DNA from: Auanema rhodensis | Lineage: Eukaryota; Animalia; Nematoda | Direction: 5' to 3' | NCBI GenBank assembly: GCA_964057225.1 | Contig: OZ059895.1 | Location: 5,022,001-5,086,000 of the forward strand | Length of the DNA stretch: 64,000 nucleotides | Part shown: positions 1 to 64,000 of the stretch, in pieces | How positions within the stretch are numbered: the stretch's first letter is position 1 | Layout: each line of letters starts with the position of its first letter | Notes under the pieces: generated by a model | The model's database searches: none | What the model was told of the DNA's origin: nothing | What the model saw: the letters and a program-made list of their open reading frames with translations, nothing else | Made by a program: the position numbers and the translations under genes

Positions 1-3000
1 TCGAAAAAATTAAATGATATCGAGGAGTAGACAGGAATATGCCCAAACAATTGTGAGAAACAAAGAGAAAAATGCTTGATACCTGAGGCGATCTTTCTCT
101 CGTGTCTTTAATCTTTTTATATTATAAGTCAAGTGTTCCAATTAACGCCCATCAGAACTTAAAAAACCGGCCCAATCGGAATAGTCTCAAAACCAAAAAC
201 GATTTATTGTTGTACTTGAATGTGTTATATGTATTTTTTGTTGAATAGAACGAATAAAATTTTAATTTGCTTTAGAGCTCTTACATTTCTCTCTTTTTTG
301 CGAGAAATACATTAAGCAACAAAGACGAACTCATAAGTAGCCAGCATGGTTTCTGTAATTGTTTAATGGTCCAACCAGTTATAGAGTTTCAACAATTTTT
401 CTTTCTTTCAGAAGCTCAAAACGTATTTTTTTTGTAGTTGCATTGCTATTTTTGGTTTACTATTTGTGTGCATTTTCTCAACCTTTTTTAACATTACATA
501 GTTTTAGAGCTCATATACACTTGATTTTGAAGTATATTATTACGAATAGATGAAGAAATTTTGATGTGGCAGTGTGTACGATGAGATAATGTTGCATTTT
601 ATTCTCTTTTCACCTTTTCTGAAGTCTTGCAGCTACCCCGTAGCTATGCATGTATATGTATATTGAATGAATCCAGTTTGACTATTGGATACTGTTTAAA
701 GTTAAAGAAATTACAATGAACTTATGAACATAGGTCTATTCATATGCATGAGCTTTAGAGCCTTAAAATTAATCAGAAAAAAATTTCTTTAGAGTGAAAA
801 TTTCTGGTATAAAATACTACCGACCAAGGCATATTTCCCATATTGTACTCATAATAAAATTTTTCTTCTATGGGCATCGTTTTTAGAAAGGTTTGGAAAG
901 ATATCATGTCTGATAAACTACTTTACTTTCTCTTATTATCATAGTTGATCTACCAAGCCTAGCTAAGATTTGCCAAAATAACTCAGCTATTATGCTTTCA
1001 AAAAGGGATGAAAGCTGAAAAGATGAACGTAATTTCAAGAGAAACAGTATTAAAAAGAAGATAGTGAGAGAACAAGAATATAACAGAGAGAGAGAAAAAA
1101 AATTGACAACGGCGACCAGCTGGAGATGTCTATCCAGTTTTGGCATTCCCATCATCGTCGCCAAACGTGATGATGGTCGGGTTAAGCCAGCGGCTGATCT
1201 TCATTCATTCCTTTTTTTACAGATCAGTATCTTAAGTTTTTTTACAAATCATTTTTTTCATAAAATTCCTTATGGAAAATCAACGTTACGTCCATTCTTA
1301 TCTCTTTTAATTGGTACTTCTTTTCTGTATAATTTGTGTTCCGTAGCTCACCCTCTTAACTCGCTTCTTAGAGGTCATCGAGTATATAATCTATGATCAT
1401 ATACATATGTATGGCTTCAGGAGCTAGAGATATTTTCATTGTCATCATCATATGTATTGTTATTTGAAACACTTCTTTCGACTGTCAGACGAGGACAGAT
1501 TTTATCTGTTGAAGTCATACAAAGTAACACCCGACACTAATTTGTTCAGTTGAAATATTCAAGCTGTTCTCGATAGATTCAAGTTATTCTTCTTTTATTT
1601 GTATATTGTACGGAAATCACTGAATGTAATGATTATTGCATATATATTTTCTTATACTTTTTCAACTTTTCAACACATTTTTCCTGAACAAAATTAGTTT
1701 TTTCTAAGTTTTTCAGGAAAAAGAAACGTTCGACAATTTACTATATTATACGTTTATTTTTTTTAAAGATACTGTAGTTTTTATCTTCCAATCTAATAGT
1801 TTTTTAAAGTTACTCCTTTGTTTTCATATTATTTTTTAGCGCAAACAAGCTTGATTTTTAATACTGATGATATTAAAAAAAAATAATGTTATTCGGTCTC
1901 TATAATAACTGAACGTTTTAGAAAAGCCCAAAACATTATTTTCAACATGTTCTTATAGCAGACTTTATTGAACTTGCGCTATATTTCTTTATAATTTTCA
2001 ACTGAAATTCAATTGAAAATGCTGTTTTAATTTTATCTGTAAATCTTACTCACCCCTGAAAAGCCCCTGAAAAGATATCTTGAATGAGAAAAATTTACAA
2101 ATCTTTAAGCTTAAAGCGATAATAATCAACAAATGTTTTGTTCTCCATTTTTATTAAAAATTATCTTATAGACCAGAAAGTGGATAATGAGAAGAATCGC
2201 TCATCATCCACAAACTTAATGACGCTGATTTTTCCTCAATATTTAATTAGAAAGCTCTTCTTTAAGGTTTATAGAAATTTATAAAAATTATTGACACAGG
2301 AATGTTTTTTTAATATACATGTATGTATATTTCGCTTTCTTTGCCCAGATCAGTGAAACTGTGACTGTGTCCAAAATTAGTCGTTGTCCTTAAGTTCCAG
2401 CTTTATTCGTTATGTCAAATATATTAAAACTGATAAGTAAATGAATAGGCTGAAATTTTTATATAAACTGTGAACACAGTTCTTATATTATTCTATAGAA
2501 CTTCTTATTTTTCTGTTCCTTGACTGTTTTTGTTCAAGAACGTGAGACGAATACAACAATACACATGTCGTACAACAAGCATTTTTATCTATCTCATTTA
2601 CAAGATTCATCTTACTATATTACGGAAGTTCACGGCTTTCACTCTGTTTTTCGAAAAGATTTGTTAGCATTATTAGTTTTTAGTTTACAGAATTATTCCA
2701 AGAACTATGTTATAATAATAAATACGCTCAACATTTCAATAATCAGAAAAAGGCTATTGTGATTTAATTACTTTACTTGATTGTTGCTATACATTATCTA
2801 ATTAAGAAATACATATTAAAAACAATTAATGATAAAAAAAACTGCCTTAACCGCATTGTTGGTTAGGAAAGAGTATCAGTTATATCTTTTCATTGTTGCA
2901 ATCTCATAAAACTTAACAAACCTCTGCTATCCGTTTGCTTCGTTTTGCATGCAATACATTACAGCAATAATTCTTGTAATCAAATACAGCAAGAGTATTT

Positions 3001-3813
3001 ATCAAGTATTTATACAGATCGTCACAAGAAAGTCAGAAATTGCAATACCGTTAAAAATATTTTTTAATATATTGAAACGAAGTGGAATTTATTGAAATAG
3101 CCTTGAAGAATAGCTGAGACCTCAAGAAAAAACATACATTCCGTAAATCATTTGCTTTTCATAGTAATGAATTAAAACCTGCTTTCGGTAAGCAGAACAG
3201 TACGCTAGTACGGTTAGCTTAAACTTGCATGTTTCCACTCTATTTTTGATTTCCTTCATATTCAGCAATTCTTATTTAACTCTTATTAAAAAAGTTATTA
3301 CCACTTTAAATGATATTTTCTATGTTTTCTTAAAAACGTTAGAAGTCTCGTCGAACAGATAAAACAGATAAACGGGCTGAGCCTTCTAAACGTAGCAGCA
3401 CTATATGTAAATTGTATATTATGCCCATGCCCGTCATTGGCAGTCGTACATATTTTTGCGAAAAGAAGAAGCATTTACAATCCATAGTTGAACTATCTAT
3501 TAGACTATGTATACATAGATTCCCGTACCAAAACGTATGGTCATTTATGTACGATTGAGTAATAGTTTTTTTCTAATTTATTTTTATATAAAGCATTTTA
3601 CCCAGGATAATTGTGGATAATTCGCTCATTAGTGAGGGGGTCGCAAAAGTCCCAACTTCCAGTTTATTTTCATTTTATCTCTCCGTCTATGTGTGTTCAT
3701 CAATGCTGTTTGAAACAAATTGTTCTTTTGTAACTAAATCATTTATTGCTTTCTTTCTCTTAAATTGCTTATTTATATAATAATATTAACATCTTTTAAC
3801 AGATTGCAAGAGC

Positions 3814-6800
3814 ATGAGGGTACGATGGCGTTTTCCTATCTTAATTTTGATAATAAGTTCTTATTTCACTTCTGCGTCAATACATGACGGGCCCAACAAT
3901 GAGTTTGTTATTTATTCTCTCATGATTAAAATTTTAAAAGTTCGTTTATAGGATTTTTGTTGTTATCCGAGCTATTCCAAAAACTGATGAACAGCTAACA
4001 TATATTCGGCAGCTGCATGACAAGATGGATGATTACCATGTAAGTTTTATAACAAACAAGCCTATGTTACTAAAGAATGTGTTCTCTTTTTCAGCTTGAT
4101 TTTTGGCTCAGCCCTCAAAAGATCGATCACAAAGCTGATATAATGATTAGAGAATCTCGCTATAAGTGGCTTGCGAAACAGTTTAATGATAACGGGATTG
4201 AGTATAATATAACAATTCCTGATGTTCAAAAGTTGGTTTGTCTTGATTACTAGATGAAACAGCAAACTTTAGACTTATATTAAACCGAGAGCACAAATTA
4301 AAAAGCTCAGATATGACTTCTAGCTTCTCGAAACGTTTGCATGATGATCAAGGGAATAAGGCTAGAGTGAGATTTGAGATTAAATTTCATAGAATATAAT
4401 TTTACTTGTAGTACGGATTCGGTGATTATCACTCATATGAAACAATTATGAACTGGATGGATGATATTGCTCGATTATATCCAGATAGAGCATCTGTTTT
4501 AACTATTGGAACAACTGAAGAAGAACGTCCAATTCGTACAATCAAAGTAGATAATAAATAAGAAATATCTATTCGAATATATTATATTCAGATTGGAAAG
4601 AATGTTCAAGATACAAATAAACCTGTGTTTTGGATTGATGGTGGCATTCATGCTCGCGAGTGGGCTGCTGTTCATACAGCCCTGTACTTCATTGATCGTG
4701 TACGTTTGAATTAAATTTCAATGTTTTAATAAGTTATAATTGTTTCTTAGTTAATCGCTGATTACGATTCCGATTCAACTGTTCGCAATGCTGTTGATAA
4801 TCTTCATTTTTATGTTACGCCAGTACTTAATCCTGATGGTTATGAATATTCTCGTAGTGGAGTTTCTCCAATGGTATTTTTCAAGTATATATGCGCATAA
4901 TCAAGCTTCGTATAGATTCGTTTGTGGCGTAAAAATAGAGCGAAGATAACTTGTAAAAAAGATCATTGGTTCCGTGAGCGTTGCTGCGGAGGTGTAGATT
5001 TGAATCGGAACTTTGACTGGTTCTTCGGAGGTATTAATCAAAAAAAAATTTTTTTTTAAATAACTCAAGCCACTATTCTTTAATCTTTATAAACATATCT
5101 ACAGAGATTGGTTCAAGCTCTGATCGATGCTCAGAAATATACCAGGGAGAAGCAGCATTTAGTGAAGCCGAATCTAGGTATCAATGAGGATTTGTATGAT
5201 TTAATCTTCCAATCGTTTTCACAGAGCTGTTAGAGATATGATGTTTTCTCCAGCTTTAAAGAATAAGGTGCAGGGTTTCATAACTCTTCATACCTACTCA
5301 CAAATGTGGATTCATCCTTTCAGTCATCAGAGAAAAAGTTTCCCACCTGATATGCCTGAAATTGTAGACCATAATTTTCAATGGAAAGTTAGAAAAAGAG
5401 CTTATATTTTATAGGAAAAAGTTGGTAGAGCTGGAGTAGCTGCTTTACAGAATGTTTATGGAACTAAATATCGTTTTGGAACTGGAGCTGACATTTTGTG
5501 TGAGTTTGTTAATTTCTACTTTTTTTAGTCACAGTCTCCAATATATCTACATTTTTTCAGATCCCTCATCTGGAGGATCTGATGACTGGGCCAAAGGTAA
5601 AGGAGGGGCTAAATTTGTTTACCTCTTGGAATTGCGTCCCGGAGATGAAGGTTTGCTGAGAAAAACTGGTGGAAATAATTAATTTTTTTAGTTTGGGACG
5701 GATTCATTCTTGATTCTCGTCAACTTATACCGACTGGAAAAGAAACATGGGCTGGAGTACGAGTAGTGATTAATGCAGTTTTAGATCGAGCACGCAAGGG
5801 TTTGTTCAAAACTTTGTATTTTTCTCTGTTATGGTTTTGTTCGCATGATTCATTTATATGCATTAACCGACCTCGCCTTAGCACTGCTCTAAGATCATTA
5901 ACCCGATTGGATGTTTTCTTGCATGGGCGTAGTTTGCAGATAGTTCAGCAGTTAGCGCTTTGAAGTCACCACTGATCACTTTTGTCTCCAATACCACCAG
6001 CACCTCCAGCACCTCCAGCGCCAACATCATTCCAACGTCTACCATTCCCGTTATTTTAAAAGAAAATTCCACCCTCTCATTGACTATCAAGCCAACCACA
6101 TTTCAAATTTCTGCAGCAAAAGATATCAATAGCTCTAGCGGGAATCAAATTCAAAGTACCACTACTTCACCAGATATGCCTGCACAAACCACGGTTCACC
6201 CCGTAGTCTCTTCAATTATTGAAACTACGACTATCAGTAATTATTCTCCGGCAACGGTTAATAACATAGCAATATCTACGGTAGCACCAATAGATGAGAA
6301 TCCCGCAATTCTTACTTCTAAAACTCAAAATGATGACGATGTCTTCACTTTAGTTGACAAAGCAAATGTAACCTTTGATCCAAATTCCAATACTTCGTCC
6401 GTTATTGATAAGAAAAAGCCTATTAATACTGAAACTGTTAACTCATCAAAAGAGAAAAATTTTGCTGATTCATCGTCACCACAACCTGCTGAAGTAAAGG
6501 AGGAATCTGTTCAAAGTACAACTAGTAGAACAACTGTTGTAGTTAACAGTATAACTTCACACGAAAAACTCAGTCCGACAGAAAAAAATTCATTAGTGGA
6601 AACAGAAATGATACATAACCTCTCAAATGATATGAAGATCCCTCCTTTTCCTCATGGATTACACGAGAAAGATGTTTTATCCCTTTTAGACAGAAAACCG
6701 AATTTCACCTTAGTCGTACATTCTCAGGAAGAACTAAGTACGATTCCAACGAACCCAATAACAACCACTACAATAAAAACAATAACTAAGGAAAAAGATG

Positions 6801-8968
6801 TTGAAACTGTTCAGGAAACTATACCAGTTCCAGAGACAACAGTTAAGGGCGAAGGAGTTGTTTCTCTAAAAAATGAAGAATCTTTTGCCAAATCACATCA
6901 AGAGAGTTTTTTCACTACGATGGAATCGTCTAATTTGACTCGACAAAAGGAAAAAGAAGATATAAAAAAGGCGCCTGAAATATTAGACAATGTTTCAACT
7001 AATGTTGACATTGAAAAAAAAACTTCTAATGACTCTATTTCACGTATAGCATCTGTTGCTATTGACCAAAATTCGCAAACATTTTTGGATAAATTCACCA
7101 CTTCTGTCCAAATTGATTCACAACACTTGATCACAACCACAACTACACAGTCTTCAAACATCGAAAATAGTATTGAAAGAGACATATCCCCGAAATCAAT
7201 TGAAAGCATTAAAGTTCCACTTGTAAATACAAGTATTATAAATGCTCATGAAGATTCTACAGGAGTTGAAATATTAAACGACGTTGCCAATAATCTAGAC
7301 GCTACAACTCAAGTATCTGAAAATATTATGGAACATTCAACTGTTGCTTCAAGCATTTTTAAAGCAACAATTCAAAGAGATGGTCATCGGGCACTTACTG
7401 GATTTAGAGCAGATTTAGCAACAGAAAGCTTCAACAATGCAGATTTAGATAGAAGTGAAGAGGATTCGTCAGAAAATGACCAGATAAACTCAAATTCATC
7501 GACTAGCAAGATTAATAATTTCATATTACAAAAGTCAGCAAGTTTACAACCACATATTTCTCAGGAGGATGATAACTTTGAATCCGCACTATTCTTCCTT
7601 GCAGCTCGGCATCAACAAATGAGGATTGATCCTCGAGTAGCTAAGCTAATCACGGTTCCACGATTTTCTGAGCCTCCAAAATCTCAATCTATACCAGAGT
7701 CAACAACATCTACAACTACTCTTGAATCAACTATGTCCACTACTACTCTCGAGCCAATTACAACCACAACTATCGAACCACATAACACACTGATCGCTGC
7801 AATATCAACTACATCATCTCCAAAAGCTTTAACTTTTGTTTCTAATCCTTCGGAAACATTTAAAGCAGTTGAAAATTCAAAAACCCGCATTTTTGATTCG
7901 ATTCCCGCAGAAATCGTACAGCGTGGTCCGTTTCTAGTTGGATTCCGTGAAGTTCGTCCTACAATTCGGACATTCCGTTTTCAAAAACCTTTGCTACCCG
8001 CCACAAACTCTTCTGACATTTCTGTGCAGGCAGATTTAGGCGTCATCGGAGAACGTACAGTAAATTTACCATCATCACTCAATAATTCATTTAGTAAATT
8101 GCCTCAAATTTTTCATGTTACCCCATCACCAACTAACACAAAAGACTTTGTAGAATCTCGTACTAATCCTCTGAAGTTTGAATCACAGCACAATGTGTCT
8201 CCACATAGTAGCACACGTCCTCCATTTCTTCGAGGTTTTCGTATTCGTCCTCCTCCTGTCTTTGACCGATTCTTCAATGATCGTAATCCAGCATCATCTC
8301 CGAGAAGCTTCGAAATTTCTTCTGCACATCGTCCTACAACTACTACAACTACCACCATAACAACTACCACGACTCTCCCAACTACACATAGTCTGACCAC
8401 TACGACAACTACAACTGTTGCTCCAAGTACTACGGAGCCTGTAGTCATTATGAATAGATTCCAACCACGTCAAAGACCCGTATGTCCAACAATCGGTAAT
8501 AAACTGAAAATAAATATTTATAGACACTTCTTAGTGGAGAATCTTCACGTACTTTCTTGATGGAGCGCTTACGCCAACAGCAAAATCATCTCCAACAAAT
8601 GAAGCGCATTCAACAAAACAGAATACGTGAACAGCAAGAAATGAGAACACATATACGTAAGTTTACCAGAAAATACAAGACTATCAACGATTCAGGAAAT
8701 AAAGAAATAGAATACCCCAAAAACCCGCTTATCAGTAGTACAGTCCAATAAACTGCATGTGAAACTAAACTTATATTATTAACATTTGAACACTATTTCG
8801 AATTCTAATGCATGAGTGCATACAGTCTAAAAACAATAAACTAGCATGTTGCATTTTGTGAATTTCTCGTTCTTCAAATTGTACTTTTTACACCAGTTAT
8901 TATTTCAGAACGACCAGAGTCAAGTCGTATAACAGGTGATACATTTTCTCTACAGCAGAAGTTCACTC

Positions 8969-9009
<41 letters not shown>

Positions 9010-9371
9010 AATAAACCATTTGTTCAATTTCAAGTTCGTTCTTCACATATTTATTTTTGCTTAAACATTTAAACTCAAATAGATATTAATTTTAATTTGC
9101 TTTTTGAGAAATATATACTAACTAATTTCAGAATCAATTCCAATTAGAACAACAGCAACAACTACAACAGCAGAGTCAACTTATGACTCAAATTCAGCAG
9201 CAACAACTCCGCAATTCATTCCAAGCCCAATCAAATGGCTTTACAGTTATGCGGTGCACAGATTTGTCACCCTGGTGTTCTGCATGGATTAGTAGTAGTC
9301 CAAACATATGCGCTGTATCTTCCATATATATGAGAAGAGACTGTGCTCGATCTTGCCGGTATTGTCAATAA
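3814..9371 (+). CDS. Secreted M14A zinc carboxypeptidase (prodomain and catalytic domain) with Thr/Ser-rich mucin-like linker, Gln-rich region and C-terminal ShKT domain; multi-exon
   Basis: ATG 3814 opens a signal peptide (MRVRWRFPILILIISSYFTSA). Spliced exons give DGGIHAREW (HxxE), NPDGYEYS, LWRKNR, GVDLNRNF, LHTYSQ, YPSSGGSDDW and LELR. Large exon 5940-8479 matches the 866-aa ORF. Last exon CTDLSPWCSAWISSSPNICAVSSIYMRRDCARSCRYC is a six-Cys ShKT pattern; stop 9369-9371. Confidence 0.92.
8968..9009 (+). repeat. (CAA)14 coding microsatellite (polyGln) in carboxypeptidase exon 8909-9033
   Basis: 14 consecutive CAA read directly, in frame. Confidence 0.95.
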
Positions 9372-9992
9372 TCGTTTTGTTATCTCTAATCAATTATAAC
9401 CAAGAATAGCTTGATTTATAGAGATTCATTGAAAACCATGAACAGTTCTCACAATGTTGACACAAACTTGTTATTATATTTCACATTAGATACAAAATAT
9501 TCTGCTCAAAATCATAGCATGACATCATTTAAATTAATTAATTAACTTCTTACAACTCGTTCCTTTTTCCGAAATGTTGCTTTGGTTTGAATAGTGTCGA
9601 TAGTTTTCTAACCTTTTCGTTAAGTCTAGTTTCTCTTTCACGGCCAAATTTGAGACTCATTCTTACTTTTGCAAGCCGCTGAACATCTTGCTTTATAATT
9701 TCATTTTTTTATGACAATCGTTATTTACTTAATAATAAAAAATTATTTCTCAAAAAATACTCCGGTCCAATACATACATACAATTTCAATGACGTAAATA
9801 TTACTTGGTGTTCGAAATAAGTATTTATTGAAATGTAAAATTACAACGCAGTTAAAGTTAAAGGTTAAATTATAAGAAATATTTCGTATATTAAGTAAAA
9901 AAATGAAACAAAAAAAGCAGTAAGGAATGCATATATATTGGGTCTTGCTACACTTAGTGTAAACTTTTTTTCATGTAAGTAGTGATTTTGAT

Positions 9993-12150
9993 TTAATGTC
10001 GATGTCTGCCTGGAGCGACCCATCCTCCAAATGCTTCTTCCAAATCTTTGGCAACTGCAATAAGAAGACGGTCCATCTGCCGGGCACAAACAACCTTGAA
10101 TTTGAATTGTATATCTCTAAGAGCTAGGTATAAAAAATAAACCTGAACACCAAGAGGAAGCCCATTTTTATCTAAACCCATTGGACACTGTACCACCGGA
10201 AGGGCAAGAGAATTAAAAAGAGAAGTGTACGCGAGATTCAACGGAGAAAGCAATGGTTGGTTGTGATATGGAGCAGTGCAAGACCAACTAAAAAAACTTT
10301 ATATGACGTTTTAAAGCTAATCTCATACCTGGGAAACAAGAAAACTCCATCATTTCCAAGAAGCTCGGTTAACTCGCGGATTAAACGATCTCGCTTGTAG
10401 AAGAACTAGAATACAGAGAGTTAAAATTCAAGTTATAATAACAAAAAATTTTTTTGAACCTCATTCTTTGTTTCTTCACTCATCGTTTCAGCACCGTCGA
10501 CTAAACCTGCTATTACAGCAGCAACTGTGTGTTCAGATTTACCAAAAATCAATTTTGGGATTTCCTTAAGGCAGTTGACAGAACCTTGATTTCCCTAGAA
10601 CGTTATTGTTTTAAGAAATCATTGAAATTGAAATAAACTTCTGTGCTAAGCATATATTGATTCATATACGGTCCTCCTTTAGTTTCCATACTTGTTAAAA
10701 AGAATTCAATTGCATGGCGAACAAGTGGAAGAGATAGGCGATGAGCAACAATGTCATGCTTAGTTTCCAAGTACTTTACTGCCTCAAATAAAAAAAAATA
10801 TATTAAAGTAGGCGAAGCTCAAAAAAACATTTCTCAATGTTTTCTTCATTTCATAGCTGAGTGGCTGAACAAAAGCGTTCTCTTGAACTCCTTCCATATA
10901 GTAAATTTTTAGTTTGCGCATAGCAACAGGCTCATCTAAGCGAAGATCGTTAACGTTCTCTCCCCCCATTACCTGAAATAATATGGATTGTGTAATCAGA
11001 AACAATAGCTGGCTTTTATACTTTAAACATTAAAGGTAAATCTTCAGCATAACGGCACATAGGTCCAACTCGAAGCATTTGAGCTTTATATCCTGGGGCA
11101 TCAGGAAGATGACCATCCAATGAAACTACTCCTAAAATAAGCAACATGTTTAATTGGCAATGAACAAGAATAATAGCCTGGAGTAGACTTGAATCCGAAA
11201 ATTCCGTTAAAGAATGAAGGTATACGAATACTTCCTCCTATATCACTTCCAATTCCAATCTAGACTATATTGATTAGAAAACATTATTATATAGACTAAC
11301 CAAACTTCCAGCAGCGCCAATCAAGCAGCCTTCACCTCCACTGGATCCTCCAGCTATTCTTCTCGTGTCATAAGGGTTATTAGTTTTGCCGTAAATGTTA
11401 TTGTTGGTTTCAACCCACATGCATACTTCAGGAACGTTAGTAATAGCTAATAGAATACCCCCTGCTTTTTGCACTCTTTAAAGCAATATAAATGACAAAA
11501 ATTAATAAACTTACAAAATACCTTTTAACAACTTCAGCAGTTCTGTTACAGCGAGTATTTTTTCGGTTATAAATACCGCAAGTGATGATTTTTCCATCAA
11601 CTTCTAAGGCATCCTTCATCGTGAAAGGTACACCAGCCAGTGGATGTAATTGGACAAACTTAATCCCTCACGTATGTTATATTGAGCAGCACATATGATA
11701 CTCTACCTCTTTAAGTTCATCGTCATCCATATCAGAGATCCTTGTGTCCAAATCATGAGCCAAAGCTCTATAAATTAATTTTAGGTCCACGAATCTTATC
11801 AGTCAAAAATTAAAATACCGTGCTTCGGTAAAGTTATTCTGGCAAACAGCATTAACTTTAGAATTAATTTGCTCAATGCGATGAATGTATGTATCAATTA
11901 ACTCAATAGATTGAATCTACAAAGATAATCTAATATACTACTATTATCTAACTCTCACTTCTCGTCTAGCAATCATGCCTACAGCTTGAGTTGCACTGAT
12001 CAACAGTAAATCTTGACTTGGCTCAGGTACAGCATCCCTGGGTAAGAACCAATTATACAACTCAAATACCAATTGAAGGAAGAAGAAATAGACCCTGGTG
12101 TTGATAATGATAATTGGATTCAAAACCCGATACACAATGGAAGGCACCAT
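9993..12150 (-). CDS. Amidase-signature family enzyme, FAAH2-like; multi-exon
   Basis: Exons give GVPFTMKD, AITNVPEVCMWVETNN, RIAGGSSGGEG, GIGSDIGGSIRIP and PMGLDKNGLPLGVQV. N-terminal hydrophobic anchor MVPSIVYRVLNPIIII follows a TTTCAG acceptor. Confidence 0.92.
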
Positions 12151-12910
12151 TTCAATGGTACAAAACCTGAAATACCGAATAATGAGATACATTTCAGGAA
12201 CAGAAGAAGCAACAATAAAAATAAATATAATAAATAAAAGAAAAGTTGAATCATTCGCAATAAATCGATTGGAATTGTAGGGTGAAAGTACAGGGAGCAA
12301 AGTACTGGCAACGATTACCCAAGTCAAAAGTGAAAATAATAAGAAGATTAGGCATTCATTTAAAGAAATGTATCTTTTTGATTAATTTATAAAATCAGAA
12401 CAGATCATAGTAGATCTCTTAAACTGAATGACTACAAGATATGATAAACGAAAACTAAAAATTATCAAACAACACATGACCATATTCCACTTTTTTTAAC
12501 ACACTTGATATTTTGAATTAATAGTTGTATTATTCTTTTTGTATATCGATACAGCTTTTTTTTAATAATTTTTGAAAAGCATTTAAAAAGTTATATGCAA
12601 GTTAATTTATAAACAAAACCAAGAAAAAATGAAGATAAATAAAATGCTATCTACAATTGATAATAATAATCAGTAAATTTTAAAAAAGTTTATGTACATA
12701 TATGGAACAGAGCCTAAAAAGTAATGTTATGTCCGAATATTACATGAAATTGACTCAAACAACCAGCCAAATAGTAGAATATAAGTTACAAAACTCGTGA
12801 AAGCAGGATAATTATGGCATACTGTTATGCATCAGCTAGATCATACGATGAATAAATGTTAAAATTAAAATATAAAGCTTAAAAATTTTCAAACGTAACT
12901 ACATCGAGGC

Positions 12911-14568
12911 CTAATCTTTATGAACTTTCAAAGCTCTTTCAAGTAAAGCTGCTTTTGTTGCATCACTGAAGCTTTTATATTCCTCAGTCATTCTTAGCTT
13001 CTTGATTTCACTCACGGTTTTAAACGTTCGCATGCAGGTGTCCTAGATAACAACGTTGAAAAAAAATTTTTTTGATTAAACATACTTGTAGTTTGGCTAA
13101 GCTATATTGGTCGGCCCAAACAAGCTTAGTCAAAATAGTTATTTCTTCTGTACAATCCATATTGACAAGAAACCTCTCACATTCATTGATAACATATTGT
13201 ATTTCATATTTATCTCCCAATTCAAGTAAATATTCTACATTTTCATCTGAAAATAATCAAATAATTTTTATATTAATTTGAAAACTAACGTGACACAGGT
13301 TTATGACTGGGGTAGATAACATTCAAAAGTTCAATAAACTCGTCTAATACAACATCCTCAAGTGGTATTTCTTTTTTTTCTCTTTCACTAAACTTAGAGA
13401 AAAACATAGCATGAAAAACAGGCGAATACAACGCAAGATACTGAAATTTTAATGATTAAAAAGAAATTAACGAGAATATCTCACAGTTTTGCTTACATGC
13501 AGGCGAATTCCATCGATAACAAACACGGCATCAGTTGTATATGGCTGCGGTACTTTAAAATTGAACACAGGATTTTTTCTTAATAAAACACAAGAGTATA
13601 AAACACAGAAAGCAATCATATCTACCTCACTCCCTTAGATTTTTGAACTGTTATTCGAGCTTCTACAACTACTTTATCGTTTTTAATATAACCTTTTTCA
13701 ACATCGAGAATGTCAGACCACTCCATAAACGAAGGAAAGCCCCAGTTATTTGAATTATAATTGAATTTATTCGTAAACTGAAATTAAATTTAGAAAAGAT
13801 CAAATCGAATGATATACTTGTCTTGAAAAATCAGGTATCTGATTAGGTTTCTGGGAGATTAAACGAAACTCTACAACAGCATCACATGACCATAAAGTGC
13901 TCTCGCTTTCCGGATTACAATCAATATATACCGAAAAAAATTTAACCTCAGAAGTTCTTTTTGTACATTCCGTTTTTGCGGCTAGTCGCCTAAAACAAAA
14001 TTTTATATAAGCAAAGGATCTGGGTTAAGCTACCAAGGCAAATTTCCTACATAATAAAAATCAGTGTTGACTTTAGTTTTCATTTGAGACAAACTATCAA
14101 TGTTTAGTTTAATAGAACCTGTATTTCTACTTTCTGAATTTCATTGAATTATCTTCAAAAAAAGCTTAGCCTCTTACCTAACAAAGTTGATAAACCAAGC
14201 TCATCAAAAGATTGGGAAAATTCGGATCCACAGTCGGATCCAGAAGGAATCCCGGAAATAATAGATGAACAAGCATCAGATGAATTCAAACCTGATTAAA
14301 AAACTTTAGAAGAAAAAAACGTCAACTTTACCGGCAAATAATCTTCTTGGAGGAAAATGTACACCAAGTGTGTTAACCACAGAAGCTATCATTTTTGGAC
14401 TATTTCGTTCTGAACTAGGACCCTAAAAAGAAAAAAACATGTTGACAATATATGAGATATTCAACGCACCGGAACGTTGTCTCTGGGATTGACAGAACGA
14501 CTGTTTTCCGGACTACCATTGCTATTAACTTGATCTCTATTAGTCCCATCCCCGCTGCTTTCCATCAT
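12911..14568 (-). CDS. MATH + BTB domain protein (nematode bath family); multi-exon
   Basis: MATH segments (VGNLPWRLAAK, FFSVYIDCNPESESTLWSCDA, NSNNWGFPSFMEW) followed by BTB segments (TDAVFVIDGIRLHVSK, YLALYSPVFHAMFFS, LELGDKYEIQYVINECERFL). Stop 12911-12913. Confidence 0.9.
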
Positions 14569-14843
14569 CTCAAATACATATAAGTCAAATAATTTTGTAA
14601 AAAAAAAACATTATTTCACGAAAAATAATAAAGCTGCTTTCTCTCGAACGAGTGATACAACTCACGCTTGTAAATGACATGCATCAATTACTGAAATGGG
14701 TATCTGCAAATAGTACCCCTCATTAATAGAATATTTAGTTTTAAAATAAAATATGAATGAACACAGAAGGAAAAATGTAAGCTAAACTTCTGTTTATTTT
14801 TCGAATATATAATATATATACATGTGTATACATTGGAATAATT

Positions 14844-17380
<2,537 letters not shown>

Positions 17381-17695
17381 TCCAAATGTTAGCTTTCATG
17401 ACAAAGTATTAAGTAAAACACCAAAGGATTCAGATAAGACATTTTAATACATGAATGATAAAGTTCTTTAATTACTCATAATCCCTATTCATTTTTAACT
17501 AACACTTTAGGTGCAAACAATGATGCCAACATTCCCTTCCACACCCTGATTATCAACGAGCAAAGAGAACTCCCGAATTACTACACTATCAAAGTTCGAA
17601 AAAAAATTTTTTTTTAAACGAATATAAGAATTTTTGTCTAAAAAGAAACAATCGAGTATAACCATAAACTATTTACTTTGAAATCTACAAACTAA

Positions 17696-18586
17696 TTAGA
17701 TAGCGGCATTCAATGCATCCTTATACTTCTTGACACGGGAAGCGATAGACAGGTCAACGTATCTAGAATATATTAGTTTAGTTTTAACTTATAACATAGA
17801 TATTAAATTAAGAGAAAGAAGCTTACTTATCTCCAATGGTGACAACAAGACCTCCCAGAATAGATTCCTTGACAGTGTAAGTAACAGTGAACTTCTGTCC
17901 AGGTTTAGCCATCTACAACCATGATATTCGTACAATAAATATTCAGTTCGAGCCTGTACCTTGTGAAGAGCATCATTGAGAGATTGTTCATGTCCCTTGC
18001 TCAAAGGTTCAGCAGACGTAACTTGCACAAAGAGTTCCCCACGGTGAGCTCTCATTATAGATTCAAATGAAGAAACAACACCATCAAGTTTGTTCAATCT
18101 ACCGTTCTCAGCAAGAAGTCCTGAAAAGACGGTTATAAAAGCTAATGAAAATACAATACCGAGGAAGTTGGAGGATTCTTTGGAAAGTCCAAGCTTCTGA
18201 GATACGGCGTTAATGGCATCTTTTTTCTTATAGGCTTTAAGGGTAGGATCAAGAACAAAATCCTGAAAATATAATAGTAACTTTAGAAAGAATAGTAATA
18301 ATCACCTTGAACTTCTGACTCTCTTGCAAAGCATTGCGAATGTTCTGAAGATCCTTGTCAACTTGTTCAAGCTTTTTGTTTTTGTGAGCAGCTGAGTAAA
18401 GAGCTGCAGCATATTTTCCTTCAACTCCGTGAACCTTAAATACCCAAATCGCAGTTGAACACAATTTTTAGTTTTTCAAATAAAAATAACTATTATTATT
18501 ATAGAGCATACCTGAACTGGAGCTTTCACAAGTCCCGAGCGAGCAATGGCGCTCATAGAGAGCGATCTCTTGAGGATGGTGGCCAT
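17696..18586 (-). CDS. atp-3: Mitochondrial ATP synthase OSCP subunit (ATP5PO)
   Basis: MATILKRSLSMSAIARSGLVKAPVQ|VHGVEGKYAAALYSAA, LLAENGRLNKL, ESILGGLVVTIGD|KYVDLSIASRVKKY. Confidence 0.96.
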
Positions 18587-19297
18587 TCTGAATAAAAAAT
18601 TAATTCAATAAATTTCGCTAATCGTTTTAAAGTTTCATTTCCAAGCCCATTAAGTGTCAAATCATTAAAACCTCTTTACTACTGTCGAAGCATTATTTTT
18701 GTGTAAATAATAATCTAAATATACAAAATAACAAAATACTGGAAAAATCATTGTGAAAGTTTCAATATAACGGGAGATGTATGGGCAGGATGAAATGTTG
18801 AGAATGGTTTATCGGCACATTGCCAAACTGGTCCCACCACGACTACTGCGCGTCGACTCATGTTAAAAGCGATAGGCAGTCAAACAAATTCGCACATATT
18901 CTAAACCAGAAAATCCCTGATTCCCCTTATGAATCTATAGTTTTTTCTCATTTTGAGGTTATTTGTATAGAAATTTCTTCAATAGTTTAAAGCAAGTTAA
19001 ATATTATGAGTTTCTTTCCTCAGTTTATGTGTTTTTAGTGATTAAAAGGGCTTTTTGAAATATTTAGGATATTATTTTGGAAGATAATCATACTTCTTGG
19101 TCTATAAATTTGTGTATGTTTTTATAAGCTTTTATGTTGCTTTTCTTAATTTTTCATTCTTGCTTTCACTTTTTTTGGAGAGTGTATTTACCTTGTGTTT
19201 CATCTTGTTGTGAAATATTTCGAAATTTCATTTTTGCTTTTCATTGTTTTCTGTATTTAATTATTCTTTTTCAGCCACCGCTCAACTAGGAGAAATC

Positions 19298-19599
<302 letters not shown>

Positions 19600-19666
19600 T
19601 CAGTTGTTGTTATTTACATAAATTGTTTTGTTCATTTGGTTTATTACAAAATTTATATAATATATA

Positions 19667-20696
19667 TTACGCGATTGTTTCTTCAAGAATGTCCATTTCA
19701 CGGTTGTCTCTTCTATCTCGACGTGGATTGAATAGGTATTGCTTCTCCTCGATTTTTTCACGTTTTGGTTTCCTCTTTCTATGTCGAGGGTTTTTCTGGT
19801 GCGTGTCTCTTTGGTGTGTTTCCAGCATGTCTAGATCTGGCGGTTTTGGGTGTATGTATCGATCGTTCAGTAGTATCAATCCCCTAGAAAACTGCATTAT
19901 CTTTTTACGATCTCGTGAACCTCAAACCTGTAAGTTTGGAGTATGATAATGAGCGCGTTTTTGCAAGTAAAGAAAATCATGGTGTATGTCACAAGACCGT
20001 GTTGAAACATGAGGTATAAGCGAACCTGGGAAATACAATAATTGTTGTGCTTAAAAGTAGTTGGGCTTACTAATAGGAATGGTATGTCTTGTAGTGAGTT
20101 TGCGAGAATAATTGCCCAAATATCAACATCATGGATAACCTAAAAAATTTTATCGCAGAATTGTTCTTTAAAGCTTACCTGCCAACAGTCTCTCTGCCGG
20201 GGCATTATAAGTTCTTCATAGGCTTTTGTGATAGCCACTCTCATCTTACGTGCGCGGCTAACCGTGAGTACAAAAGGAAATTGTAGTAAACTGAGCTGTA
20301 AAATTCACATTATTTCTAAGAATAATGTAGCAGGTTGAACATACCGTCCAAGCGGCTAAGACAATATGCTGAACTTGAATATTGTTATACACTGCTTTTT
20401 CTTTAAAGACGTCAAAGAATTCGACGATGTCGGATGAGATCGCCTGGAACCGAGAAATTTGGTTTATTTTAATTTTAAAAAAGTTATACCAAATAGGCTA
20501 GTAAAATTTGAGAGAGTTGTTCTCTGCTAATATCTCCCTTCGGCAGCATCCATCTGCCTATTATAAGAGTAACTAGAAGTAATTGTTCCAGTAATTGTAA
20601 ACGTAACTCTTCATCAGCACCACCTAAATTTGTTTTCTGAATAAATAACTCCACTGAATTCCCTTATATTATAAGTTATTTCGTCTTTACTATGGT

Positions 20697-20727
<31 letters not shown>

Positions 20728-22431
20728 TAGGAAAATGAAGAACTCGACAACTATAGAAAGCTCTACTTTCATTGCTCTGTCTGTCCCTAGAGTGTGTTGA
20801 TGGTAGCAATAAATGGAGAAGTTCTTAAAACTTTTGTGAGATTGAAAAGATTGATATTTAGTTTTAATAGTATGACCTTTTTGATTTGATATCATACATG
20901 TGACTCACAAATCTCAAGACGTTTTTGAAGTTAAACTTCGAATAATTTATTTTTCGAGGTCTTTGAGCGGCTATTATTCAGATGATAATTTTGACTCGTG
21001 GGAAAAGCTATTCTAAAAACTAGACATCCCATACTTACTCATTGAGAACTTGTAACAGCTATATATCTTATTCCTTTAGGAGTAGCCACAAGTTTCATAA
21101 CGATAGAAGATATATTGAAACGGACAAAAACGAGGTTTAAGATTGATTCCGTGAGGATTTATTATAACTATTATAACTACTCAGAATATCAACCAAATGT
21201 AAGGAAAAAAGTATAAAGGAGATAAGATGCGATTGATTAACCTACCATTTTAGAAATTTTCAAACGTTTAAAGATGCTCTACATAAAACATTACTTGAGC
21301 TTTCAGTTGAATGAACTTCAAGAGTTCTTGTTATTTTATGTTCTTCGCGTTTGTCAAAACTGACCGATTTGAACTGTTGATTTTCCTGCCACTGCTATTT
21401 CTCTTCGCCATTCACACATTTTCGTTTCAAGAAGCCAAATAGGAGGAGCTGTTGCCACAATATACAACAGAACACTTGTACAAAACCTACTCAATAAAAA
21501 TTTATTTAAACTATATTTAAACAAATAGTTAACCATCTACGTTCGTCACCAGCTCGCATGATGATAGTATATGATCCTTCAAATACGATTAACAATGAGA
21601 TTAAAGCGAAACCCCATACACCTTCTCTATAAATATAATATTTTTATCACATTTTATGTTGAACTTCATTTTAACCTTCCTTCAATTCTCACAGTTTGTC
21701 CTATTGTGAACATGGAGTGCACAATGAAAAATAGTCGAGCTAAGATAGCCCTGAAAAATGATAGATAAGGATGTTGCACTCTTTCCTCTCTTATATTCTC
21801 TTTTTTTCACTTTTTTTCTAAAATTTTTTTTACACAATCTCAACCATATTCTATAGAAGTTATAGTCAATGTGCTTTTTATAAAAGCTTTCTCCTTTTTT
21901 CATGGTTTCCTTTTGTTTTACTATGGAGATTTACGTTTTTTTTTGACAATTCCAATCTGATTTAATCTTAGAACATCGCTCTTATACTATTTCTCTATTA
22001 AAAGTATATGAATTACTCCCTTGAGAAAAAGAGTGCCTGGCACACGAACATGATCATAAGACCAGAAAAGCTGGAAACGATTTGTTGAAAAATGTATACA
22101 ATCTGTGTCAATTCTCAAAAATTTTTTTTTGTCAAATCATAACCCTTCTCAGTTTCTCATTTTTAATTAATAATCATAATCAGAGATAACGTTCTTCATT
22201 CAGATATACTCGAAAAGAGTAAATATAAACTTTCATTCACTAAAAATGTCTGAGGTGTATGATAATCTTTCTTACACATTTAACAATTTATCGAACTTAC
22301 CTGCCAACGCTAATAAGAACCCGAGTTCCATCAACGTCTACGGGCTGAGGTGCTACAGTAACACGATGTTTCCTAGGAATACTTCCTGACCGCCGTCGAC
22401 TAGTTTCAGCTGTTGAAGTAGATGCAGCCAT
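19667..22431 (-). CDS. tmem-26: Transmembrane protein 26 homolog; multi-exon, middle exons uncertain
   Basis: AILARLFFIVHS, FCTSVLLYIVATAPPIWLLE, EQLLLVTLIIGRWMLPKGDISREQLSQILLAYL, SSDIVEFF, QDIPFLL and IFFTCKN match the TMEM26 family from recall. Confidence 0.85.
20697..20722. repeat. (TA)n microsatellite, intronic
   Basis: Read directly. Confidence 0.95.
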
Positions 22432-22829
22432 GTGTAGTGTTTTAGAACTCCGCGACCATAAGGTAAGGTTTCAAATCATTAGAAATATTAAATCCGCAGA
22501 GTTTGAGAATGAGGATACGGATAGAAGAAGTTAGTTATCTTCTGCGAATTCTGTTTGATATAGAGGGCGGTCCGGATCTATTCTCTTGTCGTCCTCATTC
22601 TACCCATTCTCTCTATATGTTCCTCGAGGGAATGAAAAAGTCAATGGGTCTGTTTGAAATCAAAAGAAGAGCAAAATGCCGGCAATGAATAGTCAGATGA
22701 GTTTAAAAAAGGATAGATGAGAAAAATTCCTAAAAAAGCTTTTTTAGAAAGAGAGACAACTAAGTATTTCATTAACAATTGAAAATATTTATAACTCTTA
22801 TGATCACATTATCACCTTCTCATTTTTCA

Positions 22830-24831
22830 CTACTGAAGCAAATATTCTAAAATGAATATATAAAACTTTTTGTACCTAAACTTTGCGTTTCATTTTCTAA
22901 TGTTTCCATGGTTGATCGCTGTCTAGGTGTTTTAGCTATAAACAGCTCCTCTTGTTTATTTAGAATTAAGCTTACACACTGAAACCTCATATTCAAATTT
23001 CATCATTAAGAAACATAAGAAAAAAGTGAAAAATTAACCTCGTTTCTATTTTCCTGTTCTCGTTGTGCATATAATACGGCTTCATCAAGACTGACAAACA
23101 TATGTTTTTTTGGAACAATCTTATGAAAGTTGCTGTGTTCGAATAACTGTCGTACATATACTGAAAAGGTGGATTCATTCCAAATAAAGTTCAATGTAGA
23201 TTGTACCTCTACATTGACTAAAAAATACTGTGATGTTTATAGTCTGATAATCTTTATACATTTGAATAAGTGCATCTTTCCCCATTAAATCAATATAAGG
23301 TACTGTGGAACAATCTAAAAGTTTTGATTCTTAAATTCTGCAAAAAAAATAAACCTATAATGACATGAGTTAACAATTCCGTTTGCTCCTCGGTACTTTT
23401 ATCTCGTGAATGATTCTTTTCACTTTCATTTGTGTGCATTTTCAACTCAAGAACTAAATTAACTATCAAAAAACAAAAAGTTAAATATAAAGGCAAAAGT
23501 ATTCCGTTGCGGGGAATCGAACCCCGGCCTTATGGGTGAGAGCCATAAATCCTAACCACTAGACCACAACGGACTCATTTACGACACTATTATAACTTCT
23601 TCTTTTATTGAAAAGTGCTAATGTAGCAGAACTAACCAGACTGTTTTTCTTCAGGAAAGATTTCGTTTTCAATATCATTCCTTTTTCTTTGCTTCTTTGC
23701 CATCATAAGTTTTTTATCTAGCGATTCTTTTAGCTTTTGTTGCACTGTCATTAAAATAAACAAGTTAATCAATATTCAGTTACCTAGAATAGGATTGACT
23801 CCACAAACGGAATACAACGACGAAGTGAAAAACTCTGCATTAGCAAAGTAGATGGGAGCATTGAAACGAAATATTTTGATTCCTTAACAATACATTTTTT
23901 AATTTAATGGTACGTATACATACCGGATACTTCGCAAGCTTCCCTGTATTGTGTTAGTCCTTTGAAATGCGGTGTGCCGGGGACACGACCTAAACAAACA
24001 GCTTCAGCCCTGAATTATCCGAATCACAAATCAACATAAAAAATTATTTTCGAACCATTGAGATCGAAAAACAACCGATAACATTGCAAAAACGATTCCA
24101 ATGACAAGACCATAATTCACATTTATCAGAATAACGGAACTCAGAGTCATAATATATATGAGCTGAAAAACGGTATATTCAAAAATAATAAAGCTCGTTT
24201 TTCATACAAAATCTACAGTACTCTCTTTTCTAATACTAAATGTCTTGAATAATTGTATGAGCAAATCTTTTAATGCAACAACTACTATTGATGCTAAAAC
24301 TGCCTGAATCATAAAAATAGATATCTAAATTTGAATTTGCATGATTTTCAGAATTATTACCTTGGGTAGAAAGTATATTAACTTTGTTATTCCATGAACA
24401 AAACCAAGTACAACAAAAGCACACACAATAGTCGATAACTATAAATATTTTGAGTAAAAAATTATAATTACTCAACGTATTTGTTAACGATATTGGTACC
24501 TGAGATTTTGTTCCAAATTTCACTTGAAGCATTGTTCTTCCTAAGGAACTACCGCCGGCAAAACATCCGAATATTGAAGATATAGTATGCATAGCTCCCA
24601 AAGCAAACCATTCCTATAGACATAAACGTTAAACTATCAGATAAATATAATAAATTTTACTTGGTTAGCGTCAACTTCATAATTAAGCTTTTTAGATACT
24701 ATTTTAGCTAATGCAATATGAATAACAAATGAAACAACAGCTATGGTAACTGAAGAACTGAAGTAATTAGAAACATTATTGAGAGCGGGCAATCGAGGAG
24801 AAACGAGCCCTGCTTGAACCTATAATAGATA

Positions 24832-24881
<50 letters not shown>

Positions 24882-26968
24882 TAGTTAAAATAGTTTTGAA
24901 ATGAACACTGAATCTAACCTCTCCAACATATGCAATATTAATAGGATGTTTCGTATTCTGTGAATACCACACAACTGCTGTAGATAATACAACCTATGAA
25001 ATAAATTATATTTATTTCAAAACTCAAAAATTAATAAACAAACAACAATAAGTTCCATAGGAAATTTAACTTGAACTTTTTTTTTTAGTAATGGATCGAT
25101 AACATATGATGAGAATAGCAGAAGACAAATAGTTGTCAAAGACATTGCTACAGACATTATATCAATTTTATCCAACTGTGTGATGAAACAAAGATAAAAC
25201 TTAAATAATCTTATTATTGTATAAAATTTGAAAAATATACGGTTCTTTTCTGTTATTTCCCCCCCCCTCGGTAGGCTCCGCCCCTTCTGCCGAAACGCGC
25301 GCAGTTTTACAACCTGGGGACGGAATAGACTCTAAACCATCTTCACGCACAACTTCCAAACTCCGGGGGTCTGGGGGGTATCCCCCCAGTGGGGAGAAGT
25401 TTAACCCCAATTGAAAGAAGTACAAAGTTAACATGTTTTAAAAGGGTTATAAAAGTTTTTGTGTGGAGAAGACGGAACAATCAAAAAAGACTATTTGATA
25501 CCATTTTTGAAGATATTGTACTTGTTATGCGAGGGAGAGAGAATAAAGCTGATTTATAGGTTAATAATTTTTATTAAAATAACTTCTCCCCACTGGGGGG
25601 ATACCCCCCAGACCCCCGGAGTTCGGAAGTTGTGCGTGAAGGTGGTTTAGAGTCTATAGGGTGGTTCAGAGTCTCATCCCCAGGTTGTAAAACTGCGCGC
25701 GTTTCGGCAGAAGAGGCGGAGCCTAGCAAGGGGGGGGAAATAACAGAAAAGAGCCAAATATACAATTACCTTTATAATTCCCAATGGTTCACTATTTGAT
25801 GGTACATAATGAATTCCTGTCATGTATTTGAGTTGAGAAGTTACTACATGTATAGCAGCTCCAGATGTTAAACCAGAAACATCAATTTTTTGTTTAAAAT
25901 ATTAAGAATTTTCATAGTGATATTAATACCTTGAACTAAATGATCAGATAACCAAACCGCTAGTAATCCAACATTAAGTAACCCGAAAACAATCTATAAA
26001 ACTTATTAAGAACTGTAAGCGAATTTAATATCTGCTGCTCAGACCTGTAAAAGCCCTACAAGCATAGTAACGTTACAAGCTACTCTAACTGCTTCTTCAG
26101 CAATAATGGCATGTGATACACGAGAGCAACATATCTGCTGTTCATTGATAAGCAGCATAGTATCTAATATGTTACAAATACTTTGAAGTATAACTAATAT
26201 TTGGCAACAATACCATTATATTGTTTATCTGATGAAAATAAAGTATTTTGAGGAACTAGTTCATTACTTACAACACTGCCAATCATAAGTGAAACAATAG
26301 CAAAGGCACCTCAAATATTATTGGTAATAATCTATTTGTATAATTAAACAAAATTGAAAATAATAATGTATAAACCTGGTGATGTATGCTTTGATGTACC
26401 AAATAATGTATAAATTAACGGAGATATAAATCCTGTGATCAGGCCATAATTGGGTGGAACACCAACTAGAAAGGCATATGCCAAACCTAAAATTAATACA
26501 AATTGCGTTATATAAAAGCCAAATTACTTTGAGGTACACTTATCACAGATATCATAATTCCACCAATGATATCAGTAAAGGCTGATTCATGCCAACGATA
26601 TAGAGGCAACCAACGTAACAACGGCAGTCGACACAACACAAAATTCCGCCAATCCGATTTAGACCATTTTCCAATCAAAAACATTATATTTTTTTAATTT
26701 GTATACTTTTAAATTAAAAAATAGTATTTAGTAAATAATAGAACTTGAAGATTAACCTGCTGATAATGCCAGTGTACCTTATGGCCCAATGTTAGATCAA
26801 TTCTCTTATAACCATATTTTACATCAAATAATTCTTGATTTAAAATCGGCCTAAGTTTCGCTTTAACACAACGATGCTGTAATGGAATTCTAAAAATAAT
26901 ATATATAATGCTTATTATAAACTATATTATAACTTATTATAATTATTTTCTTTGAATGAAGTAGCCAT
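22830..26968 (-). CDS. SLC26/SulP anion transporter with STAS domain (sulp family); multi-exon, 3' end approximate
   Basis: RPILNQELFD, FTDIIGGIMISVISVPQ, FGTSKHTSPG, GLTSGAAIHVVTSQ, VDANQEWFALG, GSSLGRTMLQ, IFRFNAPIYFANAE and MFVSLDEAV. Confidence 0.9.
23502..23573 (-). tRNA. tRNA-Glu (anticodon CTC), intronic in the SLC26 gene
   Basis: Reverse complement TCCGTTGTGGTCTAGTGGTTAGGATTTATGGCTCTCACCCATAAGGCCGGGGTTCGATTCCCCGCAACGGAA has a 7-bp acceptor stem, A and B boxes, CTC anticodon and a downstream TTTT terminator. Confidence 0.97.
24834..24878. repeat. (TA)n microsatellite in an SLC26 intron
   Basis: Read directly. Confidence 0.95.
25241..25755. mobile_element. Non-autonomous DNA transposon (MITE), 515 bp, ~160-175-bp TIRs, 8-bp TSD AAATATAC; Merlin-like
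   Basis: Left arm GGTTCTTTTCTGTTATTTCCCC...CAGTGGGGAGAAGTT (25241-~25401) is an imperfect reverse complement of the right arm (~25581-25755, ending GGAAATAACAGAAAAGAGCC). AAATATAC flanks both ends (25233-25240, 25756-25763). GG...CC termini with an 8-bp TSD fit Merlin. No ORF. Confidence 0.9.
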
Positions 26969-27848
26969 AATTGGATTTTTCTAAAATATCACAAATATTA
27001 AGTAAGCTAGTTTGATTTGTTTCATCAAATACTTAATTATATTTCAAATAATAAAAGTTTGAAACTAAAACAAAAAATATTTGAAAAGAGGAAATATACC
27101 TAAAATATCTTTTTAAAATTATAAAATTTCCCTTCTAATGTTTCACGTGAAATTATCATGAATATGCTAATTAGTTAAGGACTATTCTAATTGTCACGCA
27201 TTATATTTATTGAATGTATTATAGTATTATAATATTATTATTTCATTATATTTTATATAAAATATTATTTTTTTTCATTATTTGTTTCAAATATATCATT
27301 TGAATTATTTTATACTATGTGAAAAATAGATTTTTAATATTTTTAATTATAAATAAATATATATAATAATTATTATTATTCTATTTATGCGTATAATACA
27401 AGATTTTCTATTTAATATTCAACAAATAGATGTGAAGGTTAAGGGATCTTGTCCTCATCCATAACCTGGCTTCTACTTCTTCCGAATTGTTTACAGGTAC
27501 ATTCATCCTCTCATTGCGTCATCCAGCCGTCCCCAGGTCGCACGAAGACGACGATAATGCTTCAGTAATGATGATAACATACACAAAATGAAGAGGTATG
27601 ACCGAGAAGAAAAGTAAAGTTATAGTATATGTACAAAGATGGGCGTGGCAGTATCTTAATACCTCTATCTCATCAGAGATAGTTATTTCAGTCACTGCTG
27701 CTGCACATAAGCAGCTTCTACCGATGGAAGAAGACGAATCTTCTATTTCTCTCTTTCTTAGCCATTTCTTCATTTGCGCATTTCTTGTTTTTCCTATTAA
27801 AACATTTATTTCAGATATCTCAAACTGTTTTGTTCAATAATTTCGAAA

Positions 27849-30461
27849 ATGGCTCCAGTTCTATCATCCATTATCAGTACACCAACCAGCCGTCATCGTA
27901 ATAAAGGTGAAACTTTTTTAAAATTCTTTAAACAAAATTTAATTTGATCAAATGAATAATATTTTTTATTAAATATGCTCATATGCATAAAGAATATAAG
28001 TGCCAGATATACATATGTGTGTGAGAAGTGAAGTAACACGGAGGATCTTACTTCAAACATAGTCATGATATTTCACAAAAATCGTCATCAATAAGTTTCT
28101 TACTCAGTAATCTTTGAATATTTCAAAATGTGCATTGATTTTTCAATTTAAAATGAAACTTCAAATTACTTTTGAATAGCAAACAACATAAGTTGTAATC
28201 TATACGTTGTGACCTTAACATTGTCGGTGGTTAACCAAGAGCAAAACTCATATTCCAACTTGACCTAACCCCGCATCTGCCAAAGTTACGCAATTCTTCT
28301 TCTTTGTGTACGTCTGAGGATAAATATAAGAAGTAGACATACTGGCTTAGACATATAAAAATTTTGAAAATACGTGGGTATAGTATAGTTATAGCAAACT
28401 ATTGCGGCGGTTCTTTTTCAATGTAATATTTTTGGCATTAAATAGTATTATTGTAACTATATGATATAGCTAATAATCATAAAATTAGAATATAAAATGA
28501 ACAGATCTATCAGGTGGTCAGCATACCTCATCTACACGTGTCATTCACATTGTAAAAAAAATATTTTTTTTGTCGGAAATTGTTCAATTACTATAATCAT
28601 AATAGCCATGATGTTATCTCTTAAGGTTCCAAATTCTTCAACTGGATGTATATCTATATAATAAAATATTTTATTATATTTAACAACAATTTCTATTTCA
28701 GCAGCTCCATATATGCCTTCCTATATGGGAGATGGACAAGCTTGTGCCGTTTGTGGTGATTTAGCAACTGGATTACATTATAGAGCTATAACTTGCGAAG
28801 GGTGCAAAGGATTTTTCCGTCGCACAGCACAAGTAATTGATGTTTTCTTATTTATAATGAAGAATTAAATTATTCAACTAATAATGAATCTAATAATGAA
28901 AACTAATACGGATGTTTTTCAGCGTGGTTTACAATATACATGCAAAGCTGATGAAAAGTGTGATATCAATAAACAGACACGTAACGTTTGTCAGCGGTGT
29001 AGATATTTGAAATGTATTGCTGAAGGAATGAGCACAGATCGTGAGTGAACAATAATTTTATTATTCTGTAATAATATAATTTGTTTTAGTTGTTCTAAAT
29101 GATAATGAGCGGGTTCAAAAACGTGAACTAATTAGAGAAAACCGTCAGCGTCGTCAATTGGAATCAACTATTCAAGCCATGAAGAAATTCGACTTGGATA
29201 TTTTTGAATCTGACTGCATTCGTAGTGAGGTGAGAATGTCAAATAATTTACATTTTTAAAAAATTGTGTGCGTAAGTACCGTAGAATGTAATTGAACGAC
29301 AGATTACGGTATTTACTCAGATGTCCTATTTGCTATGATGAGCAGAACTGACCGTCTGCTGATCATTATTTTAGGAAGGACACAAGTCTTATGAATGACG
29401 TCAGAGACGTAATTACGTCATACTGCTTTCAATTTATTTCTTTTGCCGAATATGTTTCACCAGTAGTAGTCATGAGTTGAATTGCATCACCAGCTACTGA
29501 TGGCGTCATAATCTATTCATCCTAGAAAAAATAAAATTTGTCTGTTGTACATTTATTCAGTTAATAGTAAAATATATTACAATTTGCTTTATATTTCTAA
29601 AAATAATGTTTTAGATGAATCGTATTACTAAGCTTTACTGTCAATTGTTTGATAAGCCTCTTTGTCGTGATTTGATGATGTCTCCTGCTACAGTAATTAC
29701 AAGCGACGAGCACATCGATGCTTTAATTCGTCCAGTTTTACGTCGTGCCACCACATATGCCAATGGCTTATCTGTCTTCAAAAAAGTATGTTTCAATTTT
29801 AATATGATGAAATATATTTATCAAATTAATAGATTGAGTGTCAAACACAGAAAACAATAATTTCCGAAAGTTTTCTTGAAGTACAGCTGTTACGCCTAAT
29901 TTCCTTCTATGATGAAACAGAAAATTGCTTCCGTCCTTCAGAATCATTATTTTTGCGTAAGCATGACCTGATTGATAGTTTAGAAGTTGATATTGTGGAT
30001 ACGGATGACAGTGGTATTTAATATTTTCTTTCGACAAAAAAATATATTTCATAAATTTTAGAAGAATTATCTAATTTGATTTCAATTCTTTTCGCAGTAG
30101 CTCGCTCATTGTCTGCTTGTCAACTTGATCATAGACAGTTGGCAGTATTGACAGCACTATTTATCTACAATCCAGATAACTTGATGTCATCAGACAGTGT
30201 ATGTTATGCTAAACAACTAAATATAATAATCTTGTTTTGTTCCATTTTCAGACTGAATTCGAAGAGATTTCAGAATGCCGTGATCGCTTGTTAGACATGT
30301 TTCGTATCTTGGCAGATGAAACATCTGACTCGCCATGCGATTTACATCGCTGGCCACGTTTATTAGCTCGAGTCACACAGTTCCGCATTCTTTGTGCTCG
30401 ACTGAAACGCCATTTAACTCCTAAAAATTTTCAGCTATTTAACACTATTTTAGCTATTTAA
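27849..30461 (+). CDS. Nuclear hormone receptor, thyroid hormone receptor (NR1A)-like; ~8 exons
   Basis: DBD: [42 protein letters not shown]|[39 protein letters not shown]|[25 protein letters not shown]: [64 protein letters not shown]. Nuclear receptor call is firm; TR subfamily rests on recalled alignment. Confidence 0.9.
28449..28628 (+). repeat. Copy 1 of a 180-bp inverted duplication (intron 1 of the nuclear receptor)
   Basis: Reverse complement of 31047-31226; no mismatch found by eye. Confidence 0.93.
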
Positions 30462-30669
30462 GATAGATAACAAGAACATGGAAATATTATAAATATATGA
30501 CCACGTAATATTATAGGAGAGGAAAACTAAAGGATGTTTTGACAGAAATTTAACACATAATTATAGGTATAAAACATTTAGGTTACAGTTCGTATACCGC
30601 TTCTTCAACAAGGGCAACATATTTGTGCAACGTGTACATAAAATATATATTATCATTATTTATATAATC

Positions 30670-30671
<2 letters not shown>

Positions 30672-30710
<39 letters not shown>
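30672..30710. repeat. (TA)n microsatellite downstream of the nuclear receptor stop
   Basis: Read directly. Confidence 0.95.
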
Positions 30711-30713
<3 letters not shown>

Positions 30714-31046
30714 TTTTCTGTAAAAATTATTCTGGTTTATTTACTTATAAAAACAAAAATATATGCGAGTGTGGATATCATTAATTAAATAATTTTATCT
30801 TTTTTTTAAGGATCAACACACGTGTACAGGTATAATTATACATTAAATAATAATTAACTTTCGCTATTTTTTGTAAATGTTTTTTTAAAAAAAACTTGTG
30901 CAATATCTCATCTTTTGCATTATTTTTGTTCAATAAATCTTTCGCTTTTTCCTTTTTTATTATTATAACTTATTTATAAAATGTTAAAGATAATAATATA
31001 AAAAATAAAAATTATTTACTTATAATTAAAATAATTTCAATGTTAT

Positions 31047-31226
31047 AACCTTAAGAGATAACATCATGGCTATTATGATTATAGTAATTGAACAATTTCC
31101 GACAAAAAAAATATTTTTTTTACAATGTGAATGACACGTGTAGATGAGGTATGCTGACCACCTGATAGATCTGTTCATTTTATATTCTAATTTTATGATT
31201 ATTAGCTATATCATATAGTTACAATA
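31047..31226 (-). repeat. Copy 2 of the 180-bp inverted duplication (downstream of the nuclear receptor)
   Basis: Reverse complement of 28449-28628. Confidence 0.93.
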
Positions 31227-32419
31227 CAGTATTTCATAAAATGAAATAGAAAAAAAACAACCAAGAATTCTCGAATAAAAATAATTTTCTTTGATTCATC
31301 AAAGTTTTCAATAAATCAAAGAAGGTCACTGAAATTTTTTTTCATAAGCAAGAGTATATAGAAGTTAGAAAATTCTACAAGTTTATTCCACTTGAAGCAT
31401 TCCTCTTTCGATCTCCCACTTCCTCCCACTTTCAACATACTTTTCCGGTCTCTTCCAAGTTTTCTAATATACTTGTTCTGTCTCCTCATTTCCTGCAATC
31501 TTTATGTAGTAATTGTCTGATCCTTTTTATATGTATATACTCATTTTCGTCTAATATATGAATATGAAAGCAAACCAGCGTTACATTCTGAAGATGCGTG
31601 TTGTAATTAACTGAAATTGCTGTTAGATGGCCTCCTGGCTATGTATGGTTTCGAGATTCGGGCAACTCAACTATGCAATGACATGCTTCAGCCTATTCAA
31701 TGCTGTAAAGTTCTAACTGAATATGCAAATGTAGACATTTTTTCATGTAAAATTAATCAAACATATATTTTAACCGCCAAGGTAACAGTATTCTATTTGA
31801 ATATTTTTCTAATATTTTTAACATTTCTAACAAACATTTACTATTTATTCTTGTTATTATATCAATAAACAAATAATTTAATTAACTTTATTTTAATTTA
31901 TATTAAATACAATTAATTGATTAGGTTATAAATGAAACTTTAAAATTAATACTATCATACTACGTTTCAGTTTATGTGTATACAAGTCATCTATTAGATT
32001 AAACAAATTTTCTTAAATATGACCAGTTCGTTATATTTCATTCGTAATTCCGTCATATACTAATACATTTGAAAGTACCAATATTCTTTCCATTACCGTA
32101 TTCCTGTCTGATCGACCTCTTCACTATTTCTCGTCGTCTTTTTACTACGTTTTTCTCCCCGTTCAAATAACCTCCTTGAAGCTTCTGAGGTCAATCAGCT
32201 ATTGTCAACCTAGCTGAAACTTGTCATTCTCCGGCAAGATATTTGTGTTTTCTTACTTCAATTTTTGAGTAATAAACGAATTGTAATGAAAACACTGAGA
32301 ATTTTAGACATATTTTATCAGTTTCTCTTTGTAACTATACATATTTATGTTTTTACTATTATTTTACTTTTTTTTGTTTTAGATAATTTTTTATTTATTA
32401 AGCTGTTTCAGTAAGAGTA

Positions 32420-33573
32420 ATGTTAAAACTATTTTGGGATGGATTAGCTAGTCCTAAAGTTGCTATCAGTCTGTCAGTTTCCGCTGTTTTATCTGCAGCA
32501 GCTTTTTTTCCTTTGATTGTTGTGCAAACCATGTTTTCGTTTTCCAACATTGAACATAAAGACTGCATGGTAACGTTTATAAAAACAATCCAACTGTTAT
32601 TATATTAATTATTTATTTATCAAATAAAGAAAAATAATATGTTATTCAGATCCTCTTAGGAAATCTTGGCAGACAAGCTCGTGAAATAACATCTGGTTAT
32701 GATATTTCATTGCGTTCAAAAAGACAAATGGCTTGTAAGTTTCTAATTTTAAATTATCTCCAATTTTCTGTTTCACACTCTTAGTTACTTTTTAGCATGT
32801 TGTATTGGACCACCAGGGTTGACAGGATATCCAGGCAAACCATCTCCTGATGGTATGGATGGCTATCCAGGTAATTGCTCTATTTTTGATTATGCTATTT
32901 AACAATTAATACGTAATATAGGAAAGCCGGGACAGCCAGGAATTCCTGCCGATCAAGATCCAAGGTCATTGTGTGAACGGGAATGCCCGATAGGTCCACC
33001 TGGGTAACACTTAAAAGAGCTTGCCCTTTACATTAGAGTGTTATAGAAATTCGGGTGAAGACGGACCTAAAGGAGATTCTGGGAGACGGGGGCGACCGGG
33101 CCTTTCTGGCATACCAGCTGAACCCTCACCTCAGGGACCGCCAGGAGAAGTGGGGGAGCCTGGATTTGACGGTTTGCCGGGAAGACCAGGGGACAGGGGA
33201 GAGCCGGGAAAGTTGTATACAGCTGATGGGCCCCCGGGCAAAGAAGGAGAAATAGGACCTCCAGGACCTCCAGGACCTAAAGGAAAACGTGGTAGAGAAG
33301 GTCTAGATGGTAGATACCTAGTTTATACATGGCTTTGAGTTTTATATGTTTAAGGTGAGCTAGGTTTGCCGGGTGAACGTGGTGACGAAGGGTTAAAAGG
33401 AACTCGTGGACAACGAGGACGACAAGGACCACCCGGACCTCCAGGTATTCATAATTTGATAATATAAATATAATATTAATACATGTTTACACTTAGGACT
33501 ACCTGGTCCAAAATGGCCATGTGAGAACTGTCCACAGCCAAGAGTTTCTCCAGGATATTTTCAAAGCAAATAA
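32420..33573 (+). CDS. Nematode cuticle collagen; multi-exon
   Basis: Hydrophobic N-terminus, furin site RSKR, Cys cluster, Gly-X-Y runs ([19 protein letters not shown]-type) and C-terminal [14 protein letters not shown]. Confidence 0.92.
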
Positions 33574-34822
33574 AGAATTATAATGAAAGTAGTAGTTTAA
33601 GATTTGGCTAGAAAAGCAAGATATTCGTGATCTTCTATGTATATACATAAGTCATCGTTCTCTCATCTTGTTATGACATTCATAACCATTTTCCCCAAAT
33701 ATTTTATTTTTTACTTAGTTAAAATAAATTTTTGAAATAATTTTTATTTAACTTCTACATGTTTTTGAAAAACTTCTAGAAAAAAATAATACTTGAACTT
33801 GATAGTTAATGTTAAAAATAAACAATTTAGAATTAATATTTAAATTCTTATTTTATATTAATTTTATGAATACTATTTGTATATATATATATAAGAAAAA
33901 TAGTTTTAAACTTAAAATTGGTTAATAGGTAACATTAACCTTCTTTATGTTATAACATAATGAGACAATTAAAGAAAATGGATCTTTTGAATAGAACTTA
34001 ACTTTTTTTTTGTAACATTAATGGTAAAGAAGAAAATCAAAAAGTACGGCAATGGCTTGAGATGAATGAATTGATGAAAACTATAAAGAAATTTGATGAG
34101 TAAAAATGAAATAACATGAAGCAATTGTATAAGAAGCACTACCTGTTTTCAAATTCAATTCTATTTAGGAAAGTTTTAACTATGTTCAAAGTAAACAAAG
34201 TGGATAATTGATAGGATTATCGAAAACAAATTTCTAAAAGTATTCAGATATAGATATGAGAAATTAATATTATCTGAGGTATGGTACCACTGTTCTGTGA
34301 TGATTTTCAAGCAGAATACAAGTGCGGCTGTATAGTTTTCGGTTTTTTCGTGCTTCACTGATCAAGCGAATTTTTCCGGAAATCGCATGCTTTTCTCAAT
34401 AATGTCCAAGTATTTCTTAAATGATTTGATCAAGACACAATTTTTTTTCTGTCTTGTCTAAATGAGATAAAGATCTAAAAAGGGAAGTGAAATGAGAGGA
34501 AAAGAAAGGATTTAAAACATTTTTCATTTTTTCTTCATGTCATTCCAATGTTTCTCATTTCTCTTTAATCCAGCTAAAAAATTTTTCATGTCTTTTCGTG
34601 ACCTTTTCAGTTTCATCTTCGACACAGTTTATGACGGCAGATTACGAAAAGCCCGAAATCTTCTCAGTATATAAACAGCATAAGCTTTTAATTATTTAGT
34701 GTTGAACATAATTAAAATATTGATTAATTGTCTTAATTTAAAATGAAAGTTTAAATATTTTTTGAATACTATAATATTTTTTAACTGTTACATATAATTA
34801 ACTTCAAATTTATAGAATTACC

Positions 34823-35875
34823 ATGGTTCAAGTTGCCGTTTATATGGCTACTATAGCTTCAGCGTTTTCTATTTTCGTGTGCTTAGCGGGATGGATTGTA
34901 ATTTCAAACGATATAAATGAAATGTATGATGATGTTATGCTGAATATAAATCAATTTAAGGTAGTTAACATAAATAATTTCACTTGTAACATCTATACTT
35001 CTATAGTATGTCTCTGAAGATGCTTGGAGTCATATTTTACAATTTCATGGAACTCATTCTGAAAGAGACGCATTCATTAATCTTCTTGGAAGGCGCAAAC
35101 GTGATTCTACGGTTTGCAGTAAGTTTTATGACATTTATATATTGTACTTTATTTGTTTAAGGTTGTGGACTTCCTAGTCAGGGCTGTCCTGCTGGACCAC
35201 CAGGTCCGCCAGGACAAGCTGGAGAACCTGGAAGTATTGGTCCTGACGGTAACAATGGACCTCCAGGACCACCAGGACTAGCCATATTCGATTCTCCACC
35301 TATTTCTCGTGGGTGTATTGTATGTCCTGCAGGTCCTCCAGGAGAAGTGGGTGCTATTGGACATGAAGGGCCGATAGGAAGGGATGGACAACCAGGAAAA
35401 CGCGGACCACCTGGAAAAGATGGCCTCCAGGGTGAGAGGGGTGAACCTGGAGCACCAGGTGAACCAGGACGTCCAGGACAAGTAGTTTTAAATTGTAAAT
35501 TATTGACTTATAATTTTTGATTAGGATGGAATACTAGGATCCAAAGGAAAAGAATGCTTAACTGGAAAAGGTCTTCCCGGAAATCCTGGTAGACCTGGCA
35601 TACCAGGAGAACTTGGCCCTGATGGCAAAAACGGAAACCATGGAGAACCTGGAGAAGAAGGACGACCTGGTCCCACTGGATCACCCGGATTAGATGGAAT
35701 TTCAGGAACACCAGGAGAGTTTGGAGTTGTAAGTTTTAGCATTCTATTCTTTCTTGTAACCTTAACATATTTGAAGCCCGGACAACCTGGCAAACCAGGA
35801 GAAGACGGAGAATATTGCACATGCCCAGAGAGAAGTCGTCGACGCAGAAAACTTCGTCGTATTTTTATTCATTAA
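34823..35875 (+). CDS. Nematode cuticle collagen; multi-exon
   Basis: Col_cuticle_N-type start [21 protein letters not shown]...[20 protein letters not shown] site, [20 protein letters not shown] and [19 protein letters not shown] at ~34669. Confidence 0.93.
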
Positions 35876-36219
35876 GAAACATTAATAATAAATATTTAAA
35901 TAAAAACAGAAATATATCCTTAGAAACTAAAGAAATTGAAGAAAAAGAAAAAGAACAGTGCAGTTCCCTTGCAGGGTAAAGGTAAGCTGGTAAGCGCACA
36001 TAATGAAACTTGAATTTCGAACAACTTCAAACTTTTAAATTTATTTATTCATAGAGAGAATTTATTTCATACTTTAGAAACCAAAAATTTAAATAGTTTT
36101 TTGGATATATAGATTTGAATTTATCTTATAACAGGTGATATATTAAATATAAAGCGATTTTCCCGTACAAACATATGAACATATCTGAGTAAAATAAATG
36201 TATAAACCATTATATAATA

Positions 36220-37524
36220 TTAGAATTCTCTATCGTAATAAGTATTCTTGTTTGAACACATTGTTGTATTAACAAAATGAAGACGAGTATTAAGAGCTGC
36301 TACAGGAGACACAAATCCATGTTTTTCTAGAAGTTGCTCTACTTGATTTTTATATTTCTTATCATAAACTTTCTGATCTCTTGTTAAAACCTGAATAAAA
36401 AACAAATGATAATCTTGAGAAGTCAATATCTCAAATCTGACCATAGTTGGGTATTTTACTGGAGTACTGAGAATCATATACTCGTATTGTCCTTTACTAT
36501 TAACTCCACCAACCATAACAGGGAAATCTGAAACAATTTTCGTTCTGAATTGCATGAATAAAATCAATATTTTACATGGGCATGGATCTTCAGGATGGCC
36601 AGTCGATACAAGTACTTCACCTGGATCGGGACCCATCATACGCCCATATCCGACATATGATACCACATCTTCGTTCTTCAATACATACTGAGTTGACGTA
36701 AAGGTTGAAGTAAATTCATTTTGTCCCAATGATTCAACTGAAAATTCTATCCGTTATTCGACTAAAGAAGATAACACTCCAACTTACAATAGAAAACAGC
36801 ACAATCGTCCTTGTGAATGTTACGAGAATCAACTACCTAAATGATAAAAATCATGCTAATCGACCTATTCCTATTTTTTTAAAATATCATTCAAATTGAT
36901 ATTTTTTCTTTCGTAATATTACTTTCAACAATTTTCAATTGTCGAATTAATACTTTATAGATACTTTAAAGATTTTAAGCCTTAAAATCATTTCATAGTT
37001 GATGTTTAGGCTCGAAAAGCCTAAACAGAATTTGAAGATTCGCTTACCCGGTACCATTTTCCCATAATACGTTCAATTTGAATATCAACCATAGCAAAGA
37101 ATATTCCATTATAAATTTTTTGAGCAACTTCTTCTGCATTAAAAGATTGCATAATCTAAATATAAACTTCAAGTTCAAGTTCATAAATAAAAGTTAGGGG
37201 AAAGGGAAAAAGTTTTAATTTAATGTTACCTCAGCTAGTTGATCCATGCGAAAATCACGTTTTTGAATTGGTCGGCAAGAAGCTGCATAGTTTTCAAATA
37301 AACGTAGAATTGGTACCCGTCTTCCAGGTACAGGAATGCCTCCAACTACTGGATGAGCTAAAAAAATAAATTCAATTAAAACATATAATTCTTTATTATT
37401 AAACTTAAATTTTAAATGAAATATTAAAAATAAAATAATGACAAACTTAAGAAAAATATTAAAACATACCAATAGAAGTTACTGAATCAAAGACAAGACA
37501 TATAATAAATATTCTTGAGATCAT
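36220..37524 (-). CDS. Lipocalin-related protein (lpr-1/lpr-2-like); multi-exon
   Basis: Signal peptide MISRIFIICLVFDSVTS, lipocalin GxW motif ERIMGKWY, TGHPEDPCPY and QYEYMILSTPVKYPTMVLTRD. Confidence 0.85.
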
Positions 37525-38603
37525 AGTAGTTCCAAAAAGATGATGTCAGTAAATAAAAATATAAATAATTGATTGTTTATTTATATTAATTAGTATTAAA
37601 AATAGCTATGAATATGATATTCTATGAGATATAATATCCTGCTGAAAACTTCTCAATGTTTCCGTACTGACGATTTCTTCAACCATCGTCATTCAGATGA
37701 CCTTGCCGTAGTTGACCCAGTGACATGGAATTGGGTAAAGAGGTACTGTAAAGGTAGGGAACATGAAAATGATCACATGCGTGCTATCGCAGATTATTCT
37801 CAACAACCAGTTGTTCTCTTATTATAGTATGGATGGATACATTTTCAAAACGTTATAAGTTGCTATTAACCATATCTTTCAAGTAAGAAACATGAATTTT
37901 CTCATGTTCAAGCATTTCCACCAGATTCATACGATTCATAGACTATCTATTAATTTTTTGATGCAAAATTAATTAATTTTAGTAAGAACATCCAATTTTA
38001 ATCTTCAATGAAATACAATTTGAAATACTTCATATAATATTATTTATTTCCAACTAAACAAATAAAGCATACAACCATCATGGGGATAATAATCAAGGCA
38101 ATCAAAAGAGTGAATGCGTGTTGGAAACCATAGACAAAACGACATCAGTTTGAAACTTTAGTAACATTTATCGCAAGCAGATCGATCGATCATTTTCAAA
38201 CTGAGATAAGAGAATAACACACAAATAGCGGAATTATGCAATATTATACACTATTAAGCAGAGCCAAAGGAAGTGCGCATAGAACGTGAGAGGCTCTAAA
38301 ATTGGCTCATGCAATAGCATTGGATACAACAACTTTTATCAGCTCATAGTCAAAGACAGATGAGAAAAAAAATTATGCTATTAATAGACACTAGAAGAAG
38401 ATAAAAGTTGCTTTATCAAAATCGTTCGAAATCGGCGAGTCTCGCAACGGAATGAAAAAATTCACGTATCGTACGAAAAGAAAGAGAGCGAAAGGCATGG
38501 CGTAGACCAAACATTAAGTTTTGTTGACCACATAATGTATAAGGAAAACAGCACGGTTTTGTCGGGTTCTACATTGAACATGTTTTTTTCTATGAATTGA
38601 AAC

Positions 38604-41600
38604 TTAGTTAGTAGTTTCTTGGCGGACTTCGATCTTCTCAACAGTCATGTCAGGATTCATTTTAGTTGCATCTTGAATGGCTTGACTGAGCTCCTGAAAT
38701 ACCAACATTAACTGTCTAATTACAATTATTTAAAACATACCGCATCGTAATCTATGGCAGCATCGGAGTGAATAGTAACTCGATGTTCCACGTGAGTTTC
38801 AATTATACCATCCTTTTCCGTTTTGTAAGTGATGGTTTCGATAGTTCGATTTCCGCAAGTAACAGTTTTAGATGAGACAAATTCCCCAAGAGGCTAAAAT
38901 AGATAATAAATCTCAACATTAAATGAAATTATTTACATCATTTTGGTCTCTATCTGCATTATCTTCGTAAGTAAGTGTTCTAGTATGTGTCTCCACAACA
39001 GGACCTTCCTTTGGTGTTCCTAATGGTGTTGTCTGCTCACGAATACGTTCAACAGAAACATTTTCCTAAACAAATGAATTATGTCGGTTCAAATGAAGGT
39101 TTCAAGTAAACACTTACTGGTAGACTATCATCAGGAACGACATAGTTTTGGAAAGTTTGTTTTTGAACGGTATGCTTGACTTGAGAAGTTTTGACAGTTC
39201 GACTAAAGAATATAAATTAATGTTACAGAGTGATACTAAAAAAGACAAACGTGATTTTATTTCCATGTTCATCATATTCAACTGTGACGTCATCTGGTAA
39301 TATATTAGTCTCTTGCCAACTTGAAACAGTGAGATGGCGTTGCCCGCTCTCCTAAAAGTCGTATGGTTAGATATTTCCATGAATGTAAGCGATTGGGCAG
39401 TACTAAACCAAGAAGTATCAAAGTGACTTATAGCAAGCATCGGATAGCTTCCAAGAATCTTATGCTTTTATTAGCGTTAAAAATGTGTAATAGATTCATT
39501 GCCCCTACTATAACTAGTGGGCTCTTCTCTTCACGATATTAAGCTATAATCCTAACTAGACCAGGCAGGATAAACACAGTAAATGAGCATTGGATTCAAA
39601 CACAAGAAGGCAAAATAACTAAATATACACGAAGCTCGCATAAACTAAGACTGGGCTAACAATAGCAGCAGATCTAATGATCTAATCCGTTTTAGGCTCT
39701 AGTATGGGTCAGGACATTTGATGTTAGATAAATAAACATTCTTTGCGATTTAAAAGCCATCAAAGATATGCATTCAGAATTGCGATGAGCTAATGCGAAC
39801 AGAACTAATCAGATCTAAGTCCAAGTGCAGCTTCCAAGCAGAAATATCGAATGATCGGAAAGTCGGCAGCATAGTGGACTGGATGGCGCTTGAAAACAAA
39901 CAAGGATCTTGGTAAGTACTTGGTTATAGCTGCAAACGAAGACGAAGCGACATGTTGTAGCAAGTGACATCAGCGGTTGAGCCTACTACTATTGGGTACC
40001 TCGAAGGAGACCGGAAAAGGTGCCATAGCGCGCACAGTAAAGGTGCGCTCGGCCTGTTCAACTCGTGGACTGCTGTGGTTGAGGCGCTCAGCCTCGGCCA
40101 AAGTAGTTGCAAGTGACTAAATAACGACAAATCTACTCAAAATTGGTCTCTTAAGATATTATCATGAATACAAAATATAGTTTCTATGTTGTAGTGTCTG
40201 CTCAGCGGTTTGTTGGGTAGTGATGAAACCGCTATCTGCACACAACGCACGCAAAAAGATAAATAACAGTGAAAACAAAGTGGAAAGATAGAATGAAAAC
40301 CACACCGGATCATTCGGGTTGAAGCCCGACGATGAGCCTTCTCCTTTCAAGTGATATTTGAGCTCATTCGTCTCGCGGCGAACCACTTTGGCATCGGCAA
40401 GATGAGTCGAAGGTAGAATGCCAGGATTTTTGCCCTATATATGAAACCCGCAATAGAAAGTAATGTGTCGACAAAACAGATTCAGAATATTAAAAATAAT
40501 ATCATATTCGCAACATTCCGAAAAAAGAATACCAACATGCTTTCAATAAACAACTTATAAACGTTCTCATGAAGTAGATTAGTTATAATCATGAACAGTT
40601 ATTTGAAAAAAATTAACGTACCTCTGGTTCAGGACAAATGGTAACCATCTTTTGTTCATCTTCACTGGAAGAAGAATCACTTGAATCATTCTCTTTAACT
40701 CCTTTGTCCTTTTTGCCCTTAGTCTGAAAATATAGAATATAATATTAGAATTCCAGTAAATTTAACAGTTAATCATATTCGCTGATGAGTACTAGAATAC
40801 AACATATTGTTGGTATCACATCAATACTTCACGTACGTTTTTTCTGAAGTTCTCTGCTAGATGCAAGAGAGAAAACAAACATAATTCTATAGAACACTCA
40901 AAACTATAAGATAGACTAATTCTTGTCAGCTCGCACCACAATTTTTGCTTCTCGAGAAAAACGTGAAGTATTCATGATAATATTAAACATCAAAAATAGA
41001 ACTTTGTACTCATCAGCGACGCACAGTTTCTACTAAACTTCGCTCATATCATTGTTTTCACAAGCGTGCATATGGACTAAACAAAAACAACAAAGAAGGT
41101 GCTGTAGCTAAAATTTTGCAAAGAAGCGGAAGCTATAAACATGACAATCACAGCTATACAAGGAACTTCGTAGATGCCAGAAGATAAACATCAAATTGTG
41201 CAAGCATCGAAATGATAAACTTCTAAGTAGGCAACTGATCAAAACGATACAAAGTTTTGAAAGGTTAGGATCTTGAACAAATATTATAGTATGAAAGAAC
41301 AAAACATTGAACGTAAGAAACAGAACGATACAACATCCAGGTTAGAGCTACTTTGGAACCCAGGTGAAACTGTGATATTAACAGAAAAGAAGGAGAAAAT
41401 GAACTAATCACCTTAAAGCCCAAGCGGCTTAAAAAAGATCGGCCAGTGGGTGCCATTGGTGGTGGAGTAGCAGTGAATATAAGCCCTCCGTCATCTTCAG
41501 AAACAGCTCCTAACCCCGCCCCTGACAAACAAAAAACGGGCTCAAGTTGGATCTCCACCCTTCTCTCAACTCTGACTTCGATCCATTGTTGACCATCAAT

Positions 41601-44600
41601 TGTAGTACCTTCCGAATGAAAACTGTGATGTGAGACACGATTTCCGCATTCAGCCACAACTTTTTCAGAAGAAACATTTGAAACCTTCAGATCTTCAGAA
41701 CAACCATTTTTATCTCGAAAACATACATCGTTCCGAGCAATATTGATTGATCGAGAAATAGGAAAATTTTCCAAGTCCCGATGTGGCGCAAAATCATCTA
41801 AAGGTCCATCATATTTGTCAGACACTGGATAGGCTGCAAGTTCGTTAGTCTTAACTCCTGGCTTCAAGAATCCGAATCTCTTGCTTGAAGATTCACGAGT
41901 CTTACTGGTAGTCTTTTCAGGAGTAGATTCGGTTTCGTCAGGAACAATACGTGCAATGAGTCTAACTTCAGACTTCTCTTCGGTATCAGCAGAAGTAGAA
42001 GGTCCGGATTTCAGGTGTAAGATGGCCTTTTTCTTGCTGTCGGATGGAGCAGCAGCTGGCTTACTCTTTAGCCAAGACTGACCATGATGGTAGACATTGG
42101 TATGGTCTTTGAGTGGAGTAGAGTCCAAGTCACATTCCCTGTTAGTCTCTTCAAGAGGTCCGTCATAAGATGTTGAAGCAAATCCGTAAGATTCGGGTTG
42201 GACATGCTCTTTTTCGACAACGTCTTCATCACCGTCATGGCGAATTTGGGTAATGAATCGGAAGCGACGTTCCTCTGTTTCAGAGCTTGACACAGGAGAT
42301 TCAACAGTTTTCTTGGGACTATATGCAACTTGTGGAACGTTCTCGAGTGGAAGGTTTTCCAAGTCACGGTGTGGCTCAACATCATCTAAAGGTCCATCAT
42401 ATTTGTCAGACACTGGATAGGCTGCAAGTTCGTTAGTCTTAGTCTTGCGAGCTCCTGGCTTCAAGAATCCGAATCTCTTGCTTGAAGATTCACGAGTCTT
42501 ACTGGTAGTCTTTTCAGGAGTAGATTCGGTTTCGTCAGGAACAATACGTGCAATGAGTCTAACTTCAGACTTCTCTTCGGTATCAGCAGAAGTAGAAGGT
42601 CCGGATTTCAGGTGTAAGATGGCCTTTTTCTTGCTGTCGGATGGAGCAGCAGCTGGCTTACTCTTTAGCCAAGACTGACCATGATGGTAGACATTGGTAT
42701 GGTCTTTGAGTGGAGTAGAGTCCAAGTCACATTCCCTGTTAGTCTCTTCAAGAGGTCCGTCATAAGATGTTGAAGCAAATCCGTAAGATTCGGGTTGGAC
42801 ATGCTCTTTTTCGACAACGTCTTCATCACCGTCATGGCGAATTCGGGTAATGAATCGGAAGCGACGTTCCTCTGTTTCAGAGCTTGACACAGGAGATTCA
42901 ACAGTTTTCTTGGGACTATATGCAACTTGTGGAACGTTCTCGAGTGGAAGGTTTTCCAAGTCACGGTGTGGCTCAACATCATCTAAAGGTCCATCATATT
43001 TGTCAGACACTGGATAGGCTGCAAGTTCGTTAGTCTTAGTCTTGCGAGCTCCTGGCTTCAAGAATCCGAATCTCTTACTCGAAGATTCACGAGTCTTACT
43101 GGTAGTCTTTTCAGGAGTAGATTCGGTTTCGTCAGGAACAATACGTGCAATGAGTCTAACTTCAGACTTCTCTTCGGTATCAGCAGAAGTAGAAGGTCCG
43201 GATTTCAGGTGTAAGATGGCCTTTTTCTTGCTGTCGGATGGAGCAGCAGCTGGCTTACTCTTTAGCCAAGACTGACCATGATGGTAGACATTGGTATGGT
43301 CTTTGAGTGGAGTAGAGTCCAAGTCACATTCCCTGTTAGTCTCTTCAAGAGGTCCGTCATAAGATGTTGAAGCAAATCCGTAAGATTCGGGTTGGACATG
43401 CTCTTTTTCGACAACGTCTTCATCACCGTCATGGCGAATTCGGGTAATGAATCGGAAGCGACGTTCCTCTGTTTCAGAGCTTGACACAGGAGATTCAACA
43501 GTTTTCTTGGGACTATATGCAACTTGTGGAACGTTCTCGAGTGGAAGGTTTTCCAAGTCACGGTGTGGCTCAACATCATCTAAAGGTCCATCATATTTGT
43601 CAGACACTGGATAGGCTGCAAGTTCGTTAGTCTTAGTCTTGCGAGCTCCTGGCTTCAAGAATCCGAATCTCTTGCTTGAAGATTCACGAGTCTTACTGGT
43701 AGTCTTTTCAGGAGTAGATTCGGTTTCGTCAGGAACAATACGTGCAATGAGTCTAACTTCAGACTTCTCTTCGGTATCAGCAGAAGTAGAAGGTCCGGAT
43801 TTCAGGTGTAAGATGGCCTTTTTCTTGCTGTCGGATGGAGCAGCAGCTGGCTTACTCTTTAGCCAAGACTGACCATGATGGTAGACATTGGTATGGTCTT
43901 TGAGTGGAGTAGAGTCCAAGTCACATTTCCTGTTAGTCTCTTCAAGAGGTCCGTCATAAGATGTTGAAGCAAATCCGTAAGATTCGGGTTGGACATGCTC
44001 TTTTTCGACAACGTCTTCATCACCGTCATGGCGAATTCGGGTAATGAATCGGAAGCGACGTTCCTCTGTTTCAGAGCTTGACACAGGAGATTCAACAGTT
44101 TTCTTGGGACTATATGCAACTTGTGGAACGTTCTCGAGTGGAAGGTTTTCCAAGTCACGGTGTGGCTCAACATCATCTAAAGGTCCATCATATTTGTCAG
44201 ACACTGGATAGGCTGCAAGTTCGTTAGTCTTAGTCTTGCGAGCTCCTGGCTTCAAGAATCCGAATCTCTTGCTTGAAGATTCACGAGTCTTACTGGTAGT
44301 CTTTTCAGGAGTAGATTCGGTTTCATCAGGAACAATACGTGCAATGAGTCTAACTTCAGACTTCTCTTCGGTGTCAGCAGAAGTAGAAGGTCCGGATTTC
44401 AGGTGTAAGATGGCCTTTTTCTTGCTGTCGGATGGAGCAGCAGCTGGCTTACTCTTTAGCCAAGACTGACCATGATGGTAGACATTGGTATGGTCTTTGA
44501 GTGGAGTAGAGTCCAAGTCACATTCCCTGTTAGTCTCTTCAAGAGGTCCGTCATAAGATGTTGAAGCAAATCCGTAAGATTCGGGTTGGACATGCTCTTT

Positions 44601-47600
44601 TTCGACAACGTCTTCATCACCGTCATGGCGAATTCGGGTAATGAATCGGAAGCGACGTTCCTCTGTTTCAGAGCTTGACACAGGAGATTCAACAGTTTTC
44701 TTGGGACTATATGCAACTTGTGGAACGTTCTCGAGTGGAAGGTTTTCCAAGTCACGGTGTGGCTCAACATCATCTAAAGGTCCATCATATTTGTCAGACA
44801 CTGGATAGGCTGCAAGTTCGTTAGTCTTAGTCTTGCGAACTCCTGGCTTCAAGAATCCGAATCTCTTGCTTGAAGATTCACGAGTCTTACTGGTAGTCTT
44901 TTCAGGAGTAGATTCGGTTTCGTCAGGAACAATACGTGCAATGAGTCTAACTTCAGACTTCTCTTCGGTATCAGCAGAAGTAGAAGGTCCGGATTTCAGG
45001 TGTAAGATGGCCTTTTTCTTGCTGTCGGATGGAGCAGCAGCTGGCTTACTCTTTAGCCAAGACTGACCATGATGGTAGACATTGGTATGGTCTTTGAGTG
45101 GAGTAGAGTCCAAGTCACATTCCCTGTTAGTCTCTTCAAGAGGTCCGTCATAAGATGTTGAAGCAAATCCGTAAGATTCGGGTTGGACATGCTCTTTTTC
45201 GACAACGTCTTCATCACCGTCATGGCGAATTCGGGTAATGAATCGGAAGCGACGTTCCTCTGTTTCAGAGCTTGACACAGGAGATTCAACAGTTTTCTTG
45301 GGACTATATGCAACTTGTGGAACGTTCTCGAGTGGAAGGTTTTCCAAGTCACGGTGTGGCTCAACATCATCTAAAGGTCCATCATATTTGTCAGACACTG
45401 GATAGGCTGCAAGTTCGTTAGTCTTAGTCTTGCGAGCTCCTGGCTTCAAGAATCCGAATCTCTTGCTTGAAGATTCACGAGTCTTACTGGTAGTCTTTTC
45501 AGGAGTAGATTCGGTTTCGTCAGGAACAATACGTGCAATGAGTCTAACTTCAGACTTCTCTTCGGTATCAGCAGAAGTAGAAGGTCCGGATTTCAGGTGT
45601 AAGATGGCCTTTTTCTTGCTGTCGGATGGAGCAGCAGCTGGCTTACTCTTTAGCCAAGACTGACCATGATGGTAGACATTGGTATGGTCTTTGAGTGGAG
45701 TAGAGTCCAAGTCACATTCCCTGTTAGTCTCTTCAAGAGGTCCGTCATAAGATGTTGAAGCAAATCCGTAAGATTCGGGTTGGACATGCTCTTTTTCGAC
45801 AACGTCTTCATCACCGTCATGGCGAATTCGGGTAATGAATCGGAAGCGACGTTCCTCTGTTTCAGAGCTTGACACAGGAGATTCAACAGTTTTCTTGGGA
45901 CTATATGCAACTTGTGGAACGTTCTCGAGTGGAAGGTTCTCCAAGTCACGGTGTGGCTCAACATCATCTAAAGGTCCATCATATTTGTCAGACACTGGAT
46001 AGGCTGCAAGTTCGTTAGTCTTAGTCTTGCGAACTCCTGGCTTCAAGAATCCGAATCTCTTGCTTGAAGATTCACGAGTCTTACTGGTAGTCTTTTCAGG
46101 AGTAGATTCGGTTTCGTCAGGAACAATACGTGCAATGAGTCTAACTTCAGACTTCTCTTCGGTATCAGCAGAAGTAGAAGGTCCGGATTTCAGGTGTAAG
46201 ATGGCCTTTTTCTTGCTGTCGGATGGAGCAGCAGCTGGCTTACTCTTTAGCCAAGACTGACCATGATGGTAGACATTGGTATGGTCTTTGAGTGGAGTAG
46301 AGTCCAAGTCACATTCCCTGTTAGTCTCTTCAAGAGGTCCGTCATAAGATGTTGAAGCAAATCCGTAAGATTCGGGTTGGACATGCTCTTTTTCGACAAC
46401 GTCTTCATCACCGTCATGGCGAATTCGGGTAATGAATCGGAAGCGACGTTCCTCTGTTTCAGAGCTTGACACAGGAGATTCAACAGTTTTCTTGGGACTA
46501 TATGCAACTTGTGGAACGTTCTCGAGTGGAAGGTTTTCCAAGTCACGGTGTGGCTCAACATCATCTAAAGGTCCATCGTATTTGTCAGACACTGGATAGG
46601 CTGCAAGTTCGTTAGTCTTAGTCTTGCGAACTCCTGGCTTCAAGAATCCGAATCTCTTGCTTGAAGATTCACGAGTCTTACTGGTAGTCTTTTCAGGAGT
46701 AGATTCGGTTTCGTCAGGAACAATACGTGCAATGAGTCTAACTTCAGACTTCTCTTCGGTGTCAGCAGAAGTAGAAGGTCCGGATTTCAGGTGTAAGATG
46801 GCCTTTTTCTTGCTGTCGGATGGAGCAGCAGCTGGCTTACTCTTTAGCCAAGACTGACCATGATGGTAGACATTGGTATGGTCTTTGAGTGGAGTAGAGT
46901 CCAAGTCACATTCCCTGTTAGTCTCTTCAAGAGGTCCGTCATAAGATGTTGAAGCAAATCCGTAAGATTCGGGTTGGACATGCTCTTTTTCGACAACGTC
47001 TTCATCACCGTCATGGCGAATTCGGGTAATGAATCGGAAGCGACGTTCCTCTGTTTCAGAGCTTGACACAGGAGATTCAACAGTTTTCTTGGGACTATAT
47101 GCAACTTGTGGAACGTTCTCGAGTGGAAGGTTCTCCAAGTCACGGTGTGGCTCAACATCATCTAAAGGTCCATCATATTTGTCAGACACTGGATAGGCTG
47201 CAAGTTCGTTAGTCTTAGTCTTGCGAACTCCTGGCTTCAAGAATCCGAATCTCTTGCTTGAAGATTCACGAGTCTTACTGGTAGTCTTTTCAGGAGTAGA
47301 TTCGGTTTCGTCAGGAACAATACGTGCAATGAGTCTAACTTCAGACTTCTCTTCGGTATCAGCAGAAGTAGAAGGTCCGGATTTCAGGTGTAAGATGGCC
47401 TTTTTCTTGCTGTCGGATGGAGCAGCAGCTGGCTTACTCTTTAGCCAAGACTGACCATGATGGTAGACATTGGTATGGTCTTTGAGTGGAGTAGAGTCCA
47501 AGTCACATTCCCTGTTAGTCTCTTCAAGAGGTCCGTCATAAGATGTTGAAGCAAATCCGTAAGATTCGGGTTGGACATGCTCTTTTTCGACAACGTCTTC

Positions 47601-50600
47601 ATCACCGTCATGGCGAATTCGGGTAATGAATCGGAAGCGACGTTCCTCTGTTTCAGAGCTTGACACAGGAGATTCAACAGTTTTCTTGGGACTATATGCA
47701 ACTTGTGGAACGTTCTCGAGTGGAAGGTTTTCCAAGTCACGGTGTGGCTCAACATCATCTAAAGGTCCATCGTATTTGTCAGACACTGGATAGGCTGCAA
47801 GTTCGTTAGTCTTAGTCTTGCGAACTCCTGGCTTCAAGAATCCGAATCTCTTGCTTGAAGATTCACGAGTCTTACTGGTAGTCTTTTCAGGAGTAGATTC
47901 GGTTTCGTCAGGAACAATACGTGCAATGAGTCTAACTTCAGACTTCTCTTCGGTGTCAGCAGAAGTAGAAGGTCCGGATTTCAGGTGTAAGATGGCCTTT
48001 TTCTTGCTGTCGGATGGAGCAGCAGCTGGCTTACTCTTTAGCCAAGACTGACCATGATGGTAGACATTGGTATGGTCTTTGAGTGGAGTAGAGTCCAAGT
48101 CACATTCCCTGTTAGTCTCTTCAAGAGGTCCGTCATAAGATGTTGAAGCAAATCCGTAAGATTCGGGTTGGACATGCTCTTTTTCGACAACGTCTTCATC
48201 ACCGTCATGGCGAATTCGGGTAATGAATCGGAAGCGACGTTCCTCTGTTTCAGAGCTTGACACAGGAGATTCAACAGTTTTCTTGGGACTATATGCAACT
48301 TGTGGAACGTTCTCGAGTGGAAGGTTTTCCAAGTCACGGTGTGGCTCAACATCATCTAAAGGTCCATCATATTTGTCAGACACTGGATAGGCTGCAAGTT
48401 CGTTAGTCTTAGTCTTGCGAGCTCCTGGCTTCAAGAATCCGAATCTCTTGCTTGAAGATTCACGAGTCTTACTGGTAGTCTTTTCAGGAGTAGATTCGGT
48501 TTCGTCAGGAACAATACGTGCAATGAGTCTAACTTCAGACTTCTCTTCGGTATCAGCAGAAGTAGAAGGTCCGGATTTCAGGTGTAAGATGGCCTTTTTC
48601 TTGCTGTCGGATGGAGCAGCAGCTGGCTTACTCTTTAGCCAAGACTGACCATGATGGTAGACATTGGTATGGTCTTTGAGTGGAGTAGAGTCCAAGTCAC
48701 ATTCCCTGTTAGTCTCTTCAAGAGGTCCGTCATAAGATGTTGAAGCAAATCCGTAAGATTCGGGTTGGACATGCTCTTTTTCGACAACGTCTTCATCACC
48801 GTCATGGCGAATTCGGGTAATGAATCGGAAGCGACGTTCCTCTGTTTCAGAGCTTGACACAGGAGATTCAACAGTTTTCTTGGGACTATATGCAACTTGT
48901 GGAACGTTCTCGAGTGGAAGGTTCTCCAAGTCACGGTGTGGCTCAACATCATCTAAAGGTCCATCATATTTGTCAGACACTGGATAGGCTGCAAGTTCGT
49001 TAGTCTTAGTCTTGCGAACTCCTGGCTTCAAGAATCCGAATCTCTTGCTTGAAGATTCACGAGTCTTACTGGTAGTCTTTTCAGGAGTAGATTCGGTTTC
49101 GTCAGGAACAATACGTGCAATGAGTCTAACTTCAGACTTCTCTTCGGTATCAGCAGAAGTAGAAGGTCCGGATTTCAGGTGTAAGATGGCCTTTTTCTTG
49201 CTGTCGGATGGAGCAGCAGCTGGCTTACTCTTTAGCCAAGACTGACCATGATGGTAGACATTGGTATGGTCTTTGAGTGGAGTAGAGTCCAAGTCACATT
49301 CCCTGTTAGTCTCTTCAAGAGGTCCGTCATAAGATGTTGAAGCAAATCCGTAAGATTCGGGTTGGACATGCTCTTTTTCGACAACGTCTTCATCACCGTC
49401 ATGGCGAATTCGGGTAATGAATCGGAAGCGACGTTCCTCTGTTTCAGAGCTTACCACAGGAGATTCAACAGTTTTCTTGGGACTATATGCAACTTGTGGA
49501 ACGTTCTCGAGTGGAAGGTTTTCCAAGTCACGGTGTGGCTCAACATCATCTAAAGGTCCATCATATTTGTCAGACACTGGATAGGCTGCAAGTTCGTTAG
49601 TCTTAGTCTTGCGAGCTCCTGGCTTCAAGAATCCGAATCTCTTGCTTGAAGATTCACGAGTCTTACTGGTAGTCTTTTCAGGAGTAGATTCGGTTTCGTC
49701 AGGAACAATACGTGCAATGAGTCTAACTTCAGACTTCTCTTCGGTGTCAGCAGAAGTAGAAGGTCCGGATTTCAGGTGTAAGATGGCCTTTTTCTTGCTG
49801 TCGGATGGAGCAGCAGCTGGCTTACTCTTTAGCCAAGACTGACCATGATGGTAGACATTGGTATGGTCTTTGAGTGGAGTAGAGTCCAAGTCACATTCCC
49901 TGTTAGTCTCTTCAAGAGGTCCGTCATAAGATGTTGAAGCAAATCCGTAAGATTCGGGTTGGACATGCTCTTTTTCGACAACGTCTTCATCACCGTCATG
50001 GCGAATTCGGGTAATGAATCGGAAGCGACGTTCCTCTGTTTCAGAGCTTGACACAGGAGATTCAACAGTTTTCTTGGGACTATATGCAACTTGTGGAACG
50101 TTCTCGAGTGGAAGGTTTTCCAAGTCACGGTGTGGCTCAACATCATCTAAAGGTCCATCGTATTTGTCAGACACTGGATAGGCTGCAAGTTCGTTAGTCT
50201 TAGTCTTGCGAACTCCTGGCTTCAAGAATCCGAATCTCTTGCTTGAAGATTCACGAGTCTTACTGGTAGTCTTTTCAGGAGTAGATTCGGTTTCGTCAGG
50301 AACAATACGTGCAATGAGTCTAACTTCAGACTTCTCTTCGGTGTCAGCAGAAGTAGAAGGTCCGGATTTCAGGTGTAAGATGGCCTTTTTCTTGCTGTCG
50401 GATGGAGCAGCAGCTGGCTTACTCTTTAGCCAAGACTGACCATGATGGTAGACATTGGTATGGTCTTTGAGTGGAGTAGAGTCCAAGTCACATTCCCTGT
50501 TAGTCTCTTCAAGAGGTCCGTCATAAGATGTTGAAGCAAATCCGTAAGATTCGGGTTGGACATGCTCTTTTTCGACAACGTCTTCATCACCGTCATGGCG

Positions 50601-53600
50601 AATTCGGGTAATGAATCGGAAGCGACGTTCCTCTGTTTCAGAGCTTGACACAGGAGATTCAACAGTTTTCTTGGGACTATATGCAACTTGTGGAACGTTC
50701 TCGAGTGGAAGGTTTTCCAAGTCACGGTGTGGCTCAACATCATCTAAAGGTCCATCATATTTGTCAGACACTGGATAGGCTGCAAGTTCGTTAGTCTTAG
50801 TCTTGCGAACTCCTGGCTTCAAGAATCCGAATCTCTTGCTTGAAGATTCACGAGTCTTACTGGTAGTCTTTTCAGGAGTAGATTCGGTTTCGTCAGGAAC
50901 AATACGTGCAATGAGTCTAACTTCAGACTTCTCTTCGGTATCAGCAGAAGTAGAAGGTCCGGATTTCAGGTGTAAGATGGCCTTTTTCTTGCTGTCGGAT
51001 GGAGCAGCAGCTGGCTTACTCTTTAGCCAAGACTGACCATGATGGTAGACATTGGTATGGTCTTTGAGTGGAGTAGAGTCCAAGTCACATTCCCTGTTAG
51101 TCTCTTCAAGAGGTCCGTCATAAGATGTTGAAGCAAATCCGTAAGATTCGGGTTGGACATGCTCTTTTTCGACAACGTCTTCATCACCGTCATGGCGAAT
51201 TCGGGTAATGAATCGGAAGCGACGTTCCTCTGTTTCAGAGCTTACCACAGGAGATTCAACAGTTTTCTTGGGACTATATGCAACTTGTGGAACGTTCTCG
51301 AGTGGAAGGTTTTCCAAGTCACGGTGTGGCTCAACATCATCTAAAGGTCCATCATATTTGTCAGACACTGGATAGGCTGCAAGTTCGTTAGTCTTAGTCT
51401 TGCGAGCTCCTGGCTTCAAGAATCCGAATCTCTTGCTTGAAGATTCACGAGTCTTACTGGTAGTCTTTTCAGGAGTAGATTCGGTTTCGTCAGGAACAAT
51501 ACGTGCAATGAGTCTAACTTCAGACTTCTCTTCGGTATCAGCAGAAGTAGAAGGTCCGGATTTCAGGTGTAAGATGGCCTTTTTCTTGCTGTCGGATGGA
51601 GCAGCAGCTGGCTTACTCTTTAGCCAAGACTGACCATGATGGTAGACATTGGTATGGTCTTTGAGTGGAGTAGAGTCCAAGTCACATTCCCTGTTAGTCT
51701 CTTCAAGAGGTCCGTCATAAGATGTTGAAGCAAATCCGTAAGATTCGGGTTGGACATGCTCTTTTTCGACAACGTCTTCATCACCGTCATGGCGAATTCG
51801 GGTAATGAATCGGAAGCGACGTTCCTCTGTTTCAGAGCTTACCACAGGAGATTCAACAGTTTTCTTGGGACTATATGCAACTTGTGGAACGTTCTCGAGT
51901 GGAAGGTTTTCCAAGTCACGGTGTGGCTCAACATCATCTAAAGGTCCATCATATTTGTCAGACACTGGATAGGCTGCAAGTTCGTTAGTCTTAGTCTTGC
52001 GAGCTCCTGGCTTCAAGAATCCGAATCTCTTGCTTGAAGATTCACGAGTCTTACTGGTAGTCTTTTCAGGAGTAGATTCGGTTTCGTCAGGAACAATACG
52101 TGCAATGAGTCTAACTTCAGACTTCTCTTCGGTGTCAGCAGAAGTAGAAGGTCCGGATTTCAGGTGTAAGATGGCCTTTTTCTTGCTGTCGGATGGAGCA
52201 GCAGCTGGCTTACTCTTTAGCCAAGACTGACCATGATGGTAGACATTGGTATGGTCTTTGAGTGGAGTAGAGTCCAAGTCACATTCCCTGTTAGTCTCTT
52301 CAAGAGGTCCGTCATAAGATGTTGAAGCAAATCCGTAAGATTCGGGTTGGACATGCTCTTTTTCGACAACGTCTTCATCACCGTCATGGCGAATTCGGGT
52401 AATGAATCGGAAGCGACGTTCCTCTGTTTCAGAGCTTACCACAGGAGATTCAACAGTTTTCTTGGGACTATATGCAACTTGTGGAACGTTCTCGAGTGGA
52501 AGGTTTTCCAAGTCACGGTGTGGCTCAACATCATCTAAAGGTCCATCATATTTGTCAGACACTGGATAGGCTGCAAGTTCGTTAGTCTTAGTCTTGCGAG
52601 CTCCTGGCTTCAAGAATCCGAATCTCTTGCTTGAAGATTCACGAGTCTTACTGGTAGTCTTTTCAGGAGTAGATTCGGTTTCGTCAGGAACAATACGTGC
52701 AATGAGTCTAACTTCAGACTTCTCTTCGGTGTCAGCAGAAGTAGAAGGTCCGGATTTCAGGTGTAAGATGGCCTTTTTCTTGCTGTCGGATGGAGCAGCA
52801 GCTGGCTTACTCTTTAGCCAAGACTGACCATGATGGTAGACATTGGTATGGTCTTTGAGTGGAGTAGAGTCCAAGTCACATTCCCTGTTAGTCTCTTCAA
52901 GAGGTCCGTCATAAGATGTTGAAGCAAATCCGTAAGATTCGGGTTGGACATGCTCTTTTTCGACAACGTCTTCATCACCGTCATGGCGAATTCGGGTAAT
53001 GAATCGGAAGCGACGTTCCTCTGTTTCAGAGCTTGACACAGGAGATTCAACAGTTTTCTTGGGACTATATGCAACTTGTGGAACGTTCTCGAGTGGAAGG
53101 TTCTCCAAGTCACGGTGTGGCTCAACATCATCTAAAGGTCCATCGTATTTGTCAGACACTGGATAGGCTGCAAGTTCGTTAGTCTTAGTCTTGCGAACTC
53201 CTGGCTTCAAGAATCCGAATCTCTTGCTTGAAGATTCACGAGTCTTACTGGTAGTCTTTTCAGGAGTAGATTCGGTTTCGTCAGGAACAATACGTGCAAT
53301 GAGTCTAACTTCAGACTTCTCTTCGGTATCAGCAGAAGTAGAAGGTCCGGATTTCAGGTGTAAGATGGCCTTTTTCTTGCTGTCGGATGGAGCAGCAGCT
53401 GGCTTACTCTTTAGCCAAGACTGACCATGATGGTAGACATTGGTATGGTCTTTGAGTGGAGTAGAGTCCAAGTCACATTCCCTGTTAGTCTCTTCAAGAG
53501 GTCCGTCATAAGATGTTGAAGCAAATCCGTAAGATTCGGGTTGGACATGCTCTTTTTCGACAACGTCTTCATCACCGTCATGGCGAATTCGGGTAATGAA

Positions 53601-56600
53601 TCGGAAGCGACGTTCCTCTGTTTCAGAGCTTGACACAGGAGATTCAACAGTTTTCTTGGGACTATATGCAACTTGTGGGACGTTCTCGAGTGGAAGGTTT
53701 TCCAAGTCACGGTGTGGCTCAACATCATCTAAAGGTCCATCGTATTTGTCAGACACTGGATAGGCTGCAAGTTCGTTAGTCTTAGTCTTGCGAACTCCTG
53801 GCTTCAAGAATCCGAATCTCTTGCTTGAAGATTCACGAGTCTTACTGGTAGTCTTTTCAGGAGTAGATTCGGTTTCGTCAGGAACAATACGTGCAATGAG
53901 TCTAACTTCAGACTTCTCTTCGGTATCAGCAGAAGTAGAAGGTCCGGATTTCAGGTGTAAGATGGCCTTTTTCTTGCTGTCGGATGGAGCAGCAGCTGGC
54001 TTACTCTTTAGCCAAGACTGACCATGATGGTAGACATTGGTATGGTCTTTGAGTGGAGTAGAGTCCAAGTCACATTCCCTGTTAGTCTCTTCAAGAGGTC
54101 CGTCATAAGATGTTGAAGCAAATCCGTAAGATTCGGGTTGGACATGCTCTTTTTCGACAACGTCTTCATCACCGTCATGGCGAATTCGGGTAATGAATCG
54201 GAAGCGACGTTCCTCTGTTTCAGAGCTTGACACAGGAGATTCAACAGTTTTCTTGGGACTATATGCAACTTGTGGGACGTTCTCGAGTGGAAGGTTTTCC
54301 AAGTCACGGTGTGGCTCAACATCATCTAAAGGTCCATCGTATTTGTCAGACACTGGATAGGCTGCAAGTTCGTTAGTCTTAGTCTTGCGAACTCCTGGCT
54401 TCAAGAATCCGAATCTCTTGCTTGAAGATTCACGAGTCTTACTGGTAGTCTTTTCAGGAGTAGATTCGGTTTCGTCAGGAACAATACGTGCAATGAGTCG
54501 AACTTCAGACTTCTCTTCGGTATCAGCAGAAGTAGAAGGTCCGGATTTCAGGTGTAAGATGGCCTTTTTCTTGCTGTCGGATGGAGCAGCAGCTGGCTTA
54601 CTCTTTAGCCAAGACTGACCATGATGGTAGACATTGGTATGGTCTTTGAGTGGAGTAGAGTCCAAGTCACATTCCCTGTTAGTCTCTTCAAGAGGTCCGT
54701 CATAAGATGTTGAAGCAAATCCGTAAGATTCGGGTTGGACATGCTCTTTTTCGACAACGTCTTCATCACCGTCATGGCGAATTCGGGTAATGAATCGGAA
54801 GCGACGTTCCTCTGTTTCAGAGCATGACACAGGAGATTCAACAGTTTTCTTGGGACTATATGCAACTTGTGGAACGTTCTCGAGTGGAAGGTTTTCCAAG
54901 TCACGGTGTGGCTCAACATCATCTAAAGGTCCATCGTATTTGTCAGACACTGGATAGGCTGCAAGTTCGTTAGTCTTAGTCTTGCGAACTCCTGGCTTCA
55001 AGAATCCGAATCTCTTGCTTGAAGATTCACGAGTCTTACTGGTAGTCTTTTCAGGAGTAGATTCGGTTTCGTCAGGAACAATACGTGCAATGAGTCTAAC
55101 TTCAGACTTCTCTTCGGTGTCAGCAGAAGTAGAAGGTCCGGATTTCAGGTGTAAGATGGCCTTTTTCTTGCTGTCGGATGGAGCAGCAGCTGGCTTACTC
55201 TTTAGCCAAGACTGACCATGATGGTAGACATTGGTATGGTCTTTGAGTGGAGTAGAGTCCAAGTCACATTCCCTGTTAGTCTCTTCAAGAGGTCCGTCAT
55301 AAGATGTTGAAGCAAATCCGTAAGATTCGGGTTGGACATGCTCTTTTTCGACAACGTCTTCATCACCGTCATGGCGAATTCGGGTAATGAATCGGAAGCG
55401 ACGTTCCTCTGTTTCAGAGCTTGACACAGGAGATTCAACAGTTTTCTTGGGACTATATGCAACTTGTGGAACGTTCTCGAGTGGAAGGTTTTCCAAGTCA
55501 CGGTGTGGCTCAACATCATCTAAAGGTCCATCGTATTTGTCAGACACTGGATAGGCTGCAAGTTCGTTAGTCTTAGTCTTGCGAACTCCTGGCTTCAAGA
55601 ATCCGAATCTCTTGCTTGAAGATTCACGAGTCTTACTGGTAGTCTTTTCAGGAGTAGATTCGGTTTCGTCAGGAACAATACGTGCAATGAGTCTAACTTC
55701 AGACTTCTCTTCGGTATCAGCAGAAGTAGAAGGTCCGGATTTCAGGTGTAAGATGGCCTTTTTCTTGCTGTCGGATGGAGCAGCAGCTGGCTTACTCTTT
55801 AGCCAAGACTGACCATGATGGTAGACATTGGTATGGTCTTTGAGTGGAGTAGAGTCCAAGTCACATTCCCTGTTAGTCTCTTCAAGAGGTCCGTCATAAG
55901 ATGTTGAAGCAAATCCGTAAGATTCGGGTTGGACATGCTCTTTTTCGACAACGTCTTCATCACCGTCATGGCGAATTCGGGTAATGAATCGGAAGCGACG
56001 TTCCTCTGTTTCAGAGCTTGACACAGGAGATTCAACAGTTTTCTTGGGACTATATGCAACTTGTGGAACGTTCTCGAGTGGAAGGTTTTCCAAGTCACGG
56101 TGTGGCTCAACATCATCTAAAGGTCCATCATATTTGTCAGACACTGGATAGGCTGCAAGTTCGTTAGTCTTAGTCTTGCGAGCTCCTGGCTTCAAGAATC
56201 CGAATCTCTTGCTTGAAGATTCACGAGTCTTACTGGTAGTCTTTTCAGGAGTAGATTCGGTTTCGTCAGGAACAATACGTGCAATGAGTCTAACTTCAGA
56301 CTTCTCTTCGGTATCAGCAGAAGTAGAAGGTCCGGATTTCAGGTGTAAGATGGCCTTTTTCTTGCTGTCGGATGGAGCAGCAGCTGGCTTACTCTTTAGC
56401 CAAGACTGACCATGATGGTAGACATTGGTATGGTCTTTGAGTGGAGTAGAGTCCAAGTCACATTCCCTGTTAGTCTCTTCAAGAGGTCCGTCATAAGATG
56501 TTGAAGCAAATCCGTAAGATTCGGGTTGGACATGCTCTTTTTCGACAACGTCTTCATCACCGTCATGGCGAATTCGGGTAATGAATCGGAAGCGACGTTC

Positions 56601-59600
56601 CTCTGTTTCAGAGCTTGACACAGGAGATTCAACAGTTTTCTTGGGACTATATGCAACTTGTGGAACGTTCTCGAGTGGAAGGTTTTCCAAGTCACGGTGT
56701 GGCTCAACATCATCTAAAGGTCCATCATATTTGTCAGACACTGGATAGGCTGCAAGTTCGTTAGTCTTAGTCTTGCGAGCTCCTGGCTTCAAGAATCCGA
56801 ATCTCTTACTCGAAGATTCACGAGTCTTACTGGTAGTCTTTTCAGGAGTAGATTCGGTTTCGTCAGGAACAATACGTGCAATGAGTCTAACTTCAGACTT
56901 CTCTTCGGTGTCAGCAGAAGTAGAAGGTCCGGATTTCAGGTGTAAGATGGCCTTTTTCTTGCTGTCGGATGGAGCAGCAGCTGGCTTACTCTTTAGCCAA
57001 GACTGACCATGATGGTAGACATTGGTATGGTCTTTGAGTGGAGTAGAGTCCAAGTCACATTCCCTGTTAGTCTCTTCAAGAGGTCCGTCATAAGATGTTG
57101 AAGCAAATCCGTAAGATTCGGGTTGGACATGCTCTTTTTCGACAACGTCTTCATCACCGTCATGGCGAATTCGGGTAATGAATCGGAAGCGACGTTCCTC
57201 TGTTTCAGAGCTTGACACAGGAGATTCAACAGTTTTCTTGGGACTATATGCAACTTGTGGAACGTTCTCGAGTGGAAGGTTCTCCAAGTCACGGTGTGGC
57301 TCAACATCATCTAAAGGTCCATCATATTTGTCAGACACTGGATAGGCTGCAAGTTCGTTAGTCTTAGTCTTGCGAGCTCCTGGCTTCAAGAATCCGAATC
57401 TCTTGCTTGAAGATTCACGAGTCTTACTGGTAGTCTTTTCAGGAGTAGATTCGGTTTCGTCAGGAACAATACGTGCAATGAGTCTAACTTCAGACTTCTC
57501 TTCGGTATCAGCAGAAGTAGAAGGTCCGGATTTCAGGTGTAAGATGGCCTTTTTCTTGCTGTCGGATGGAGCAGCAGCTGGCTTACTCTTTAGCCAAGAC
57601 TGACCATGATGGTAGACATTGGTATGGTCTTTGAGTGGAGTAGAGTCCAAGTCACATTCCCTGTTAGTCTCTTCAAGAGGTCCGTCATAAGATGTTGAAG
57701 CAAATCCGTAAGATTCGGGTTGGACATGCTCTTTTTCGACAACGTCTTCATCACCGTCATGGCGAATTCGGGTAATGAATCGGAAGCGACGTTCCTCTGT
57801 TTCAGAGCTTGACACAGGAGATTCAACAGTTTTCTTGGGACTATATGCAACTTGTGGAACGTTCTCGAGTGGAAGGTTTTCCAAGTCACGGTGTGGCTCA
57901 ACATCATCTAAAGGTCCATCGTATTTGTCAGACACTGGATAGGCTGCAAGTTCGTTAGTCTTAGTCTTGCGAACTCCTGGCTTCAAGAATCCGAATCTCT
58001 TGCTTGAAGATTCACGAGTCTTACTGGTAGTCTTTTCAGGAGTAGATTCGGTTTCGTCAGGAACAATACGTGCAATGAGTCTAACTTCAGACTTCTCTTC
58101 GGTATCAGCAGAAGTAGAAGGTCCGGATTTCAGGTGTAAGATGGCCTTTTTCTTGCTGTCGGATGGAGCAGCAGCTGGCTTACTCTTTAGCCAAGACTGA
58201 CCATGATGGTAGACATTGGTATGGTCTTTGAGTGGAGTAGAGTCCAAGTCACATTCCCTGTTAGTCTCTTCAAGAGGTCCGTCATAAGATGTTGAAGCAA
58301 ATCCGTAAGATTCGGGTTGGACATGCTCTTTTTCGACAACGTCTTCATCACCGTCATGGCGAATTCGGGTAATGAATCGGAAGCGACGTTCCTCTGTTTC
58401 AGAGCTTGACACAGGAGATTCAACAGTTTTCTTGGGACTATATGCAACTTGTGGAACGTTCTCGAGTGGAAGGTTTTCCAAGTCACGGTGTGGCTCAACA
58501 TCATCTAAAGGTCCATCATATTTGTCAGACACTGGATAGGCTGCAAGTTCGTTAGTCTTAGTCTTGCGAGCTCCTGGCTTCAAGAATCCGAATCTCTTAC
58601 TCGAAGATTCACGAGTCTTACTGGTAGTCTTTTCAGGAGTAGATTCGGTTTCGTCAGGAACAATACGTGCAATGAGTCTAACTTCAGACTTCTCTTCGGT
58701 GTCAGCAGAAGTAGAAGGTCCGGATTTCAGGTGTAAGATGGCCTTTTTCTTGCTGTCGGATGGAGCAGCAGCTGGCTTACTCTTTAGCCAAGACTGACCA
58801 TGATGGTAGACATTGGTATGGTCTTTGAGTGGAGTAGAGTCCAAGTCACATTCCCTGTTAGTCTCTTCAAGAGGTCCGTCATAAGATGTTGAAGCAAATC
58901 CGTAAGATTCGGGTTGGACATGCTCTTTTTCGACAACGTCTTCATCACCGTCATGGCGAATTCGGGTAATGAATCGGAAGCGACGTTCCTCTGTTTCAGA
59001 GCTTGACACAGGAGATTCAACAGTTTTCTTGGGACTATATGCAACTTGTGGAACGTTCTCGAGTGGAAGGTTCTCCAAGTCACGGTGTGGCTCAACATCA
59101 TCTAAAGGTCCATCATATTTGTCAGACACTGGATAGGCTGCAAGTTCGTTAGTCTTAGTCTTGCGAACTCCTGGCTTCAAGAATCCGAATCTCTTGCTTG
59201 AAGATTCACGAGTCTTACTGGTAGTCTTTTCAGGAGTAGATTCGGTTTCGTCAGGAACAATACGTGCAATGAGTCTAACTTCAGACTTCTCTTCGGTATC
59301 AGCAGAAGTAGAAGGTCCGGATTTCAGGTGTAAGATGGCCTTTTTCTTGCTGTCGGATGGAGCAGCAGCTGGCTTACTCTTTAGCCAAGACTGACCATGA
59401 TGGTAGACATTGGTATGGTCTTTGAGTGGAGTAGAGTCCAAGTCACATTCCCTGTTAGTCTCTTCAAGAGGTCCGTCATAAGATGTTGAAGCAAATCCGT
59501 AAGATTCGGGTTGGACATGCTCTTTTTCGACAACGTCTTCATCACCGTCATGGCGAATTCGGGTAATGAATCGGAAGCGACGTTCCTCTGTTTCAGAGCT

Positions 59601-62079
59601 TGACACAGGAGATTCAACAGTTTTCTTGGGACTATATGCAACTTGTGGAGCGTTCTCGAGTGGAAGGTTCTCCAAGTCACGGTGTGGCTCAACATCATCT
59701 AAAGGTCCATCGTATTTGTCAGACACTGGATACTTTTTGGTTTTCCGAGATGTAAAAAGGGAACGAATGTTATGTGTTTCTCTTGTTCTTTCATTATGGT
59801 GGGAAGAAATATCATTACTATGAGAGATAGATGCTGAAGGATCAGTCCAATAAATAGTGGAGTATTCGTTGATATTTTTGCTCTGGATGTCTTGCGATTT
59901 TTCCAATCGTTGAAGAGGAATATGTGTGTATGAAGGAAAGTTATAATATTTTACATCTGGCGGTGAGTCATCACTATATCCTGGGTGTATTATCCTACTG
60001 ATTCTAAATTGTTCTCTCTGTCCAGAGTGTGTTACATCAACAAAGTAACGAATGGGATGAGGTTCAAGATCTCCGATAAGGTCAAGTTGATTCGGCCGGT
60101 TGGATCCATTTCGGGGAGAATAGGGTAATATTGGAACGGTTGGCGATTGTAAAGAGTGTGAGTAGTACCCATGATGATAAAGTTGAACAGATTCGGCTAT
60201 TGGTAACTGTGGCAAGTCTTCTTCGAATTTTGTAGGGGAGAGAGGAATGAGGGGATCAGCTGGCTCATGAAATGACAGTAAGCGTACTGGTTGTCCGTTA
60301 TCGCGCCCAAACAAATTGCGTCTCACATTCGGCTGCGTTTTTTTTACTCGCAGAACAACTCTATTTGGAGAAATCGCTCCAGTTGATTGAGGCGAGCGAA
60401 GCGATGTTTCAGATATATAATAAGCAGCCGACGTGGGAGATTCAATAGGCGTGTAGACAAGCTCGTCGTCATCAGAATTTAGCTCGTCACGTACCTTATC
60501 TTTTGTTGCTGCCTCCGGAGTTGGTGATACTTCGTACGAGGTAACTGGTGAAGATAAAGGCTATAATGAATTTCATTTCTTCAAGTTATGTTCTTATGAA
60601 CTTACATTTTGTGAGCCTAATTCTCTATCGTTATACCCAAGAACATCGACAGTTTCATTGTTTTTGGCTACTGCAAAAAAAATATATATAGAACAAGAGT
60701 CGATGAGCAAACCATTGTCGCATGATTGGGTAAGTCTAGCACTACTAGATCGTTGTACTGTAGCAGAAGCTGGTCGGTCAAACATATGAGATGCCATTTT
60801 AGTTTGGAACTGTGTTCTTCCATTATATCTAAACCGAGCGGATCCCCAACGGAATAGACCAGCTTTTCGTTTGTCTTCTGGTTGAATTAATCTGAAAAGA
60901 ATAATGAAAAAATATACAACTTCAGTTAAACCTAAAGAATGTGTGATGCTCAACTCCACATTTATAAATACGCTTAGCATAAGTGTAATCAGCCACTTTA
61001 TATACCAATGTAGTTGACTTCTTATCGAGCTTAACTTATTATATAAAATGTATACTTAATTAATAATACTACCTCTCCCGGATTAAGTTTGATAGCAAAT
61101 GTATTTTTACGATAGCTTATCTTGTTAATATTTTGCCATAAAAAGCGGTGAAGACGTATAGTTTCTTTATAAATATTAATACCAGTAGCACATATGCCAA
61201 TTGAAACTGGGTTACTGCTTTTATCCTAGTAAAATTAAAATAAAACAAAATATAATAATAACGTACTTTAGCTTCATAAACGAAAACTCCGTACATACTT
61301 AGCTGTTTGCAGGTATCTAGATATTTCATCTCAGCTTCAGCTGGGGTAAGTCCTCTTAAAAAATATTTTTTATTTGATTTGTAATAGGCACTCACTTGTG
61401 TTCCTTATGTGCATCTTTGATTTTATCACTCAAATCATTATTTTTAGGTTCTAATACAGCTGATCTCAAGTATTGTTCATATTCAACAGAAGAATTGGCA
61501 TCGCCGAATTCAGCTTGCGCTACGAGAGAACCCAGAAGAACATGTGTTGGAATAGTAGCTGGTAACCTTAAAACTTTTGTTAGTATGCATGTCTTCATAT
61601 AAAGTTTTACCTCCCGCTATAAATATCGTTCCTAAGTTGCAAGAATAGATTGCTTCTAGCATGATCATCATTTAAAGTGGAAGGAGTGGTCGGATAGAAT
61701 TTGACCTCAAATGAGAACACCCATGGTAGGCCTAAAACACAACCATTCTTTAGTTAATAGATATTCTAATCACCTTTAAGTTGTCGAAGTATCTTTTTAT
61801 CTGTGTACAGCCAATGTCGAACTCCTTCGGTATCATGATAAGCAAGAGAGAAGTAATCATGTTCTTCTATAGAAACTTCTGTGCTTACCATAGTGAAAAG
61901 AGTATCTCCTTTCGAACCACGCTGAAAGTAAAAAATTAGATTTTTTTTTTCAGTCCTCTTACTGGAAGTAGGAAATCTTTAACAGTGCCATCAAGCATAT
62001 GAACTTTTGCTGCTTGCATTTTTGGGTCTTGAATTTTAGGCTGTGCGGCCTCTCCTCCGGGGTCTCCGTCCTTACCCAT
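38604..62079 (-). CDS. frm-1: Protein 4.1/Coracle family FERM protein with FA domain, giant repeat exon and 4.1 C-terminal domain
   Basis: ATG 62079. FERM exons (VHMLDGT, FSFEVKFYP, GSLVAQAEFGD, GLTPAEAEMKYL, SMYGV, CGVEHHTFFRL), FA region FRWGSARFRYNGRTQ, and giant exon 60560-41412. C-terminal exons end ETHVEHRVTIHSDAAIDYDA|ELSQAIQDATKMNPDMTVEKIEVRQETTN* (4.1 CTD); stop 38604-38606. Confidence 0.92.
41760..59731 (-). repeat. Coding tandem array: 30 x 597 bp (199 aa) plus a degenerate partial unit
   Basis: Shadow ORFs recur at a 597-bp period from 42068 to 59381 (29 intervals). Units differ by a few substitutions; the last has an in-frame 9-bp deletion. Confidence 0.98.
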
Positions 62080-63590
62080 CTGCTCTGAAAATAGAAAATG
62101 AGTACCATGAAAAAATTAATGCAACCAGTCGATTATTGAACAGAAAATGCGAAAAGATTACGCGAAACAATTTCTCACTTTACACTGGAATTTTTTCGCC
62201 TGGAGAAATAAAAAGCTTGGGAAACAAATCAATAATTAAATGACCTATGGCAAATAAACAAGTAGTGATACTCTACAGAGAAAAAGAATAGATATGGTTT
62301 ATGTCGTTATCACAAAATATTATGCTGGAAATAAAAATAAGCGGAAAAGGGTTTGGGACCAAATATACGAAAAAAGTTAGAAAAGGAAAACCAACATATA
62401 AGAATGAAACTGTTTAGGAAGTTTCAACAATACTAAGAGAAAATAACTAGGACAATAAAATATCAAAAGAGAAGTATGCCTGCATCAGAATGGTGTTGCA
62501 AAAGACGCTAACAAATCAGAATGCTTTTAATTATGTAATGGGGCAAACATATTTCTATTAGAAACCGGTTGAACTTATAAATTATATTTCTAATGATGCT
62601 TATATTTCTACTAGTCGTTGGTTCAAACAACTTCAAAATTAGTTTAACAGTTCGAATTAAGAAAAATTAGAATCAATAAAATCCTAGAAAACATGAGGAA
62701 TTTACAGCAGGCTGCGCAAATTGGAGCCAGACGCAAGCAAGATAGAATATATAAAAGAGAAGATCAATACTGCGACGGCGCATGGATGGGAGAGGAAATT
62801 GAACATTTTCTTTCACAACAAGAGCAAGGGTTAAATATAAGCATAAACATGCAAAATACAATTCAAAAACAAAAAGTTGAAAAAAACAAGAGGTTCGAAT
62901 TGGAAATTGTCTGCATAGACGGCCTTGTTGAGGCAGAATGACTCAATTCTAGTTTTGAGTTCTTCCTGCCCGCCTACTCTATTATGTATGACTGCAACAG
63001 CGCTATGTGCGAACCAACAATGTATCGACTTTTCCATTCAATCTATTAAAACCATACGAGCTATATCAAACATAGGAAAAATTCAGAATATTGCGAAGTT
63101 TCACGAATCAAAATGAAACCGTTTCCTATACGATTGAATACCAAGGACGTTTCAATCGAAATGAGAATACAAAACATAGTGAGAGATAATTGAAGAACAG
63201 ATACAAACAGTTTTGAATGAATTACAAATTTTTCACATGTTTTCAGGCACTATTTAAATTTTCTATCCTGAAAACTTGCTTCAATGTGAAAATGAAGAAT
63301 TTATAAACTAACTAAATCGTGAAAAATAACCTAAACAATAAGAAAAAAACAATATTGACCACATTAGAATTCAAAGGAAAAAAGAGAAAACAATCAATAA
63401 ACTATACAGAACCAATATTGTAAACAAGAAAGAAAGCTTATGAAGAAAATTTGAATTTCGACATCTTTTTTGAATATTAGACAGTTTTAAAAAGTTAAAG
63501 GGTTGTTTTCATCAGCGTTTCCTAATAGAGCGCAACTGTGACATATTTATTGTCCATTACATGAAAAATTGAGCATTGTGTTCTTAAGAG

Positions 63591-64000
63591 ATGGTTTGTC
63601 ACTTTTTTTTTAAAATACCTTTTAAATGATTTAGAGATTCCGTTTTTTGGGCGGACTTGATTGCCCAGATTGGTTGCTTAGTCAGTTTGCAGATTATTCA
63701 AAATTGGTAATGATATATATTATTACCATCTATAAGTTTGTTTAGACATCAATCAAATTTAAAAATGTATGCATGTTAGCTGTAAAATTTCTGTTAGGAG
63801 AACAGGTTGTTGATGAAGATCTTGCGAAATATGTTAATGAAAGCTTAGGTACAATTTTTATAAAAAAAAATTTAATTCTATGGAATTTAGATGTAATTCA
63901 TTTGAAAAGATTTTTGGGTTCTTTAGCTTTTATAATGCGACGTGCCGTCAATTTTAATTGTGAAATTAATGATGTTGAAGCAGAATGTATACAATTAGGG
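63591..64000 (+). CDS. COMMD4: COMM domain-containing protein 4, 5' part (runs off the window)
   Basis: ATG|gt at 63591, then [24 protein letters not shown]|TSIKFKNVC...|[37 protein letters not shown], matching the COMMD4 N-terminus (MRFRFCGDLDCPDW...ELQQLG). Not in the ORF track. Confidence 0.9.

Follow-up and report, generated by a model that had tools for sequence, protein, structure and literature searches.

Does a gene for the thyroid hormone receptor (TR, or THR; group NR1A) persist in rhabditid nematodes and, if so, what has become of its product? The question is raised by a locus at positions 27849 to 30461 of a 64,000-nt stretch of the Auanema rhodensis genome (contig OZ059895.1, 5,022,001–5,086,000, forward strand; hereafter the window, to which all coordinates refer), which an earlier note had interpreted as a comparatively conserved NR1A orthologue. 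Reviews still hold that THR was lost in ecdysozoans (PMC7827873). Yamakawa, Barf & Hejnol (2026; PMC13195034, Fig. S2) record a THR from Plectus, Trichuris, Mesodorylaimus, tardigrades and priapulids. We conclude that the gene is very probably a single-copy orthologue of bilaterian TR (NR1A) in a rhabditine clade V nematode. The gene family itself is not new: it is present in databases, where public records already name members (e.g. Toxocara canis "Thyroid hormone receptor beta"), and it is called THR in the 2026 supplement, so that the novelty is lower than had been assumed. The A. rhodensis copy is absent from protein collections.

Structure of the gene

The coding sequence lies on the forward strand, with the ATG at 27849 and the stop codon ending at 30461, exactly the limits proposed in the earlier note. 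Homology and splice signals lead to a predicted gene of eight exons and 381 codons, in which the reading frame is unbroken across the joins, all nine zinc-finger cysteines are present, and all seven introns are GT-AG, with nematode-type, TTTCAG-like acceptors. A candidate SL trans-splice acceptor (TTTCAG, 27809–27814, same strand) can be read 35 nt upstream of the ATG.

Exon 1 (27849–27906, 58 nt) supplies the start codon and a short A/B region ending in RHRNK, followed by a phase-1 intron; starting at residues 1–5, its N-terminus aligns with the orthologues of Diploscapter and Necator. The pre-DBD motif PYMPSYM, the first zinc finger and the P-box (CEGCKG) are encoded by exon 2 (28702–28832, 131 nt), which runs to FFRRTAQ, and the second zinc finger by exon 3 (28923–29040, 118 nt), which ends after GMSTD at the JP2 intron (phase 1). 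The T/A box spans the junction between exons 3 and 4 (GMSTD, then 22 residues), and exon 4 (29090–29229, 140 nt) carries the T/A-box C-terminal extension (CTE) and the hinge. The ligand-binding domain (LBD) occupies exon 5 (29615–29785, 171 nt; helices 1–3, ending in GLSVFKK at the phase-0 JP3 intron), exon 6 (29833–30013, 181 nt; helices 4–6, beta turn and an acidic insert that alignment also places in Diploscapter and strongylids), exon 7 (30062–30198, 137 nt; helices 7–8, a match to the Necator orthologue when the genome was searched in six frames) and exon 8 (30252–30461, 210 nt including the stop; helices 9–12, ending in LFNTILAI). The stop position is conserved among orthologues. The motifs quoted in the earlier note are all in place: PYMPSYM and the first finger in exon 2, the T/A box in exons 3 and 4, and the LBD strings in exons 5, 6, 7 and 8. 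Since the LBD exons have no second match anywhere in the 181-Mb A. rhodensis genome, which carries roughly 50 other nuclear receptor genes, we regard the gene as single-copy.

A 180-nt inverted repeat flanks exons 2–8, with its distal arm at 31047–31226. It is not a multicopy element and gave no Rfam match. Neither the Diploscapter nor the Trichuris locus has a counterpart, and at the Necator locus the only inverted repeats are imperfect ones peculiar to it.

The DNA-binding domain resembles TR

The product has the nuclear receptor superfamily's layout, namely two C4 fingers followed by a helical-sandwich LBD, and Pfam zf-C4 was found in exon 2 (E = 1.8e-14) as well as exon 3 (E = 1.6e-10). 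Database searches used single exons or orthologue proteins as queries, not the joined model, which was built from the window coordinates and was compared locally, aligned and placed in trees with fetched proteins. Against solved structures, exon 2 matched TR beta best (53.8 bits, with the next family at 48.4), and exon 3 again scored highest with TR (38.4 bits) ahead of RXR (35.4) and RAR (34.7). Constructs of the TR beta DBD were also the best match of exon 4 and the sole nuclear receptors that it matched, albeit weakly (E = 0.24 over 25 residues). In the opposite direction, oyster TR searched against the whole genome has its top match in exon 2 (68% identity, E = 1.2e-12).

The spliced model aligns with bona fide TRs over residues 16–376, approximately, at 32–34% identity (local blastp, E about 1e-50), while the DBD together with the T/A box reaches about 60–68%. 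Every nematode and invertebrate TR sequence in the alignment keeps the PYMPSYM-type motif and the T/A-box helix. To our knowledge, the pre-DBD motif (PYIPSYM/YIPSYL) is specific to TR among NR1 sequences. This degree of similarity to TR far exceeds what chance would give.

Homologues and phylogeny

Exon 8 has a single match among 1.84 billion representative proteins, the Diploscapter pachys orthologue, which is also the nearest protein to the Auanema product (50–54% identity; a partial Heterorhabditis LBD reaches 50%). Nematode orthologues align end to end with the spliced model at 50% identity. When the full-length Diploscapter orthologue was used as a query, the best 120 matches began with about 45 orthologues that represent all major nematode clades and continued with TRs; the latter align at 28–38% identity over 72–99% of the query (most over >90%, with a few rows showing a DBD alignment only). 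The best 120 matches of its DBD and CTE gave the same picture, tardigrade TRs included. In these two lists of 120, the non-nematode matches are TRs except for one fish FXR-like protein, which is misassembled and has its DBD in duplicate. Thus, the reciprocal search proposed earlier leads from the Diploscapter orthologue to TRs (within the best 120) and from oyster TR to exon 2 of the Auanema gene.

In the maximum-likelihood (ML) tree, the outgroup of which was one sequence, the C-terminal copy of the partial fish FXR-like protein, nematodes nest beside tardigrade TRs within the bilaterian TR clade (support 99/96 for tardigrade TR with nematodes, 96/92 for nematodes and 100/99 for Rhabditina, the Auanema gene among them), and the single outgroup attaches among deuterostome TRs. 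An AU test did not reject a nematode clade placed outside all other TRs (p=0.084), again with this one partial outgroup. The branches of the gene tree come in the same order as the species (other bilaterians first, followed by tardigrades, Trichuris, Plectus and Rhabditida), which argues for vertical inheritance. Grouping with another NR1 group, the outcome that the earlier note had named as contradicting its reading, did not emerge in this tree.

Intron positions

A phase-1 intron just before PY(I/M)PSYM is common to oyster and Acanthaster TR and to the orthologues of Trichuris, Necator, Diploscapter and S. ratti; in Lingula TR, the corresponding phase-1 intron is offset by one residue. JP2 is common to all nine compared genes that retain an intron there. 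JP3, which lies in LBD motif I, agrees in column and phase with the TR genes of oyster, Lingula and Acanthaster and with the orthologues of Trichuris, Brugia, Necator and Diploscapter. Wu et al. (2007, PMC2045677) describe it as an NR1A-specific splice junction, and we take the group specificity from that paper.

Two of the four classical junctions are displaced in the Auanema gene and in other Rhabditida. JP1 lies eight codons downstream (after FFRRTAQ) of its position in TR (after CEGCK), and JP4 is in phase 0 and seven columns downstream, a state shared with Necator, Diploscapter and Brugia, compared to LLxxx(D)|R, phase 1, in TR. Both junctions are at the TR positions in the Trichuris orthologue, and we read the shift as a putative secondary displacement within Rhabditida. 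The intron after exon 6 is common to clade V orthologues only. In Trichuris, five of the six oyster TR introns are matched exactly and the sixth has the same phase within an unalignable hinge; 116- and 142-nt exons are found in both genes. Together with the DBD and T/A-box exons and with best matches in both directions, these introns, JP3 among them, support the NR1A assignment made in the earlier note.

The ligand-binding domain is diverged

Searched singly, the LBD exons all fell below the Pfam Hormone_recep threshold; orthologues carry PF00104. Solved structures gave no match for exons 5 and 8 alone, even with the threshold at E = 10, and the LBD of the Necator orthologue alone had TR beta as its sole match there. 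A profile of 31 nematode LBDs scored 85 bits with TR alpha, 81 with Rev-erb beta, 80 with LXR alpha, 75 with RAR and 74 with EcR, and a search of proteins with an LBD profile had at least 23 strongylid-type proteins among the matches listed. Taken alone, the LBD sequence says NR1 but does not single out TR. "Comparatively conserved" is therefore an apt description of the DBD and T/A box, at about 60–68% identity to TRs, but not of the LBD, the profile of which barely prefers TR over Rev-erb or LXR. A nuclear receptor fold was predicted confidently for the family LBD (pLDDT 89.4), and Foldseek ranked LXR, VDR and TR alike (TM 0.62–0.70) against this model; the predicted fold is that of an NR1-type LBD in which TR is not separable from LXR or VDR.

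In human TR beta numbering, the pocket retains R282 and R316, two of the arginines that hold the carboxylate of T3, while three other T3 contacts are changed (R320 to F, N331 to S and H435 to L) and M310, M313 and S314 are also replaced in the pocket. The AF-2 charge clamp is gone: K288 is replaced by N, and E457 has no acidic counterpart in helix 12 (LFNTILAI; LFTELM in Diploscapter and LFEKIL in strongylids). With R320, N331, H435 and both clamp residues replaced, canonical T3 binding appears unlikely. Residues in contact with T3 define hormone binding, not descent.

Alternative origins and proposed function

The NR1-wide resemblance of the LBD leads to the proposal that the family is a separate nematode-specific NR1 lineage, derived for example from a Rev-erb/E75, EcR/LXR or DAF-12-type receptor, with a DBD that is TR-like by retention or convergence. 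Rev-erb and LXR come within 4–5 bits of TR in the LBD profile, LXR and VDR rank at least as high as TR in the structural search, and the AU test did not reject nematodes outside all other TRs (p=0.084). However, the pre-DBD motif and the T/A box are of the TR type, the non-nematode best matches listed are all TRs at full length and for the DBD (but for the misassembled protein noted above), and the ML tree groups nematodes with tardigrade TRs. Neither do the introns, JP3 included, fit this origin, as the Trichuris gene corresponds to oyster TR exon for exon, and a published NR1-wide tree labels the Plectus and Trichuris genes THR (PMC13195034). We consider such a separate origin very improbable. 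Still less credible, and in our judgement barely worth entertaining, is the view that the gene is a TR relic in decay or without function. Several residues of the T3 contacts and of the AF-2 clamp have indeed been lost, but the intact ORF has seven canonical introns and encodes all nine zinc-finger cysteines, identity with long-diverged orthologues is 50% from end to end, the family has been retained in all major nematode clades, and the stop position is conserved among orthologues.

A further claim, compatible with NR1A identity and additional to it, is that the gene is the orthologue of C. elegans nhr-2, NHR-2 being a fast-evolving descendant of TR. A lead in this direction is the UniRef name of the Anisakis member, "Nuclear hormone receptor family member nhr-2", which was assigned automatically. 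Against it, Caenorhabditis proteins are lacking from the best 120 full-length matches (all at least 164 bits), from the best 120 matches of the DBD and CTE (all at least 139 bits) and from the 23 LBD-profile matches listed, when even the Trichuris orthologue scores 172 bits with the Diploscapter query. Orthology with nhr-2 is in our opinion unlikely.

The protein would be expected to recognise half-sites of the AGGTCA type, probably as a monomer, as a homodimer or together with another protein, and to use its LBD to regulate transcription. A degenerate search of the genome for an RXR/USP-type first finger (KHYGVYSCEGCK) returned a COUP-type sequence only, which is weak evidence of absence. Because the pocket is remodelled and the AF-2 clamp lost, the product is most likely not a T3 receptor of the classical kind but an orphan or one with a different ligand, and it is possibly repressor-biased. 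Taken to its full extent, this leads to a scenario in which rhabditid TR, freed from T3 and from the coactivator clamp, became ligand-independent or differently liganded with a bias towards repression, and may survive, altered past recognition, as NHR-2 in Caenorhabditis; as a whole, we regard it as speculative and rather doubtful.

This locus and roughly 45 orthologues indicate that a TR gene persisted throughout Nematoda, including close relatives of Caenorhabditis, while the reference nematode C. elegans has no recognisable copy among the matches listed. The carriers include many human and livestock parasites, for which the gene is an unstudied conserved nuclear receptor of relevance to parasitology. 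In Strongyloides, the orthologue may be "Ss-ecr-1", reported as strongly female-biased (PMC8050236). With a graded series from Trichuris (TR introns, His435) and Plectus (canonical first finger) to rhabditids (remodelled pocket and AF-2), it can be tested what became of thyroid-type signalling in Ecdysozoa.

Comparison with known systems

Rev-erb/E75 (NHR-85) and LXR/EcR are similar to the nematode family in the LBD, where the profile score almost equals that of TR and the predicted fold fits equally well. In contrast, they score lower than TR for every DBD exon (pre-DBD, DBD and T/A box) and do not occur among the best 120 full-length or DBD matches. Vertebrate TR alpha and beta share the DBD, the T/A box, an overall collinear LBD and the equivalents of R282 and R316 with the Auanema product, which differs from them in the replacement of R320, N331, H435, M310/M313/S314 and K288/E457 and in having no long A/B domain.

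Invertebrate TRs (oyster, Lingula, sea urchin/sea star, hemichordate and tardigrade) have in common with the Auanema gene PY(I/M)PSYM before the DBD, the EGCKG P-box, a T/A box of the form DLVLN..R..KR.LI..NR..R, a collinear LBD and the introns before the motif, at JP2 and at JP3, with 60–68% identity in the DBD and CTE and 32–34% over the whole protein. However, their first-finger sequence ATGYHYRCMTC is replaced by another 11-residue string in Auanema, where JP1 and JP4 are displaced, an acidic insert separates the beta turn from helix 7, and the AF-2 helix, devoid of an acidic residue, ends the protein. They also keep H435 (as H) and R320 (as R or K), both of which the Auanema gene has lost.

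The closest agreement is with nematode THR genes of the same orthologue family, within which the Auanema gene groups with those of Diploscapter, strongylids and Pristionchus and, more distantly, with those of Plectus and Trichuris. TR character is much stronger in the copies of Trichuris and Plectus than in that of Auanema; both have a canonical first finger, and Trichuris also has the TR intron set and H435.

Structure and copy number of the gene

We show that the TR-like gene at 27849-30461 (+) of the window is an intact, conserved, single-copy receptor gene derived from NR1A. Its eight exons (27849-27906, 28702-28832, 28923-29040, 29090-29229, 29615-29785, 29833-30013, 30062-30198 and 30252-30461, all on the + strand) join in frame into 1146 nt, or 381 codons and a stop; all introns are GT...AG with T-rich, nematode-like acceptors, and four of them are 47-53 nt long. 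Exons 2 and 3 match the Pfam zf-C4 domain (E 1.8e-14 and 1.6e-10, respectively), exon 4 carries the T/A box, the extension C-terminal of the DBD, and exons 5 and 8 encode parts of the LBD. All of the protein strings quoted in the earlier note on this DNA were located in the window sequence and exon translations at the places given there. The 181-Mb genome contains 82 exon-level zf-C4 matches, which we read as roughly 50 nuclear receptor genes. When the Necator orthologue was searched against the whole genome its DBD alone matched other loci, and the window gene can be regarded as single-copy because the LBD parts matched nowhere except at this locus.

Assignment to the thyroid hormone receptor family

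Database searches were run exon by exon; the joined model served for local comparisons, for alignments and in tree building. Among all solved structures, TR beta ranked first for exon 2 (53.8 bits), followed by FXR (48.4) and EcR (47.6), and exon 3 also ranked TR highest (38.4 bits; RXR 35.4, RAR 34.7). TR DBD constructs were the sole nuclear receptors aligned with exon 4, in a weak match over 25 residues (E 0.24), and exons 5 and 8, each alone against solved structures, gave no match. Among 1.84 billion representative proteins, exon 8 had a single match, a 367-aa protein of Diploscapter pachys. Used as a query, this orthologue retrieved, among the matches listed, ~45 nematode proteins, 340-410 aa long and drawn from every major clade: strongylids, Pristionchus and Heterorhabditis; ascarids, filariae and oxyurids; Strongyloides, Steinernema, Panagrolaimus, Ditylenchus, Aphelenchoides and Heterodera; and Plectus and Trichuris. 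Below these, only TRs were found among the matches listed (echinoderm, hemichordate, annelid, mollusc, brachiopod, tunicate and vertebrate), at 28-38% identity over 72-99% of the query, mostly >90%, a few being local alignments of the DBD only. Scored on residues 15-125, which span the motif, DBD and T/A box, the query likewise returned nematode orthologues and TRs, those of tardigrades included, with a single non-TR protein among the matches listed, an FXR-like fish protein that is misassembled and carries its DBD in duplicate. In the public model of the Cyprinodon variegatus 'bile acid receptor-like' protein, the N-terminus and DBD are duplicated in tandem, probably through an error of assembly or annotation, and the duplication raises its score in DBD searches.

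The joined model aligns end to end with the Necator, Haemonchus and Diploscapter orthologues (~50% identity) and, over residues 16-376, with TRs (32-34%). Reciprocally, oyster TR searched against the genome had exon 2 of the window gene as its top match (68% identity, E 1.2e-12), so that the NR1A orthology proposed in the earlier note held up in both directions of search. UniRef names vary: the Toxocara protein is called 'Thyroid hormone receptor beta' and that of Anisakis 'nhr-2'.

Intron positions

Exact exon boundaries were mapped in the TRs of oyster, Lingula and Acanthaster and in the orthologues of Trichuris, Brugia, S. ratti, Necator and Diploscapter. Three of the seven window-gene introns fall in the same alignment column and phase in bona fide TRs: one directly before PY(I/M)PSYM (phase 1), JP2 at GMxxD(L)|VLN (phase 1) and JP3 at ...F..|L/I... 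(phase 0), the last being a group-specific nuclear receptor splice junction common to all NR1A genes (Wu et al. 2007, PMC2045677). The hinge intron is in phase 0 in every gene compared, within an unalignable stretch, while JP1 is displaced by 8 codons and JP4 by 7 columns, as they are in Necator, Diploscapter and Brugia. Five of six intron positions in the Trichuris orthologue coincide exactly with oyster TR, the sixth (hinge) has the same phase, and exons of 116 and 142 nt are identical in length between the two; the Trichuris gene is thus a link between TR and the derived genes of rhabditids. Only two introns remain in the S. ratti orthologue, one of them the phase-1 intron before PYIPSY. 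An extra phase-2 intron in the first finger, LHY(R)|AITC, occurs in Brugia, Necator and Diploscapter and is absent from the window gene.

Phylogeny and distribution

A quick tree of 60 rows recovered nematode systematics, with the window gene in Rhabditina together with Diploscapter and strongylids. A more careful tree (31 rows, IQ-TREE, LG+C20+F+G4, PMSF) had as its sole outgroup the partial C-terminal part of an FXR-like protein, with RAR, Rev-erb, EcR and DAF-12 left out. Deuterostome TRs were basal in it, and lophotrochozoan TRs and Ecdysozoa formed a protostome group. Support was 99/96 for tardigrade TRs plus nematodes, 96/92 for nematodes, 99/94 for Plectus plus Rhabditida, 100/100 for Rhabditida and 100/99 for Rhabditina including the window gene. 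The gene tree thus follows the species tree, which is what orthology predicts. The NR1A placement put forward in the earlier note is upheld insofar as the nematode clade stands beside tardigrade TRs, but an alternative that groups all non-nematode TRs together and leaves nematodes with the single partial outgroup was not rejected by the AU test (delta lnL 5.6, p=0.084).

A 2021 review still has THR as one of the receptors that Ecdysozoa have lost (PMC7827873); a Daphnia TR has been on record since 2007. A published, independent NR1-wide ML tree includes THR from Plectus sambesii, Trichuris suis, Mesodorylaimus, tardigrades and priapulids (Yamakawa, Barf & Hejnol 2026, PMC13195034, Fig. S2). 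Nematode THR is already named in that supplement and database records exist, the window gene being a further member. The same authors regard Strongyloides 'ecr' genes as misannotated. Because true ecr is reported absent from Strongyloides, 'Ss-ecr-1', with its 14-fold female bias (PMC8050236), may be the Strongyloides member of the nematode TR-orthologue family. The earlier note raised a possible link between C. elegans NHR-2 and TR through such a gene. Caenorhabditis proteins were absent from the best 120 full-length matches, the best 120 DBD and T/A-box matches and the 23 LBD-profile matches, so the gene has either been lost there or altered past the reach of these searches.

Repeats and neighbouring features

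A perfect (100%) 180-nt inverted repeat has one arm in intron 1 (28449-28628) and the other 586 nt beyond the stop codon (31047-31226), so that exons 2-8, with the whole DBD and LBD, are bracketed. Its two copies are the only ones in the 181-Mb genome, and it had no match in Rfam. It may have arisen by a recent local duplication in inverted orientation, or may serve as a substrate for inversion or form dsRNA by pairing of its arms. At the orthologue loci of Diploscapter and Trichuris, inverted repeats were looked for and not found; those at the Necator locus are its own and imperfect (74-95%). Palindromic MITE-like repeats lie at the Necator locus in inverted orientation (locus coordinates 9201-9536 and 14729-15000; 83-95% complementary), one in intron 2 and the other ~2.5 kb downstream of the gene, unrelated in sequence to the 180-nt repeat. 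Elsewhere in the window, a 19-kb ORF at 41265-60326 (-) with ~30 near-identical repeats of ~199 aa accounts for the flat stretch of the composition profile at 45.6% GC. Between it and the receptor gene lie Gly-Pro-Pro-rich ORFs at 33021-33338 (+) and 35521-35820 (-), typical of nematode cuticle collagen genes.

Ligand-binding domain and possible mode of action

A profile of 31 nematode LBDs, run against solved structures, scored highest with TR alpha and beta (85-82 bits), closely followed by Rev-erb beta (81), LXR alpha (80), RAR (75) and EcR (74). The Necator LBD alone reached E<0.01 with TR beta only, and its AlphaFold model, predicted with confidence (pLDDT 89.4), matched LXR, VDR and TR equally (TM 0.62-0.70). 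Given these near-equal scores and fold matches, the LBD taken alone is NR1, with TR marginally ahead.

Among the residues known to bind T3 (human TR beta numbering), R282 and R316 are retained in the window protein, while R320 is replaced by F, N331 by S, H435 by L, M310 by L, M313 by Q and S314 by L. The coactivator clamp is lost: K288 is N, and helix 12 (LFNTILAI-stop) is without an acidic residue. This departure of pocket and AF-2 surface from T3-activated TRs makes an orphan or differently liganded receptor probable, perhaps one biased toward repression. By analogy with established P-box and T/A-box roles, the protein would bind AGGTCA-type half-sites, with the T/A helix adding contact, and it would regulate transcription, as LBDs are established to do, through this unlike pocket and AF-2 surface. 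A degenerate search of the 181-Mb genome for an RXR/USP-type first finger found a COUP-type gene only, in weak agreement with usp losses reported in Rhabditina.

Position 435 is His or Tyr in Trichuris and many clade IV copies, and Leu or Ile in all clade V copies. In invertebrate TRs, H435 is retained and residue 320 is basic, whereas the window protein has L and F; its helix 12, LFNTILAI, likewise differs from LFTELM in Diploscapter and LFEKIL in strongylids.

What the first reader, a model, noticed from the sequence alone, without database searches (positions are those of the whole stretch)
41412..60560. Giant protein 4.1: one 19,149-bp exon with 30 near-identical 199-aa repeats between the FERM and CTD domains
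Seen: the frame is open from acceptor ttcattatag|CCT (60560) to donor TTTAAG|gtgatt (41412), which is 6,383 codons, phase 0 at both ends, with no intron in a genome of tiny exons. It sits between the FERM-FA exons and the 4.1 CTD exons, so the 6,353-aa ORF is an internal exon rather than a standalone gene. The spliced product is roughly 7,000 aa. Known: giant exons define neuronal giant ankyrins (UNC-44L, Ank2-L/XL, AnkG), partners in the same spectrin membrane skeleton. From recall, C. elegans frm-1 has long isoforms of several thousand residues, so length alone may not be new. Inference: this near-perfect homogeneous array is a lineage-specific giant-4.1 spacer or multivalent scaffold.
Basis: partly seen in the sequence, partly recalled or inferred. 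Interest (0 to 1): 0.85.

Follow-up and report, generated by a model that had tools for sequence, protein, structure and literature searches.

The report
Giant splice form of nematode FRM-1
A roundworm membrane-skeleton gene (protein 4.1/FRM-1) can be spliced either short or with a 19-kb insert of 30 near-identical repeats; this giant form is already annotated in C. elegans and occurs in many nematodes, but its repeats carry an undescribed 40-residue motif shared with a second giant membrane-anchored worm protein, ZC247.1.

Summary
Window 60560-41412 (minus strand) is one open 6,383-codon stretch, phase 0 at both ends, with 30 units of 199 aa (99.5% identical). It lies between the FERM/FA and 4.1-CTD exons of a nematode frm-1 gene, probably from Auanema. 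It is not lineage-specific. C. elegans frm-1 has the same single giant exon (11,688 nt, same 3' end), its 609-nt array is equally homogeneous and was noted in print, and Bursaphelenchus has about 32 near-identical units. Homogeneity recurs through concerted evolution. Added here: (1) an alternative 5' splice site 66 nt into the exon is the probable short/giant switch, matching Haemonchus, Parascaris and Auanema melissensis; (2) the repeat is under purifying selection (dN/dS about 0.12) and predicted unfolded; (3) each unit holds two copies of a fixed-length ~40-aa motif with no Pfam model, found otherwise only in the giant CaaX-ending ZC247.1 family. The scan earlier reported a 15,000-aa ZC247.1 orthologue in this genome (s1-419234); the summary shown to me does not mention this link. 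Best reading: a membrane-anchored disordered tether with ~60 docking sites for a repetitive cortical partner (inferred; partner unknown).

The parts
61963..62079 (-). exon 1 with ATG at 62079 (start of FERM N-lobe)
61774..61921 (-). exon 2, FERM_N
   Evidence: E 2.9e-11
61611..61731 (-). exon 3, FERM_N/M
61396..61566 (-). exon 4, FERM_M
61267..61354 (-). exon 5, FERM_M/C
61073..61225 (-). exon 6, FERM_C
   Evidence: E 2.1e-13
60932..61029 (-). exon 7, FERM_C
60713..60891 (-). exon 8, FERM-adjacent (FA)
   Evidence: E 4.8e-10
60606..60670 (-). exon 9
60495..60560 (-). 66-nt segment (22 codons) predicted to be shared by short and giant isoforms
   Evidence: short isoforms of relatives keep it
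60489..60494 (-). proximal (short-isoform) 5' splice site GTACGT, phase 0
   Evidence: best donor score inside the exon; identical AAG|GTACGT in A. melissensis
41412..60494 (-). giant extension, 19,083 nt, included when the distal donor is used
59733..60494 (-). unique 5' part, conserved in clade V, with two degenerate half-cores at 60224-60159 and 60080-60018
41832..59732 (-). array of 30 units (29 x 199 aa + 1 x 196 aa); each unit = core A (aa 1-35), core B (aa 52-116), charged linker
59613..59732 (-). first core A
59379..59504 (-). first core B
41748..41831 (-). partial 31st core A
41412..41747 (-). unique 3' part ending SFLSRLGFK, conserved with C. elegans and strongylids; possible internal phase-1 acceptor before 41521
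41406..41411 (-). distal (giant-isoform) 5' splice site GTGATT
40622..40723 (-). next exon, basic then Ser/acidic
40306..40434 (-). exon (optional in relatives)
40000..40116 (-). optional 39-codon exon, 74% identical to a C. elegans alternative exon
39251..39351 (-). C-terminal region exon
39118..39202 (-). C-terminal region exon
38937..39065 (-). C-terminal region exon
38741..38893 (-). 4.1 CTD exon
38604..38693 (-). last exon, 4.1 CTD and stop

Best explanation
This is the giant splice isoform of nematode FRM-1/protein 4.1, an old feature of Rhabditida. Choice of the proximal donor (after 60495) gives a ~660-700-aa protein; choice of the distal donor (41411) adds 6,361 aa between FA and the CTD. 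The insert is a disordered chain carrying about 61 copies of a fixed-length ~40-aa motif (Y-x-GPL...R...[ED]L...P[LI]...VYH-x-G). I infer that each copy folds on binding a repetitive partner, so the FERM end holds the membrane and the array zips along a cortical cytoskeletal polymer with high avidity. The actin-spectrin lattice is my first guess, because the insert sits where vertebrate 4.1 has its spectrin-actin-binding segment; microtubules are second. The near-identity of copies is a by-product of recurrent unequal crossing-over and gene conversion, filtered by purifying selection, not a novelty of this lineage. Shown: anatomy, orthology, selection, motif sharing, no predicted fold. Inferred: use of both donors in this species, binding, partner.
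For: Same exon with same 3' end in RefSeq C. elegans isoforms. Short isoforms of Haemonchus, Parascaris and a strongylid intron-less Logan contig leave the long form after ~22 codons, at a position compatible with a GT donor. dN 0.18 and dS 1.5 against the A. melissensis unit; within the array 8 synonymous to 5 replacement variants, p 0.003, piN/piS 0.18. Replacements are fewer in the cores than in the linker (14/100 vs 41/128, p 0.002). Core spacing is invariant in 650 of 657 FRM-1 and 371 of 371 ZC247.1-type pattern matches, while unit period varies 75-244 aa. AlphaFold2 gives pTM 0.21 for one unit and 0.18 for two, with local pLDDT 70-84 only over the cores in the one-unit model. The profile hits only 185 of 1.84 billion proteins; those I could assign are giant FRM-1 or the FERM-less ZC247.1 family ending in a basic stretch plus CaaX, so both carriers have a predicted membrane anchor. 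Units cluster by species in homogenised lineages and by position in ascarids and C. briggsae/nigoni; 14 site pairs fail the four-gamete test.
Against: No partner identified: no PDB or Pfam match, Atlas blank. A complete frm-1 deletion in C. elegans was obtained and had a mild phenotype in the neuron assayed (10.1101/2025.06.18.660273). Purified FRM-1 did not bind F-actin alone, though that was probably the short form. C. elegans has no strong early donor (best early phase-0 sites score 3.7-5.9), so the switch may differ there. Filarial-like and Strongyloides proteins keep only 4-14 modules.
Confidence: 0.55

Rival explanations
1. Inert entropic spacer, spring or brush: the insert only sets distance or resists load between the FERM-bound membrane and the CTD partner, as postulated for the Drosophila Ank2-XL array.
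For: S+E+T+D+K+P make up 54%, close to the >55% of ankyrin long exons (PMC5135030). No predicted fold. Total length varies about two-fold among species.
Against: Ankyrin long-exon repeats are homologous only among very close species. This core keeps fixed spacing and aromatic/Gly/Pro positions across clades III-V and in a second gene.
Confidence: 0.2
2. The cores are self-association stickers or phospho-switches: the insert drives condensate or mesh formation at the cortex, possibly FRM-1 with ZC247.1, tuned by proline-directed kinases.
For: Short FRM-1 phase-separates in vitro. Three S/T-P-x-K sites per unit at aa 34, 101 and 166. Tyr/His-rich cores alternate with charged linkers.
Against: The two-unit model shows no core-core packing. 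Strict spacing is more than stickers usually need (my own knowledge).
Confidence: 0.12
3. The exon is real but the copy number or the homogeneity is inflated by assembly or polishing.
For: Units are 99.5% identical and no reads could be checked. Some orthologue arrays are 100% identical (B. xylophilus, O. ostertagi), which can reflect consensus smoothing. A short-read Auanema assembly collapsed the array.
Against: 20 distinct unit haplotypes; longest exact repeat only 1,565 nt; variants biased to synonymous sites; no indel errors. The finished C. elegans genome shows the same level of identity. Assemblers more often collapse than expand (my own knowledge).
Confidence: 0.1
4. The array is an intronic satellite inside the short isoform's intron and is not translated.
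For: It is intronic whenever the proximal donor is used, and one paper met the C. elegans repeats as intronic sequence.
Against: 6,383 open codons, dN/dS 0.12, conserved terminal peptide and donor, annotated giant isoforms in many species.
Confidence: 0.03

Closest known systems
C. elegans frm-1 (ZK270.2) long isoforms NP_001021866.1, NP_493600.2, NP_493601.2 (4,530-4,648 aa)
   Same: Orthologous gene; one giant phase-0 exon (11,688 nt) between FA and CTD exons; same terminal peptide and donor; homologous ~203-aa unit; same array homogeneity.
   Different: About 10 homogeneous units plus diverged flanking ones, against 30 here; no strong early donor at the matching place.
Giant FRM-1 of Bursaphelenchus xylophilus/okinawaensis (7,691/7,812 aa), Haemonchus, Ostertagia, Pristionchus, C. 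bovis, C. auriculariae
   Same: Homologous unit in homogeneous arrays of 12-33 copies, 95-100% identical within species.
   Different: Period 191-244 aa; each species has its own homogenised version. C. remanei, C. briggsae and ascarids have diverged arrays.
C. elegans ZC247.1 (NP_492698.3, 4,389 aa) and its family
   Same: Same ~40-aa core in a long array within one giant exon (11,160 nt); predicted membrane anchor at one end.
   Different: No FERM or CTD; one core per ~75-80-aa unit; anchor is a C-terminal basic stretch plus CaaX.
Giant ankyrins (AnkG 480 kDa, Drosophila Ank2-L/XL with 93 x 76-aa repeats, UNC-44L)
   Same: Membrane-skeleton adaptor enlarged by one very long exon with S/E/T/D/K/P-rich composition (PMC5135030).
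   Different: Unrelated gene family; ankyrin long-exon repeats are not conserved over long distances; no ankyrin recognised among the listed profile hits.
Vertebrate protein 4.1 (EPB41 family)
   Same: FERM-FA ... CTD order with alternative splicing in between.
   Different: Several listed vertebrate hits carry the SAB domain PF04382; none of the nematode proteins listed does. The core motif is absent from 56 non-nematode or unassigned 4.1 proteins (best 2.7 bits).

Membership tests
Protein 4.1 / nematode FRM-1 | N-terminal FERM domain (N, M, C lobes) | tested here: met
   exon by exon
Protein 4.1 / nematode FRM-1 | FERM-adjacent (FA) domain | tested here: met
   39.7 bits over cut-off 30.6
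Protein 4.1 / nematode FRM-1 | 4.1 C-terminal domain | tested here: met
   two exons at 21.5 and 21.6 bits covering profile 31-106; 43/51 and 24/29 identical to C. elegans FRM-1
Protein 4.1 / nematode FRM-1 | Orthology to C. elegans frm-1 (exon order, giant-exon end, alternative exons) | tested here: met
Vertebrate-type 4.1 | Spectrin-actin-binding domain PF04382 | tested here: not met
   no SAB hit in the ten pieces scanned or in nematode orthologues; exons 40723-38937 were not scanned
Giant FRM-1 isoform | Single multi-kb exon with ~200-aa A+B repeat, ending SF[LF]xRLGFK | tested here: met
Giant FRM-1 isoform | Transcript or protein evidence in this species | not testable with these tools
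Giant ankyrins | 24 ankyrin repeats plus ZU5-ZU5-UPA-DD | tested here: not met
   gene is FERM-FA-CTD
Giant ankyrins (works like) | Very long exon with S/E/T/D/K/P bias of about 55% | tested here: met
   54.4% against >55% in PMC5135030
Giant ankyrins (works like) | Neuronal or axonal restriction and microtubule organisation | not testable with these tools
   needs isoform-specific tagging
ZC247.1 family | ~40-aa core motif in array | tested here: met
   ZC-only profile scores window cores 39.8, 29.9 and 28.9 bits against at most 3.0 for 200 shuffles; unbiased reciprocal search hits giant FRM-1 at E 1.9e-48
ZC247.1 family | C-terminal basic stretch plus CaaX, no FERM | tested here: not met
   window protein ends in the 4.1 CTD
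Folded tandem-repeat (solenoid) proteins | Units that fold and stack | tested here: not met
   pTM 0.21 and 0.18; prediction only

The most novel reading that the evidence does not exclude
The ~40-aa core is an undescribed nematode-specific docking motif. Two unrelated giant membrane-anchored proteins (FERM-anchored giant FRM-1 and prenyl-anchored ZC247.1) display it 60-180 times to clamp the same cortical filament, forming a giant-scaffold layer of the membrane skeleton parallel to giant ankyrin, switched on in frm-1 by one conserved 5' splice-site choice.
Probability: 0.4. Interest if true: 0.72.

Novelty: new member of a known kind. Interest (0 to 1): 0.45.

Why it matters
The giant exon itself is not new. 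The FRM-1 papers I read do not discuss isoforms or the repeats, and my searches found no paper on the giant form. The shared motif ties two uncharacterised giant proteins together and gives a small testable unit: one 40-aa peptide for pull-down, one exon to delete in C. elegans. It was not found outside nematodes and is present in parasites of animals and plants. The locus is also a clear case of coding tandem arrays switching between concerted evolution and frozen divergence, and short-read assemblies can lose it.

Tried and rejected
Pfam, PDB and ESM Atlas give nothing for the unit or core. Fold search was not run because both models are low-confidence. Paper searches for 'frm-1 giant', 'giant exon + protein 4.1' and ZK270.2 found no description of the giant isoform; Choi et al. 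2011 is not held, so an earlier description there cannot be excluded. Look-ups for a transcript contig spanning the distal junction in a relative failed. Rejected: standalone gene (flanking exons are in frame); lineage-specific invention; folded solenoid; antisense 105-aa ORFs as genes (they are the repeat's shadow); motif in non-nematode 4.1 (the one hit, P0097, is closest to Pristionchus FRM-1). The hhalign score is partly circular, since both sets were cut with one pattern; I rely and the shuffle control. The tree is the quick tree, not the finished careful one. Only 150 of the 185 profile hits were listed and many fragments are unnamed, so a non-nematode carrier is not excluded. No contig looked human.
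Full report
Observation. Translating each exon separately gives a 17-exon gene from ATG 62079 to a stop at 38604, mostly with 40-52-nt introns, phase 0 on both sides of the giant exon, and 7,025 aa in total. One more optional exon lies at 40116-40000. Pfam finds FERM and FA upstream and the 4.1 CTD downstream. The array runs from 59732 to 41832: 29 units of 597 nt and one of 588 nt, 14 variable sites, mean 3.2 differences per unit pair.

Identity. Exon by exon, the closest FERM domain is that of Auanema sp. JU1783 (A. melissensis) at 275/315 identities, then strongylids at about 218. The A. melissensis repeat unit is sister to the window's units with support 96, and the downstream lipocalin gene is shared. 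The genome is therefore probably another Auanema species (inference). The gene is the orthologue of C. elegans frm-1.

Not lineage-specific. A search with residues 190-600 of the ORF returned 25 giant proteins, all named ones from nematodes; 21 carry FERM domains and come from clades III, IV and V. All carry the homologous unit, with periods of about 185-244 aa. In C. elegans the three RefSeq long isoforms share one exon of 11,688 nt ending SFLARLGFK before a GT donor, the same end as here. Its nine full 609-nt units differ by 3.06 nt on average, equal to the window. B. xylophilus (29 sampled units identical), B. okinawaensis (0.995), C. bovis, Pristionchus and Ostertagia are similarly homogeneous. 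The C. elegans array was mentioned as '10 tandem repeats of 609 bases' in frm-1 (PMC4039745), and frm-1 is among the main sources of circular DNA from coding regions in that species (PMC5633380), which fits an array prone to recombination. In a tree of units, homogenised species form species clusters, whereas ascarid units and C. briggsae/nigoni units pair by position across species. Within the window array, 14 site pairs show all four gametes and divergence does not rise with distance. This is recurrent concerted evolution.

The switch. AAG|GTACGT 66 nt into the exon is in frame and is the best-scoring donor inside it. A. melissensis has the identical site. Short FRM-1 proteins of Haemonchus and Parascaris follow their long forms for about 22 codons into the exon and then resume exactly after the giant exon's end. 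An intron-less strongylid Logan contig shows the same short junction. So the short form (about 664 aa, or 703 with the optional exon) and the giant form most likely differ by 5' splice-site choice. C. elegans lacks a strong donor at this place and may skip differently.

The repeat is coding and selected. Against the A. melissensis unit, dN is 0.18 and dS is 1.5. Within the array there are 8 synonymous and 5 replacement variants (p 0.003; piN/piS 0.18). This also argues against random assembly error. Each unit holds two related cores, as note s1-404797 suggested, but the conserved part is about 40 aa rather than 100: core A at aa 1-35 and the extended core B at aa 52-116. Replacements concentrate in the linker (p 0.002). 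The spacing inside the core is almost invariant. AlphaFold2 with 107 and 63 aligned sequences gives no fold for one or two units (pTM 0.21 and 0.18), with raised local confidence only over the cores. The composition lies on the disordered side of the charge-hydropathy boundary. The insert would measure about 2.3 micrometres fully extended and 25-36 nm radius of gyration as a coil (scaling estimates).

A second carrier. A profile of core B found only 185 proteins among 1.84 billion. Those I could assign are giant FRM-1 proteins or fragments, and a FERM-less family with one core per 75-80 aa whose complete members end in a basic stretch plus CaaX. An independent search from a C. nigoni member returned C. 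elegans NP_492698.3, which is ZC247.1, and also giant FRM-1 proteins down to E 1.9e-48. ZC247.1 also keeps its array in one giant exon. It is described only as a repeat-rich protein expressed in neurons, distal tip cell and muscle, with germline defects on RNAi (PMC9253893). The scan's note s1-419234 reports a 15,029-aa orthologue elsewhere in this genome; I did not see that sequence. No Pfam, PDB or Atlas entry matches the core, and non-nematode 4.1 proteins lack it.

Mechanism. Two unrelated proteins with a predicted membrane anchor display the same fixed-length motif dozens of times on a disordered chain. The simplest reading is a fold-on-binding docking motif for a repetitive partner near the membrane, giving avidity along a filament (0.55). 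The actin-spectrin cortex is my first candidate: FRM-1 works with ERM-1 in membrane-cortex attachment (PMC13733786), acts with FRM-4 and F-actin at ER-plasma-membrane junctions (10.1101/2025.06.18.660273), and the insert sits where vertebrate 4.1 has its spectrin-actin-binding segment (my own knowledge). Purified FRM-1 did not bind F-actin alone, but residue numbers in that preprint point to the short form. Rivals are an inert spacer or spring as proposed for Ank2-XL (0.2), self-association or phospho-regulated condensates (0.12), inflated copy number (0.1) and a non-coding satellite (0.03). Unlike ankyrin long-exon repeats, which are homologous only among close species (PMC5135030), this core is conserved across Rhabditida.

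Verdict. The remaining interest is that this isoform appears unstudied, and that its core motif is unnamed and shared with ZC247.1. Interest 0.45.

Noticed in passing
L007:14876-15585 and L004:1-696: In the short-read A. melissensis assembly the frm-1 scaffold keeps both donors but only about 640 nt between them, with the 3' unique part broken upstream of an acceptor-like site, while an intact repeat unit sits alone on a 696-nt contig. Misassembly, or a second copy that lost the array; unresolved.
   Followed up: partly
window 41521-41412 (minus): A good acceptor (TTTGTCAG, phase 1) 110 nt before the distal donor could give a mini-exon in frame with phase-1 donors such as exon 8's; the matching part stays open in A. 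melissensis. No protein with that junction was found.
   Followed up: partly
window 59732-41832, each unit near nt 514: Every unit contains a phase-1 donor-like CCA|GTAAGA scoring as well as real donors; with the 41521 acceptor it could yield isoforms with 1-30 units. Untested.
   Followed up: no
P0001, P0028, P0029 (Haemonchus contortus models): Annotated isoforms differ by exactly 1 or 4 whole 206-aa units; real unit skipping or mapping artefact.
   Followed up: partly
window 40116-40000 (minus): Optional 39-codon exon, 74% identical to a C. elegans alternative exon, not mentioned in the finding.
   Followed up: yes
window 37357-36220 (minus) and 35820-35160: Lipocalin_10 gene and a Gly-X-Y collagen-like gene downstream of frm-1; same neighbours in A. 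melissensis (L007).
   Followed up: partly
window 5960-8560 (plus): 866-aa Thr/Ser-rich open frame without Pfam match, mucin-like; probably another large exon.
   Followed up: no
window 24236-24601 (minus): Weak sulfate transporter (PF00916) match, probably an exon of an SLC26 gene.
   Followed up: no
L005:8439-19841 and L006:6433-19055: Two unnamed metagenome or read-assembly contigs hold 2,682- and 2,724-aa single ORFs with the core motif between FERM and CTD exons: further giant frm-1 exons in unidentified animals, presumably nematodes.
   Followed up: partly
P0150, P0154, P0156, P0157, P0163 (filarial-like) and P0147 (Strongyloides ratti): FRM-1 proteins with only 4-14 modules, showing the array can also shrink or be partly replaced.
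   Followed up: no

Follow-up and report, generated by a model that had tools for sequence, protein, structure and literature searches.

The frm-1 gene of Caenorhabditis elegans, on chromosome I, is annotated with giant and short versions of one protein 4.1. Three giant isoforms, NP_493600.2 (4,530 aa), NP_001021866.1 (4,541 aa), and NP_493601.2 (4,648 aa), stand beside a short one of 634 aa, NP_493599.2. The gene is laid out as a FERM-FA region, a giant repeat exon, a basic/Ser-rich exon, and a C-terminal domain (CTD), and the same gene with the same layout is found in the Auanema rhodensis sequence analyzed here. The giant exon of C. elegans is 11,688 nt long and ends in ...ARLGFK/GT (here and below, the slash marks the splice junction); that of A. 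rhodensis is 1.6 times longer, with repeats that are more than 99% identical. In C. elegans, the short form is produced by skipping the giant exon as a cassette, and there is no conserved inner donor, whereas the A. rhodensis gene possesses one. The giant/short pair is already annotated in C. elegans, and as biology what we describe is a case of ordinary alternative splicing in a gene already known. In C. elegans embryos, FRM-1 has recently been linked to membrane-cortex integrity (PMC13733786); our literature search turned up no paper on the giant isoform or its role.

Like A. rhodensis FRM-1, the strongylid orthologues carry an AAG/GT inner donor, located 23 codons into the giant exon, and a mini segment joined to the homologue of the downstream exon that we call exon 40723. 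The two differ in the donor hexamer (GTGGGT in strongylids versus GTACGT) and in the length of the segment (69 versus 66 nt). The strongylid system is known from database models and one assembled mRNA contig, and no published study of its inner donor was found in our literature search. A comparable architecture has been described for ankyrin-G, where a giant exon (Ank3 exon 37) encodes a long, largely unstructured insert included in some cells only (PMC12713133). Ankyrin-G, like giant FRM-1, is a membrane-skeleton adaptor lengthened by one giant exon, and neuron specificity has been shown for it; unlike FRM-1, it belongs to an unrelated family and its insert lacks the array of near-identical 199-aa repeats. 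The 270-kDa ankyrin-G arises through a splice site lying within the giant exon of that gene, a device that would equal the one considered below. The Drosophila protein 4.1 coracle has a long form of 1,698 aa, and its cDNAs also include shorter isoforms, the differences lying in the stretch that separates the FERM domain from the C-terminal domain (PMC2132682); its insert is far smaller than that of the A. rhodensis gene and is devoid of a tandem repeat array.

The DNA analyzed, hereafter the window, is a 64,000-nt stretch of A. rhodensis contig OZ059895.1 (assembly GCA_964057225.1, positions 5,022,001 to 5,086,000 of the forward strand). Judging from its domains and its alignments, the minus-strand gene of the window is an FRM-1 (protein 4.1) orthologue. 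Its predicted features are listed below in the order of transcription, with donors scored by their matches to the nine bases of the consensus CAG/GTAAGT.

60700..62079, minus strand: 5' coding exons (FERM_N, FERM_M, FERM_C, FA); ATG near 62079, exon borders approximate
60606..60670, minus strand: small exon VAKNNETVDVLGYNDRELGSQN; donor AAT/GTAAGT (7/9), ends in phase 0
60495..60560, minus strand: opening segment of the giant exon, 22 codons PLSSPVTSYEVSPTPEAATKDK, 66 nt; retained as a mini-exon if splicing occurs at the inner donor
60489..60494, minus strand: inner 5' splice site GTACGT (AAG/GTACGT), phase 0; Val-Arg in the giant form
41412..60494, minus strand: part specific to the giant isoform, 19,083 nt; unique head, repeats, unique tail ...RSFLSRLGFK
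41406..41411, minus strand: distal donor GTGATT (GGC TTT AAG/GTGATT), phase 0; 6/9 consensus match
40724..41411, minus strand: intron from the distal donor to exon 40723, 688 nt
40622..40723, minus strand: shared downstream exon TKGKKDKGVKENDSSDSSSSEDEQKMVTICPEPE, 34 codons, phase 0-0; ACT AAG GGC...CCA GAG
40306..40434, minus strand: exon GKNPGILPSTHLADAKVVRRETNELKYHLKGEGSSSGFNPNDP, 43 codons; optional in relatives
40000..40116, minus strand: exon SLATTLAEAERLNHSSPRVEQAERTFTVRAMAPFPVSFE, 39 codons, phase 0-0; cassette exon in relatives
38604..39065, minus strand: exons of the C-terminal domain (4_1_CTD) and stop codon; Pfam matches on two exon pieces

Pfam searches on single exon pieces identified FERM_N (1.2e-08) and FERM_M (4.6e-05) in the upstream part of the gene, and the FERM_C region aligns with FRM-1 proteins after a three-frame read followed by protein alignment. 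The FA match (2.5e-05) scores 24.6 bits against a cut-off of 30.6 bits because only one exon piece was scanned; the segment carrying the FA motif, RFRYNGRTQFQTKMA, aligns with all FRM-1 proteins compared. Two exon pieces within 38607-38893 match 4_1_CTD (6.7e-05 and 1.8e-04) and cover profile positions 31-106/107. The SAB domain (PF04382) gave no Pfam match on the exon pieces scanned. It is also absent from the nematode relatives and present in vertebrate 4.1 proteins, so that its absence would set nematode FRM-1 apart from vertebrate 4.1 and is no argument against FRM-1 orthology.

When the 479 residues that open the giant exon were searched against 1.84 billion representatives, 102 of these were retrieved at E<=0.001. 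Those that are named are nematode FRM-1 or "FERM domain (protein4.1-ezrin-radixin-moesin) family" proteins, and the giant ones show 8 to 57 matched stretches each. In addition to the C. elegans isoforms, they include proteins of Caenorhabditis nigoni (6,411 aa), Caenorhabditis bovis (5,020 aa), Mesorhabditis (5,419 aa), and Bursaphelenchus (7,691 aa). Their C-terminal order, ...SFLARLGFK followed by a basic/Ser-rich segment and the CTD, is identical to that of the window. On these homologies, a giant protein 4.1 with such repeats is a conserved nematode feature that had been annotated before. The closest species in the database is Auanema sp. JU1783.

The giant exon itself (60560..41412, minus strand) measures 19,149 nt, and its frame is open over all 6,383 codons, in agreement with the sequence-only reading, which had it read through in phase 0 to the distal donor at 41412. 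It begins at ...cattatag/CCT TTA TCT, the acceptor ending at 60561 and the first exon base being 60560; this acceptor is weak. The unique head contains the conserved motif DDDELVYTPIESPTSAAYY (DDELVYTPxESPxSAAYY). It is followed from 59720 to about 41810 by an array of 30 units of 597 nt (199 aa) that are more than 99% identical, each unit differing from the consensus at zero to five positions with the exception of the last, which has a 9-nt deletion. Tandem Repeats Finder missed this array, as the 597-nt period exceeds the limit of the program. The non-redundant sequence of the giant exon amounts to only about 1.8 kb. As in giant nematode FRM-1, repeats of the YDGPL type lie between the FA region and the basic/Ser-rich exon, and the exon terminates in ...RLGFK.

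Exactly 66 nt into the giant exon lies the sequence GAT AAG/GTACGT, with 60495 as the last exon base and the GT at 60494-60493. This is the strong in-frame donor 22 codons from the exon start that had been pointed out from the letters alone, and it is indeed in phase 0. The exon to which it was said to be joined, placed at 40724-40621, was off by one at each coordinate and runs from 40723 to 40622, the phase-0 junction being correct. It has a consensus acceptor (tattttcag) and a GAG/GTACGT donor, and its homologues are SSAQKPKKQKKGKKETDSSDSSSSSEDEKNQIQVIPVE in Haemonchus and RDKSNKKDKKKRKKGENETSGETSDSEHDEK in C. elegans. The distal donor also has counterparts, GGATTCAAG/GTGAGT in C. elegans and TTCAAG/GTGAAT in JU1783. 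The inner donor, the distal donor, and exon 40723 are all in phase 0, and either junction is therefore in frame. Use of the inner donor would excise the 19,771 nt of 60494..40724; the coding part of this stretch amounts to 19,083 nt, which bears out the earlier figure of about 19 kb of coding sequence removed.

Among the 848 GT dinucleotides of the giant exon, the inner donor is the only one with at least seven of nine matches to the consensus. Its score of 7/9 is shared by the donors on either side, at 60606 and at 40622, and exceeds that of the distal donor (6/9). We nevertheless dropped donor strength alone as an argument, as codon shuffles of the roughly 1.8 kb of non-redundant sequence contained at least one site of at least 7/9 in 51% of trials. 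A phase-0 site of this score within the first 30 codons was seen in about 1.3% of the codon shuffles. Strength alone is thus not significant, and the weight rests on the conservation of the site.

In the DNA of four orthologous loci, AAG/GT is found at the homologous codon boundary:

A. rhodensis (window), 60560..60495, minus strand: 66 nt before GT, AAG/GTACGT
Auanema sp. JU1783, L003 16876..16941: 66 nt before GT, AAG/GTACGT
Trichostrongylus colubriformis, L008: 69 nt before GT, AAG/GTGGGT
Ancylostoma ceylanicum, L009: 69 nt before GT, AAG/GTGGGT

The internal donor, whose conservation in related species had been proposed as a check, is accordingly kept in JU1783, T. colubriformis, and A. 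ceylanicum. The nine donor bases of JU1783 are those of the window, whereas the adjacent codons have diverged (AAA GAT in one versus AAA AGC in the other before the site, GAC GAG versus AGA TGG after it). In T. colubriformis and A. ceylanicum, the donor is located inside a frame that stays open. Protein alignment shows an invariant Lys-Val pair, amid residues that vary, in the window, in three strongylids, and in Mesorhabditis, which reads ...RDIK/VGELM at this place. The valine is not kept at the equivalent place in Caenorhabditis, C. nigoni having an isoleucine; as the short form in this genus skips the whole exon, this fits a valine maintained elsewhere for splicing.

Short isoforms of related worms are split at this very position. 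In two Haemonchus contortus proteins, A0A7I5E5T8 (625 aa) and A0A7I4XVB4 (709 aa), the sequence reads ...EKRKLDGK/SSAQKPKKQKKG..., and the residues following the lysine are SSAQKPKKQKKGKKETDSSDSS in both. An assembled contig from run SRR22936840 (L002) has an AAG/AGT junction at the inner-donor position within an uninterrupted frame of 677 codons from the FERM domain to the CTD. Such a single uninterrupted frame can only be spliced mRNA. The Haemonchus short isoforms and this contig contain the opening segment of the giant exon, and the segment joined to it is the homologue of exon 40723..40622. The JU1783 models CAI4224607/8 are spliced at the inner donor as well. In these models the next exon is the counterpart of 40434..40306, since that of exon 40723 lies in an assembly gap. 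The isoforms of Haemonchus and JU1783 are known as database models. Taken together, these sequences indicate that the inner donor is a real splice site, used in the mRNAs of related worms to make a short protein.

Giant forms, conversely, must bypass it. The motif DDDELVYTPIESPTSAAYY begins 8 codons (24 nt) past the GT and is common to the giant forms of strongylids and Mesorhabditis, with a weaker version in Caenorhabditis (SSAAYYMSERSS). An intron would not fit into these 24 bases, and read-through of the donor is consequently the only way to produce the motif. For the same reason, we rejected a short intron directly after the GT, in which the choice of acceptor would have been the variable. 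The T. colubriformis protein P0032 aligned over residues 1-470 of the query, spanning the inner donor, and strongylid giant models run through the donor into VGNGLPSDDDELVYTP. As judged from these alignments, the read-through is conserved coding sequence. Two word searches for a transcript-derived A. rhodensis protein across the inner donor found none: the first 40 residues of the giant exon had no match among candidates of 550-1,750 aa, and the first 315 residues matched a single JU1783 repeat fragment among candidates of 173-551 aa.

At the JU1783 locus, the frame stops 15 codons past the donor. The stop is followed by 514 nt without similarity to the window, then by the end of the giant exon, 45 codons long, with the donor that follows it. 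One third of this scaffold consists of N in many gaps, and JU1783 repeat units are found on stray contigs. The giant exon of JU1783 has likely been collapsed in the assembly, a real loss being the alternative; the locus itself gives no support for the giant reading in that species.

These observations make it probable that giant and short FRM-1 are separated in this gene by a choice between two donors. If the inner donor at 60495 is used, the first 66 nt of the giant exon would be kept as a mini-exon, bounded by a weak acceptor on one side and a good donor on the other, and joined in frame to 40723..40622. The product would be a FERM-FA-CTD protein of roughly 650-700 aa. If it is bypassed, transcripts would retain 19,083 nt more, up to the weaker donor at 41412, before being spliced to the same downstream exon. 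The resulting protein would have about 7,000 aa, and in it about 30 repeats, each of 199 aa, would separate the FERM/FA part from the C-terminal domain. We infer that both choices are made in A. rhodensis. As the inner donor fits the consensus better than the distal one, its repression is likely the regulated step. Neither of two candidate structural signals for such a bypass was detected: folds of 121 nt around the donor in four species gave z values of -1.9, +1.6, +0.6, and -2.0 with no structure in common that would hide it, and the best long-range pairing across the exon (16 nt, 88% complementary, 60313-60328 with 41628-41643) is at chance level.

The short form could also be made without the inner donor. 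The small exon 60606..60670, whose homologues end in ...ADNELGSRE in strongylids and ...SELEQRQFE in C. elegans, has a 7/9 phase-0 donor, and splicing from 60606 to the acceptor at 40723 is likewise in frame; it would omit the giant exon altogether. This is the route taken in C. elegans, where the exon preceding the giant exon ends in ...CAA TTT GAG/GTTAGT and where NP_493599.2 joins QFE to RDKSNKK, skipping the giant exon (L007 6972..18659); the frame of this protein is uninterrupted in three assembled mRNA contigs. In Ascaris suum, there are short forms with and without the segment homologous to the first 66 nt, F1KUU5 being one that lacks it. The weak cattatag acceptor of the giant exon, compared with the consensus ttttcag at 40723, would also favor skipping. 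On this reading, the A. rhodensis giant exon would be a cassette, short FRM-1 would come mainly from 60606-to-40723 splicing, and the inner GT would be used little or never, which we regard as unlikely. Auanema and strongylids have both kept the 66-69 nt segment and its AAG/GT, short mRNAs or models of strongylids and Ascaris include the segment, and the models of the nearest relative, JU1783, use the inner donor. The two routes are not mutually exclusive. The proposal that the inner donor is the giant/short switch therefore stands as far as its use in orthologues is concerned, and falls as a claim to be the sole route, whole-exon skipping being equally in frame.

Two further explanations would deny the gene one of its two forms. 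GTACGT might be no more than Val-Arg codons resembling a donor, in an exon that is always read through so that only giant FRM-1 is made. That about half of the codon shuffles yield a site as good somewhere agrees with this, yet a phase-0 site so early in the exon is rare in them, AAG/GT occupies the same codon boundary across relatives while the flanking codons diverge, and orthologous mRNAs are spliced there; we consider a chance resemblance very improbable. The opposite possibility, a constitutive inner donor with a 19-kb frame that never enters mature mRNA and is either a relic or an intronic repeat that expanded recently, appears hardly tenable. The sequence past the JU1783 donor, which looks like an intron and has a stop after 15 codons, speaks for it, but in a gap-rich locus whose repeat units are on stray contigs. 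Against it, the A. rhodensis frame remains open for 6,383 codons, the 597-nt unit is divisible by three, and head and tail are homologous to the giant FRM-1 of many nematodes, including the curated 4,530-4,648 aa C. elegans proteins.

The two-donor choice retained for A. rhodensis would place it with the strongylids: from the sequences compared, the same giant/short decision appears to rely on the inner donor in Auanema and strongylids and on whole-exon skipping in Caenorhabditis. A more tentative extension, which we think possible without favoring it, is that the inner donor is an old gatekeeper (Auanema, Mesorhabditis, strongylids, and perhaps the optional segment of Ascaris), actively silenced for the giant form to be made, and that it was lost in Caenorhabditis, where the decision moved to whole-exon skipping. 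Were this so, frm-1 would document a change in the type of splice switch within one orthologous gene, and a single GT would provide a handle to eliminate one form selectively, short or giant. In worms that have a conserved inner donor, isoform-specific genetics would in any case become feasible. The analysis locates one nucleotide pair whose use or bypass would separate FRM-1 proteins of about 0.7 and about 7 thousand residues. It also yields a correct gene model at a locus where gene finders perform poorly, as illustrated by the truncated JU1783 model and the repeats left on stray contigs.

Further variation is apparent downstream of the shared exon. The homologue of exon 40306..40434 is missing in the 625-aa form of Haemonchus and the 634-aa form of C. 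elegans and present in the 709-aa form. Isoforms also differ in the homologue of exon 40000..40116, in C. bovis (P0002 versus P0103) as in C. elegans (P0007 versus P0106). Separately, the intron 40724..41411 of the window contains two nested inverted repeats (40779-40834 versus 40961-41019).

Both the mini-exon, the first 66 nt of the giant exon, and the inner donor that ends it (AAG|GTACGT) are intact in the sister species Auanema sp. JU1783 (L003, CALQYR020007239.1). Read-through meets a stop 15 codons past the inner donor, and the stop is followed by 514 nt without relation to the window, then directly by the giant exon's final 45 codons and the donor that ends them. A stray contig of 696 nt (L001) carries repeat units of JU1783. 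The locus represents either a collapsed assembly or a genuine loss of the giant exon body. The features noted are as follows:

L003:16942-17585 (CALQYR020007239.1), JU1783 region past the mini-exon
Window 60561-60575, acceptor of the giant exon
Window 41810-59720, repeat array, 30 units of 597 nt
Window 40779-41019, two nested inverted repeats within the intron that separates the distal donor from exon 40723
Window 40724-40732, acceptor of the shared downstream exon 40723
Window 40306-40434 (43 codons) and 40000-40116 (39 codons), two phase-0 exons downstream of the switch
Window 36223-36753, minus strand, lipocalin-like gene directly downstream of the 4.1 gene
Window 33021-35820, collagen-like Gly-X-Y reading frames beyond the lipocalin-like gene

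Units of the window array deviate from their consensus at 0-5 positions each, whereas at the protein level the unit of JU1783 shares just 76% identity with that of the window. This contrast suggests that the array was homogenised or expanded since Auanema rhodensis and JU1783 split.

The giant exon has an acceptor, cattatag, that is weak by the nematode standard, unlike the consensus acceptor of the C. elegans giant exon (frm-1 locus, L007 around 6965). That of exon 40723, tattttcag, matches the consensus. The nested inverted repeats (one of 14 nt at 100%, the other of 16 nt at 94%) end 56 nt upstream of it; they might fold into a hairpin of about 240 nt, or they may represent a small inverted-repeat element.

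In C. elegans, C. bovis and Haemonchus, some annotated isoforms include the two phase-0 exons and others leave them out. The window FRM-1 gene, too, probably yields more than two products. Ascaris suum has two short 4.1 proteins, F1KU02 and F1KUU5, only one of which contains a homologue of the mini-exon, 32 residues long; the segment is therefore optional there as well.

The gene order 4.1 to lipocalin-like is common to the window and JU1783 (L003 23408-24624, Lipocalin_10).
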